A stretch of 64,000 nt of DNA from Eledone cirrhosa (Eukaryota). Below the pieces are notes generated by a model. That model ran no database searches. It was not told the DNA's origin and saw nothing but the letters and a program-made list of their open reading frames with translations. Numbering within the stretch: the stretch's first letter is position 1; the number at the start of each line of letters is the position of its first letter. Both the position numbers and the translations under genes were made by a program. Shown here one piece after another: positions 1 through 64,000 of this stretch. The stretch spans positions 96,410,001 to 96,474,000 of the forward strand of contig OZ024742.1 of NCBI GenBank assembly GCA_964016885.1, in the 5' to 3' direction.

Positions 1-135
1 CTGAGCAATCGGGGTTGATCTCGCTAAAACAAAATGTGATCTATTAATGCCAGAGGAATGTTTTTTTTTGCGGTTGTTCCAGAAAATTCCTTCTTCCACT
101 GTATTTATCTAAAGAGTGCTTTTTATACATACATT

Positions 136-241
<106 letters not shown>

Positions 242-534
242 CACACGCACTTAAAAGCATATATATATACATTTGCATATATATATATACTCTTACACTG
301 GCGCATACAAACATATATATATATACATTCACACATATATGTATATGTTTTAAAGTTTGGGGTTAAAACCAGGTTGTGTTAGATTGATGCAGAACTATTG
401 AAACTGCCATCCTTATTCTGGTTTATATATATTACATGCTGTTTTCTTTCTGGAACAATCTGTAGCAGGCATTTATTGTATTTATTCCAATAAATAAAGA
501 AAACATATTGCTTTATTTTTATTATTATTTTTTT

Positions 535-922
535 TGTGGATTGGCTGTATTGGTAGAGCTTTGGACAACGTACCTTGCAGAATAGAGTAACAGCCCTTTA
601 CTTTCTTAGTTCAAATCACACAGAGGTTAGCTTTGCCTTTCATTCTTTTGGGATTAATTAAAGGAAGTAGCAATAATGCACTATAGTTAATTTTATTGAC
701 TTTCACCTTACCGCAAAATGTTTGGCCTAGTGCTGGTGGATTGGCAGTATTGGCAGAGCATCAGACACCGTGCTTTGCAGCCTAGAGTTATGGCCCTTTA
801 CGTTCTGAGTTCAAATCCCGCCATGGTTAGCTTTACCTTTCATCCTTACGGGATTGATAAAATAAAACAGTAATAATGCACTGGGGTAATTGCTGGCCTT
901 GTGCCCAAATTATAAACAATTA
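535..922 (+). mobile_element. Two tandem copies of SINE family A
   Basis: ggtagagc...gagttcaaatcccgcc...tttgcctttcatcc...ataaaataaagtaccagtaatgcactgg...ttgctggccttgtgcc. Further copies at ~1480-1640, 7030-7230, 27300-27375(-), 57660-57770 and 59600-59780. Confidence 0.8.
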
Positions 923-1716
923 TTATCATCTGTGTGTTTATGTGGTGGTTGTAATATTCACCCCACCAAAAATCTATCACATCACTAACAGCACTCATAC
1001 CACAATCTTCTTCTTCTTCTTCTTCTTCTTCTTCTTCTTCTGTTGCTGCCTGGTATACTTTTCTATGAATATGAAAAACATTTTGTTATTCTCTTTGTGC
1101 ACAGAAAAACATGTTGACTGCTACATAATTCACAGTTCACTGGCTGTTTATTAGAAGACAGGCACCTCTTGTCTTTTCACCTATAAAGAGAACATATTGC
1201 TTAATGCTATTTATATTAAACACAAACAAGAACTTAACTGAAATGGCCAGTCTAAAATGTAAACAGATCTCTATCTTTTTTACTATAACACACTTTGCTG
1301 GTGAACAGCCAACTAGATGTGAAACATATAGAGGCAAATTTTTATGTTTTTTCTTTGTGCAGAGAGAATATTTTTCACAATTGTTTACAATTCTCACCAA
1401 AGCTTATAAAGTATAATAATACCAACATTATATTGATCTCATAAGTTCTTCTTCAGACATGCTCTGTAATATATAGAGATAGCCTTTACTTTCAGAGTTT
1501 AAATCCCGTCATAGCTAGCTTTGCCTTTCATCCTTATGGGATTGATAACATAAAGTACCAGCAATGCACTGGGGTAGAATAATGGACCTTTCCACTTGAA
1601 ATTGCTGGCCTTGTGCCAAAAGTTGAACAGTTATTTTATTACTGTGTGTTTGTGCAGTATGTGGTATATATATAGTAAATATATATATATAATATATATA
1701 TATATAATATATATAT

Positions 1717-2043
1717 CTTAGTGGTTATAGCATTGGCCTTGCAATCGAAAGGTTGTGAGTTCAATTCTCAGACCGGGTGATGTGTTGTTTCCTTGAGCAA
1801 GACACTTTATTTCACATTGCTCCAGTTTACTCAGCTGTAGAAATGAGATGATAGGGACTGGAGTCCCTATCGTTCCACTGCAAAGTGGTCGTGGAAGTGC
1901 CACGGCAAAAAAGCACCCAGCACTCACTGTAAATGAGGTTGGTGTTAAGAAGGGCAGCCATCTGTAGAAATCAAGCCAGAATCAGTTCCCGTCCCACCCT
2001 TGCAAAGAAAAGTGGACGTAAAATGAAATGATGATGAATGATG

Positions 2044-2045
<2 letters not shown>
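1717..2045 (+). mobile_element. SINE family B copy
   Basis: Colinear with 54213-54558; flanked by (TA)n. Confidence 0.88.
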
Positions 2046-2074
<29 letters not shown>

Positions 2075-5000
2075 TTGCTTTTACTGAGTCGCTTGTTGTT
2101 TTAACTCAACACCTGACTATCATAATCACTACCATTGCAGCAAGCATCATCACCACCATCACCAGTGCTACAATGATAATGCTGAATACATGTAATGTGA
2201 GATAATGTAGCATAATGTTTGTTGGAGTAGTGGTATAATTTTGTGTTTTTGTATTTCTTATTTTTTTTATTCATGGGAAATATTTCTGTTAAAAGTATAC
2301 GAGGAAATATGATGATGGTGATGATGGCAATGTAGGCGGTGGAGGTGACAACAATAATGTTGGTGAGGGTGATAGTGATAGTGATGATGATGGTAATGAT
2401 AATAATTTACTGTTTGACGTAAATAAAAGAAAAATCAATAAATAATGAAATGCAACCATTATGATTGTAACAATGGTGTTGGTGGTGGTGCTGCTGGTAA
2501 TGATGGTGATGCTGTTAGTGTGGTGGTGGAAACTATGTTGGTGTTGGTAGTGATGGTGGTGTTGCTAGTACTGATAGTAGTGTTAGGAGTAGTGGTAATG
2601 GTACTGATGCTGTTAGTGTGGTGGTGGAAACTATGTTGGTGTTGGTAGTAGTTTATTTTGGTAGTAGTGATTGTGGTGGTGATTATTATCAGGGTGATGA
2701 CCATGAAGCCAGCAAAATTATGGTAAATTTATTTTTGTGATGATGAGTTTTACTTTACAATCTGAAGGCAAAAATGTATTTGTGATTAACTCCAGAATAT
2801 TACTGGTGTTGTGAAGATGGTTAAGGTGTTTAGCTTATGACTGCAAGGTGATGAATTTGATTCCTGGTGGTCTCTTGTGTCCTGGAGCAAAATAATTTAT
2901 TTTATGTTGTTCCAGTCTACTTTGCTGGAAAAAAATTAGTTATACTAGTATTTCAAAAGTCCAGCTTTTACACACTCTGTCACACTGAATCTCTCTGAGA
3001 ACTATGTTAAGTGGACAGATGTCTGTGGAATGCTCAGCCACTTGCAAGTTAATTGCATAAGCAAATGGATCATTCCTTGGAATTTGCAGAGATCCAACAA
3101 CATTATATCAAAGTTTTTATCATCTAACAGAACGAGATGAAATATATCATATTTTACGATACTGGTAGTGAGAGGTGCAAGCATGCCTAGTGCTTAAAAT
3201 GTTTATGTTGCAGTGACATGATTGTGAGTTTGATCCTACTGTATGACTCCTTGAGCACTCAATTGTCTTTTACTATAAGATCAGGGTTACCTTCACTATA
3301 GAATCAGTGTTGTTAATTTATTCAAATTTAAACATATTAAATTAGGGTTAATATTGCACTAAAAAACTTGGGTATTTCCTTTAAAAAACATTGGGAAAAG
3401 GTGATAAGATAAGAAAAAAAATCATTATTTCGAGTGGTTATTAATTATGTAGCAAACATTGCTGCTAAAACATTTAAAATTGATTTAATAAAATATAAAA
3501 TCGATTGATGTATCCTATATTCAATTAAAATTTAAGAATTATAAATCAAAGCTCTCTTCCAAAATGTAGAGCCTGTTATCAACTTTTTCCTCTGGGGTCA
3601 TCTTAAAGACACTTATTCTTATCTTCTGAAAGATATTCTTTGGTAAATGGACAATATTCATGGCACCAAATACATCAGTATTAAAATGCATCAAAATAAA
3701 TAGTTTTAATGCAAAATCTCTTTACAAAGATTCTTCAATCAAAAATGAAATCATATTCTACATTTCAACCCAGTGTTCATTCCATAGTTGTATCCATTGG
3801 AAGACTATTTTAACTATGGTCTCACCATTTTTATAAAACAAAATTTAGATTGTCTACAATTATAGGTTTGGTAGGTCTAAGGTTCTCTGATATACCATCA
3901 CATTTCTTGTATTCTAAAACTTTGGAACTATCTAGTAGTCCTTGCTTAATTTGCTCGATGAAAAATTTAATGCATTATTGACTCATAACATTTTCTTGTT
4001 TTTGAGGAAATTGACATTTGGAAAATTCATTCTAAAATTGAAAAATGAGGTAGATTTGGGGTCTTACAAAATCCCGAGAACACCTCATATTTATACGTTT
4101 TCCTGGTTTGACTATAATGGAACTAATATAATCTATAAGATATTATGGAGCATTCAATGATAATATAGCTGGATCTTGTGTTTGAGCATTAAAACTTTGT
4201 TATCTCTTTGCACGTGAAGTAGTGTTTGTTTAAAATAAATATTGAAAAAATAGATAAAAATACAGAATTGTAGCTATAGAATATCTTTCTGCATTTCTTA
4301 CTAAGCTAAAAGGGAAATGAAGTTCAACCCACTGTTCAACATTCCGCTAAAAGAAACTTCAATAGTAAAAGGAGCTACATGAAAGCCTAATTTAAAAGGA
4401 ACTTACCATCATTCATTGAGGCAAATATTGTTTACTGTTTACTTGGTGGACATAAGAATGTAAAAGCCAATTATAAGTTTCCTAAAATTCTGTACTCCAA
4501 ATGATAGTGATTGTGTCTGGCAGATAGTATCAACAATGGAATATTAACATGGCATGGTGGTGATTAGAACATCTTCAACTCTTAGGCTATTTTTTAACTC
4601 TTTTGTCCATGATTTTCAAATAATATTTTATATGATAAATGATTTAGTAATATAACTAATCCTCTGATCACAGACTTGGTACTTTATAATACATATTTTA
4701 TTACATATAATCATGATGGGGTGTTTTTATATAAATAAAATCATTTAAAAACATTTAAAAACAAACCAGTGGGAGTGGTCGATGTTAGGAAAGGCATCCA
4801 ACCATGAAAACCATATCAAAAGAGAATATAGTCCACTCCCCTGTCCAGGACTGTAGCTATGATTAAGTATTGACTACATCTGTAACAATCCATCCCACCC
4901 ATGCAAGTATGGAATCAAATTGTGGATGAAAAAATGATGGTGATGATATATCTTTAAAATTGGCTGGTAGGAAACCCAGATCTTAATTTCATAATTTTCA

Positions 5001-5545
5001 GTCATTATACAAAAACACTTTTACATGTATTTTTTATCAGCATTAATCCAAGATTGGTTGAGCCAGCTCCAGCCAGTGTATCTACTCCAACACAAACAGA
5101 CTCTACCCATGCATGACAATCACAGATATCTGGTGTAGATATTGTCTGCCAGTTATGGTTCTCACAGCTGACACCATATATGCAAGGACCAGATATTGCC
5201 TCAAAATCCCATTTGATCATGACACCCAACATTTTCAATTATCTATCATGCTGTTTACATCTCCTTGACAGGAGCATTGACATGACTGCAGCATGGATGA
5301 GTTTACTTTAAAGGTGGTAGTGTGTGTGGCTAAACTAACAAACACAGGATGGTAATGAGATGAATACATAATTAAATGATTCTTTGATCTCTCACCAGCT
5401 TGCTGTTCTTTATCTCAATCAGAGCTGACTGTAATTAATAAATTAACTAGTGTGTATCATTAGTAGAGGGCAAATGAATGTCAGAAAATAATTTCCATTG
5501 GGAACCATATGAAAGCTTGTTAGATTTTAATATGTCTTACATTAA

Positions 5546-5752
5546 CCCCTTTGAAACCAAACTGGCTGAAATCGCCACTCATTCTATAACAGAAAATTCT
5601 TTATCATAAAGTTTTTATATAAAGACATTCCATCATAATTTTATATAAGAAATTTATTTACTTTACTAAATCCCTCTCAATTCTTGATAATTAAAAAACA
5701 ATTCTTTGAAAAGAACTGGCATTCTTTCATTAAAAGTATGGTAACAAAGGGG
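5546..5752. mobile_element. piggyBac-type MITE
   Basis: TTAA on both sides; TIRs cccctttgaaacca / tggtaacaaagggg (12/14). Related ends at ~6843, 20662 and 61579-61831. Confidence 0.7.
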
Positions 5753-7457
5753 TTAATAGCTTTACACTAATGTGACTGTTGCTCCTTATGTGGATAGCAT
5801 ATGTGAGTTATTATTTTGTAAACAATTCATGTTTTCTATGTCAACAGGTACAATCTTAATATTTGTGATTTCCAGACTGCTACTTTGGTAAGTAGGTTGA
5901 AACCTGTGCTTTAACACTGAGGCTTATATCCACTAGTTCATATAACCCTGGCACTGCTGTGTTGCAATTGTAGCCTTGGTCAGATTATAGCTGTAATATA
6001 CCAACCAGACTGGAATATAGAGTCTGCCTCTGCCTACTCTTTTATTATTTAATATTTTTTTGCAAACATATAACTGAATTGAAATATTTAGCAAAAAATA
6101 TATTAATTTACATCTGATAGATAGCATAACATGGATACAATATGTGGATGTTTGCAGCAGCACAGCAACACTAATGTGTGCTTTGTAAATAGTTAGCTTA
6201 TCCTTTAAGATGACTCGAAGTAGAAATTTGATAATCAAAGTCATTCAGTATTACTTTTGTGTAATCATTTATATGACATAAATATGTTTTGACCTCCACC
6301 TCACTCATATATGGAGTTATGTTCTATTTCTCAATCTTTGGTCGTGTTTGTGAATACATAATTTAAAATTTCTTAAGTGTTTCGATGGTTTTCTACACCA
6401 GGTTCAGTTTTTTCTCAAAACCAGTAGGATTGTTGACCTGTTGATGGATACTTCTGTTCATGAAAAAAGTCTTAGTTTATCTGATAAGAGACTGGTCGAT
6501 GAAGAAATAAGGAAGGAAGAAAGGAAGAATACATAGTTTGTCAGATTGAGGTTTCCTTTCATCTTCCATTTCAGCATTTATTTCCTCCAGTTATAATCGA
6601 TATTAATATCAAGGAAAATATGTTTACATTTATCAAATATATATAATGTATTGAATTTAATATCAATATTGTCTGGCTTCACTTCATTCGCTTCAAAATT
6701 CCTAAATTGATCTGAATTATGGAGAGGTAAAATAGCTGACTGGCTAAGATATTGGACCATTCACCTTATCAATCAAAAAATACTTTATTTGGTAAGCTAT
6801 TGGACTACCACCATATTACTTACAAAATAGCTGAATGGGATATTAACCCTCTTGATACCAAACTACCTAAAATGGCTCTAGTTCTGTGATACACAATTAT
6901 TTGTTTAAATTTGTTATTTACCATTTTTCTAATAAAATACACAGTTTGTGAATTTTAAATCAGTTTGAAAATAAACAAGAATTTGAAGGAATTAAGTAAT
7001 ATAACTAACACTCTCATTATTAAGCTTATAGAATGGCAGTATCTGTGTAGAGATTTGTACAAATTACTTTGTAGTAATTAGTTACAACTTTCTACTTTCT
7101 GAATTCAAATTCATCTCAGGTTAAGTTTGCCTTTCAACCTGATTGATAAAATGAAATACCAGTAAAGTACTAAGAGCGATATGATCAAATTTTTCCTTCT
7201 CTCAAATTGCTGACCTTGTACTAAGAATTATTAATCTGGTGTTTTGTACATAACTTGAATGCTTTTCTAAAATGGTGATGGATGGCATAAATATAAATAA
7301 GAACATTTTAAAATAATCAGTTGTGTATCATAGAACAAGAGACAGTCTCAGATAGCTTGCATCAAAGAAGTTAGTGTTTATATTTATTTAAAAACTTCCA
7401 TCACAATTTTATGTACGGACCTTTGTTTAGTTATGTACCAAACACCAGCTTAATATT

Positions 7458-7640
7458 GAGTTGGCAGTATCAGTAGAGGTTTGGACGCCATGCTTTCTAG
7501 CATAGTTACGTCCCTTTATGGTCTGAGTTCAAATCCCGCTGAGGTTAACTTTGCCTTTCATCCTTACGGTGTCGATAAAATAAAGTACCAGTAATGTACT
7601 GGGTAATTGCTGGCCTTGTGCCAAAAGTAGAAACAATATT
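7458..7640 (+). mobile_element. SINE family A copy
   Basis: Same consensus, with B-box-like GAGTTCAAATCC. Confidence 0.8.
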
Positions 7641-9733
7641 GCGTGAGTTAGTTACAGTACTACATTATTCCAAATTCTTGATTATTGTCAACATTATTAA
7701 AAAATCATAGTCAGTGACTTCGTTAGAAATATGGTAATGAAAAGTTTAAACTTCTATCACATTAAAAAATCATTCAATAGCTGACTGTATGATATAAGCT
7801 GAGTTGTTTAGTCATAGCACAAAATAAATTGGTACATATGTTCTTGCTTTCTACACTCTGATCAAGCAGACCTATAAGGAAATCATCCTGTTATTTATTC
7901 CAGACCTAGTGTATTTTGGATTATATCATTTAATATTTGATTTATTTTTCAAGATGGTAGCATGTGATGTGATTTGAGGGAGATGTGGCTGATATTACTA
8001 AGAGGCTGGTTGAGGGATAAAGGCTCCTTTGTTGGCTGATCACCAGACTGAAAGGAATCACCAGACATGTCAAAGATATGACAATCTCTCTACTGTTGAT
8101 GCCACAATAAAATGCACAACATATAATCTATAAATTATCTGATATTAGAATGAGCATCCAATTGTAGAAATCATGCCAAAAGTAAGGCAGTTGCTGCTGT
8201 TCTATCTCTTACCAGTAATATTGTAGGCATGGCTGAGTGGATAAGAAGATCACTTTTTAGATATGTTGTCCCCGATTCAATCCTGGTGCATGGCATCTCA
8301 GGCAAGTGTATTTACCATAGCCTCAGGTTGTCTGAAGCTTTGTGAGTGAAACTGACCTAATGGAAATATTTGGAAACTTGTTGGATAGACAGTGTTATGA
8401 ATTCAAATGTCCAACATTGACACGCATCATTTTGAATTTATCTCAGAATTACAGTAAAGGTACATGTACACCAACAACAGCAACAAGTATTTTAAAGTCA
8501 TTTATTTTTACTAAAGCAGGAGATAATATTATAGACCCCATGACAAACATAATAATATTTATCATGGGTTCAGTTTCAAGCAATTTTTTATGGAAGGATA
8601 TCCTGCCTGGTGGCAACACATTTAGCCACTTCTTATGACATGCATGGGATATATTCTGAACCAGATACACACAGTTAAGGGAACATATGTCTATAGAGTA
8701 CTCAGTCAGCGATATGTTGATTTATATGTTTTTATTTTATGGTTGTATATCATTTATTCAATATACAATATCTCACAATGACATTAAAGTCCTTTGACAT
8801 TACATAAAAATAATTGAGCAATATCTAATAAAAACAAAACACACCACTAAATGGAACAGAAAAGAAAAATAAAGATTGAAAAGAAGAAAAAACAAAGAAA
8901 GATCAAGTGGCAAAAGAAAGTGTGTGGAGGAGGAACATTCACTACACCCCAGTCTGAGTGGTGCCTCCAACATGCCCCACAGACAAAACAGCTAAAGCGG
9001 TACGGCAGATAAGGGCCAGAGATTACTGTTATAGCAGACACTCCACCTCATGAAGCTCGCTCCTCATGCAAGCAGCTGTCTTTCTGACTTTACTGAGGAA
9101 ATCAGCAGAGCAGGGACCAAGGACAGCTGAAGTCTTGATGGAGACCAGTGCAAAGAGGAAGTGGTTGATCTGGCTCCAGTATTTGACTATTTTACATTGA
9201 AATGACTGAACATCTGAAAGTTTATGTTGGAAAATATCAACACATCCATCCTGGGGCAACAGACCATTTGCCATCACATTGTCAATACAAATATTACTAT
9301 TTCTGTTTTGTAGACAAATCTTTTACTTTACCAATAACATTTCCAGTTTCTTCTTCTTATCTTTTACTATTTATTTATTTATCTATTTATTGATTTTTTT
9401 AAAAACAAAATTTTGATAATTGTATTAAATTTCTAATTAAAAATAATTGTTTTTGTTGTTTTGGGGTTTGTTTTTTCTTTTCTTTTTCCTTTCTGTCTTA
9501 TTTAAATTATTATTCTGATTTATGTTTTTGTCAGTGTTATTGCTGCTGTTGTTGATTCAGAAGAAAAATCCTTAATCTTACTTTAATCACAGAGCTTATT
9601 TTTTTAATCTATAATATCTCTCTGAAAGTCTTTCCCTAAATTCGCTTAATCTCCAAAAAAAAAAAAAAGATTATGAAAATTAGATTTTTAATAACGATGA
9701 TGATGATTATTATTAATGATGATGATGATGAGG

Positions 9734-9780
<47 letters not shown>

Positions 9781-11523
9781 GAAAACAGTTATAAAGACTA
9801 CAACAATAACAACAAAAATAACAATAATAATGTTAATAAAACAATACATAAAAGCATGAGAATTAAAGCATTGCATGCAAACCAGTAAAATTCTAAGACG
9901 ACAAATGCATTAGATATAAAAAGAAAACATTCATACAACCTATTAGAAAAACACAAGAATAACGATATAAGAAAAAGCAGGGATTCGTGCAAATATATAT
10001 TGATACATATAGAAACATATAGTGTAGTTATGAGAAATATTTATAAATTACATATTTATTTCATGAAGAAATTAAAAAGGAATTTGAAAAACCAGCAGAA
10101 ACATGCTACACCCACACACATACCCCCCCCCCCACACACAAACACACGCATATATATATTGATGCATAGACATGCACACACATGTCTATATATAATATAT
10201 AAGTGAAAACATGGCTGTGTGATTAAGATGTTCAGTTCTCAACTACGTATTTCCAGGTTCAATTCCATCACTGCATGACACATTTAGCAAATGATACAAA
10301 ACCTGTTGCAACAGATACCAGCATGGAAAAGCAGATGTAAAATGATAATATATAATGATGATTTTCATCATTATCATCACTTGAATATTTTCAGTATTTG
10401 CATGGGTTAGGAGCATTGTGGATAAAAATGTGTGCCGTTCAGTTGAAAAATGATAATAACGCTACCACAATAAAAAGTTCTCAGAACACACTGTATATAT
10501 AGAGAGAAAGATAGAGTGAAAAGTGCACTAGCAGCTGAAGTGATGTTAAAGTTATGTCTGTAATAATAGAGAGGGTATAACCGAGACTGCACCATGTATG
10601 AATTTATATACATATATAATATGTATGCATATAAACATGCCAGAGAATACGAATTTCCTGTAAATTGAAAAAAATGATAAACATCTTCAGATAAAATTGA
10701 ACACCCAGCAGAAAATGTGTACATCAGCTAATCATATATTTATGAATATATATATGTCTGTAAATATATATATATATATATTTGTGTTTTGTATGGTACT
10801 TATATATATATATATTTATATAAGTCTGAGCTTATGTTTGTTTATGTACATATGTACCTTTTTCCATCTGTGTATTATACATTCATATATGCACAATGCC
10901 ATAATCATTCATAGACACACTAATACATAAGTAAATATGTAAGTAGATATCTTTTACATGTATGTGTACATTTCAAAATACACAGAAACAAAAGGTGAAT
11001 TTGATTTGAATAAATAAATAGATAAAATAGATAAATAAAGAAATAAAAAGAACAATTTAATGAAAAAATAAAAACCTACAAAAACATAGAAATGTATATC
11101 GTATGAGGAAAATAGATAAAAATGAAATGAATTGTTAAATTAACACACCTGCAATATGATGCATTATATTTCTAGAATGTTTTAGTTCTAAAAATTTGCT
11201 AAATTATTTATGGAGCTTTTTTAATAAGAGTGAATTTGCAGAAGCAAATGAAAATATAAATTTGTAAGGAAAAAAGAAATAAAAAATTATCTAAAATAAA
11301 TATTCTAAAATACATTTACAATGAAATTTCTTTTTTAAATGTACAACAACAACAATCAGAAATAAATAAATGAAGAAAAGAAACTGCAACAATATAAATG
11401 GCATTGCTATTGAAAGAATTCGGAGAAAGAGGAGAATAATACTTTCTCTCTTTAATGTACACAGATATGTATTTATGTCTGTATATATATATTTATATGT
11501 ATATATGAATGTATATGTATATA

Positions 11524-11566
<43 letters not shown>

Positions 11567-11590
11567 ATACATATATATATATATATATAC

Positions 11591-11648
<58 letters not shown>

Positions 11649-11668
11649 GTGTGTGTGTATCTATCTAT

Positions 11669-11707
<39 letters not shown>

Positions 11708-11730
11708 AATATATATATATATATATAAAT

Positions 11731-11784
<54 letters not shown>

Positions 11785-11999
11785 GCATGTGTAACAAATA
11801 TGTGTTGTCTACAATAGGCAAGGTATGCAGTTTCTACCCAGACTTAAATTATAAGTATTATTTATTAAATATAAAAAGTATATGATTTTTAGATCATTAT
11901 AAAAATGCTAATTTAATGGATGGAATTCAGAATATAATTTTGTATGAGGTTATCTTGATGTTAACAAATTACTGGTGCATTAACAATGTTTTGTTTCGA

Positions 12000-12690
12000 T
12001 GCTTTGCTGTACTAGAAAATAAATCTATAAATTTGTAGACACTGTTGTATGCATAGACAGATGTAAACACCTTGTCTATATTTTACTACTGAAAATATCA
12101 AAAGATGTTTTCCCCACCACGGTATGTATAGACATAAATAAATATCTTGTCTTTAAATACTGTGTAATAGAATGTGTCTGATATTTTTTTAGCCAACACT
12201 GTATATATGTAGAGAGACAGATGGACACTCCTTGTCTATATATACTGTATTACAGAATATATCTATAGAGTTTAAGTAACACTGTATATACAGACAGATG
12301 TAAGCATCCTATATATATACTGTACTACAAAATAGTTCTCTAGATGTTTAGCAACACTGTATATTTAGACAGATGTAAACACCCTCTATATACTAACTAC
12401 ACAATATATCTATATATTTTTAACAAAACTGTAGATATATAGAGAGAGAGATAGATGGAATTACCGTGTATATACTGTACTACAGAATGTATCAATAAAT
12501 TTTAACAACCCTGTATATATAGACAGATGTAAAGAATCTGGCTTTATATACTCTGCTACAGAATATATCAATAGATTTTACTCTCCAGAGCTTTATATAG
12601 AGAGACAAAAGTATCTTTATATATTGCATTACAAAGACACAAAAGTATATACTGTATATACAGAATATAGTTATAGGTTTTAGCGACACT
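12000..12690 (+). repeat. Diverged minisatellite, ~65-80-bp unit
   Basis: Recurrent cactgtatatatagacagatgtaaacacc..tatatactgtactacagaatatatcta, about nine copies, with another near 12915-12995. Confidence 0.8.
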
Positions 12691-13058
12691 ATATTATCTT
12701 GGAAAGAAACAAGGGATCAGCCAGCTTATTTTGTATCCTCATATTTGTATTTTATCAGTGACTGAGTACCTGCTTGAACTCTTCATAAACATATTGCTTA
12801 TAACCTGAATATTACTAGTTGTTTAAATAAACTGGATCAACAAATGTGCATGTTATAATGCAGTTGGCTCAATCACTGTTACACTGAGAGTGTTTTGTGT
12901 CAATGCTATTCTTTACAACAAAATATATCTAAAGGTTTATATCCACCACTGTATATATATAGTAAGATGTAAACACATTGTCATTATATACAATATCTTT
13001 GTGGATGAAGGTGACTTTTGACCAGAAACACCAAAACAATCACCTGTATTTAACAGTG

Positions 13059-13258
13059 NNNNNNNNNNNNNNNNNNNNNNNNNNNNNNNNNNNNNNNNNN
13101 NNNNNNNNNNNNNNNNNNNNNNNNNNNNNNNNNNNNNNNNNNNNNNNNNNNNNNNNNNNNNNNNNNNNNNNNNNNNNNNNNNNNNNNNNNNNNNNNNNNN
13201 NNNNNNNNNNNNNNNNNNNNNNNNNNNNNNNNNNNNNNNNNNNNNNNNNNNNNNNNNN
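13059..13258. other. Assembly gap (200 N)
   Basis: Run of exactly 200 N. Confidence 1.
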
Positions 13259-15040
13259 TTTAGCTGCTCTTCTGAAAACATTATATACAGTCATCATCAC
13301 CGTTTTACATCCATTTCTTTATACTTGCATGGGTGAGATAGTATTATATGTAAACTCCCTGGTGCCCTGAACAAGAAGGAAGTAGGGCATTGTTTAGATT
13401 GTCAATTTTCTGGACCCCTTCATGGTATTCTTCAAAGCAATCTGGAAAAACATATTCCCTCATTTCAACAAATCTAGATCCTCTGTAGCCCTTCTTTCAG
13501 TGATGATGAGGATGATGGTGGCGGTGGTAGGGGTGCAGCAGGGGTGGTGGCAGCAGCAAAGTAAAAGATGGGTAATATTCCTCTGATGAATGATCCCATT
13601 TTCCTTGCCCCCAGAGAGATAAACCATAAGACATAAACATCTTTGTTTATTTTCGCAGTTGAGAATAAACATTGTGTTTATTGATAATAAAAAGGTGTAT
13701 CTTACATTTCAAATATGGATAGAATTGAAGATATTGAAAGCAGTGTTGTTGTTCTTGATGATGATGATAAGGAACATTGTTGATTATGGTGTTACTAATG
13801 ATGATTTTGATGATGAATACGGTTGAAAAGAGTTTTATTGTGGATGGTGATGATGGTAATGATGATTGTTGTTTAAGATGATTATGAATGACATTAAAGA
13901 TGTTCATAGTGTCTTGGTTGTTATCGATGATGTAAAAACTCCTTTACAGATAATATCTTTCTCTTTTCTATTTATGTATGTTTTTTATTTTGTGATTTTG
14001 TGTTTTGTGTTTTGGGGGTGGGGTTCTTTCCTTTCGAATTCTACTTTCATTTTCAATTTTCTCTTTCTTTGATTTTACATTAGAAAGTTTTTTTCACTGT
14101 AGTTTAATATTTTAATTTATTTTTTTTTTTGTGTCAGATTTTGATAAAGACTAACTTAATAACTTAGATTTAACTTGAAATACCACATTTGTTGCAAATT
14201 TTATGTCCTCGGGTAGGAGTTTATGTAAAGATTGTTGATATAAAGAATAACTAAAGGTTGTTTAGTACAAATGTTAGTGTGTTTCTCATTTCTTTGACTG
14301 TTATAAACCACGTGGTTATTACAGTATTAAAACACTTCTGTCTCTTCTGCCCATCTCTTTCTTTCTCTATCTCTCCTTTTCTTTCTCTCTCTCATATCTT
14401 TATCTCCATCTATCGCCTGTCATTGTTTTTCAGTCTCTTGTTTATCCTCTTATATCTTCTAAATTAGTTAAATAGAAATATATAGTTTAGATCAATGACC
14501 ATCGCTTGGTCCCACCTTGATAAGAGTTTAAGACCCTTGATTATGGTTAGCTGTTGATATGAAATTTACAGCTAACACTTATGCAAGTTTATCTGACCTC
14601 CTATGAGGTTATATATCTCATGTGAGATTTCTCAGGTGTTATAAAGACAGGTGCCCCAGTCCTATCATAAAAAGCAATGTTACCTGAAGCAGCTTTTTCA
14701 AGAACACAACACTATGTGGTCCAAGAATTGAACCTACAAACATATAATTGTTAGTCTAACACTTTAACCACTAAACCACATGCCTTCCCTTCAGTTGTTG
14801 ATAAGTGATGCAGAGGTAGAATCAGAGAAGATGTGGGCTAGGGCATGCCACTGTAGCTTTTGAGTTAGGACTGTCACTTCCCCTATTTATATTTAATAAG
14901 CAGCTAGGGATGTTTGATTGGCCAATGTGAGAGATAGAATGCATTCCTGTTTGTTGCTTGATTTAGAAGCTTCTTGAAACAGTAAATTAATGGACATCAG
15001 CCACAAGCTCAAGTCTTAGTCATCTTAGCTTTCTATTATA

Positions 15041-16268
15041 TTAGGTTGGATAGAAATTTCTTATCCTTTTCCAAATTGTTATTGACTTTGGCATTTTGTA
15101 ACATTAGGAAAATTTTACAAGTCAAAATAATCAACATCATTTGCAATTACCATCTGCTATTGTTTAGGAAGGCACATAATTCCATCACTCTATAATACTT
15201 TTGGCTTCGATGTAAAGAAATCTGTCAACTGCTGATTTAACTGCTCTTCATTGTCAAAGGTCTTTAATTACATTGCAATGCACATTGAGAGAAAAAAAGG
15301 TGATAGTCTGTAGGCAGGATGTCAAGCGAATATGGCAGGTGCGGCAGAACCTCCCAACCTAGCTCTAGCAGCTTTTTATGGGTCATCCTTGATGTATGTG
15401 GCCAAGTGAAGAAATCAAACAGTAACATGGTCTGGGTGCAACTATGTGATTTTTGCTACTAATCAGTCATGTAGTGGGCAATAGAGATCAGAGATTGTGA
15501 TCAGTGAGAGCAGCTCATAAAGGATGACACCTTTCCAGTCCCACTAGATGCTCAGTACAGCCTTGCAAGGGTGGAGGTCAGCATTTGCTTGCCCTTGTAG
15601 CACACCATCTTTATCAACCCCCCAATTGTTTGCACTTGACATTAATGAAGAGACACCATCTTTCATGATAATGGAACATAGCAAGTTGGTTTTTTAATGG
15701 TAGAAGAGCAGAGAAGTCATAGCTGCTGCCCAAAATTCACAATTATGCTCAATCAGATTATGGGGCACCCATTGGTCCAAATTCAATACCTTCCCTATTG
15801 CATGCAAGTGATTGTGTAGGGTTGTCTTTGATGCCCCAATCACTTCAGAGTGTTGACATGATGTCTGGCATGTAATGGCTTTCACCAGCTCATGCAGTTG
15901 CTCATCATTAAAGTCAGAGGACATCCTATGCGAGGTCAATCTTCAAGCTTGTAATCCTCAGAATTGAACCAATTCCTGGCACTGTGTTCAGACATGGTGT
16001 GTGACACAAATGCATTGTTAATGTCATGACTCGATGCAGCTGCACTTAAACCAGATTCAAAGTCATTAAATAAATTACCATGAATAGACAATTTGGATAG
16101 ATCCATGCTGCTTCTTCTTTGACGATGTAACAGAAAATGAGAAATGCACACAGTACATACCAACATGACTTCTTGTATATGTGTGCATGTGCAACCTTCA
16201 TCTTTTCCAGAAAACTCTAGGAAAATACCACCTTATGAAAAATGGCAGGAACTTTCTCTCCAACACAA
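15041..16268 (-). mobile_element. Decayed mariner (Tc1/mariner) DNA transposon
   Basis: ~1.23 kb with imperfect TIRs (ttaggttgg.../...ccaacacaa) and TA on both sides. Fragments include WF..LED, HL..IGKV..LDQWVPHNL and PHLPYSLDILPTDYHLF (YSPDLAPSDYHLF motif). Confidence 0.9.
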
Positions 16269-18279
16269 TAATTATATTTAAATTTTATGGTGATTTATGC
16301 ATGCTCTTAACTTCTGATATATGGCATGCCTTACACAATTATACCTAACAGAGCCAATCCCTCTCTATGTCTGAACACAGCCAATTTCTTCCAGAGAGAA
16401 AAGGAGAAAGAGAAGGAGTGAAAATATTTATATAGTGGAAGAATCGTCCTCAGAATTGGTCTGGCAGTTTATATATTTACTTTGAAAGTATGCAAGTCAA
16501 AGTTGAACCTGATGAGATTTGAAATCAGAGCACAGAGAGCCAGAATGAATAACAGAAAGCATTCTATTCCATGTTATAATAACTCTGCCAATTCACTGCC
16601 TTCAGGATGTTTTATAAGAATATTAAATTAACCTCAATACTTAACAGGAAAGATGAAAGATTAAATGTTAGCGTGATTTGAACTTTGAATATAATTGTTG
16701 TTAGATATGAATTATATAAAGTACAAAATATGATGCAAATCTTCTCATAGGCATGAATTTAATAATGAAAGAACCACATATTTTTACTTACTTCACTTAT
16801 ATATTAGATCTATTCTGTTTTGAGCAGTAAACTGTTCTGTGATTTCACCATACAATGTACATCTTTGCTTCAATTGCATCAGTAAACTCTGATTCAGTAG
16901 AGAGTAATCTGAGGCCACTTAGTCTTACCTGGCTTTGTGATCCACATAAGCAAGCATCTATTCATTTGAGAGCAGGAAATGTGTGATCTGTTGAAGCAAT
17001 GTTGCAAGGTATGGTTAGAACGAACTCACCCAGTTGAAATACTTCTTTGAAACCCCAATGTGTTATTTTTCTCTACCATCAACTCAATTAGTTGATGTGT
17101 ATGTTTCGCTTTCGTTATAACTCAGAGCATGCACACAGCATAAGAATTTCTTTTCTCAAATGAAAACTATCAAAGAGAAAGGTATAGAAATCCTTCAGCT
17201 TAGTTTGTGAGTGATCAGGGAATTTAATATTATGCCTTTCATATTTCTCCTGCCAAAGCAGTCGGAAAACATAGGCTTTGAAAATTAAGATTACCAAAAC
17301 TCAATCTGCATGCATAAGTTGTCTCCTATATCCCAATACAATCCAAAATGAAAAGGGTTTTGCATCACCTTCCATTAACCTAGGACTTTTACACCTTTGG
17401 TTTGCATATGATTTATATTTTTTGAAAAGAGCAGAATTCCACAAATCTTTTACATTCTCTCATGCTTAAGTTGTTGCAATATATCGTTTATCATCTTGCA
17501 ACAGCAATCTTTACCCTGAAGCACATTCTAAAAATATGAGCATAGTCAAACAGTTTTGAAAAAATTTCAATTGCCAAAATAATTTGAAAATGTTGCAGAA
17601 AGAAAATTCCTATGCCTATGCAGTAGAGTAATTCACCTAAAATTCAGTGTTTTTCATTATGTTCTATATTTTTTTTGCAGTAAACCATGACAATGCAGGG
17701 TAGAAAGGATCATTTAGCCCTGTCAAGAAATTAACATTCTCTCTTGTGCTAGTGCCATAATAAAATGCACCAAATACACTCTGTGAAGTAGTTCACAATT
17801 GTAAGGAGACAATATAGGTTAGAGAGGACTCTTTAGTCAAACTGAAGAAATGGCAACCTATCAAACATTGTTGCTATCTTCTGTAAAGAAGATGGTTATA
17901 GGAAGGTCATCCAGTCATAGGAATCAGGCCAAAATATGAATCCTGCAGGTAGGTCGTGGTTCAACACTCTATCTAGTCTTAAACTGTGACAGCCTGACCA
18001 ATCTATGGCAGCATAGAAAACAATGTAAAATGAGGATGATTTTGTTCACACGAGATGTATAATTCTATCTAATTGAGGCAACAGCGACTAATTTCTGGCA
18101 ACAAATTCCTGTAGAGCATGCACCTTTAGAAAACTACAACAAAAAGAAAATGCTGCCATGCCACTCAAGCTTTGAAAGAAAATTCTGGTGCTACATTGAA
18201 ACCTCTGCTACACAGAAACTATTTACATAGTCTTCTCAAGGAGTAGATTCTTCAGTCACATTGTTGACTGAACAACCTC

Positions 18280-18750
18280 TTTAGTGCTGCTGCTATCATA
18301 ACATGGATGAAGTACACTGTATAAAATGGTTGGTGTGAAGAACATCCAGCTATAGACACTACATGAACAGAAGGTTGAACGGACTAGTACTGGTGCTCTT
18401 ATAAAATGCTCCCAGTACACTCTGTAAATTGGTTGGTATTAGGTGGGGTAGCCAGCTGTAGAAACCATGTCAAAAAAGGGTTAAAATGACTCTTTAGTTG
18501 TCTCGAGGAAACAATTTTTCTAGTGCTGGTGTCTTGATAAAATGAATCCAGCTCACTCTGTAAAGTGGTTGATGTTAGGAAGAGGATTCAACTGTAGAAA
18601 CCATGCTAAAACTGGAATGTATATAGATGAGATATGGATCTTAGCTCATCTAAGAGAACAGTTGTTCTGAGAAAGTACTGGCCTGTTCTGTAGCAACACA
18701 TCCAACCTATGCCAGCAGGGAAAGTGAATGTAAAAGAAGGACGTTAATGA
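18280..18750 (+). repeat. Tandem SINE-B-derived internal units
   Basis: Three copies of cagtacactctgtaaagtggttggtgttagg..cagctgtagaaaccatg. A similar minus-strand array lies at ~19715-20010. Confidence 0.6.
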
Positions 18751-21728
18751 TAATGTTGAGTGCTCCATAAGTCTGCCCGACTAAATTGTCTTGAATATAA
18801 ATATCCTCTACCATCTTTACAATATATCTGAAAAGATCAAGCAGGAATAACAGTAATTTTAGCAAATATTTCATATACCTTCAGAGTTGTACTTGTTTTG
18901 CAAGAGGTTTCAACAGATGCATTGTGAGCAAAATGTTGACAGAAATAAATAAATGATAAATATAAAGTCAATTTAACATTTTCTTTTATGTATTTTTATG
19001 GATAAGATGACTCTTCCACAATTTAAATCCTTCATACGCCTGGCTATTATGAAAATATAGAGAGCAGCTGTAGTTTTAATAATATATCTGTTTTATTAAG
19101 CTTAACCTTTTATACTTGATAACAATAAATAACATTGCTTGGATGATGTCAGTTTGTATAATTGGTGAAATTACTTGAAATAAACTCGAAGTAGAGGAAC
19201 GAGTATTCAAGAACGAATTTTATTCTTTGTGTAAATTAATTTATTCTAGGTACGGTGGGTATGAATTTTAAATGGTTTGAAATAGAGAAGGTTTGAATAT
19301 ATGCTGTCAGGAGTGTTTTTTTCTTTAACTTAAAAAAAAAGAAAAACCTGTCAAGCTCTTACCATCTTGTTCCACATAAAACCACATCTTGAATGTATGC
19401 GTTTTTTTTTTTAGATAATATGGGGTTTGGGGGAATCAATTAATTCTGTAAGATGTGACCTGACTATAATTACCCTTATTAGATGAAGAAATGAACTCAC
19501 TATGCCCTTCTGGTGAAAGCTATTGTTTTGATAATTTACACATTGCATCAATGATTCTCTTCAAAATTTCCATTGTTTTGTATTTGCTCATTCACCATTA
19601 TTATCATTTTACCTCCAATTTTCCCTGTTGGAATGCATTAAAAAAGTGAGCACTCAATCAGAGCTACTCTTTTTCTAAACAAGGCTTGGGTTGGGGAGCA
19701 TATATCAACTATTTTGGTATTGTTTCCACAGTTGGATACCTTCATAACTCCAACCACTATACTTAGTGTACTGAGTACATTTGATCATGAGATAAGCACT
19801 ACCAATTTACAGAGTGTACTGGGTGCATTTTATCATGTTGACATACCTCGCATTCCATATTTTGGTATGGTTTCCACAGTTGGAGGCTCTTCCTAACACC
19901 AACCACTTTACAGAGTGTACTGGGTATGTATTATGATGGCAACAACACTACCACTTTACAGAGAGTAGTGGGTGCTTTTTATGGTGGCACCAGTACTTCA
20001 CTTTGCAGAATGCACCATACATGTGTGTGTGTGTGAGTGTTTATGTTATCGTTATTTTCTTAGAACAGAAGGTAAATTGCCAGGTATTTTATCTCAGTTT
20101 TGTTTTTCCTCTATATTACATATAAAATGTATAACACTAACCATCCTTTGACATCACACTACCATTTAGTAACAGGAATAACACACACACACTCACTCAC
20201 CCACTCACACAACTATTTTAGTAGAAGAACTCACTAACCTTTCTTTTCTTTATCTTTTGGGTTTCATTTTTTGTTATTTTATGTTTCTATCTCTATTATT
20301 ATTTCTATTGTTCATCAAATAGACTTCCAAGCCTGTAATTAAGTTCAGTTGTTCAGAGAGAAAATATTACATTCCTCTCCACTCCTACAACCTCTTCACT
20401 CTTGCTAGAGTCGGGTGAGAAGTATTTTTTCTTCTTGTATATATATCTATTGTTTTCTTTGTTTTAATAAATTTATTTCTCTATTTTTATGTTTATTACA
20501 AGATAAGAGCTGATGCTTTATTATTGGCTAATTTTTCAAGAAGAAAAATTGTTGTTCTTTAACACCAGGTCAGCTCTGTTCTGGTAGGTCTATCATCAAA
20601 GGTTCTATGACCATCCCATAAGTTTGGTTGTCTGTGAGTACATTATTCAATGTGTACTTTTATAACCTTTTTCATACCAAACCACCTGAAACCACTCATG
20701 AATCAATGATAGAAAACTGTTAAGTTTTCATGTTTGAAAAAATTGTTCATCATAATTTCATGTAAAAACTTTTAAGTATTGTTCCAGGCACCAACTTTAC
20801 AATGAAGTTATTTTAATAAATTCCACCAAATTCTTAATTATTGATAGAATTGTTTGAAAATCATTGGCAGTGTTAGTCGGCTTGTCATACCACTTCATTT
20901 CTTGTTTATATACTGTTACTCATATAAACTTTGTACCTACTTCCCTAATGTCTTCTTTCCTACTTACTAAAACTCTTTGCCAGGTTAAACCTGAACCCTT
21001 TAATTCTAAGTATTGTTTTCATAACAAGAATGTACTCCCTTGCTCTTCCACAAATTTAGCAATAAGATCCTGATAATCCCCATACAGAAATTTCCCTGCA
21101 CAACCAGTTTTCCTCTTCCTCTTTACCCACTTATTCCTGAAAGAGTTATGGGAGACAGAGTGCTCAGACATGCCTTCCAGAGAGTTTTCTCTGAAGCGAC
21201 TGTCTCCAAATGATATTGGGTTAAAAAACTTTCTGGATTAATCAGTTTAATTTCTTTATTGTTGCTCTTTTTTAGAATAGCACCTTTCCCTTGTAAGAAT
21301 GAATGTTTATGTTGTTTTTCATGACATAACTGGGGTTCCTACTATTAAGACATTTAAAAGACAACCTCGGAGAATGCAACCTTGTACAAGACCAGCTAAA
21401 CCTACATTACTGTGAGCTGTAATTGCCACACAAATAAACTAAACAAATGAACACCCACTACCATTCACACACACACACACATATATATAGGAATGTACAA
21501 ATGAAATCGTCTTTCTTGCTTATTATTATTATTATAATTATTGAGTCTTTTAGCTCGCTCCCGTAGGTTCACTTATTTACCTATCAAAACTGATTTATTG
21601 ATTTTTTTGTTGTTGTGTAAGGCATACAAGCCCTTGGACTTTGCCTTGTGAAGGGGAAAGACAAATATGTGGGCCTTTTGGCCCAAATATTTGAACTTTT
21701 AAAAAATTATTGAGAAAAAAAAAATCAT

Positions 21729-22032
21729 GGCTTGCAAGGGTGGGACAGGAACTGATTCTGGCTTGATTTCTACAGCTGGATGCCCTTCCTAACACCAACC
21801 TCATTTACAGTGAGTGCTGGGTGCTTTTTTGCCGTGGCACCACCACGACCACTTTGCAGTGGAATGATATGGACCCCAGTCCCTATCATCTCATTTCTAC
21901 AGCTGAGTAAACTGGAGCAATGTGAAATAAAGTGCCTTGCTCAAGGAAACAACACATCGCCTGGTCTGAGAATTGAACTCACAACCTTTCGATTGCAAGG
22001 CCAATGCTCTAACCACTAAGCCATGTGCCTCC
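21729..22032 (-). mobile_element. SINE family B copy
   Basis: Reverse complement of 54213-~54515. Confidence 0.88.
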
Positions 22033-23175
22033 AGATAATGATGTATATATATACATATATTATCATTATTTTAATGTCCACTTTCTCTGCTAGCTAAAGT
22101 TGAATCAGTCTCCATAGACCAAGTCAGTACTAAGGTGGGACTACTGACTTTCGACACAGGCCAGGTGTTTGCATCTCACTTACATATGGCCTCATTTTCT
22201 CACTGAGTGCACAGGTGATGATCACATGTCTTTGACACAACTGAAGGGTCCTCCCAACCCTTTGTTTGGCAAGCTTTCTATGGTTGGATGCCCTTCCTAT
22301 CCCCTACATATATATATGTGTAATTCACCAAAGGCATACCTTGCCATATTTTTGTCTCTGTCTGCTTTGATACGATCCAATATGCGTGGAAATGAATGGT
22401 TTCTACCTTAATGCACCAAAACCGTAGTGATTTCCAGAGGTTGACTGAGAAGATGGAGCTGTACGTTTTTCCATTGTTTTTGTACTGTGCACCCCCTCCT
22501 TTATTTTGAATTCATATTCTAGGCACTTAGCTTTTTCTTTTGAAACTATCATATAATAGAAGTCACAGTGCCCAGTTTGTCTTCCTCTATTTTCCTGTCT
22601 TGCCTTTTCATTCACCTCCCTGTGAAATACAATTTCAGACTTAAGGGTAGTTTTGCATAATAATAATATATTGGTTGCACAATTATTTGACAGAATAAAC
22701 CATGGAAAGGTGTATGTGAGACACTTATATATAAACATAATTATATTGAGGTGACTGGCTCTCTGCTGTACTACCAATACAAGCACTTTGACATTAAATG
22801 TGAATATGACAAGAGAACAGAGACCCCATAGTGTGGAATGGCCCTTATATATTGAAACAATACAATAATCTAAAGAGATAACATTAACTGTGTAATATTG
22901 AAGGAATAAACGCTATAATATTTACATGCTCGCAATACATCCACACTGAGCACACTTTCATATATGTACATGCACATATATACATAAACATTGACAATGA
23001 ATGTCTATTATTGTTAAAGCAATTCACTGAAGCTTCTGTAGTACATCCCCAGTTTAGCCAATTCAGGGTATTTCAAGGATTCGAAGATAAGAAGATATGA
23101 CTAAAAAGTATATATCTTGAATCAGAATGAACTCAATATGATATATATTTATTTATATACACACCACACACACAC

Positions 23176-23240
<65 letters not shown>

Positions 23241-23279
23241 ATATTTAATAAATGGAAACTATATTTATAAAACCATATT

Positions 23280-23340
23280 TATTCTATTATATATATTTCA
23301 AGGGTACCAAAACTTTGGTATGCTTTCATCAGATAAAATA
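23280..23340 (-). ncRNA. Minimal type I hammerhead ribozyme (mirror copy)
   Basis: Reverse complement of 23474-23534 within the palindrome. Confidence 0.88.
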
Positions 23341-23473
23341 CAAAGTTTGTTTTATAAATTTTGACATAACCAAGAAAAGATACCTTAACGGTTCACGTTT
23401 TTCTATCTTAGAAAAACTTGAACCGTTAAGGTATCTTTTCTTGGTTATGTCAAAATTTATAAAACAAACTTTG

Positions 23474-23534
23474 TATTTTATCTGATGAAAGCATACCAAA
23501 GTTTTGGTACCCTTGAAATATATATAATAGAATA
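23474..23534 (+). ncRNA. Minimal type I hammerhead ribozyme
   Basis: tattttat-CTGATGA-[aag.ca.taccaaa gt tttggta.cc.ctt]-GAAA-tatata-TA-atagaata; 8-bp stem I with one G-U pair. Confidence 0.88.
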
Positions 23535-23680
23535 AATATGGTTTTATAAATATAGTTTCCATTTATTAAATATCATTGAATATTATACTCCAGAAACCTG
23601 TCGAGTGCTCTGAATCAGTTATAAAAATGTATATTTGTTGAATTACAAACAAATTGAATATCCCTTTTGCTTATATATAC

Positions 23681-23711
<31 letters not shown>

Positions 23712-24320
23712 GATATATATATATATATATATATATAAGTTTATCCCGGCTTCAATCAGGGGTAATATATATGTATGTTTATATGTTTATATGTTCTTCT
23801 TAATGTGTGGGTTTAGCGGGAGTCTATGTGTACGACTTTCATTATCTATGTGATTGTGTGTGTATGTGTATATGTGTATGTGTGCATGTGAGTGCACACG
23901 TGGATGTGTGAACAACCAAACACAGCATTAATTCATTGAAGTGTAACAGACGTGGGACCACGGAATGGTACCTGTGGTCAGAATTATGATGACGTAGACA
24001 ACCAGCGGCCAATCACTGGACACGCGAAGAGGATGAAATTGTTGACGGTACTGGCCCAGAGGGTCAGATACCTCAGTGAGAGAATATGCTCCAAAATCAT
24101 TAGACATGTCCGTCGTACCTGCGGGTCCAGAATCAAACAGATCCACACAATGATCGCATCTCGAGCTGTCCGTCGGCGAAACAATGGTAACACAATAAAT
24201 TGAGTTCAGATGCATCACTGATTTTTCGTTTTATATTATACCATACTCTGCTATGTAAGAGCAAAGAGTGCTCAACCGACATACCACCTATGGAAGCATC
24301 TTAGCTACCATCATACACAC

Positions 24321-24590
24321 ATCATCATCATCATCATCATCACCGTTTTACGTCCGTTCTTCCATGCTAGCATGGGTTAGACGGGTTGTCCTGTTGTGGG
24401 CAGTGTCTGGTCGGCTGACCATGCCTTGCTAATACCGGAATTGATTTTGGCTTGATTTCTACAACTGGATGCCCTTCCTAACACCAACCTCATTTACAGT
24501 GAGTGCTGGGTGCTTTTTTCCGTGGCGCCTACACATCCACTCTACAGTGTGGGCTGGGTGCCTTTTTGCCATGGCACCTCCACGACCACA
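24321..24590 (-). mobile_element. SINE family B-related 3' portion
   Basis: (CAT)n, ttttacgtccg, ggatgcccttcctaacaccaacc. Related copies at ~29448-29830, 55345-55560, 55991-56400 and 62741-62990. Confidence 0.75.
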
Positions 24591-25313
24591 TATATATATA
24601 CATACATAAATATATATACGGTGATGAATTTTTGCAAGGTTTTAGATATGAAATCGTGTGTTGAAACAAATATTATATTTGGGGAGGGTCATGTTACAAT
24701 ATTGCCAGAAATATATAATAAAACACACTCACTCTTTGGTTTGGGTTGGTTTTTGCTTCAATATATTTTATATTTCTATAATATATTTAGCTGGCAATAC
24801 ATGTTAATATATCGATATAAATATAATCTCTCAGAGTTCTTTCATTACACACCTGTGACATTATCAGTGAAACTATTAAGTTTACTCCCATTGTATTCAG
24901 GGTGTACAAAGGAGCTACAGAGAAATATAAGACACTCATAGAGATGGACATGAAAGGCATTTGCCTACTGCACAGGTAGCAGAAACTGTTTTCTGCTTCT
25001 ATGTAGTATACTCTGCTTCTCTATTTCTTCCATTTTTTCCATACCTTAATTGTCACATCTATATTATTGTTCAACCACCATCTTACTCTTCTTTTCTTCT
25101 CTCTATTGCCCTGCTCCATCCTCAGACCACATCTGTCGCCTTCAGTAGATTATCTTTTATCCTGATGCTGGTTTTAGGGATTTCTTCTTGGGAAAATATG
25201 GCAGATTATTATCATTATTACTATTATTGTCATAATTACCTTGGTATCTCATTCATTGCTGTCATCTAACTAGATAATTTGCCCTAATGAACATCAAGCC
25301 ACTACCTGCAACC

Positions 25314-25620
25314 TCATATATTCAGCACATATAGGAGTGTCCTTGCCATTCCCAGTATGCATGCATTCTGGGGTATTCCAAAAAAGGGAGCTGGTCTATT
25401 GTTCATTAACCAGCATTGGAAGCTCTTTGAGATAGTACCTAGTGCTTTTATGACGATGGAGATGACCTTGATCTCATGACATTTCCAAATCCTTTTCATT
25501 TCCCACTTTAAATCCTGTTACCAATTAATTTTCTCCTTCTCCTTTTCTTGTACTCTTGCAACAAAGTTGCAAGCTACATGTATAATCAAGGTCAAAGTGG
25601 CAAACTACATCTATAATTAT
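25314..25620 (-). mobile_element. Restriction-like-endonuclease non-LTR retrotransposon C-terminal fragment (R4/Dong/NeSL-type)
   Basis: E.KRIWK..IKVISIVIKALGTISK..QNACILGMARTLLYVL matches the V.PIVIGALG..LQK..LLGTARILR.VL pattern. Confidence 0.7.
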
Positions 25621-26145
25621 TATTATTTTTTCTTCAAGTGTTTCTACTTCATCACCCTCTGTTCCTCCATGTTTCTCATATATGAGTAGCATTGCACATT
25701 CTTACTTTTGTATGTGGGGATGCAGTATATTCTTGTCTCTTTTGTGCACTGCATAAGAATCTTTTTGTTATGGGGTTTGGTTTGTTATTATTATTCTTAT
25801 AATAATCAATAATAATAATAATAATATGAAGGTGTGTATAGTGTAATATTTGTTGTCATTGATGCTGTTGTTATTGTTGGTAGTAGTAGTTAGATTAAAA
25901 AGAGATTTCTTGATGTTAAGTATTTCCATTAGGATTATCATTACGATATTGATATTTTTGGTGGTGGTCATCGTGATGTGAGTGATGATAGTAGTAGAAT
26001 TCTGGTGGTGTTGATGATGTCATGGTAGGTGGTTAACAATACAACACACACACACACACTCACACACACATACACACACACACACAAATATATATGTATG
26101 TATATATATTTGTATGTATGAATATATATACATATATGTAAATAT

Positions 26146-26217
<72 letters not shown>

Positions 26218-26300
26218 ATGTATATTCATTTACATATATATATGTGTATGTATATATATATATATATATATACATACATATATACATGTATATATATATT

Positions 26301-26337
<37 letters not shown>

Positions 26338-26385
26338 GTGTATATATGTATATATATATGTGTATATATGTATATATATGTATAC

Positions 26386-26418
<33 letters not shown>

Positions 26419-26458
26419 TGTAAATATATATGTGTATATATGTATATATATATGATAC

Positions 26459-26564
<106 letters not shown>

Positions 26565-27676
26565 ATATATATATATATTGATATACGTATCAAATAACTT
26601 GTGGCTGAGATTTATAAGAATTTAAGTCATATTGATCTACTAAGTAGCAGCACCATTTGATCCTGGTAATTACCATGTCACTTCCTGATGTCTTTTGTGT
26701 TTCTCAGTGTTTCCCATCATACCCCTTCCCACCCCAACCCCTCATCCACTTTTACTTACTTCTATAAAATTTTGGGAGAAAAATTCATTTTTTTTTTTTT
26801 GTTTCCTACAAACCTTTTCTTTCTATCTTTCCTGCACCAACTATTTTATCCTTGATTCTTTCTTTCTTTCATTTTTCTTTATCTTTCTTTCCTTATCTCC
26901 TTCTTGGTAATTCTTTTGAATATTTGTTTATTTTTAAGGTTTTTCTGTTTCTTGTTGTTACTGTTGTAATTTTTGTTGGGGGTATTTTTGTTGTTGTTGG
27001 TGTTGTGGGTATTTTTGTTATTGTTATTGCTGTTTCCTTCCTTCTTGTTCCTTTGATCTTTCTTTCTTTCTCCAATGACATTTGCTTTCAGTTCTCCTTA
27101 TAACTGTTTATAACAACTGAAAAAATAACACAGACAACAACTGAAACAACAACAACCAAAATACAATAACAATGAAGACAACAACAAAGACATCAGCAAG
27201 AACCACAAACACAAGAAAATCAATGAAAGCAAATACAACACAAGATAAACAATAAAGACAAAAACAAAAAAATGACACACACAACAACAACTGAAACAAC
27301 AATAATTGTTTCTACTTTTGGCACAAGGCCAGCATTACCCAGTTCATTACTGGTACTTTATTTTATCAAACCCAACAATAATGATGAAAATATTAATAGT
27401 AATAACATAATCTGTATAAATTCTGAAAGATTAAAACAATCGTGAAAATAATATTTATAAACAAGAAACTACTGTGAATTTATCTATAGTTGACTATTAA
27501 CTCTCTCTTAGTTTCCCTCTACTCCCTCTCTCTCTAAACTTTGTTTAGAATCATCTTTTCTGACTCTCGCTTCTTATGTTATACCTCTCTCCTTTGTTAT
27601 TCCTATTATTTTATTTCTATTTCATATATGTGTTTGAGCAAATGTGTATATATGTACACACACACACATACAGACA

Positions 27677-27968
27677 TATCATCATCATCATCATCATCAT
27701 CATTTTACGTCCGCTTTTCCCTGCTTGCAAACGTGGGACGGGAACTGATTCTGGCTTGATTTCTACAGCTGGATGCACTTCCTAACACCAACCTCATTTA
27801 CAGTTAGTGCTAGGTGCTTTTTGTCCGTGGCACCTACACATCCATTTTACAGTGTGGGCTGGGTGCTTTTTTGGCGTGGCACCTACATGTCCATTTTGCA
27901 GTGGAATGATAGGGACCGACCCCAGTCCCTATCATCTCATTTCTACAGCTGAGTAAACTGGAGCAATG
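27677..27968 (-). mobile_element. SINE family B, 5'-truncated
   Basis: (CAT)n-ttttacgtccgc...ctgagtaaactggagcaatg, with an internal unit duplicated. Confidence 0.8.
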
Positions 27969-27979
27969 TATATATATAT

Positions 27980-28547
27980 CTAGGGCGGGTAAAATTTCCG
28001 AGTTCCATGGACGAGTTCTCTCCAGCGGTCTCTGTCCCTCATCATCGCTGCCATGTCCTGCGTCTCCACGTGACCAGTGTCTGTCCTTAGGGCATCAACA
28101 TACTTCAACCTCGGACTTTCTCTTCCAGTGTGTCTATGCAGGGGCTCCCACAGGAGCACTGAGTGCAGTGTCAAGTCTGGATGTATGTCAGTGAGCATTT
28201 CCAGCTAACCTCAGTCTCCTCTGTGCTATTCTCATGCTGACTTTTGGGAGGCTCCCGTACAGCTCTGAGTTCTTCATCCTCAGTGTATACTGATTACTGT
28301 TCAGAGACATCCTCAGCATTCTTGTGTAGAACCCATCCACCATCTCAGACTCACCAACACCAAAGCCCAAGTCATTACACTTGATGGGATGATGGAGTCC
28401 TTTGAGATTCTGGCTGGAGTGCTACAGGGAGATACATTGACTCCCTACCTTTTTATCATCGCAGTGGGCTATTGTATGCATCTTGCGCTAGAGAAACACC
28501 TGGCTTTACTGTAACACTGGCTCAGAGCAGGAGAGTTAAGGCGAAAA

Positions 28548-28550
<3 letters not shown>
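27980..28550 (-). mobile_element. RTE-like LINE fragment with 5' inversion, in (TA)n
   Basis: 27980-~28352(-) encodes DGFYTRMLRM..ELYG.LPKVS..RRLRLAG..VLLWEP..YVD.L..DTG. ~28356-28550(+) encodes NTKAQVITLDG..FEILAGVLQGDTLTPYLFII. Confidence 0.85.
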
Positions 28551-28628
<78 letters not shown>

Positions 28629-29375
28629 CTAATACATATATATATAGGCGGAAGTTCTAGCTTGCTTGAAGCATTGTGTTTCATATATAGAAGTTTGAAG
28701 GCCACAACAATGCAAAATGGATGAACAAGAAAATAAGTAAGCAAGATGCTTATTTGTTACCTTATTGATATTTGTTACCTTATTTATTTACCTGTCCTGA
28801 TATTCCGAGATAAAATCTCTTATTCTGAGGGAAATAACAAGGGACCAGTTCGGATTCGATGAATGCTCTATGCCATGCTGCTGAAAGCTGTGAACATATG
28901 TGAGGGTGGAGAGTAAGGTGGCATAAGGTTCTATCCCTATTTTATTTTTAATTATATTATAGGTCATGCAGGAGAGTTCAAGAGGCTACAGAATTCGATT
29001 ATCTTTATAAATGTCCATATAGTTTTTCATACTTATTATTTTCAAAAACATTTATGAAAGACTAGTATTTGTTTTGATTTAGCATATATTTAATTAGATT
29101 TATTTTAATGGGTGATAGATGAAATCAGAATAAATACCAAACATTAGGTAAAACTCCAATGGTTCTTATATCTTTAGGGAGTTGGGTTTTCAACTTTCAA
29201 AATTTATCCGTAGAAATATGTGAAACTTTTCTTATATAAATATATATGTCAATATGTATAAGCCCCTTCTCCCACATAAATATATGTAATATAAAGAATA
29301 TATAAACATATCCATATAAGTGATCAAAATACCTACCTACAAACATGCATATAAAAATATTATTATTGAAATATG

Positions 29376-29449
<74 letters not shown>

Positions 29450-29860
29450 CATCATCATCATCATCATCAACGTTTAACGTCCGTGTTCCACGCTTGCATG
29501 GGTTTGGACGGGGGTAGTCCCACTTGAGGCAAGAGTGATTGTCTTGCTCGCATAGGACTGTCTGGCAGGTTTTCTACAGTTGGATGCCCTTCCTAACACC
29601 AACCACATTTACAGTGTGGGTCTGGGAGGTTTTTACCGTGTTGCCTACACGGCCACATTACAGCGTGGACTGTGTGTTTTTTTTGTCGTGACACCTACAC
29701 GATCTCATTTGTTTCGGCCTGGATGGCGCGGCACCAACATAACTTTACATAGAACGGGGTGGTGTGGATGGGGTGGGGGTGGTGGCGGGACGGGGTGTAT
29801 TTTGTTAGAGATGCCTACTGGCAAGGCGGGTCTTCCTATATATATATATATATGTGTGTG

Positions 29861-29932
<72 letters not shown>

Positions 29933-30068
29933 GGAATGTAGAAAGGTAACACATGAGTTCATATATATAAAAACAAATAGTAGAAAGAAAAATGATTTTT
30001 TCAGTAGAATATGCTGAAAGAATCTTTTCACATTTTCTACTGAAAAAATATTTTTCCTTTCTACTATC

Positions 30069-30117
<49 letters not shown>

Positions 30118-30362
30118 AACCAGTAAGACCCCAACTCTACTACCTCAAGTATTGAGTACTTTGGTGCGTTATGGTCCACCTGGTTCCTTACCACATTTCC
30201 TTCGTTATATATATATATATATATATATGTAGATAAATCTACCAAGAGTTTACGGTAGTGTCCAATCCGTATGAAGAACTCAATGTATTCCGGATATCAT
30301 GGAAAGAAGAGATGCAATGAAAATCCACTTTCGGTGAAAGATAAACGGTATACAGAGTCAAG

Positions 30363-30407
30363 ATAAAATATTAAACAAATAATGAATAAACAATTCCTTA
30401 TATTAAA

Positions 30408-30451
<44 letters not shown>

Positions 30452-31425
30452 CATTATTTAACGATCGTTTCTAGGGTATATATGTGTTATAATTGGTATG
30501 CATATTCAACAGATCTATGTACAAAATTATACATAATTATACAAATTATCAAGATTAAATATACATACCCAACACATATATACGCCGTCTTCAGAAATAA
30601 TGAAGTATATTTATTGATAATAACAACAATTCAAAATATCAGTTCAAAATTGACCAATGAAAACACAAAGGGTTAAAAGCAGTTCGGTGTGTGTATATAC
30701 ATGTAAAATCCTTACACATATTTTACAATAATGTGTGTATAATTTGTATGCGCATACTAAAAAGATGGATGCAAACACAAAATTTCAAGGTTAATATCTC
30801 TGTAAGCTTAATGCGCTGATATGATGCGCACTGATACTTATGGAGTCAAGCATATAAATATATTTTTTCATACTCACACATATCAGTATAATCACACATA
30901 CATGCGCGTATATGCATAAATATACACATAACCACGAACATACAAACACACACACTCCCCCACTCACATTTATATATGTGGATATAAAATCATAAGCACA
31001 TAGAAATTAAGTCACTCACATAAAACACTGGCACACACATTTCAAGATCAAGATACAGAAATTAGGTGGGAGGGGGGGGAGGGGTCAGTATTCAATTGTC
31101 TGAGCAGACTGCCTAATATAAATGTATCTATAAATTAAGAAAAATAAAAAAATAAAAACAATAAAATATAATAAATATAATATAATGTACATACACATAC
31201 AGATATATATACACATACATACATGTACGCGCACATAGAGATATTTACGCATACACACATACACACATACATATACAGTCATACACACACATACACTTAC
31301 ACGAACATACACATACACATATAAAAAGATATATATATACACACACACACACGCGCAACACATACACACATACACATATATATAAAAAATAGATGATAAA
31401 GATATATATCCATATATATATATAT

Positions 31426-31470
<45 letters not shown>

Positions 31471-31559
31471 TATACATATACATACACATTCATCTAAATA
31501 TACATACACATACATACACACATACATGTACATACATGTACATACATATACGCACATCG

Positions 31560-31605
<46 letters not shown>

Positions 31606-31933
31606 TCACATAGACATAAAGATACATACACACACAACTTACATACACACGTATATATATATATATATAGATGTACCTTCATACATAGAATTAGATATAT
31701 AATCATACATACATATGCACCTACTTATACTCATATAAATAAATACATACGCTTCCATATATGTGTATATACATAAAAAACAATACAACCTCACCAAACT
31801 CAGACATACAAATGAAAATAATAATAAAAAGGCATATGTATATACATACACACACGCATTAATAGAGATATATATATATACACACACATACATACACATA
31901 TATATATACATACACACACATATATATACGCAT

Positions 31934-31982
<49 letters not shown>

Positions 31983-31986
31983 TAGA

Positions 31987-32021
<35 letters not shown>

Positions 32022-32119
32022 ATATATATCCACACATTCATACCACCATAAATACACATACAAACAACCACATGTATATATATATATATATATATACATC
32101 TATATACACACACGTATAC

Positions 32120-32154
<35 letters not shown>

Positions 32155-32316
32155 CACACACATAAAAAACAGACATGCACATATATATATATATATATAT
32201 TTCATTACTCTTATATATACACATATTATATATACATACACAACCTCACTTATACACATATACACATAAGTTATATTACAATAATAATAAAGAATAATAT
32301 ACATATATATATATAC

Positions 32317-32348
<32 letters not shown>

Positions 32349-32465
32349 ATACATACATACACATACATACATACACATAAATATATACATACATAAATAC
32401 ACACATACGAATAAAGACATATATTCACACATAGACACCTATATATATATATATATATATATATC

Positions 32466-32503
<38 letters not shown>

Positions 32504-34126
32504 CACATACACACACACACACACATACAGACACACATAGACACTCACATATATATATATATATATGTGTATGTGAGTGTGCGCACATACACATATATAC
32601 ACACACACATACAAACACACACAAACACATACATATGCATACGTGCACACACACACACATATATCACATAGATACGAAGATAAACATATAAATAGAGAGA
32701 CATACATATATATACACAACACACATACACATACATACATACACGCATATACATATACATACATATATACACATATATATATTCCTATATATACAAGCAT
32801 ACACATACATACACATATATACACATACATACACATATACATACAACACATTCACATACACATACATATATAATACATATATATACATATATATACATAC
32901 ATATGTATGTACAATCATATATACACACACAATCTTACATTCATATTTGCATGCTCATATATGTATTTTTATATTTAGATATAAATACCCAAACCTATAT
33001 AGACACCTACCTACATATATATTCATACATAGACGCTTACAAATACAGATGATAATAGTATGGGGGAAAGGGGGGGTTTGGAGAAGGGGATCAAAGTAAA
33101 TATATGTTTCAAGAAACATATAATATTTTCCGTATCTTAATTCAATGTATGTTCTTACATATTTTCAGTGCTAGGAAATACGAAATCTATGCATCTCAAA
33201 ATAAATAAGTATACCATTAATCATATGTTAACTAAACCAAAGATAGTCAACATATTGATTTCTAAGGTGTAAATTAGTTAGGTTTATAATATTTGAAGCA
33301 GAATTTTGAAGTCAAACAGTAGTAGATTATTAATTACATTATAACTAAATTAAAGTTAATAACGTTATGGTATCAATATTAGGAGATGAATTTAGTAATA
33401 GGGAAAAGAAACCCAAATAAAAATAAAATAAAGTATTACATCGGTAGTAGCATATAAATTATATGTTAACTAAATTAAAAATTATATATTTATTTCAATA
33501 GTATACGTTAATTAGTATATGTTAATTAGGTATACAATACATAAAGCAGATATTGTATTTCATCAATAGCATAATATAATTATATGCAAATAGAAATCAA
33601 AATTAATACGCATACATATACATATACATACACATACACATATACATACATATACACACATATATATATACATATATATATATATATACACATATACATA
33701 TATACACACATATACATACATACAGATACACATACACAACACACACATATACATATACATATACATATACATATCTTTTTCAAAAAATTGCACAGAATAT
33801 ATTAACTAGGTATATATCCAAAACACATCCCATTCTATGATTACATGACATTCTGCAATTCGTCTGTATAAGGATACTAATTTTAAGCAAATTAAAATTA
33901 AAGTTTTAGGTTGATTAAAACTAAAACCAAATAATAAATATATTTCCAAAATGTATATTAATTAGGTCTATAATACTAAAAATTCTTTCTCCGTCATTGG
34001 ATACATGATATTATTTTGTTATATTTTATCTGTAAAAGAATTATAATAAAAGGTTTAAATAAATTAAAATTAATCTATAAATTAAATTACTAAGTATATA
34101 TTAGTAATATTTAAAGGTTTTTCACA
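30363..34126 (+). repeat. Left arm of giant inverted repeat (element 3' UTR/pLTR)
   Basis: Runs from ataaaatattaaacaaat to aaaggtttttcaca. Mirrored ORF-track translations are identical or nearly so (e.g. 30482+ vs 39785-, 33584+ vs 36656-). Confidence 0.97.
30450..30604 (-). ncRNA. Type I hammerhead ribozyme with very long stem II (left arm, sense to the ORF)
   Basis: Reverse complement of 39857-40011; lies ~3.6 kb downstream of the ORF stop. Confidence 0.8.
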
Positions 34127-34230
34127 ATTTATGATTACATAATATTTTCTCATCTGTAATAAAATATTAATTAAATTAAATTTATAGGTTAACTAACATT
34201 TAAATTAAATTAATTTCTAGAATAATGTTA

Positions 34231-36333
34231 TTAATTAGGTTTATAATATTTAAATGTTTTTTTTAGTTTATGATTACACGAAATAATTAATTCCTGTCGT
34301 TTATTTAATAAGATATCCTTAGACTTCATTATTTCAAATAGTTCTTGGGAACATAATCTACATTCCTTTCTATTATTTTGATAAGGGGTGGCTCTTTTGA
34401 GCACACTCCAGGTCAAATCATATTTTATATTCTTATTTTTATAACTATTAATTTTTTCTGCTAGAGATGTTGTATTAGCCAGTGCGGCATTTTTAAAACT
34501 ATGTTTGTGGGTATTAAACCTTGTCTTAAAATTGTTAGAGGTAGCTCCTATATATGAGCAAATAGAATCTTTAGTTTTAACATTACATTTATAGACTATG
34601 TTGTTAACAAGACAATTCCCTTTTAATGGGCAGTTTGTTTTGTTTCTACAGTTACATCCTTTCGTTAATTCTGTATTTGAGGAGATATTATTGTTAATTT
34701 GATGTACTGGTGGTATACTTATGGTTTTCTTACATTTATATGCATTATATGCACTTATATTTTGTTTTATGTTATTTGTTGTAGAGTATGAGAATTTAAC
34801 TGTAGACCTATTTAAGATTTGATGGTATTTGTGGTTTGGCGGGAAGTTTTTCTCAAGGATATAAAAAAATTTTTTAGCAATATTATCCTTAACTTGTAAA
34901 TTAAAAGGAGCATTATACCAAGTAACTCGTCTATTACGGTTTCTATGTTGTTTATTATTTTTATTATTTTTATAGGTTGTATCATGATTTTTACTAGGAG
35001 GATTAATGTTAATGATCTCACCACAACTATTTTTAGTTATATTTGTAGATTTAGGTGTTTTATCTTTTTTATAAGGAGTTTTATTATTAATATTTATTAT
35101 AGTTGTATGATGAGTAGTTTTTTGAGGGTTACTATACTTTATATTAGAAGATTTAGTATTTTGGGGTATATTGTGGGTGGCATTTAGGTGTGTACTTTTC
35201 ATTTGGTGTTTGTTGGTAATATTATGCTGTATGCTTTCAGTATTTTTAGTAGAAGGTATATACTCTAATCTATTTTTGTGGCCACTTCTATCTAGAGCTT
35301 CATTATAAAAGGTCGCATTTTTATCAAATACATCTTGGTTAGAAGAAAGGTTAGAAATTCTAAGTGATATATTATATGCAAGGTTTTTAAGGATAGATTT
35401 AGGGTGATTAGATTGTGAGTGTATGTAATGTAAGTTTTGGTTAGGTTTATGGTAAGGTTGGTATATACCCGTAGCTAAATCTAAAGTTATATCTAGGAAA
35501 TTTACTACTTTACTTGTTTTTTCAAAAGTAATATTAAGATTATAATAGTCTTTAAGGAAAGTTCTAATATGTTTTTTGTTTTTTTCGATTTCTGAAAGGC
35601 TAAGGTTGTTAGAAAGAAGAAGACAGTCATCACGATATAAACCACCTTTGAGGTGGGGAAAAGAGGCATTTATGTTGAAGAGGAGAAAGAGGCCCACAAG
35701 ATCAGTAATTTGGGCGGAATCGCTTGAACCCATAGTAATATCAAAAAGATTACTGTATGTGTTTCTGGTCCAGTATTCATTCTGAAATTCAATAAGTGTT
35801 AGTCTAGCATGTGTAATAATGTTAATGTCATCCGAAGTTAAATTAGATCTATTTTTAGCAAATATTAATGCTTTGTTCAGGAGTATGGGTGATATAGAAG
35901 AATAGTAATTATCTATATCAAATTGTAGGAAAGAAGCAGAAGATTTACACCTAATATTTTTAAACCAATTAATTACCTGGGAGGTGTTTTCCCAGAGTGG
36001 TAAAATAACGTATTTTCTTATTTGTGGGATGACTCTATCTAAAATTTTTTTGCTAATTATTCCAATATCTGATTTGGAGGGACATATAAGTCTAATAGAA
36101 GGATTAGAGTTAAAGTTAGATTTGTGATCTTTCAGGTTGAAGTGTGGTCTTTTCAATGCCAAAGGTTCAGTTCTATCTTCAATGTTTAGTTTTTTTACTA
36201 TGTTGTGTGTTTTGTTGTTGATGTTGGTGAGTGACACATTATTAGATTTTTTATAATTTTTTCTGAGTTCTTTATATATGAACTCATTATAATGTTCAAT
36301 ATCCATATGATACAAGTTACCAGTTTTGTCCGA
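34231..36333 (-). CDS. PLE reverse transcriptase + C-terminal GIY-YIG endonuclease (Naiad-like); N-terminally truncated, otherwise open
   Basis: Motifs in order: SDKTGNLY (just upstream of the TTG used by the ORF track), LKDHK..F..NPSIRLICP, FLQFDIDNYYSSI, ITMGS..S, GGLYRDD, VNFLDITL, YHKP..YIH..SNHP, WYNAPF, CNCRNKTNCPLKGNC, IVY..YIG.T..FKTRFNTH, W..L..A.PY..C.LC..E, LLNKR.E..C.H. There is no true ATG; the frame is cut at the inverted-repeat junction. Confidence 0.95.
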   Translation of the reverse strand, partial: SDKTGNLYHMDIEHYNEFIYKELRKNYKKSNNVSLTNINNKTHNIVKKLNIEDRTEPLALKRPHFNLKDHKSNFNSNPSIRLICPSKSDIGIISKKILDRVIPQIRKYVILPLWENTSQVINWFKNIRCKSSASFLQFDIDNYYSSISPILLNKALIFAKNRSNLTSDDINIITHARLTLIEFQNEYWTRNTYSNLFDITMGSSDSAQITDLVGLFLLFNINASFPHLKGGLYRDDCLLLSNNLSLSEIEKNKKHIRTFLKDYYNLNITFEKTSKVVNFLDITLDLATGIYQPYHKPNQNLHYIHSQSNHPKSILKNLAYNISLRISNLSSNQDVFDKNATFYNEALDRSGHKNRLEYIPSTKNTESIQHNITNKHQMKSTHLNATHNIPQNTKSSNIKYSNPQKTTHHTTIININNKTPYKKDKTPKSTNITKNSCGEIININPPSKNHDTTYKNNKNNKQHRNRNRRVTWYNAPFNLQVKDNIAKKFFYILEKNFPPNHKYHQILNRSTVKFSYSTTNNIKQNISAYNAYKCKKTISIPPVHQINNNISSNTELTKGCNCRNKTNCPLKGNCLVNNIVYKCNVKTKDSICSYIGATSNNFKTRFNTHKHSFKNAALANTTSLAEKINSYKNKNIKYDLTWSVLKRATPYQNNRKECRLCSQELFEIMKSKDILLNKRQELIISCNHKLKKTFKYYKPN

Positions 36334-36334
36334 A

Positions 36335-37957
36335 TGTGAAAAACCTTTAAATATTACTAATATATACTTAGTAATTTAATTTATAGATTAATTTTAATTT
36401 ATTTAAACCTTTTATTATAATTCTTTTACAGATAAAATATAACAAAATAATATCATGTATCCAATGACGGAGAAAGAATTTTTAGTATTATAGACCTAAT
36501 TAATATACATTTTGGAAATATATTTATTATTTGGTTTTAGTTTTAATCAACCTAAAACTTTAATTTTAATTTGCTTAAAATTAGTATCCTTATACAGACG
36601 AATTGCAGAATGTCATGTAATCATAGAATGGGATGTGTTTTGGATATATACCTAGTTAATATATTCTGTGCAATTTTTTGAAAAAGATATGTATATGTAT
36701 ATGTATATGTATATGTGTGTGTTGTGTATGTGTATCTGTATGTATGTATATGTGTGTATATATGTATATGTGTATATATATATATATATGTATATATATA
36801 TGTGTGTATATGTATGTATATGTGTATGTGTATGTATATGTATATGTATGCGTATTAATTTTGATTTCTATTTGCATATAATTATATTATGCTATTGATG
36901 AAATACAATATCTGCTTTATGTATTGTATACCTAATTAACATATACTAATTAACGTATACTATTGAAATAAATATATAATTTTTAATTTAGTTAACATAT
37001 AATTTATATGCTACTACCGATGTAATACTTTATTTTATTTTTATTTGGGTTTCTTTTCCCTATTACTAAATTCATCTCCTAATATTGATACCATAACGTT
37101 ATTAACTTTAATTTAGTTATAATGTAATTAATAATCTACTACTGTTTGACTTCAAAATTCTGCTTCAAATATTATAAACCTAACTAATTTACACCTTAGA
37201 AATCAATATGTTGACTATCTTTGGTTTAGTTAACATATGATTAATGGTATACTTATTTATTTTGAGATGCATAGATTTCGTATTTCCTAGCACTGAAAAT
37301 ATGTAAGAACATACATTGAATTAAGATACGGAAAATATTATATGTTTCTTGAAACATATATTTACTTTGATCCCCTTCTCCAAACCCCCCCTTTCCCCCA
37401 TACTATTATCATCTGTATTTGTAAGCGTCTATGTATGAATATATATGTAGGTAGGTGTCTATATAGGTTTGGGTATTTATATCTAAATATAAAAATACAT
37501 ATATGAGCATGCAAATATGAATGTAAGATTGTGTGTGTATATATGATTGTACATACATATGTATGTATATATATGTATATATATGTATTATATATGTATG
37601 TGTATGTGAATGTGTTGTATGTATATGTGTATGTATGTGTATATATGTGTATGTATGTGTATGCTTGTATATATAGGAATATATATATGTGTATATATGT
37701 ATGTATATGTATATGCGTGTATGTATGTATGTGTATGTGTGTTGTGTATATATATGTATGTCTCTCTATTTATATGTTTATCTTCGTATCTATGTGATAT
37801 ATGTGTGTGTGTGTGCACGTATGCATATGTATGTGTTTGTGTGTGTTTGTATGTGTGTGTGTATATATGTGTATGTGCGCACACTCACATACACATATAT
37901 ATATATATATATGTGAGTGTGTATGTGTGTCTGTATGTGTGTGTGTGTGTGTATGTG

Positions 37958-37993
<36 letters not shown>

Positions 37994-38110
37994 GATATAT
38001 ATATATATATATATATATAGGTGTCTATGTGTGAATATATGTCTTTATTCGTATGTGTGTATTTATGTATGTATATATTTATGTGTATGTATGTATGTGT
38101 ATGTATGTAT

Positions 38111-38142
<32 letters not shown>

Positions 38143-38439
38143 GTATATATATATATGTATATTATTCTTTATTATTATTGTAATATAACTTATGTGTATA
38201 TGTGTATAAGTGAGGTTGTGTATGTATATATAATATGTGTATATATAAGAGTAATGAAATATATATATATATATATATGTGCATGTCTGTTTTTTATGTG
38301 TGTGTATATATATATATATATGTGTATATATATATATATATGTATACGTGTGTGTATATAGATGTATATATATATATATATATATACATGTGGTTGTTTG
38401 TATGTGTATTTATGGTGGTATGAATGTGTGGATATATAT

Positions 38440-38476
<37 letters not shown>

Positions 38477-38480
38477 TCTA

Positions 38481-38529
<49 letters not shown>

Positions 38530-38853
38530 ATGCGTATATATATGTGTGTGTATGTATATATATATGTGTATGTATGTGTGTGTATATATATATATCTCTA
38601 TTAATGCGTGTGTGTATGTATATACATATGCCTTTTTATTATTATTTTCATTTGTATGTCTGAGTTTGGTGAGGTTGTATTGTTTTTTATGTATATACAC
38701 ATATATGGAAGCGTATGTATTTATTTATATGAGTATAAGTAGGTGCATATGTATGTATGATTATATATCTAATTCTATGTATGAAGGTACATCTATATAT
38801 ATATATACGTGTGTATGTAAGTTGTGTGTGTATGTATCTTTATGTCTATGTGA

Positions 38854-38901
<48 letters not shown>

Positions 38902-38990
38902 CGATGTGCGTATATGTATGTACATGTATGTACATGTATGTGTGTATGTATGTGTATGTATATTTAGATGTATGTGTATGTATATGTATA

Positions 38991-39035
<45 letters not shown>

Positions 39036-40056
39036 ATATATATATATATGGATATATATCTTTATCATCTATTTTTTATATATATGTGTATGTGTGTATG
39101 TGTTGCGCGTGTGTGTGTGTGTATATATATATCTTTTTATATGTGTATGTGTATGTTCGTGTAAGTGTATGTGTGTGTATGACTGTATATGTATGTGTGT
39201 ATGTGTGTATGCGTAAATATCTCTATGTGCGCGTACATGTATGTATGTGTATATATATCTGTATGTGTATGTACATTATATTATATTTATTATATTTTAT
39301 TGTTTTTATTTTTTTATTTTTCTTAATTTATAGATACATTTATATTAGGCAGTCTGCTCAGACAATTGAATACTGACCCCTCCCCCCCCTCCCACCTAAT
39401 TTCTGTATCTTGATCTTGAAATGTGTGTGCCAGTGTTTTATGTGAGTGACTTAATTTCTATGTGCTTATGATTTTATATCCACATATATAAATGTGAGTG
39501 GGGGAGTGTGTGTGTTTGTATGTTCGTGGTTATGTGTATATTTATGCATATACGCGCATGTATGTGTGATTATACTGATATGTGTGAGTATGAAAAAATA
39601 TATTTATATGCTTGACTCCATAAGTATCAGTGCGCATCATATCAGCGCATTAAGCTTACAGAGATATTAACCTTGAAATTTTGTGTTTGCATCCATCTTT
39701 TTAGTATGCGCATACAAATTATACACACATTATTGTAAAATATGTGTAAGGATTTTACATGTATATACACACACCGAACTGCTTTTAACCCTTTGTGTTT
39801 TCATTGGTCAATTTTGAACTGATATTTTGAATTGTTGTTATTATCAATAAATATACTTCATTATTTCTGAAGACGGCGTATATATGTGTTGGGTATGTAT
39901 ATTTAATCTTGATAATTTGTATAATTATGTATAATTTTGTACATAGATCTGTTGAATATGCATACCAATTATAACACATATATACCCTAGAAACGATCGT
40001 TAAATAATGAACTTTTTTTGTTTAATATAAGGAATTGTTTATTCATTATTTGTTTA

Positions 40057-40065
<9 letters not shown>
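36335..40065 (-). repeat. Right arm of giant inverted repeat
   Basis: Runs from tgtgaaaaaccttt to atttgtttaatattttat. It differs from the left arm mainly in microsatellite lengths, an A40 vs T7 tract and a few substitutions. Confidence 0.97.
39857..40011 (+). ncRNA. Type I hammerhead ribozyme with very long stem II (right-arm copy)
   Basis: Stem I ttcattattt (39857-66), CTGAAGA, 116-nt stem II hairpin, GAAA (39990-93), palindromic cgatcg, TT, then aaataatgaa (40002-11), a perfect 10-bp stem I partner. Confidence 0.8.
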
Positions 40066-40105
<40 letters not shown>

Positions 40106-40270
40106 TAAAACATGTCTATAGAGTCACCAGATGGTTTATTATGCTAATTGGGAGAGGAAATGGTATATATTTTATCTGGTGATTCTATAGACATGTTTTA
40201 TGATATATGGCTTTGATTATTTAATTATTTTATTAACTCTTCAATGAGCCACAAATTGACCTGTTGCAAA

Positions 40271-40326
<56 letters not shown>

Positions 40327-40483
40327 AAACCTTTATATATATATATATACATGCATGCACATATATATATACATGCACATATACACATATACACATATAC
40401 AAATGTAAGCATGGGAAGTGTAAAATGTGTGTGAGTAGTTCATCTATACCCATAAATATACACATCCATGTGCAAAAAACCAT

Positions 40484-40525
<42 letters not shown>

Positions 40526-40729
40526 TTTACGTCCGCTTTTCCCTGCTTGCAAGGGTGGGACATAACTATGTATATATACACATAGTCACACATATGTACA
40601 AATACACAAACTCCCACTCAAATTTACATGCATGTTTAACCGAAAGTGTTAATAGATGAGTGTAAGTTTTTCTCTTGTTGATTTTAATTGGTAATATAAT
40701 TATGGGTATTAGTATCTTTTATTTAATGT

Positions 40730-42780
40730 TAGTTTTTATGTGTTATCATTTGAAGACTAGTAAAGATTTAGATAGTTAAGTTTTCTAAAATTTAGTATAA
40801 TAGAAAGATTGAGAGCATTTAGTTGGGAAAGTAGAAATAATTTTGGATTTTTCTGTTAATAATGTTCAGTTTAGATTTTAAGATATATAAACATTCTGTA
40901 CGACATAAGCTACCTTTTTTCTTCCTGGTTTTTACGAATGGGGTACTATTAATTATTTCCATTTCATTGAGTATTCTATATTGATCTCTTTGGTGTGGCG
41001 GATATGTCTGGCTAATGGTGTTGAGTTTTGGAGTTCTTTTTTTTTTACTGAAACAGTGGCAGTGGATATAGTATCTGGACTTGAAACTATTAGAAGTAGA
41101 CCCTATATATACCTTACTGCTATTACTAGTTGCTATACTGCATTGGTAAATAATGTCTTTAGTTAAGCATTCACAATTCAGAGGGCATGCATCAGAGTTT
41201 CTACAGTTACATTCTTCATTATAGTTAGATATTGTGTCACTATTTGAATTATAATTGTGTACTTTAGTTTGAGTTAGAGGGTTTTGAAAGTTACATATTC
41301 TGTTGTCTCCTATTTCTATATTATTTGCAGTATTAGTTATGGATGATTACATTTTTCTAATTTCCTATTATTACTGGAAAGTAGGTATTTAGCTATATTA
41401 GGGGTGGTAGATATGATATTTTTCTAGTATTTTTATTTTATTAAAGATTGAGTGATAGTGGTGGGTTTGAGGGAAATGTTTCTCTAAGATATTAAAAAAT
41501 AGTTCTTATTAGAAGGATGGCTGAACGATGTAGTGGGTTTTCTGTGGTTTGATTTACGAGTTCTTATTGGTGTATAATTTGATTTAGATTTATTTTGGTT
41601 ATCTTTATGGGCGTTAAGGTTTTTATTAGTACTAGATTTATATTTATAGTTGTATGAAGGTCTATTTTCGATTTTGGTGTTTATTATATCGTTGTTGATG
41701 CAAGGATTTTTCTTTTTTTGTGTATTTTTATTATGTTTGTAGTTATTTATACTTATAAATTGATCTATTTGTTTAGTTTGTGTGTTTTTGCTATTAAATT
41801 CGCTAGGTGAATGTTTGTTCACCCATTTATAATTCCCTGGTGGATTATAATGATTTTTAGTTTTATTAATTTTATTATGGTTCAAGTTAGGTCTATGTAT
41901 TGTCATGTTAGTTGAACTAATATTACGTGTTATATTTATATGGGGGCTTTCAGTATACGTTATTTTATCACGATAAACTGATCTGTTTATTGCTTCATTA
42001 TAATATTGAGCACTCTAGATAAATGTATCTTGGTTAGAGGACAGCTTAGAAATACGGATGGAAATGTTATTGTCTATAGAGTTAAGTATTGATTTAGGAT
42101 GGTTGGAAAGTCTATTAATGTAGAATAAGTGTTCACCTGCTTTATGGAACAGTTTATATAAACCAGATTCTAGGTCTAGAAAGTTCACTATTTTATTATT
42201 GGTATCTATTGTGATTGTTAGGTTGTATTTTTTAAAGAACACATGAAGGCGTTAGTGTGTTAGCTCAATTATTCTCTTATTTCTGTTGATAGTGTAAAGT
42301 GCAGCATCATGATGTAATCTTCCCTTTAAAGACAAGGAAACTGCCCTTAAGTTTATCTAGTAAGAAAATATCGACTAAATCAATGACTTGCGCTGAGTAA
42401 CTTGAACCCATAGTTATCTCGAAATTTTCAGTGTGGATTTCTCAGGTTCAATAGTTACCATCGGATTCTATTATAGTTTTCTAGGTGTTAGTATTATATC
42501 GATTTCGGCTCTGGTTAAATCGCTTGTGCTCTTAGCCATAATTAAGGCCCTGTTCAAAAGATTAGGACATATTAGATGAGTAGTATGTATCTATGTCAAA
42601 TTGCAAGAAGCTTCATTTAATCTTATTTTGGAAGTTGGTATACTGATTTAATACCTCTGTAAATTTAATGTAAGTTTCTGTTTTAGAGTTGGGATTAAAC
42701 TATCTAATATATGTTTGCTGATCCTACTGATGTCAGATGTTGAAGGATTAATTAGTCTGATTGAGGGTTTATCCAGTTTT
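40730..42780 (-). pseudogene. Decayed Naiad-type PLE ORF (RT + GIY-YIG), divergent from the intact copy
   Basis: Fragments KPSIRLINPSTSDI, ITMGSSYSAQ, IVNFLDL..SNHPKSI, CNCRNSDACPLNCECL..IIYQC..VYIGST; multiple frameshifts and stops. Confidence 0.88.
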
Positions 42781-43429
42781 CTTTTCACTCCCGAAGAAGG
42801 AAGGGCTGAAAAAAGTGTATCAAGCTTATCTCTTCTTACCAAAGAAAACAGTGAAGTATTGCACTATAACCATAAATAATGTTATCTGTATATGTATATC
42901 TTTATTGACTTATGTTGCTTTAAGACCACAGTGATGAAGGTAGATTCCTATTATACACTCTCACAAGTAATCTTTTTGCCAATTGTTGAGTCAACATAAT
43001 TTCATCCTTTCAGCAATAGAATTTATATAGAATTTGCTATTATGCTTATTTATAAGTAACCACATGAAGGCAGTACTTATGTAGCACAAGTAGTCATTCA
43101 CATAGGCTCTGCAATACCATACCACTTCTAAAGGATTATATCTCCTGATGAAACCCTATCTGATCCAATTGATTACACAACTGCTGAAAATGTGCCTTAT
43201 GTGCATTTACAGTCAGGTGACAGTCCAGGTAAAATAATTTTCCTTGGGTATTTTTTTATTCTGTACAAAGCTGTTTCTAAATCCAATTAATAGATGCTAC
43301 TCCCATACAATAAATTCATACCATATATCATTGTGAGCTGATTGGGCTATTCAAGATATATTGACTTGTGATACATTTAAGCAATAATGAAGATTTTATG
43401 TCAGTGTATATATATAAATATATATATAT

Positions 43430-44083
43430 ATAAGAGAGTATTGAACTTTGCTTGAAGCATTGTGAAATAATAAGTAAATATCTTTAAGTCGTTTGGAAGC
43501 CTCGACAATGCAAATGGGTAAATCTCCGGGTAACAAGATCCGGTGGTGGAGAGAGAGATGTAAGTGGGTGTACGTTGAGATGCGTGGTGTGTATAAGATG
43601 TGTAAGATGTGTAGAAGAATGAAGGGAAGAGTATAAAGGATAAAATAAAAATAACAACACAAGAGAGAGTTACCTTGGGAGAGATTTAATAGTCCCTATA
43701 TATTTCGGATTCACATCCATCAACTGGGGTTTTTTTCCGGGGTGGGGGGAAAAGGTTGTCTGTCGGACAACAAACAGCGGCGGACGCTTTTCGCACCTGT
43801 CCGACAGACAACCTTTTCCCCCACTCCGGAAAAAAACCTCAGTTGATGGATGTGAATCCGAAATATATAGGGACTATTAAATCTCTCCCAAGGTAACTCT
43901 CTCTTGTGTTGTTATTTTAATTTTATCCTTTATACTCTTCCCTTCATTCTTCTACACATCTTATACACACCACGCATCTCAACGTACACCCACTTACATC
44001 TCTCTCTCCACCACCGGATCTTGTTACCCGGAGATTTACCCATTTGCATTGTTGAGGCTTCCAAACGACTTAAAGATATTTAC
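43430..44083 (-). mobile_element. ORF-less fold-back element with an HHR-like variant motif
   Basis: Inverted arms 43474-43769 and 43798-44083 (~290 bp, one 9-bp indel) around a 28-nt GC-rich loop. Short unique tail on the left. TA runs on both sides. Confidence 0.8.
43837..43872 (+). ncRNA. Hammerhead-like motif with non-canonical core (CAGUUGA)
   Basis: cct-CAGTTGA-t-ggat gtga atcc-GAAA-tata-TA-ggg. The mirror at ~43694-43729(-) has a ccc/ggg stem I. The core differs from CUGANGA at two positions. Confidence 0.45.
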
Positions 44084-44295
44084 ATATATATATTATAAAG
44101 CATATAGGTACAATGATCAAGCTCAAATCATTTTAACTAGTAACATTTTAAAAGATTATTCCTCGTTCCCAAACTATACGTATATATGTATATATATATA
44201 GAGAGAGAAAGAGATATGCATACATAATAGATATGTATGAATACATATATGTATATTTACTTATGTGTATATATACATATTCATCTAACCACACA

Positions 44296-44379
<84 letters not shown>

Positions 44380-45518
44380 GCAGTTATATATAATAAGTTA
44401 TTTTATATAAATTTTCTTCCAACTTAGTTGAATTAACATTTTCAAAATGTCTTTGTTGTTTGTCATAGTTTGAGTTGTTGTACATGTTGTTCTGGTGGTG
44501 GCTGTCGTCGTCATCACAGTCATTGTCCTAGAAGTTGATTGAGAATATATCAGCAAACATTTCATTTGTAATGATCAAAGATCAGTTATTGATTTAACAG
44601 TTATGATTTGTTTTTATTTTTGGATCATATGATCAGAATTTATTACTTTATCAGCAGTGCTTATCTATTTCCACGACAGTTCTCCACCCACCCATCATTC
44701 ATTAAAGATTATCAGCCACCCAACAACACCAACAACAGCAACATCGCTACTATAATACAATACCACCAACAACATCACCACAAATAACATCAACAATACC
44801 ACTAACATAACCTACCACTATTGCAATATTACCTCTACCACACCACCAATACCAACTCCAACAAATATACCAACAACACCACCACCACAATCACCAATTT
44901 GAACATTAACAACGACATCACCGACACCAAAGGTACTAGAACCACCACCAACACCACTACTGACAATACCACCACCAACACTACTGACAATACCACCACC
45001 AACACTACTGACAATACCACCACCTACATCAACAGCAACAACCCTACGCCCACACATCTACATCTACCACCACCATTAATAGCACTACCACTGCTGTATT
45101 CTGAGGTTGAAGTCTAACAACTCTCTATTAAAAGTGATCGACTTTTCCACGTTGATTCTCTTTCTCTGTGTATTTTCGCAGTAAATATTTCTTTATGGTA
45201 GATAAATGTAATAAAATTTGAATATTCAGAATATTGCTGCTACGTGGTCTTTACAATAGAACCAAGATAGAATGGTCAGCATAATGTGTCTGGCAGCTGG
45301 TATAAAACTTTAGAAAAGATTTTAGCCATAAACATTTCTTGTCTTTAATCTTTATTACCAATTATGGGTTAAATGGAAAGAACAGAGAAAGAGAAGAAAG
45401 AAAGCAAGAAAGCAGAAGGAGAGAGTGAGCAAGAGGTTGGGGAGAGGTGTAAAGATAAGTGAAATGAAAGAATTAACCAAAAAAAGTACATTTGTGTGTG
45501 TATATAAATACACACACG

Positions 45519-45646
<128 letters not shown>

Positions 45647-45684
45647 CATACATATATATATATCGTATTTATGTATGTACACAC

Positions 45685-45733
<49 letters not shown>

Positions 45734-46493
45734 AATATGTATATATATATATATAAATATGTATATATATATGTGTGTAAATACATACATATATATATAT
45801 ATATAAATATATATAAATATTCTATATATATATTCTATATAATAACACAAACTCCCATACACTCGCATTATTATGTATATATATGTATATATATTACATA
45901 TATATATAAATATAAAATTATATACCCACATATGTCTGTATGCATCTATATATGTATCTATGTGAGTGTGTTCGTTTGAATGTATAAATGTTAAGCATAT
46001 ATTTCTGTTTGTATTTAAATTTATTTAAAAGAAAATTTGTTATACAAAACCTTAACATAGAAATTTTGTCTCAATCTCTCTCTCACTCTCGCTTTTATTT
46101 CTTTATAATAAAAAGAAATAATTGTAATAATCAATACAAACGCAACATCAGCAAAAACAACGACAACCATAACAAACACAACATCCATAACAACCAGAAG
46201 GAGATCTATAACAACATTTTCTTTGCAAATATGTTTTAGAACATAAATTTCTTTTCCATAATACTAAAAATTTGTAATTAAAAAAACAAATTCTTTGATA
46301 TATACATACATATATATATACACACACACACACACACGCACACACACACACACACAAATATATATATATATATATAAAAGAATATGAGTATATTTGTGTA
46401 TGTGTGTGTTCTATTTTCAGTTTTCTTTTACCCAAAATCTGTTGCAAGTTTTGAAGGTATTTTTTACTCTCTCTCTTTATTTTCTATGCTTGC

Positions 46494-46584
<91 letters not shown>

Positions 46585-46587
<3 letters not shown>

Positions 46588-46929
46588 TCATTCATAATCA
46601 TTTAATTTTACGTCCGCTTTTTCCCTGCTTACAAGGGTGGGATGGGAACTGATTCTGGCTTGATTTCTACAGCTGGATGCCCTTCCTAACACCAACCTCA
46701 TTTACAGTGAGTGCTGGGTGCTTTTTTGCCGTGACATCTCCACGACCACTTTGCAGTGGAATGATATAGACCCCAGTCCCTATCATCTCATTTCTACAGC
46801 TGAGTAAACTGGAGCAATGTGAAATAAAGTGTCTTGCTCAAGGAAACAACACATCACCCAGTCTGAGAATTGAACTCACAACCTTTCGATTGAAAGGCCA
46901 ATGCTCTAACCACTAAGCCATGTGCCTCC
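46585..46929 (-). mobile_element. SINE family B copy
   Basis: Full-length reverse-complement copy between TA runs; followed by a solo plus-strand tail at 46944-47011. Confidence 0.88.
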
Positions 46930-46979
46930 ATATATATATATATGTCCCACCCTTGCAAGCAGGGAAATGCGGACGTAAA

Positions 46980-47011
<32 letters not shown>

Positions 47012-48944
47012 ATATAAATATCAGAATGGAAATAGCTGTTGAATCAGCAGGAGCTCAGTATTTGGGGTCCTGAAGCCTTCATATATATATATATATATTT
47101 ATTTATTCATTAAGACCAAGCTCTGTGGTTTTTCCTATATATCCAGAGGGTCATGAAACAAAATTCTTTTAGTCACCCTATGAGTAAACAGGAGAAACTC
47201 CAGCATAACATGACTCAAACTTGGCATCAGTAAAGAATTTATTAATTCATTAATCACTGCTGTGGTATTGAGTACTCCTTCTCACAACTGTCTTTATTAA
47301 GCATATATTTTCCTCCCCAAAACCATTAACTTTGAGGTAGCTACTGAAGATGAGAATTTTTCTTTGTTATTGTGCTTGTCAAGTTCCCCAGGTTTTTGCT
47401 CATATGTCTACTATCCCATTTGTCTTTAGTTACGAAACAGTACTCTGAAATATCTCTGACTTTTGGTTTACTATATATATGTATATATAATAAACCAAAA
47501 GTCAGAGATATAGGTGTGTTTGTGTTAGGTAAGTGTGCAACTAGAGTAACATATCTTTTTTTTTTTATATTTTCTGATATATTTGAGTATGTTTTCATAT
47601 AAATATCATATATTTAGGTATTCATACATTCTTTAATTTTCAACATATTGTAATGGATTGGCTATTTTTTCAAATCATTATCATCATGATTATGGTTTTA
47701 CATCTAATTTCTATTGTTGCATATATTAGACAGCTTGTTGCATTCTGAGGCTTGACCATCTAAACCCATCTTTCTCATACATTCCATTTTGGGCTTGGTT
47801 TCTATGGCTGGATGCCTTTCTTAAAGCCATTCTTTATAGTATCTTTGCTATCAGATAGACAATTGTGAAAATTTACAGTATTAGAGAAAAGACTATTTTT
47901 TTAATGTACTTGTTTGTACTTTCCAAGATTATCTAGCTAATAGTTTCATGAGGTACAAGACATTAAGAATTAACAACAAACAAAAATGTTTTACACAGCC
48001 AAATACCACACTCTCATAAGTTTTATAAATGAATATTACAGATTATTTTGTCCATGTCTTCTTTGTTTGCTTCTTTCTGGCTCATTTTTATTGATATATA
48101 TACATATATGTGAAGGTAGATAAGGTTTTGCTTATGTATATCAAGAATGAAAGCTTAAACAAGATAACTGCTTACCAGAGAATTTGACTTTATGGTATCC
48201 TTTGACTCGTATAGCATAAATATCCAAGCAGGGAAATATGGTATATAGGTTCAGAAGAGATTACAGAGTATATAATATAAGCAAGTATTTCACCAAGAAA
48301 AATATAGACTTTGGCAAGAAAGGAGATAGGAATTTATTGGCTTTAACATATGTTTCTGTGTCTATTATAATAGTCTACATATGCTGACTACAATATATAT
48401 TGTTCAATCATATGCTATACATAACTATTTATAACAAGGCTTCAGAAAGTTTACAATTGTTTGAGGTAGTGTCCTCCAGTATGCCTTAGAATTCAGGAAT
48501 GAGATATTCAATATAAAATTGGTATTTACGTTTAATAAAATGAAATAGAATAAAATAAAATACAGTAAGTTAGTGTGATAAGTAGAGAAAGTTAGGAAGA
48601 GAGGGGATGGGGGTAAAGAGTTTCACATTATCATTCTGTGTGCTGTAATGTGGTACAATTTTTCTTTTGATCATTGGTATGAGTGAAGGTTTCAGTGTTT
48701 GCCATGTATGGTCAGGAGGTCAGAGCGGGTAGAAAGAGAGGGATAGAAAAGGAAAGGGTGAAAGTTAAGAATATGATAAAATGGAGAAGGAGGAGAAGGA
48801 ATTAAGAATGTTTTGAAGACTATTGAATTCTTTGGGTGCAGTGTGAAAAGTTCAAATGCTACAATTAAATGTACTAAATAGGATGTAGTAAATTATAAGT
48901 TTTAAAGATTGAATCTAATTCTAGTCCAGTTTGTATTTAGCGAA

Positions 48945-49560
48945 GGTTTTTAGAACCTTATGCTTGCAATTAGCTACCCTATCATGCCAGGAATTTAGGT
49001 CCTTTCCAGTTGCTATTTCAATCACCTCCACCAGACACAATTAAGAGGGGCATCTTTCATTCTGGTATGGACAGGCAAATTTCAACAAAGCCCATTGCAG
49101 TGTGTATTCAATATTGGCGCGCTTCAGGTCCCAGAAGTTTTTCACTAGGGCCATAGATCTAGCTAAACTGGGGTTTCAAAATGTGTGGATGTACACCTAC
49201 CATCTCATCTTGAAAAGTTTTGAAGTGGCATCCACATATTTAGGTATTCCGAGTGTTTATTTGACCACACATTGGTAAACAATGTTTTTGTACATAACAA
49301 ATTTTAACAGACTGGTGCAACCACCAAAGAGAGAGATATTCAAACAGTACACTGGCATGACTCACGACATAATCAGCTGAAAGACAAAACATCAAACTCC
49401 CATACATGAATATTTTGTATGCGTGGTTTCTCATCTCACCTATGAGAGATGCAAAGATGGATGGTATCACACTATAGACATAATCGGATTTGAAATCATG
49501 ACTCCAACTCATCAAAGGACATAACACATGCCTTGGGTATATCACACTTTCACTTCTAAC
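48945..49560 (-). pseudogene. Old Naiad-type PLE GIY-YIG remnant
   Basis: Hand translation of the minus strand gives NIVYQCVVK, FKMRW, SMALVKNFWDLKRANIEYTLQWALLKFACPYQNERC and CLVEVIEIATGKDLNSWHDRVANCKHKVLKT. This is colinear with the C-terminus of the 694-aa ORF. Confidence 0.72.
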
Positions 49561-50065
49561 AGTATCTTACCTCCATCTTCTCATGATAGATTTAAATCTC
49601 ACCAGACTTGAAGTTAATTTGGAAGTGACTGAGCATGTCAGACATACATGTACACTAAACATAATTTTCAGTGACATTCAGCATAACAAATTGTCTGACA
49701 CTTTACTTTTTGAACTACAGGTACAATGAATCTGCTTGGCATGTAGACAGTTTCTATCTACTCAATGTACCTCATAATGCTTGGGTCAGACAGGAGCTGT
49801 AGTAAATGAGACTTTCCTCAAATGTCACATAGTTGGTTTGAACCTGAGACCTTTTGATTGTGAAGTAAATTTCTTAACCATTTAAACATAATACTTCCAC
49901 AGTATCTATATCATAATAATCATACAGCCTCCGTGTTTGTCTGTCACATACAAATGCTGGAAACACTCAAAATTTGTTTTCAATATATTATTTAGAATTC
50001 ATTGAAGAAAATTATGAAACAAAATTATAAAACATTCTCTGCGAAAAGTATTCTCTCTCTCTCTC

Positions 50066-50133
<68 letters not shown>

Positions 50134-51299
50134 TTAGTTAAGCAAAACAAGACCACAAATTTCACAAGGAAGACATTATTAAAAGATTGTCCACATATTT
50201 TAGTTTGATGTAAGAGAATAATAATAATGTAGAGAATAATAATAATAATATTAATAATAATAATGTCCGTTTACAATTGTTTCGCTACTCCATATAATAT
50301 TTCTGGATCAAATGACTCTATATCATTATTGATCTGGTTCAGTTGAAAATAATTAACATATTTAAAGACAGAGCGGCTCATTGGAACTTCAAAGGAATAT
50401 AAATTAAAATAAGGAAAGAATGTTACATAGTGTAATGTTCCATATATTGGTATTTCACTATGGTGTCCTGGGTGTATCAATTGTCTACCATAATCAAGCA
50501 GTATTCATCTGTCGAGGCTGCATTGTGTGAGATCTGCCTATGGGTAACCATAAGCAGATCTCACATACTCATACTTATATCTATACAGCTATGTTAGAAC
50601 AAACATCTGAGAGCTCTATGTGCAATAAATATAAATATATATGTAGCAAATTTCATATGGAAAAATTAACACTTGGGATGAATGAACAAAACACTCTATC
50701 TATCTTCCTTGTTGACCATTGCCTGGGCAATGAATATGTGTGGGATTGCATCATTCTCTGCACAGATTGTATGTACAACCAAACAGTCCTTAAAAATAGA
50801 TTTGTGATAGTTTGGTGCCATACATTTTTATATATTAGTTAAAAAGAAAATAATGAAAAAATGTCTAGGTAGCTGATTGATGTACATGTATCGTCAATGA
50901 GATGTGAAACCTTGATCCATTCACCTGGCTATAGAAATGACACACTGCTATCTACTCAGCTACAATAGTGTTATGTGCCTCACTGGACATATATGTAAAC
51001 AAAGTGAGAAAACAACAACATATATCAGACTATTTGAGAACAAAGATAGAAGACAGACTTTTTACAATGTGTTTACTTATAATATCATATTCACAACTGA
51101 TTTGATTCCCATATATTTTATTACACTTCAAATTTCAATTTAGTTTCTGAATTATATCTTAAAAACAAACGTTTGAAGTGAATTATTTATATATATATAT
51201 ATATGACATTATTTGTATCTGTGTATTCGTGTGTTACTGTTTGTAGTATGTGCATGCATTTGTGAGTCCATATGTATCTATTTGTTTCATTATGTGTGT

Positions 51300-51348
<49 letters not shown>

Positions 51349-51412
51349 TATACATATATACATATATATATATACGTACATACATATATATATATACACA
51401 TATATACACTTA

Positions 51413-51450
<38 letters not shown>

Positions 51451-51458
51451 TATACATA

Positions 51459-51490
<32 letters not shown>

Positions 51491-51506
51491 CACATATATA
51501 CACATA

Positions 51507-51562
<56 letters not shown>

Positions 51563-51624
51563 TATACATATATACATATATATATACGTACATACATATA
51601 TATATATACACATACATACACATA

Positions 51625-51667
<43 letters not shown>

Positions 51668-51895
51668 CTGTTTATCTCTACTCACTTATACCCATTTGTA
51701 ATCGGTGTGTTTACTTATGGGATAACGTATGTGTATACATACATACATACATGTATGCACACACAGACACACACACACATGCATGCACACATACATATAT
51801 ATATGTGCATGCTTTTATTTCGTTTATTGAAATTTGTATATAGGTATTGAATTTGTCTTACTGTGAAAGTAAATATGTATCTATGTGTATATGTT

Positions 51896-51973
<78 letters not shown>

Positions 51974-51984
51974 CATATATGTAC

Positions 51985-52029
<45 letters not shown>

Positions 52030-52036
52030 TGTACAT

Positions 52037-52067
<31 letters not shown>

Positions 52068-52168
52068 TGTACATATATAAATATATATATATATATGTAC
52101 ATATATATATATATATACATATATGTACATATATAAATATATATATATATACATATACATATATGTAC

Positions 52169-52199
<31 letters not shown>

Positions 52200-52275
52200 C
52201 ATACATGTACATATATAAATATATATATAATATATGTATATATATATATATAGACAGATAAAATATTTACACACT

Positions 52276-52306
<31 letters not shown>

Positions 52307-52345
52307 AGATAAAATATTTACATATATATATATATATATATGCAT
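51300..52345. repeat. Compound (TA)n/(TACA) microsatellite field
   Basis: Directly visible. Similar fields at 125-345, 11480-11780, 26045-26580, 45500-45910, 56440-56580 and 60760-60900. Confidence 0.95.
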
Positions 52346-53446
52346 GAATGCACTAAAACAAATATGAATATATTTCATAAACATATGTATTTTGATGTAT
52401 GTATGCATATCATTCATATATTACTATATATACATATATTTATATGTATGTAACTTGGTAGATTGTTTTAGATGCCGTAGATGCTGTTCAACTACGAAAG
52501 TTTATGTAATAGACATTACTTTTTCCTATTTATTTTATAGTTTCATATTATCATCATTTATCTAAGCAATTGAACTACCAACACACTACATAATGCCATC
52601 AGTGGGCCACACTGACACAAATATGTGTGTTTTTTGTTGTGAATATATATGAGTAGATTTGTTTGTGTATATGTGTATTTATATATTTGCTTGTATGTTT
52701 GTGCTTGCTTGCGTTTGTGTGTTTGTGTGACTATGTGTTTATGTGTTAGTGTATATATGTATGTGTATGTTTGTGTGTGTGAATGTATTGTGTACAAGGA
52801 GGGTACAACTATTCCACATGAACTAGTCTTCTATCAGTTTAAAATGTGATTCTGGTTGATCAATATCTATGTTTGTATCCATTTATTTATATTAAATTAT
52901 TATTACAATTGTTTTTTGTTTTATTTTGTATATTTCTTACTTCTGTTGACAAAGTCAGCCAAGTGACAAAAATGTTTAAGCACTGGACCAAATCACCTCA
53001 TAACTTTTCACTTTTCTAGCTCAACAATATGGTTTCATTTCTTGCCCGGCTCAATATGGTCTTCTGTCTTCATCTCAAATAACATCATTTTTATCTCCAT
53101 ATTTCAATGCTAGCATGGATTGGAGGTGACATTTCTAGGGCAGTTTTCTGCAGCCAGATGGCTTCCTGATGAAACAATATTCCTAAATCTGGTGCATGTT
53201 ACACTGAACTTTGTCAAATTGGTAAGTGTAGAGATAAGTGGAGAGCACCTTTTGTTTAAAAGATGCCATGAAGACATACAAAGGAATAGGCACTCTCATG
53301 CACATGCAGGCACACCCACACAAATACATACATATATATTTATATATATATATATATATGTAAAAGGTAAACAGAAATAACAACACAATCGGTACAGTAT
53401 ATGGAAGGTATATATTAGGTTAACACTTGATATAGCAGGAAGAGGG

Positions 53447-53482
53447 TCTTAACGTTTCAGACGCTAGTCTTTCATCAGAAGA
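53447..53482 (-). ncRNA. Minimal type I hammerhead ribozyme in a solo pLTR-like fragment
   Basis: Minus strand reads tctt-CTGATGA-a-agac tagc gtct-GAAA-cg-TT-aaga. The host segment ~53360-53647 is bounded by (TA)n on both sides. Confidence 0.82.
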
Positions 53483-53813
53483 AAGAATGAGAAATAAAAT
53501 AGATTGAAGAGACGGGCAGGTTGGAATTGGAAAAATGTCTTTAGATAAAAATAACAGGTCCATTCATGTTGACATCTCTTGCAAAACTGTTGGTGCTGGC
53601 GTTTTGTGTATGATTTGTTTTTTAGAAAAGTGGATGATAGCAGGCATCTATATATATATATATAAATTTTGAGTATATGTTGGTTGTATACAACACCTCA
53701 GTATGCAGATTGGAGCACTCGGCGAAGTGCGCAGGTTGGTTTGGTTACTCCGGAGTAATGTAAAATAAAATAAAATAAATAAGTCAAATGTATAAAATTT
53801 AGCTTCGTTTATT

Positions 53814-53868
53814 ACTGCTATATATATTTCAGTGACAGCCATCTTTGTCTGTGAACTCTTCAGGCAGT
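53814..53868 (-). ncRNA. Minimal type I hammerhead ribozyme (mirror copy, stem II more decayed)
   Basis: Minus strand reads actgc-CTGAAGA-gttcacag...ctgtcact-GAAA-tatata-TA-gcagt. Confidence 0.78.
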
Positions 53869-54098
53869 CCGAATTAGTGTGGTATAGGCAAGTACATATG
53901 TTGTTGAGGTGTATAACTTTGTCAATACTCTGATTTGCCCAGTTCCTGGTTGGGTTGTTATTTCACTGAGGAACTGGAAACATATGATTCCAGTTCCTCA
54001 GTGAAATAACAACCCAACCAGGAACTGGGCAAATCAGAGTATTGACAAAGTTATACACCTCAACAACATATGTATTTGCCTATACCACACTAATTCGG

Positions 54099-54153
54099 AC
54101 TGCCTGAAGAGGTCACAGCCAAAGATGACTGTCACCGAAATATATATAGCAGT
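54099..54153 (+). ncRNA. Minimal type I hammerhead ribozyme
   Basis: actgc-CTGAAGA-[ggtcacag...ctgtcacc]-GAAA-tatata-TA-gcagt. Confidence 0.87.
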
Positions 54154-54212
54154 AATAAACGAAGCTAAATTTTAAACATTTGACTTATTTATTTTATTTT
54201 ATTTTATATGAA

Positions 54213-54558
54213 GGAGGCACATGGCTTAGTGGTTAGAGCATTGACCTTGCAATCGAAAGGTTGTGAGTTCAATTCTCAGACCGGGTGATGTGTTGTTTCC
54301 TTGAGCAAGACACTTTATTTCACATTGCTCCAGTTTACTCAGCTGTAGAAATGAGATGATTAGGACTGGGGTCCCTATCATTCCACTGCAAAGTGGTCGT
54401 GGAGGTGCCACGGCAAAAAAGCACCCAGCATTCACTGTAAATGAGGTTGGTGTTAGGAAGGGCATCCAGCTGTAGAAATCAAGCCAGCATCAGTTCCCGT
54501 CCCACCCTTGCAAGCAGGGAAAAGCGGACGTAAAATGAAATGATGATGATGATGATGA
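54213..54558 (+). mobile_element. tRNA-derived SINE family B, full length (CORE-like centre, RTE-like tail, (ATG)n end)
   Basis: A box TGGCTTAGTGG, B box GAGTTCAATTC, centre ccttgagcaagacactt, tail gcggacgtaaaatga(tga)n. Near-identical copies occur elsewhere in the window. Confidence 0.88.
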
Positions 54559-55924
54559 TATATATATATATACGGAATGTAGAAAAGTAACACATGAGTT
54601 GATATATATCAGAACAAATAGTAGAAAGGAAATAAATTTTATTTTCAGTAGAAAATGCTGAAAAGATTCTTTCAGTACAAAAAAACCCAAAAAACTACTA
54701 CTTCTCTCAGCCAACTAACAGAGAATGTAGGAAAAACATGGACAGAGATATGAACTCTCTTCTCTACCTCTTTCTGTTGAAACTGGCTGTAACTCCTCAC
54801 TCATACTTATGTTAAGGTATTTTTCTCAAAATAAATACTTTCAAAATCTCATAGATTCGATATTATGTGAGATAATTATGCGAGGTAAAGCCTTTACCGT
54901 GAAAATATCATAGTAAATATAGAATAATGTGAAGGGTAAAGCGTTAACATAATTTTATATAAGAACCATAAGTTAAGTTAAAATATTTGTAATAAAATAA
55001 TTAATAATTTTAGTAAATACCATCAAATTATTCATAAATCAATAGAAATACTGTATTACTAATGAAATCATTAGTAATACAGTGGTGAAAGCTTTAATTT
55101 CAGGCAGGCATATATCATTATGATCATAATCATCATCTCCACTTTAAGTTAATTTTCCATGCTGGCATGTTTTGAACATCTGCATTTTGATCAGACATTT
55201 AATTTTAAATAAGGGCTTGCTACTCTAACCATTTATATAATATATATTTACACACATACACACACGTATACATATACATATGTATATATGTATGTGTGCG
55301 CATGATATGTTTCTTTCTCTCTATATATATATATATATGTATATATCATCATCATTTAATGTTCATTTTTCTTGCTAACATGGTTTAGATGAGTTGTCCC
55401 ATTTGAAGCAAGTGAAGTCAGGTAACCGTGTCTTGCTTATGCAGAACCGATTCTAGTTGGGTTTCTACAGCTGGATGCCCTTCCTAACAACATCAGCGTG
55501 GGTTGGGTGCTTTTTATTGTGAACTGTAATGATTACTTTACAGTGTGGACTGGGGTCGGTGGGGTGTAAGAGCATATGTGAAGGGTGGAGTGTTTAAATG
55601 TAAGAGGTGTATGGAAGGGGGAGAAAGGTGGATAGTGGGTAAGTGGTTCAAACTAGATATATGCTTCCACCTGTGAACATGGGAAGATGGCTTTTTTTTA
55701 TTACTGCATAATGCAAAAGAACTCAATCCCGTGTCATCCCCTTTGCGAGGTGCAATTGTGGTGGGTCAGCTTTTATCCACTCATCCCAGATCTCCCTAGA
55801 TCTTCCAGCTTCCATCAACTTTGATTGCCCTGCACCTTTTTATGCAGCTACCATCTTCATAGGCATCACATGTCCATATCAATGCAATCTCCTCTCTTGC
55901 AAACTGTATTTGATTCCTCTTATA

Positions 55925-55993
<69 letters not shown>

Positions 55994-56481
55994 TCATCAT
56001 CATCGTCGTTTAACGTCACTCTTCCACGCTAGCATCGGTTGGGCGGGAATTGTCCCATTTGAAGTAAGATTGGTCAGGTGACCATGACTTGCTCGTATAG
56101 GACTATCTGGCAGGTTTTCTACAGTCAGATGCCCTTCCTAACACCAACCACATTTACGGTGTGGACTGGCAGCTTTTTACCTTGTTACCTACACGTGGAC
56201 TGTTTTTTTTTGCACTTCCTTCTTTTTCTCTTTCCATTTTTTTTTTTCGTGACACCTACACGACCTCATTAGTTTGGACTGGATGTTGTGGTACCAACAT
56301 AACTTTATAGAGAAAGGGTGGTGTTGGCGGGGGTGGAAGGGTGGAATAGGGGTAGTGGGTTTGGATGTATGTTCGGTTTGGCGGGGCCTACTGACTGTAG
56401 GTTAACTTTGCATACATACATATCGTATTCCACCTATACACAAACATACATATATACATACATATATACATACACACACAC

Positions 56482-56558
<77 letters not shown>

Positions 56559-58294
56559 TATGTATTTACATATATATAATCATTTATTTAATGTTCGATT
56601 TAACATGAAGGAATTGTCTCAAGAAAAATAAATGTAAAAATCTTAGAAAATCATAGCTTTTAAAATTCTTAGCAGCTTTCAGTGGGGCAGACTTCATGTC
56701 TGTGTTATGTGGTGCTCTATAAGATTATAAGCAAGTGCTGATTACATGAAGCATGCCTGAGACAAAAAACCTTTGCTAGGCATGGCTATATTTCATTTAT
56801 TTAGTGTGTTCAGTTATTGATCAGTTCAGTATGACAGAGTAGAATGGCCATTGTTAGGCAGGCATATTTCCAGCAGAAAACGGCAAAAATTGTAATTGAA
56901 TAGTTTAATAAATGTGTGTGGTTTGCTGATAAACCACTATTTATCTAGCAATAAATATATTTGAATATAATATTTATATTCTAACCCCTTATCTTTCTTT
57001 ATCTGTCTGTTTGTCTATGCATCAATCCTTTTTTTCTTTCATATATGCATTTTTTCTTTCTGCCAATGATCAATTTATCCCTTCCACTCTCTTTTCGCCT
57101 TCTGCCCTCTCACCTTTCTACCCCCCCCCCCCTCTATCTCTCCCCTATCTCTCTGCCTATCTATCTATCTATCTATCTATCTCACTCTTTCTCTCTCCTA
57201 AATATATATATATTTATGTATATCATCTTACATCTGTTTCTCCATGAGAGCTTGGATTGGATGGGCTATTACAAATCAAGTGAATACTTAATCGCAGCTA
57301 CTGCCTTCTTAAACATCTATGACCAACACTTGCTCAAACACATTTCATTTTGGCACACTTTGTATGGTTTTGATGCTCTTTTTAATGCCAATGGCTTTAG
57401 ACAATGTACTGGCTGAGTTTTATCATCACATCAACAGTAAACAGTTTAGTTTTCCTTTGACACAATTGACTGAAGCACTGTCTTTAAATTTTTGGAGATG
57501 GTTTCTATGAGAGGGTAACCTCCTTAACACTAACCACATTAAAGAATGTACTAGTTGTTATTTATTATGACACAAGCACTAGAGAGTTTGCTTAGTAGTT
57601 AGTGTGTTGACTAACAATCATAAAGATGCAGGATATTGTCTTCTGGATTAAGATATTGCATTTCATGTTAGTACTGGGGCCCCTATCATTAAAAAACCTG
57701 AGGATCTGGGATCAATGTAATCGACTTTCGCCTCTCCTAAAATTGCTGGCCTTGTGCCTATATAAGAAACCATTATTGTTGTTTGCGGTGGAATTATTGT
57801 TGGTGTTGTTGCTGTCTATCAAGACACTGGTAGTGTTGTTGTGCCTTTGAAAGTTGTTACTTGTTTCAAATGCTTTTACATTAGTGTTGATATAATTGTG
57901 GTAGAATGGACTGGTATTGTCGGGAAATTTGATGCTGTATCTGCTGGACTTGTTGCTGTGGTTGTAGTGGGACTTTGATATTTACTTCAAATGTTTTTGT
58001 AGTGGTGTTTTTGTAGTGGGTGGTAGTGAGATTTGGTGGTGTTGGTATAATTTTTTGTAGCTGTTGTTGTTGTTTTTTATCCTATTCATGTATGTTGCCA
58101 TATTTTTCTTTTATCTGAGGGATCTATTTGTTAGTGTGTTGCTAACATATATGGAATATATATAAGCTGACCAATAGGATTTTGGGTATAAAAGTAATGT
58201 AGTGGGATAATGGGTAGACAATCAGGAAGGCAAGACTTTGTAGGTATATGCACTGGTGTAATCGAGGGGAAGAGTATCAGTGATATACATCTTT

Positions 58295-58916
58295 TCCAGT
58301 CATATGAAGGATAATTGGAAGTGTTTGCTAGCTTCTTCTATCAAGTTAGCAATGGAAGAGGGTGCTCTGAGAGTATAATAACTAGAATATGGATAGCATG
58401 GAAGAAGTTTAGAGAGATACTTCCACTTTCGAAAACGTTTCTCCCTACATACAAAAGGATGGCTGTATGATGTTTGTGTGCTTAGTGAAATGCTACATGG
58501 TAGTGAAACATGTGCTATGACTGCAAAGGACATGCATAGATGAGCGACAAATGAAACAGCCATGCTTCGTTGGATGTGCAATGTAAATGTTAGAGAACGT
58601 TAGATCTTGGATAAACTGAGAGAGAAACTGAGTTTAAGAAGAATCCGTAGTGTTGTACAAGAGTGATGACTGCATTGATATAAACATGTGATACACATGG
58701 ATGATGCATGAAAAGTGCCAGGAAATCTCAGTGGAAGAAAGCCGCAGTAGAAGTAGAGCAAGGAAGACCTGAGCACAGGTGCTGAAAACTGATCTCAAGT
58801 CGCTGAGACTCACAAAGGAGATGAAAAGGAATCACAGCATGAGGAGAGATGTTGTGCTGAAAAGGACCTGTCTATCCCATGCAAGCGTGGAAAAGCAGAC
58901 ATAAAAATGATGGTGA
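58295..58916 (+). mobile_element. Decayed RTE-clade LINE 3' fragment with tail
   Basis: Homologous to 63020-63710 (AWKKFREILPL, MLHGSET, MLRWMCNV). Ends in cccatgcaagcgtggaaaagcagacataaaaatgatg. Confidence 0.8.
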
Positions 58917-59119
58917 CATGGACACATATGTAACCTGGGCAGAGGTTGTTAGAGCTTATCTCAAAACACTGTACCTCTCTGAGGAGATGTCAAAGAAATG
59001 CTATGAGTAGATTGAACTTGTGCTGACAAGAACTCAACCAACTGACAGAAACATTGAAAAGCATATGTAAAATGAAGATGATGATTTAATCATCCTCCTC
59101 ATTATTATTATATCAACAA

Positions 59120-59455
59120 GGGCGATGAATTGACAGTATTGGTAGAGGGTCGGACATGCTTTCCAGCGTATAGTTACGTCCCTTTACGATCTGAGTTCAA
59201 ATCCCGCCGAAGAAAACTTTGCCTTTCATCCTTACGGATCGATAAAATAAAGTACCAGTAATGCACTGGATAATTGCTGGCCTTGTGCCAAAAGTAGAAA
59301 CAATTATTATATCAACAATGCTTTGCAGCATAGCGTTACGGCCCTTTACGGTCTGAGTTCAAATCCCACCGAGGTTAACTTTGCCTTTCATCCTTAAAAA
59401 TAAAGCACCAGTAACGTCTGGGATAATTGCTGGCCTTGTGCCAAAAGTACAAACA
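59120..59455 (+). mobile_element. Two tandem SINE family A copies sharing a triplicated target site
   Basis: attattatatcaacaa at 59104-19, 59303-18 and 59456-71 brackets a full and a 5'-truncated copy. Confidence 0.82.
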
Positions 59456-60149
59456 ATTATTATATCAACAATGATCTTTCAATAGTAAAGGGGAAAGTTT
59501 CACTACAAATAATAATCAAAATAGGAATTGAGTAAAATGCTCTGAATTCCCATGCTGGGTATGGAAATTGAGTCATCTGGGATTATTAATTTTAGTTTTG
59601 CAGAATCCTTAGAGCATTTCCAAAACACTTTCGAACATTTATTGCAGTCTTTTACATTCTGAATTCAAATCCCTCTGAGGTCAACTTTCTATTTCATCCT
59701 GCCAGAGTTGATGAAATAAATTATCAGTCAACTATTGGGGTAAACATAATAGACTAGAACATCTCTTTAAACTTATTGTGCCCATGTTGAACAAAATTAC
59801 AGAGAATAAATTGTATTCAAGAAGTGTTGAGCAAATTTAGAATTTTTGAAAGTATGTTAGCTTAAAGGAAACTGTTTCAAGATAGGTCAAATGTGGACAG
59901 TATTAACTATTGGAACCAAAGTCACACCTGCCCCATGCCAGAAAAAACTTGCAGCTGGTGTCAGTTTGATACCCACAGGTGACACTGTCCACTTTCTTTA
60001 TCTCTAGGGGCTTATATGCCCAACTTGTTTGACTATTTTCATTGAAGCAGCTTACTTTAAACTAACATACCTTCAAGTCAGTGAGCAGAATATCACTTGA
60101 AAGAGAGGAAGACAAATAATTATTTACCGAGGGTTGAGAATAAAACCAA

Positions 60150-60395
60150 AATGATCAGTGCTGTGAAGTAAAATAGAATGAGGTAATTGGGCCATGTCTT
60201 GAGGATGGATGAAAGTGTCAGGGTGATGGGAATTGAGCCAGTCATGATTATTGTGGTGAGAAATGGAATGAAGTGGTTCAGCCATGTGCTGAGTATGGAT
60301 GAAAGTATCTATGTGAAAGGAGTGACGGAAATGAATATGAAAGAAAGTAGAGGAAGTGGAAGGTCAAGAAAGAGATGGTGGAGAAGAAAATGAAA
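60150..60395 (+). mobile_element. Short decayed RTE-like LINE fragment with internal duplication
   Basis: GHVLRMDES and MKWFSHVLSMDES..GSGRSRKRW. Confidence 0.6.
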
Positions 60396-60837
60396 ACCAA
60401 GGAACTGTTGGAGGGGTGGAGCAATGGATAGGCCAACATGAAGAGATTTGTCATGGGGTCCCCAAGGTTAACACCAGTTTTATAAAGGAAAAAGGCCTTA
60501 AAATGCTTATGGTTGTTGAGTGTTTTATTATTGTTACTGGTATTTATAAGTTGCTTCACAAAGAATAATATGATTAAGTGATATGTTGTGTGAAGTGAAT
60601 ATATTTATAGTTGATAAATATTAGCAGTTTTCTATGAATTAGATTTCATGCTAAATAGAGTATTTTTCAGATGGATGTGATTTAAGTAAAGGTTTTCTCT
60701 CAAAAACCTCCACTGAAATCACATCCACCATAGCACGAAACATATTCATGCAAAAATATTATATATATATATATATATATACGCATATGTATATGTATAA
60801 TATATACATATATTACATAATGTATGTACATATATTA

Positions 60838-60904
<67 letters not shown>

Positions 60905-62689
60905 TTACATACATTTTTACTCTTATGTGTACATACGCACCCACAATTCAATCAGTGAATTTAAATAATGTGTTTTATATCTAGCTACCCAACATGCCAT
61001 CTATCACTGTGTGTGTATTACTATGTGTTGTTTTATGCATTACACATGTACACACATACACACATAAACTCACACATATACAGATTCTTATATAAGATTC
61101 TTTCTTGGTTGCGTGATTTGCACAATGAAAAATAGATGTCTTAGTCTCCCTCCACCTCATCATCATCATCAATTTATTTCCTAATTTTGATGTTGTTATT
61201 CTTAATATTCCCTCCCTTCTCCCCACTTCCTCTTTCACATCACCATCATCAACATCATTAACATAGCATCATTATTGTTTTTTCTAATTGTTGATGTTTT
61301 TGTCTTCTTAATATCCCTTCCCTTCCTTCTCCTCCTCTCCTCTTCATCATCATCAGATCATCATTATCATTATCATCTTCAATATTTTCTTCATGATCTT
61401 CATCAACAATACCATCACTATCATCAACGTCATCACAATAGTAGTTGATTGTTGTTGTTATTGTTTTTATTGCTTGTGATGTTTCAACTACTCAGAGTTC
61501 CAAAATGGAACCCTACACATATGCATTAGTGAAGTATTTCACTGTCTCACTATACTTCTGTACCTAATATATGTTGCTTTAACCCTTTTTATATAAACCT
61601 GCCCAAAACCATTTCTGTTTCAATAGAAATAAAACTACCCATTTTAAAGGGATCCTATTTAAATTAAAATCTTCCAGCATAATTTGATATGAAAACCTTT
61701 TATTAAGTTATGTTACAAATGCCATCTTAATAATGGAATATATGATAATTTTAGTAAATCCTTCTAAATTTTCCATTAATTAATTGAAATAAAGTGCATG
61801 TCATTAGGAAAGATAGTCATAAAACAGTTAAGTTCACAAGAAAGAGGCATGCAAGCTATATTTTTAACATGTGTCTATTTTAGCTTGTGTATATATCATC
61901 ATAATCATCAATATTTTATGTTCGCTTTCCACATGGGCATGTTTTAAATTGGTTCTTGCATTCTGAAACTAGACATGTCAGATAACTACGTCTTACCATA
62001 TGTTCCATGTTGGTATGGTTTCTACAATGAGTTGCTCCTGAGGCAAAATCCTTACAATGTGGATGAGGTGTATTTAACTACTATTTTGCAGAGTGGACTT
62101 GATGCATTTTACCCTGGAACTAGCACTATCCCCTAATTATATAGATATATATACATATCTTCATCAAGACATCCATTTTTCAATGCTTACATGGATTGAA
62201 CAAGAGCTTTTCAGATATTTTTCTTTCAACATCTGTATGTCCTTCCTGATGCTAGCCCATACCTTATTCTGAGAATAATATATGCTGATGCTCTTTTTTA
62301 ATCTCTATGCTATCAGATATATTTTTGATAGAGATATAAACAACTGTATCAACATTTTACTGTCTCTAGGGGTTCTTTACTTGATTTATCAACTATTATT
62401 ATAGATATCTGCATTGTATCTTCTATATTTTCAAATTGTGAAATAAGACACATTGTCTATGAGTCTGCCTGTATTGCAATGATTGCTGTATCAGTTTAAA
62501 AATTTGAATATTCGCATATTTGTATACATTTAACAGCATACATGTAAATCTGTGTGTGTAGTAGTCTTGCACGTCCATAATAAAATAAATGTATTAAGAA
62601 AGTTTAAAAAAATAAATTTGGCTTAACAAAATATAAATCAATGAATCATGTCAAATGAATGTGAAATATTGTTTATAGACACATATATG

Positions 62690-62728
<39 letters not shown>

Positions 62729-63019
62729 TGTATACAGTGTATCATCATCATCATCACCATTTTACGTCCGTTCTTCCACGCTAGCATGGGTTAGACGGGT
62801 TGTCCTGTTGTGGGCAGTATCTGGTCGGCTGACCATACCTTGCTCATACAGGAACTGATTTGGCTTCCTAACACCAACCTCATTTACAGTGAGTGCTGGG
62901 TGCTTTTTCGTGGCGCCTACATGTCCACTTTACAGTGTGGGATGGGTGCTTTTTTGCCGTGGAACCTCCACGACCACCTTGCAGTGGGAGGGTGTGGGGG
63001 CATATTGTCTATATGCTTC

Positions 63020-63710
63020 AGCTTGTACCCATGGGAGGTCGGGTACTCTGTATTACTGTGTGACGCCAGAGGTCACGGTCATGTGTCATCACCTTGGAGA
63101 GGAGTAATTGGGTAAGGTCGGCTTTTATCACCTCATCCCAGGTCATCTTGGGTCTCCCCACTCCGCAGTTTCCATCGACTTCTAGTGCTCTGCACCTTTT
63201 TATGCAGCTGTCATCCTTCATACGCATCACATGTCCATACCAACACAACCGCCTCTCCTGCACACAGCATTTGATTCTTCTTATGCTCAGTCTCTCTCTC
63301 AATTCATTTATGCTTTGTCGTTCGCGTATATTACTATTACACATCCATCAGAGCATCCAGGCTTCGTTTCTCTCTAATCTACGTAAGTCTTCCACCTTCA
63401 GCGCCCAGGTCTCACTATCATGTAACATTGCTGTTCGGATACACGCATCATACAGTCTGCCTTTCATTTTGAGGGAGAAGCTTTTTGCAGCTAGCAGTGG
63501 CAGTAGTTCCCTGAACTTCTTCCATCCCGTTCTTACCCTAGTTATTGTACTTTCTGAACACCCACCTCCGCTGCTAATTCGGTCACCTAGGTAGCAGAAG
63601 CTGTCTACTGTTTCTACAGAGCCCTCCCAGAGATTGGTGGTACTTGTTTCCTGTGGCTGTTTGCTGCTTGCTGTCCCAGCACAGCTGCTGTATGTGAAGC
63701 CTACATTCTT
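63020..63710 (-). mobile_element. RTE-clade LINE 3' fragment
   Basis: VDSFCYLGDRI..GW.KFRELLPLL, SETW, RRLCWYGHVMRM..GRPKMTWDEVIKADL. Confidence 0.88.
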
Positions 63711-63723
63711 AATTAAGCTTTTG

Positions 63724-63754
<31 letters not shown>

Positions 63755-63951
63755 ATGTGTATATATATATATATATTTATGCACACATGCACACACACAC
63801 ACATATATATACACACACATACATATGTATATATATATTTGTATATATATACACATACATGTATATAGTATATGTATATAGGTTGTATTTATATGGATGT
63901 ATGCGAACAGTAAATGGAAAACTATGCAGCAGGCGATACAGTACAATGAAG

Positions 63952-63983
<32 letters not shown>

Positions 63984-64000
63984 ATATATACAGAGAGAGA

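Follow-up and report, generated by a model that had tools for sequence, protein, structure and literature searches.

How an element came to be written twice, head to head, between two runs of TA is the question raised by a 9.8-kb palindrome in the window, a stretch of 64,000 nucleotides of the Eledone cirrhosa genome (contig OZ024742.1). The insert is a young, truncated Hydra-type Penelope copy with a layout already known for its class, and the locus taken singly is ordinary for its family. Its features, in window coordinates, are:

30206 to 30228: left flank, (TA)n target.
30229 to 40065: whole insert, a 9.8-kb mirror image with (TA)n flanks on both sides.
30229 to 36333, minus strand: long-ended arm, a 5'-truncated copy of a Hydra-clade Penelope-like element (PLE), unit positions 495-6638 of a 6,638-bp unit.
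30229 to 30362, minus strand: 134-bp tail between the two fixed sites proposed for priming, found at a single end, with a terminal GTAGAT-TT-ATCTAC hairpin.
30363 to 34126, minus strand: mirrored portion of the long arm, a microsatellite-rich 3' region.
34231 to 36333, minus strand: truncated, stop-free ORF, residues 114-813 of 813, beginning S-DKT.
Within the ORF, minus strand: DKT at 36330, QFDIDNY at 35925 and YRDD at 35637, followed by an N/K-rich linker.
C-terminal part of the ORF, minus strand: CxCx5C at 34656, GIY-YIG (IVY...YIG) at 34599-34546, CxxC at 34362 and CxH at 34278.
36334: head-to-head junction, one non-templated base.
36335 to 40065, plus strand: short-ended inverted arm, unit positions 2702-6504, solely non-coding 3' region.
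40066 to 40103: right flank, (TA)n target.

A preliminary description of this DNA had proposed a palindrome with an RT/GIY-YIG ORF in its loop, and alignment of the arms (30363-34126 vs. 36335-40065) bore this out. The arms differed by 3 substitutions and 6 indels over 3,725 columns, all confined to simple-repeat tracts, the biggest being an A40 vs. A7 run at 30409; the loop between them is 2,208 bp and holds the ORF. The other details of layout also held: the ORF is cut just before its DKT motif, the inverted copy starts 104 bp past the stop codon (about 105 had been given), the 134-bp tail is missing from the right arm, and both ends lie in pure (TA)n that leaves a target site duplication (TSD) unreadable here. 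Genomic copies were collected as had been suggested and yielded a full-length unit with an 813-codon ORF and a 4.0-kb 3' region, 58% of which is simple repeat by our own mask. The family is young and recently active, as described, and the ORF is indeed stop-free, yet it is 5'-truncated; with codons 1-113 of 813 missing, the copy is probably inactive. None of four public sequencing runs, none of them known to come from the assembled individual, contained a read spanning the junction; they showed just the normal continuations of the family, a result uninformative for a polymorphic insertion. Support for the locus itself thus comes from the assembly and from the pattern in the family. A 200-N gap is present elsewhere in the window.

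The element had been called Naiad-type, and this assignment was not upheld. Naiads are described as having an N-terminal endonuclease, a CxC domain, DKA and CCHH, with no canonical hammerhead, and the Hydra clade as having RT followed by a C-terminal GIY-YIG, RW(K/R), DKT, CxCx5C, CxxC plus CxH, a hammerhead and (TA)n insertion (Craig et al., 2021, PMC8557442, in the sections drawn on here). The single ORF of the 813-residue protein places the RT motif YRDD at residue 346 before GIY-YIG at 692-709. DKT lies at residue 115 (among 118 homologs, 90 have DKT and 4 DKA), and full-length sister copies carry RWR at residue 37, in the portion missing from the window copy; GxKF/Y was not found in them. 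The protein also contains the CxCx5C linker CNCRNKTNC (673), CRLC (771, CxxC) and CNH (799, CxH), and the three linker cysteines were invariant across 46 aligned proteins. A Naiad-type CX2-5CxxC linker was not found in the protein, nor, by eye, was a CCHH pattern in the GIY-YIG core, where a single Cys-pair region was seen. A Pfam profile search gave no match on the window ORF and matched GIY-YIG in 3 of the 46 aligned members, and the best PDB sequence match was a retron RT (a weak E of 0.008). Insertion into (TA)n was general, with 4,237 long ends and 2,054 strict short ends leading into TA. The unit of 6,638 bp is outside the typical, non-defining Hydra length of less than 3 kb. Judged by its motifs, with named Hydra reference proteins compared by eye, the element belongs to the Hydra clade and not to Naiad, because RT precedes a C-terminal GIY-YIG and RWR, DKT, CxCx5C and a hammerhead accompany it.

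A hammerhead in each arm had likewise been proposed, and motif matching and folding agreed. The features concerned are:

39857 to 40011, plus strand: type I hammerhead motif of the right arm (motif and folding).
Parts of the right-arm motif: stem I 5' strand, CUGAAGA core at 39867, long stem II, GAAA at 39990, a 2-bp stem III with a palindromic GAUC loop, and predicted cleavage 3' of GUU at 40001.
30450 to 30604, minus strand: type I hammerhead motif of the left arm, its stem I 3' strand running into an expanded U run.
40042 to 40051, plus strand: repeat of the stem I 5' strand (TTCATTATTT), predicted partner of the stem I 3' strand.
39860, plus strand: putative transcription start TCA+1TT, unit position 6298, outward-facing.
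30601, minus strand: left-arm equivalent of the putative start.

Stems I and II formed in folding (z of -6.2), and the motif CUGAAGA...GAAA...GUU had 161 matches in the fetched loci. Rfam reported no hammerhead at the gathering score and none among the matches listed (150 of 205), probably because its models do not accommodate the long stem II; the motif was therefore verified manually. In the reference unit the downstream TTCATTATTT repeat paired with the stem I 3' strand at a predicted 0.74-0.80, and a monomer carrying this repeat is predicted to misfold, which would keep the ribozyme off.

Unit position 6298 is the likely start of the RNA. Five hundred and forty-five mini-palindromes were centred on 6298-6300, and A6298 was preceded by a non-templated G 217 times vs. 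134 times by the templated C (p 1e-5). The strand-switch joint at 6298 recurred in independent data (4 Illumina reads of X20 and a contig of X1). On the first pass, 37 of 70 arms ended at this initiator-like site, bearing an additional G, compared with 0 of 48 that had gone round once in full; among seamless passes, 0 of 19 stopped there. The same extra base, resembling a cap, would result if the RT added C wherever it ran off an end. Of 12 second-pass stops, some lay near the predicted cleavage site (6441, 6442 and 6453), and these were given no weight, a U run and the foot of a hairpin being located there. A fixed non-autonomous subfamily was ruled out as the source of the ~540-bp class, the junctions differing from locus to locus.

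The family, which has at least 4,237 ends, followed one rule: all 60 two-ended insertions had one long end, carrying the 134-nt tail, and one short end. Twenty-two of these were found by ORF match with neither end selected, 35 by the long end and 3 otherwise; short ends were displaced by 5-50 nt in 3. The ORF-picked set comprised 30 regions (22 with both ends, 6 cut off, of which 1 was later completed, and 2 without an inverted arm), and among 60 long-end loci 9 had the far end beyond the fetched DNA and 16 were single-armed. Across 0-100 Mb of C1, 35 of 46 strict short ends were accompanied, at most 25 kb away, by a long end facing outward (chance about 1% each); the inward-facing control gave 2, and there was 1 long-long pair. 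A second family in the window gave 1 long-long and 13 long-short pairs. Of 11 unpaired short ends, at least 5 belonged to single-armed copies with only a short end, which led us to abandon the notion of first priming invariably at the long site. The palindrome, noted beforehand as much longer than is usual for inverted pLTRs, is of unexceptional size here: palindromes are what this family usually produces, and they range from ~0.3 kb to 38.8 kb. The element nests in its own (TA)n tracts, and at least 300 tandem junctions are possible source loci. A search of mainly open-access literature found no report of strict long/short pairing or of a cap-like base in PLE insertions.

The two arms of an insertion were close relatives. 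For the arm comparison, 7 of 60 long-end loci were first removed for stray or nested segments and loci with fewer than 50 shared sites were left unscored; the 54 scored loci had 51 differences in 53,220 unmasked sites, where ~755 would be expected between copies, and none had arms as divergent as unrelated copies. Private variants were common to both arms in 27 of 65 loci, with 3 in this window; as an ADAR barcode, A>G (17) vs. T>C (8) among these was not significant (p 0.11). The short arm extended further 5' than the long arm at 31 of 60 loci (15 of 35 in the long-end sample), and arms had no common sequence at 9 of those 35. Twenty-eight junctions comprised 16 with an overlap of 1-8 nt, 2 blunt and 10 with inserts, and some were perfect palindrome centres. 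Of 12 loci whose TA flank is interrupted, 8 had a TSD match of 10-12 bp, against a shuffle maximum of 4, a lenient shuffle because TA flanks are periodically interrupted; the count leaves out a ninth match with a misplaced end, and 3 of the 12 informative loci were unmatched.

Twin priming, with a single sense RNA primed at two fixed positions, is in our view the probable origin of these insertions. Reverse transcription would begin from both nicked strands of a (TA)n target with a shared RNA as template, the long site serving one strand and the short site, ~137 nt upstream, the other. The GIY-YIG domain would cut both strands with a stagger of ~10-12 nt, and the 3' ends may pair by ~3 nt (long site, AUA; short site, UAU). 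Both cDNAs would then elongate; in regions of overlap the leading cDNA would be displaced by the trailing RT, and the 3' ends of the two cDNAs would be joined by microhomology or a few added bases before host repair fills in. Use of a single primer would leave a single-armed copy. If unit 6298 is a capped 5' end, short linear RNAs would give the ~540-bp mini-palindromes; the long and multi-unit copies likely come from a template without that free 5' end, by way of a circle or a template jump. A Poseidon PLE cuts and extends both strands, with RT starting at two internal sites that bound the tail, and in vitro its start site was equal between strands with no primer/start-site homology in the experiments considered here (PMC11167929). 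Strict pairing and 3-nt priming are thus not predicted by that work.

More tentatively, the full-length template could be a circular RNA around which both primers roll, which would produce multi-unit arms uninterrupted at the start site. A two-hammerhead transcript would cleave as a dimer and the unit-length piece would then be ligated, while single-hammerhead transcripts would stay linear and capped and yield mini-palindromes. Such a circle would supply a function for PLE hammerheads and an autonomous animal retrotransposon that is rolling-circle and twin-primed.

Matching arms would also be expected from gene conversion between arms or from two RNAs of one source locus. The latter could be held by an asymmetric RT dimer, each copied once, one per site; strand displacement would then be unnecessary, a dimer is predicted for the Poseidon protein (PMC11167929), and arms should match wherever one locus dominates a cell. 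We regard this account as unlikely. With at least 300 possible source junctions, arms at unrelated-copy distance would be anticipated at some of the 54 loci and occurred at none, and the lack of long-long products would need an additional prohibiting rule.

Still less probable is a fold-back, whether of cDNA from the long site that turns on itself by folding or switching and is then copied as far as the short site, or by self-priming on an antisense RNA (PMC3846280). The two reverse-transcription events meeting head to head that had been proposed are retained here; the template switch offered with them suits this locus, where the short arm lies within the long arm, and 29 of 60 loci, and it accounts for identical arms and for perfect palindrome centres. 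It fails at 31 of 60 sisters, however, where the short arm has sequence missing from the long arm, at the 9 without overlap, and for single-armed copies with only a short end, and the extra G at the sense-strand start indicates a sense template. Fold-back is refuted as the general route and could still apply to a subset of loci.

Palindromes are a known artefact of long reads, and the unspanned junction and the gap in the window would suit an artefact, of assembly or of fold-back reads, or an inverted duplication arising later in the genomic DNA. This is highly improbable, however, given that the short arm stops at the family's fixed site rather than at a mirror of the long end and carries no flanking DNA, that the loop is 2.2 kb, and that the layout recurs at 60 loci with differing junctions, the commonest of which is present in independent short reads. 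Two independent insertions back to back in one (TA)n tract with later gene conversion would fit a family with (TA)n targets and nesting within its own tracts, but the lack of a TA tract at the junction, the 60 of 60 rule and the private variants common to both arms make this scarcely credible.

The head-to-head inversion with a one-sided tail is an already described Penelope layout, and the family's new contribution is the mechanism. Formation of tandem and inverted PLEs with one-sided tails, and the role of the hammerhead, are stated as open in passages of earlier work (PMC8557442, PMC7761336). The genome itself separates the models here because the family is large, young and long-tailed, and its thousands of sisters suggest that each insert likely records two copying events at two fixed sites on one RNA. 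A single RNA would allow tests of everything the family yields: two fixed sites of priming, the likely start of the RNA and a sharp contrast between first- and second-pass stops. Arm-to-arm divergence can be used for dating single insertions. Kilobase-scale palindromes occur by the thousands in this genome, and short ones could pass for MITEs.

In L1 twin priming, two primers at one cut site use one RNA and the cDNA 3' ends are joined by microhomology; the second site varies and the arms are not known to overlap. By contrast, the second site here is fixed and the arms mostly overlap, giving palindromes. In the Anolis Poseidon element PAc, two internal RT starts bound the tail and both strands are cut and extended (Frangieh et al., 2024, PMC11167929); uncleaved RNA serves as template in vitro, and the PAc start sites, as described there, lie within the ORF with no strand preference, whereas those here are upstream of the ORF, one per strand.

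Penelope of Adineta vaga has an inverted pLTR and a one-sided tail (PMC3846280; PMC8557442, Figure 2 legend), and shares with this family head-to-head arms, a single-ended tail, an Inr-like sequence in the pLTR, Asn-rich ORF inserts and similar TSDs (8-10 bp). Its tail is 30-40 nt vs. 134 nt here and was termed optional, whereas here it marks exactly one end in 60 of 60; the self-priming on an antisense template preferred in that report (PMC3846280) gains no support from our data. Naiads resemble the family in (TA)n preference and tandem or inverted layout (PMC8557442).

Close relatives are the C-terminal EN+ PLEs of the Hydra clade, such as Hydra-1_Obim and Penelope-13_HM (Craig et al., 2021). 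The domain order, RW(K/R), DKT, CxCx5C, CxxC, CxH, lack of CCHH, canonical hammerhead near the 3' end and (TA)n are shared, the hammerhead layout matches the published Hydra table, and Penelope-13_HM includes a 5'-truncated inverted copy with a hammerhead on each strand (PMC8557442). Unlike the clade as described there, the family has a 6,638-bp unit (vs. "generally <3 kb"), a 4.0-kb 3' region, an 813-aa protein with an N/K-rich linker, and a hammerhead stem II that closes ~115 nt rather than a short hairpin. Hydra-1_Obim has motif blocks in common with the protein by eye, and the two families are distinct because their hammerhead sequences differ.

The window (G000:C3:96410001-96474000, on contig C3 of the searched assembly G000) contains a large palindrome among the following features.

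13059-13258: 200-N gap
21722, 24411, 27715, 29526, 46619, 54213: dispersed SINE-like repeats
30363-34126: left, long-ended arm
30409-30448: run of 40 A in the left arm
34231-36333, minus strand: loop ORF
36335-40065: inverted right, short-ended arm
40849-42767 and 48930-49340, both minus strand: decayed same-clade relatives with stops and frameshifts
43430-44087: stump of a second family in (TA)n, its arms head to head
46859-46922, minus strand: tRNA-like match

Aligned over 3,725 columns, the arms differed by 3 substitutions plus six indels in simple-repeat tracts, with one extra base at their junction. The right arm began 104 bp beyond the stop codon and lacked the last 134 bp, and pure (TA)n lay at both outer ends, all in agreement with the preliminary description. 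Where the left arm has A40, the right arm has A7 and sister copies have about eight; the long run may reflect reverse transcriptase (RT) stutter, later slippage or an assembly error; locus L095 has a similar expansion. The loop ORF does lack stops, as claimed, and opens with S-DKT, but it is 5'-truncated: the copy begins at F495 (position in a 6,638-bp reference unit) and the first 113 codons are missing, so the full protein likely cannot be made from it.

Of 3,580 candidates, the 40 with the highest scores matched the loop at 99-100%. One unit of a natural tandem spans 6,638 bp; its ORF, F156-2597, encodes 813 aa. Exact-pattern counts, which are lower bounds, gave at least 4,237 long ends (F6638) joined to TA, at least 2,054 strict short ends (near F6504) joined to TA and at least 300 tandem junctions. 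The window insertion is real and ordinary for its family. Elsewhere, a 31-kb array (L087-L090, contig C1692) carried the same internal deletion (~F3825-4134) in every unit of both arms, and copies at L152 and L161 were inserted in TA tracts of the family's own 3' region.

Two-ended insertions of this family had one long and one short end. An inverted arm was present in 28 of 30 regions chosen by ORF match, and all 22 with both ends visible had one end at F6638 and the other at or near F6504. Sixty consecutive long ends on contig C1 comprised 35 two-ended insertions with a short far end, 16 single-armed copies and nine extending beyond the fetched DNA. Three further cases brought the total to 60 of 60 two-ended insertions. 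One of the three was a palindrome of 38.8 kb (G000:C2:36290966-36329723; L165, L166, L047, L048), short on one side and long on the other and carrying three units in each arm. Of the 46 short ends listed on C1, 35 had a long end no more than 25 kb away and pointed away from it, vs. one candidate long-long pair. At least five of the 11 unpaired short ends were single-armed, indicating that either site can prime without the other. The second family's stump had 290-bp arms with five mismatches, a tail of about 40 nt on one end and no canonical hammerhead by eye; this family had 2,037 candidates in the assembly, and 30 loci included 13 long-short and one long-long insertion.

Both arms of one insertion probably derive from one source. 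Arms within insertions differed at 51 of 53,220 unmasked sites (54 loci), against about 755 differences expected between copies, and three variants common to both window arms were absent from all other sampled loci. Either one RNA or two RNAs from one locus may have been copied per insertion; a weak edit-barcode test gave 17 A>G vs. 8 T>C (p = 0.11). The earlier proposal of two primers was supported and sharpened. Its alternative, a cDNA folding back on itself or switching template, requires that the short arm be contained in the long arm. This held at the window locus but failed in 31 of the 60 two-ended insertions (arm ends hand-entered), and in nine the long arm was just a fragment of tail, without overlap, which rejects fold-back as the general route. 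These nine look like ordinary twin-priming products. The 28 junctions comprised 16 with 1-8 nt overlap, two blunt and ten with inserts. TA flanks were interrupted at 12 of 54 loci, of which eight had a 10-12 bp duplication, three had none and one match was a misplaced end (shuffle control maximum, four matches); because TA flanks are periodic, a 10-12 bp target site duplication is suggestive only.

Arm 5' ends clustered at F6295-6304. A structural stall is unlikely, as the stops come past the entire ribozyme. A6298 is the A of TCATT, which resembles the initiator consensus, and 545 palindromes in the genome were centered on this A. With T-preceded cases left out, the base before A6298 was a non-templated G in 217 cases vs. 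a templated C in 134 (p = 1e-5). The extra G is what either copying of a cap or addition of a C at run-off would leave, and both imply a sense-strand RNA end. The strand-switch joint at F6298 also occurred in independent short reads.

In the long-end sample, 37 of 70 first-pass arms (straight from the outer end) stopped at F6298, vs. none of 48 second-pass arms beyond a unit junction (p = 2e-11; 60 junctions in list order, 12 having stopped earlier); 19 cases examined earlier crossed the site without a scar. Since linear RNA starting at F6298 predicts second-pass stops, long copies were likely templated by RNA lacking that end. Among the candidate origins, a seamless jump to the 3' repeat is marginally the likeliest, a circular template is nearly as likely and transcripts initiated further upstream are a little less so; some other template lacking the F6298 end may be involved. 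Two points count against a circle: hammerhead cleavage was dispensable in vitro (PMC11167929), and Naiads form tandems without canonical hammerheads (PMC8557442). At L167 (G000:C3:197975868-197976254) two full-length units lay head to head, both pLTRs beginning at F6447-6453, adjoining the predicted ribozyme cut.

Each arm carries a candidate hammerhead ribozyme, as described earlier: stem I, CUGAAGA, long stem II, GAAA, AC/GU with a palindromic GAUC loop, GUU and stem I. Its core was invariant across the 15 commonest of 161 motif matches. Folded by itself, the motif was predicted to form stems I and II (z = -6.2). In RNA from the inferred start, stem I was predicted not to form, the downstream repeat capturing its 3' strand (probability 0.74-0.80). 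Hammerheads with a short stem III and palindromic loop are said to require dimers (PMC4209133).

These family statistics render the open question of the PLE insertion mechanism testable. One-sided tails are already known in Penelope insertions (PMC3846280), and RT starting at two sites that flank the tail has been demonstrated in vitro (PMC11167929); the available portions of both did not describe strict use of one site per end. Judged by domain order and motifs, the family is a new, unusually long member of the Hydra clade. The RT (YRDD at 346) precedes GIY-YIG (692-709), and RWR, DKT, CxCx5C, CxxC and CxH were all found in the 813-aa protein, with neither GxKF/Y nor CX2-5CxxC. PMC8557442 lists such features, with the hammerhead motif, as those of Hydra and not of Naiad, and the original Naiad label was rejected. 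DKT occurred in 90 of 118 homologs and DKA in four; the decayed relatives in the window had 31-40% identity to the protein. Profile libraries barely detected the family ORF, in agreement with the remark in PMC8557442 that Hydra is highly divergent. Its supplement lists an octopus Hydra family, and also Penelope-13_HM, which has a hammerhead on each strand and an inverted copy and so gives the palindrome layout a precedent within the Hydra clade.
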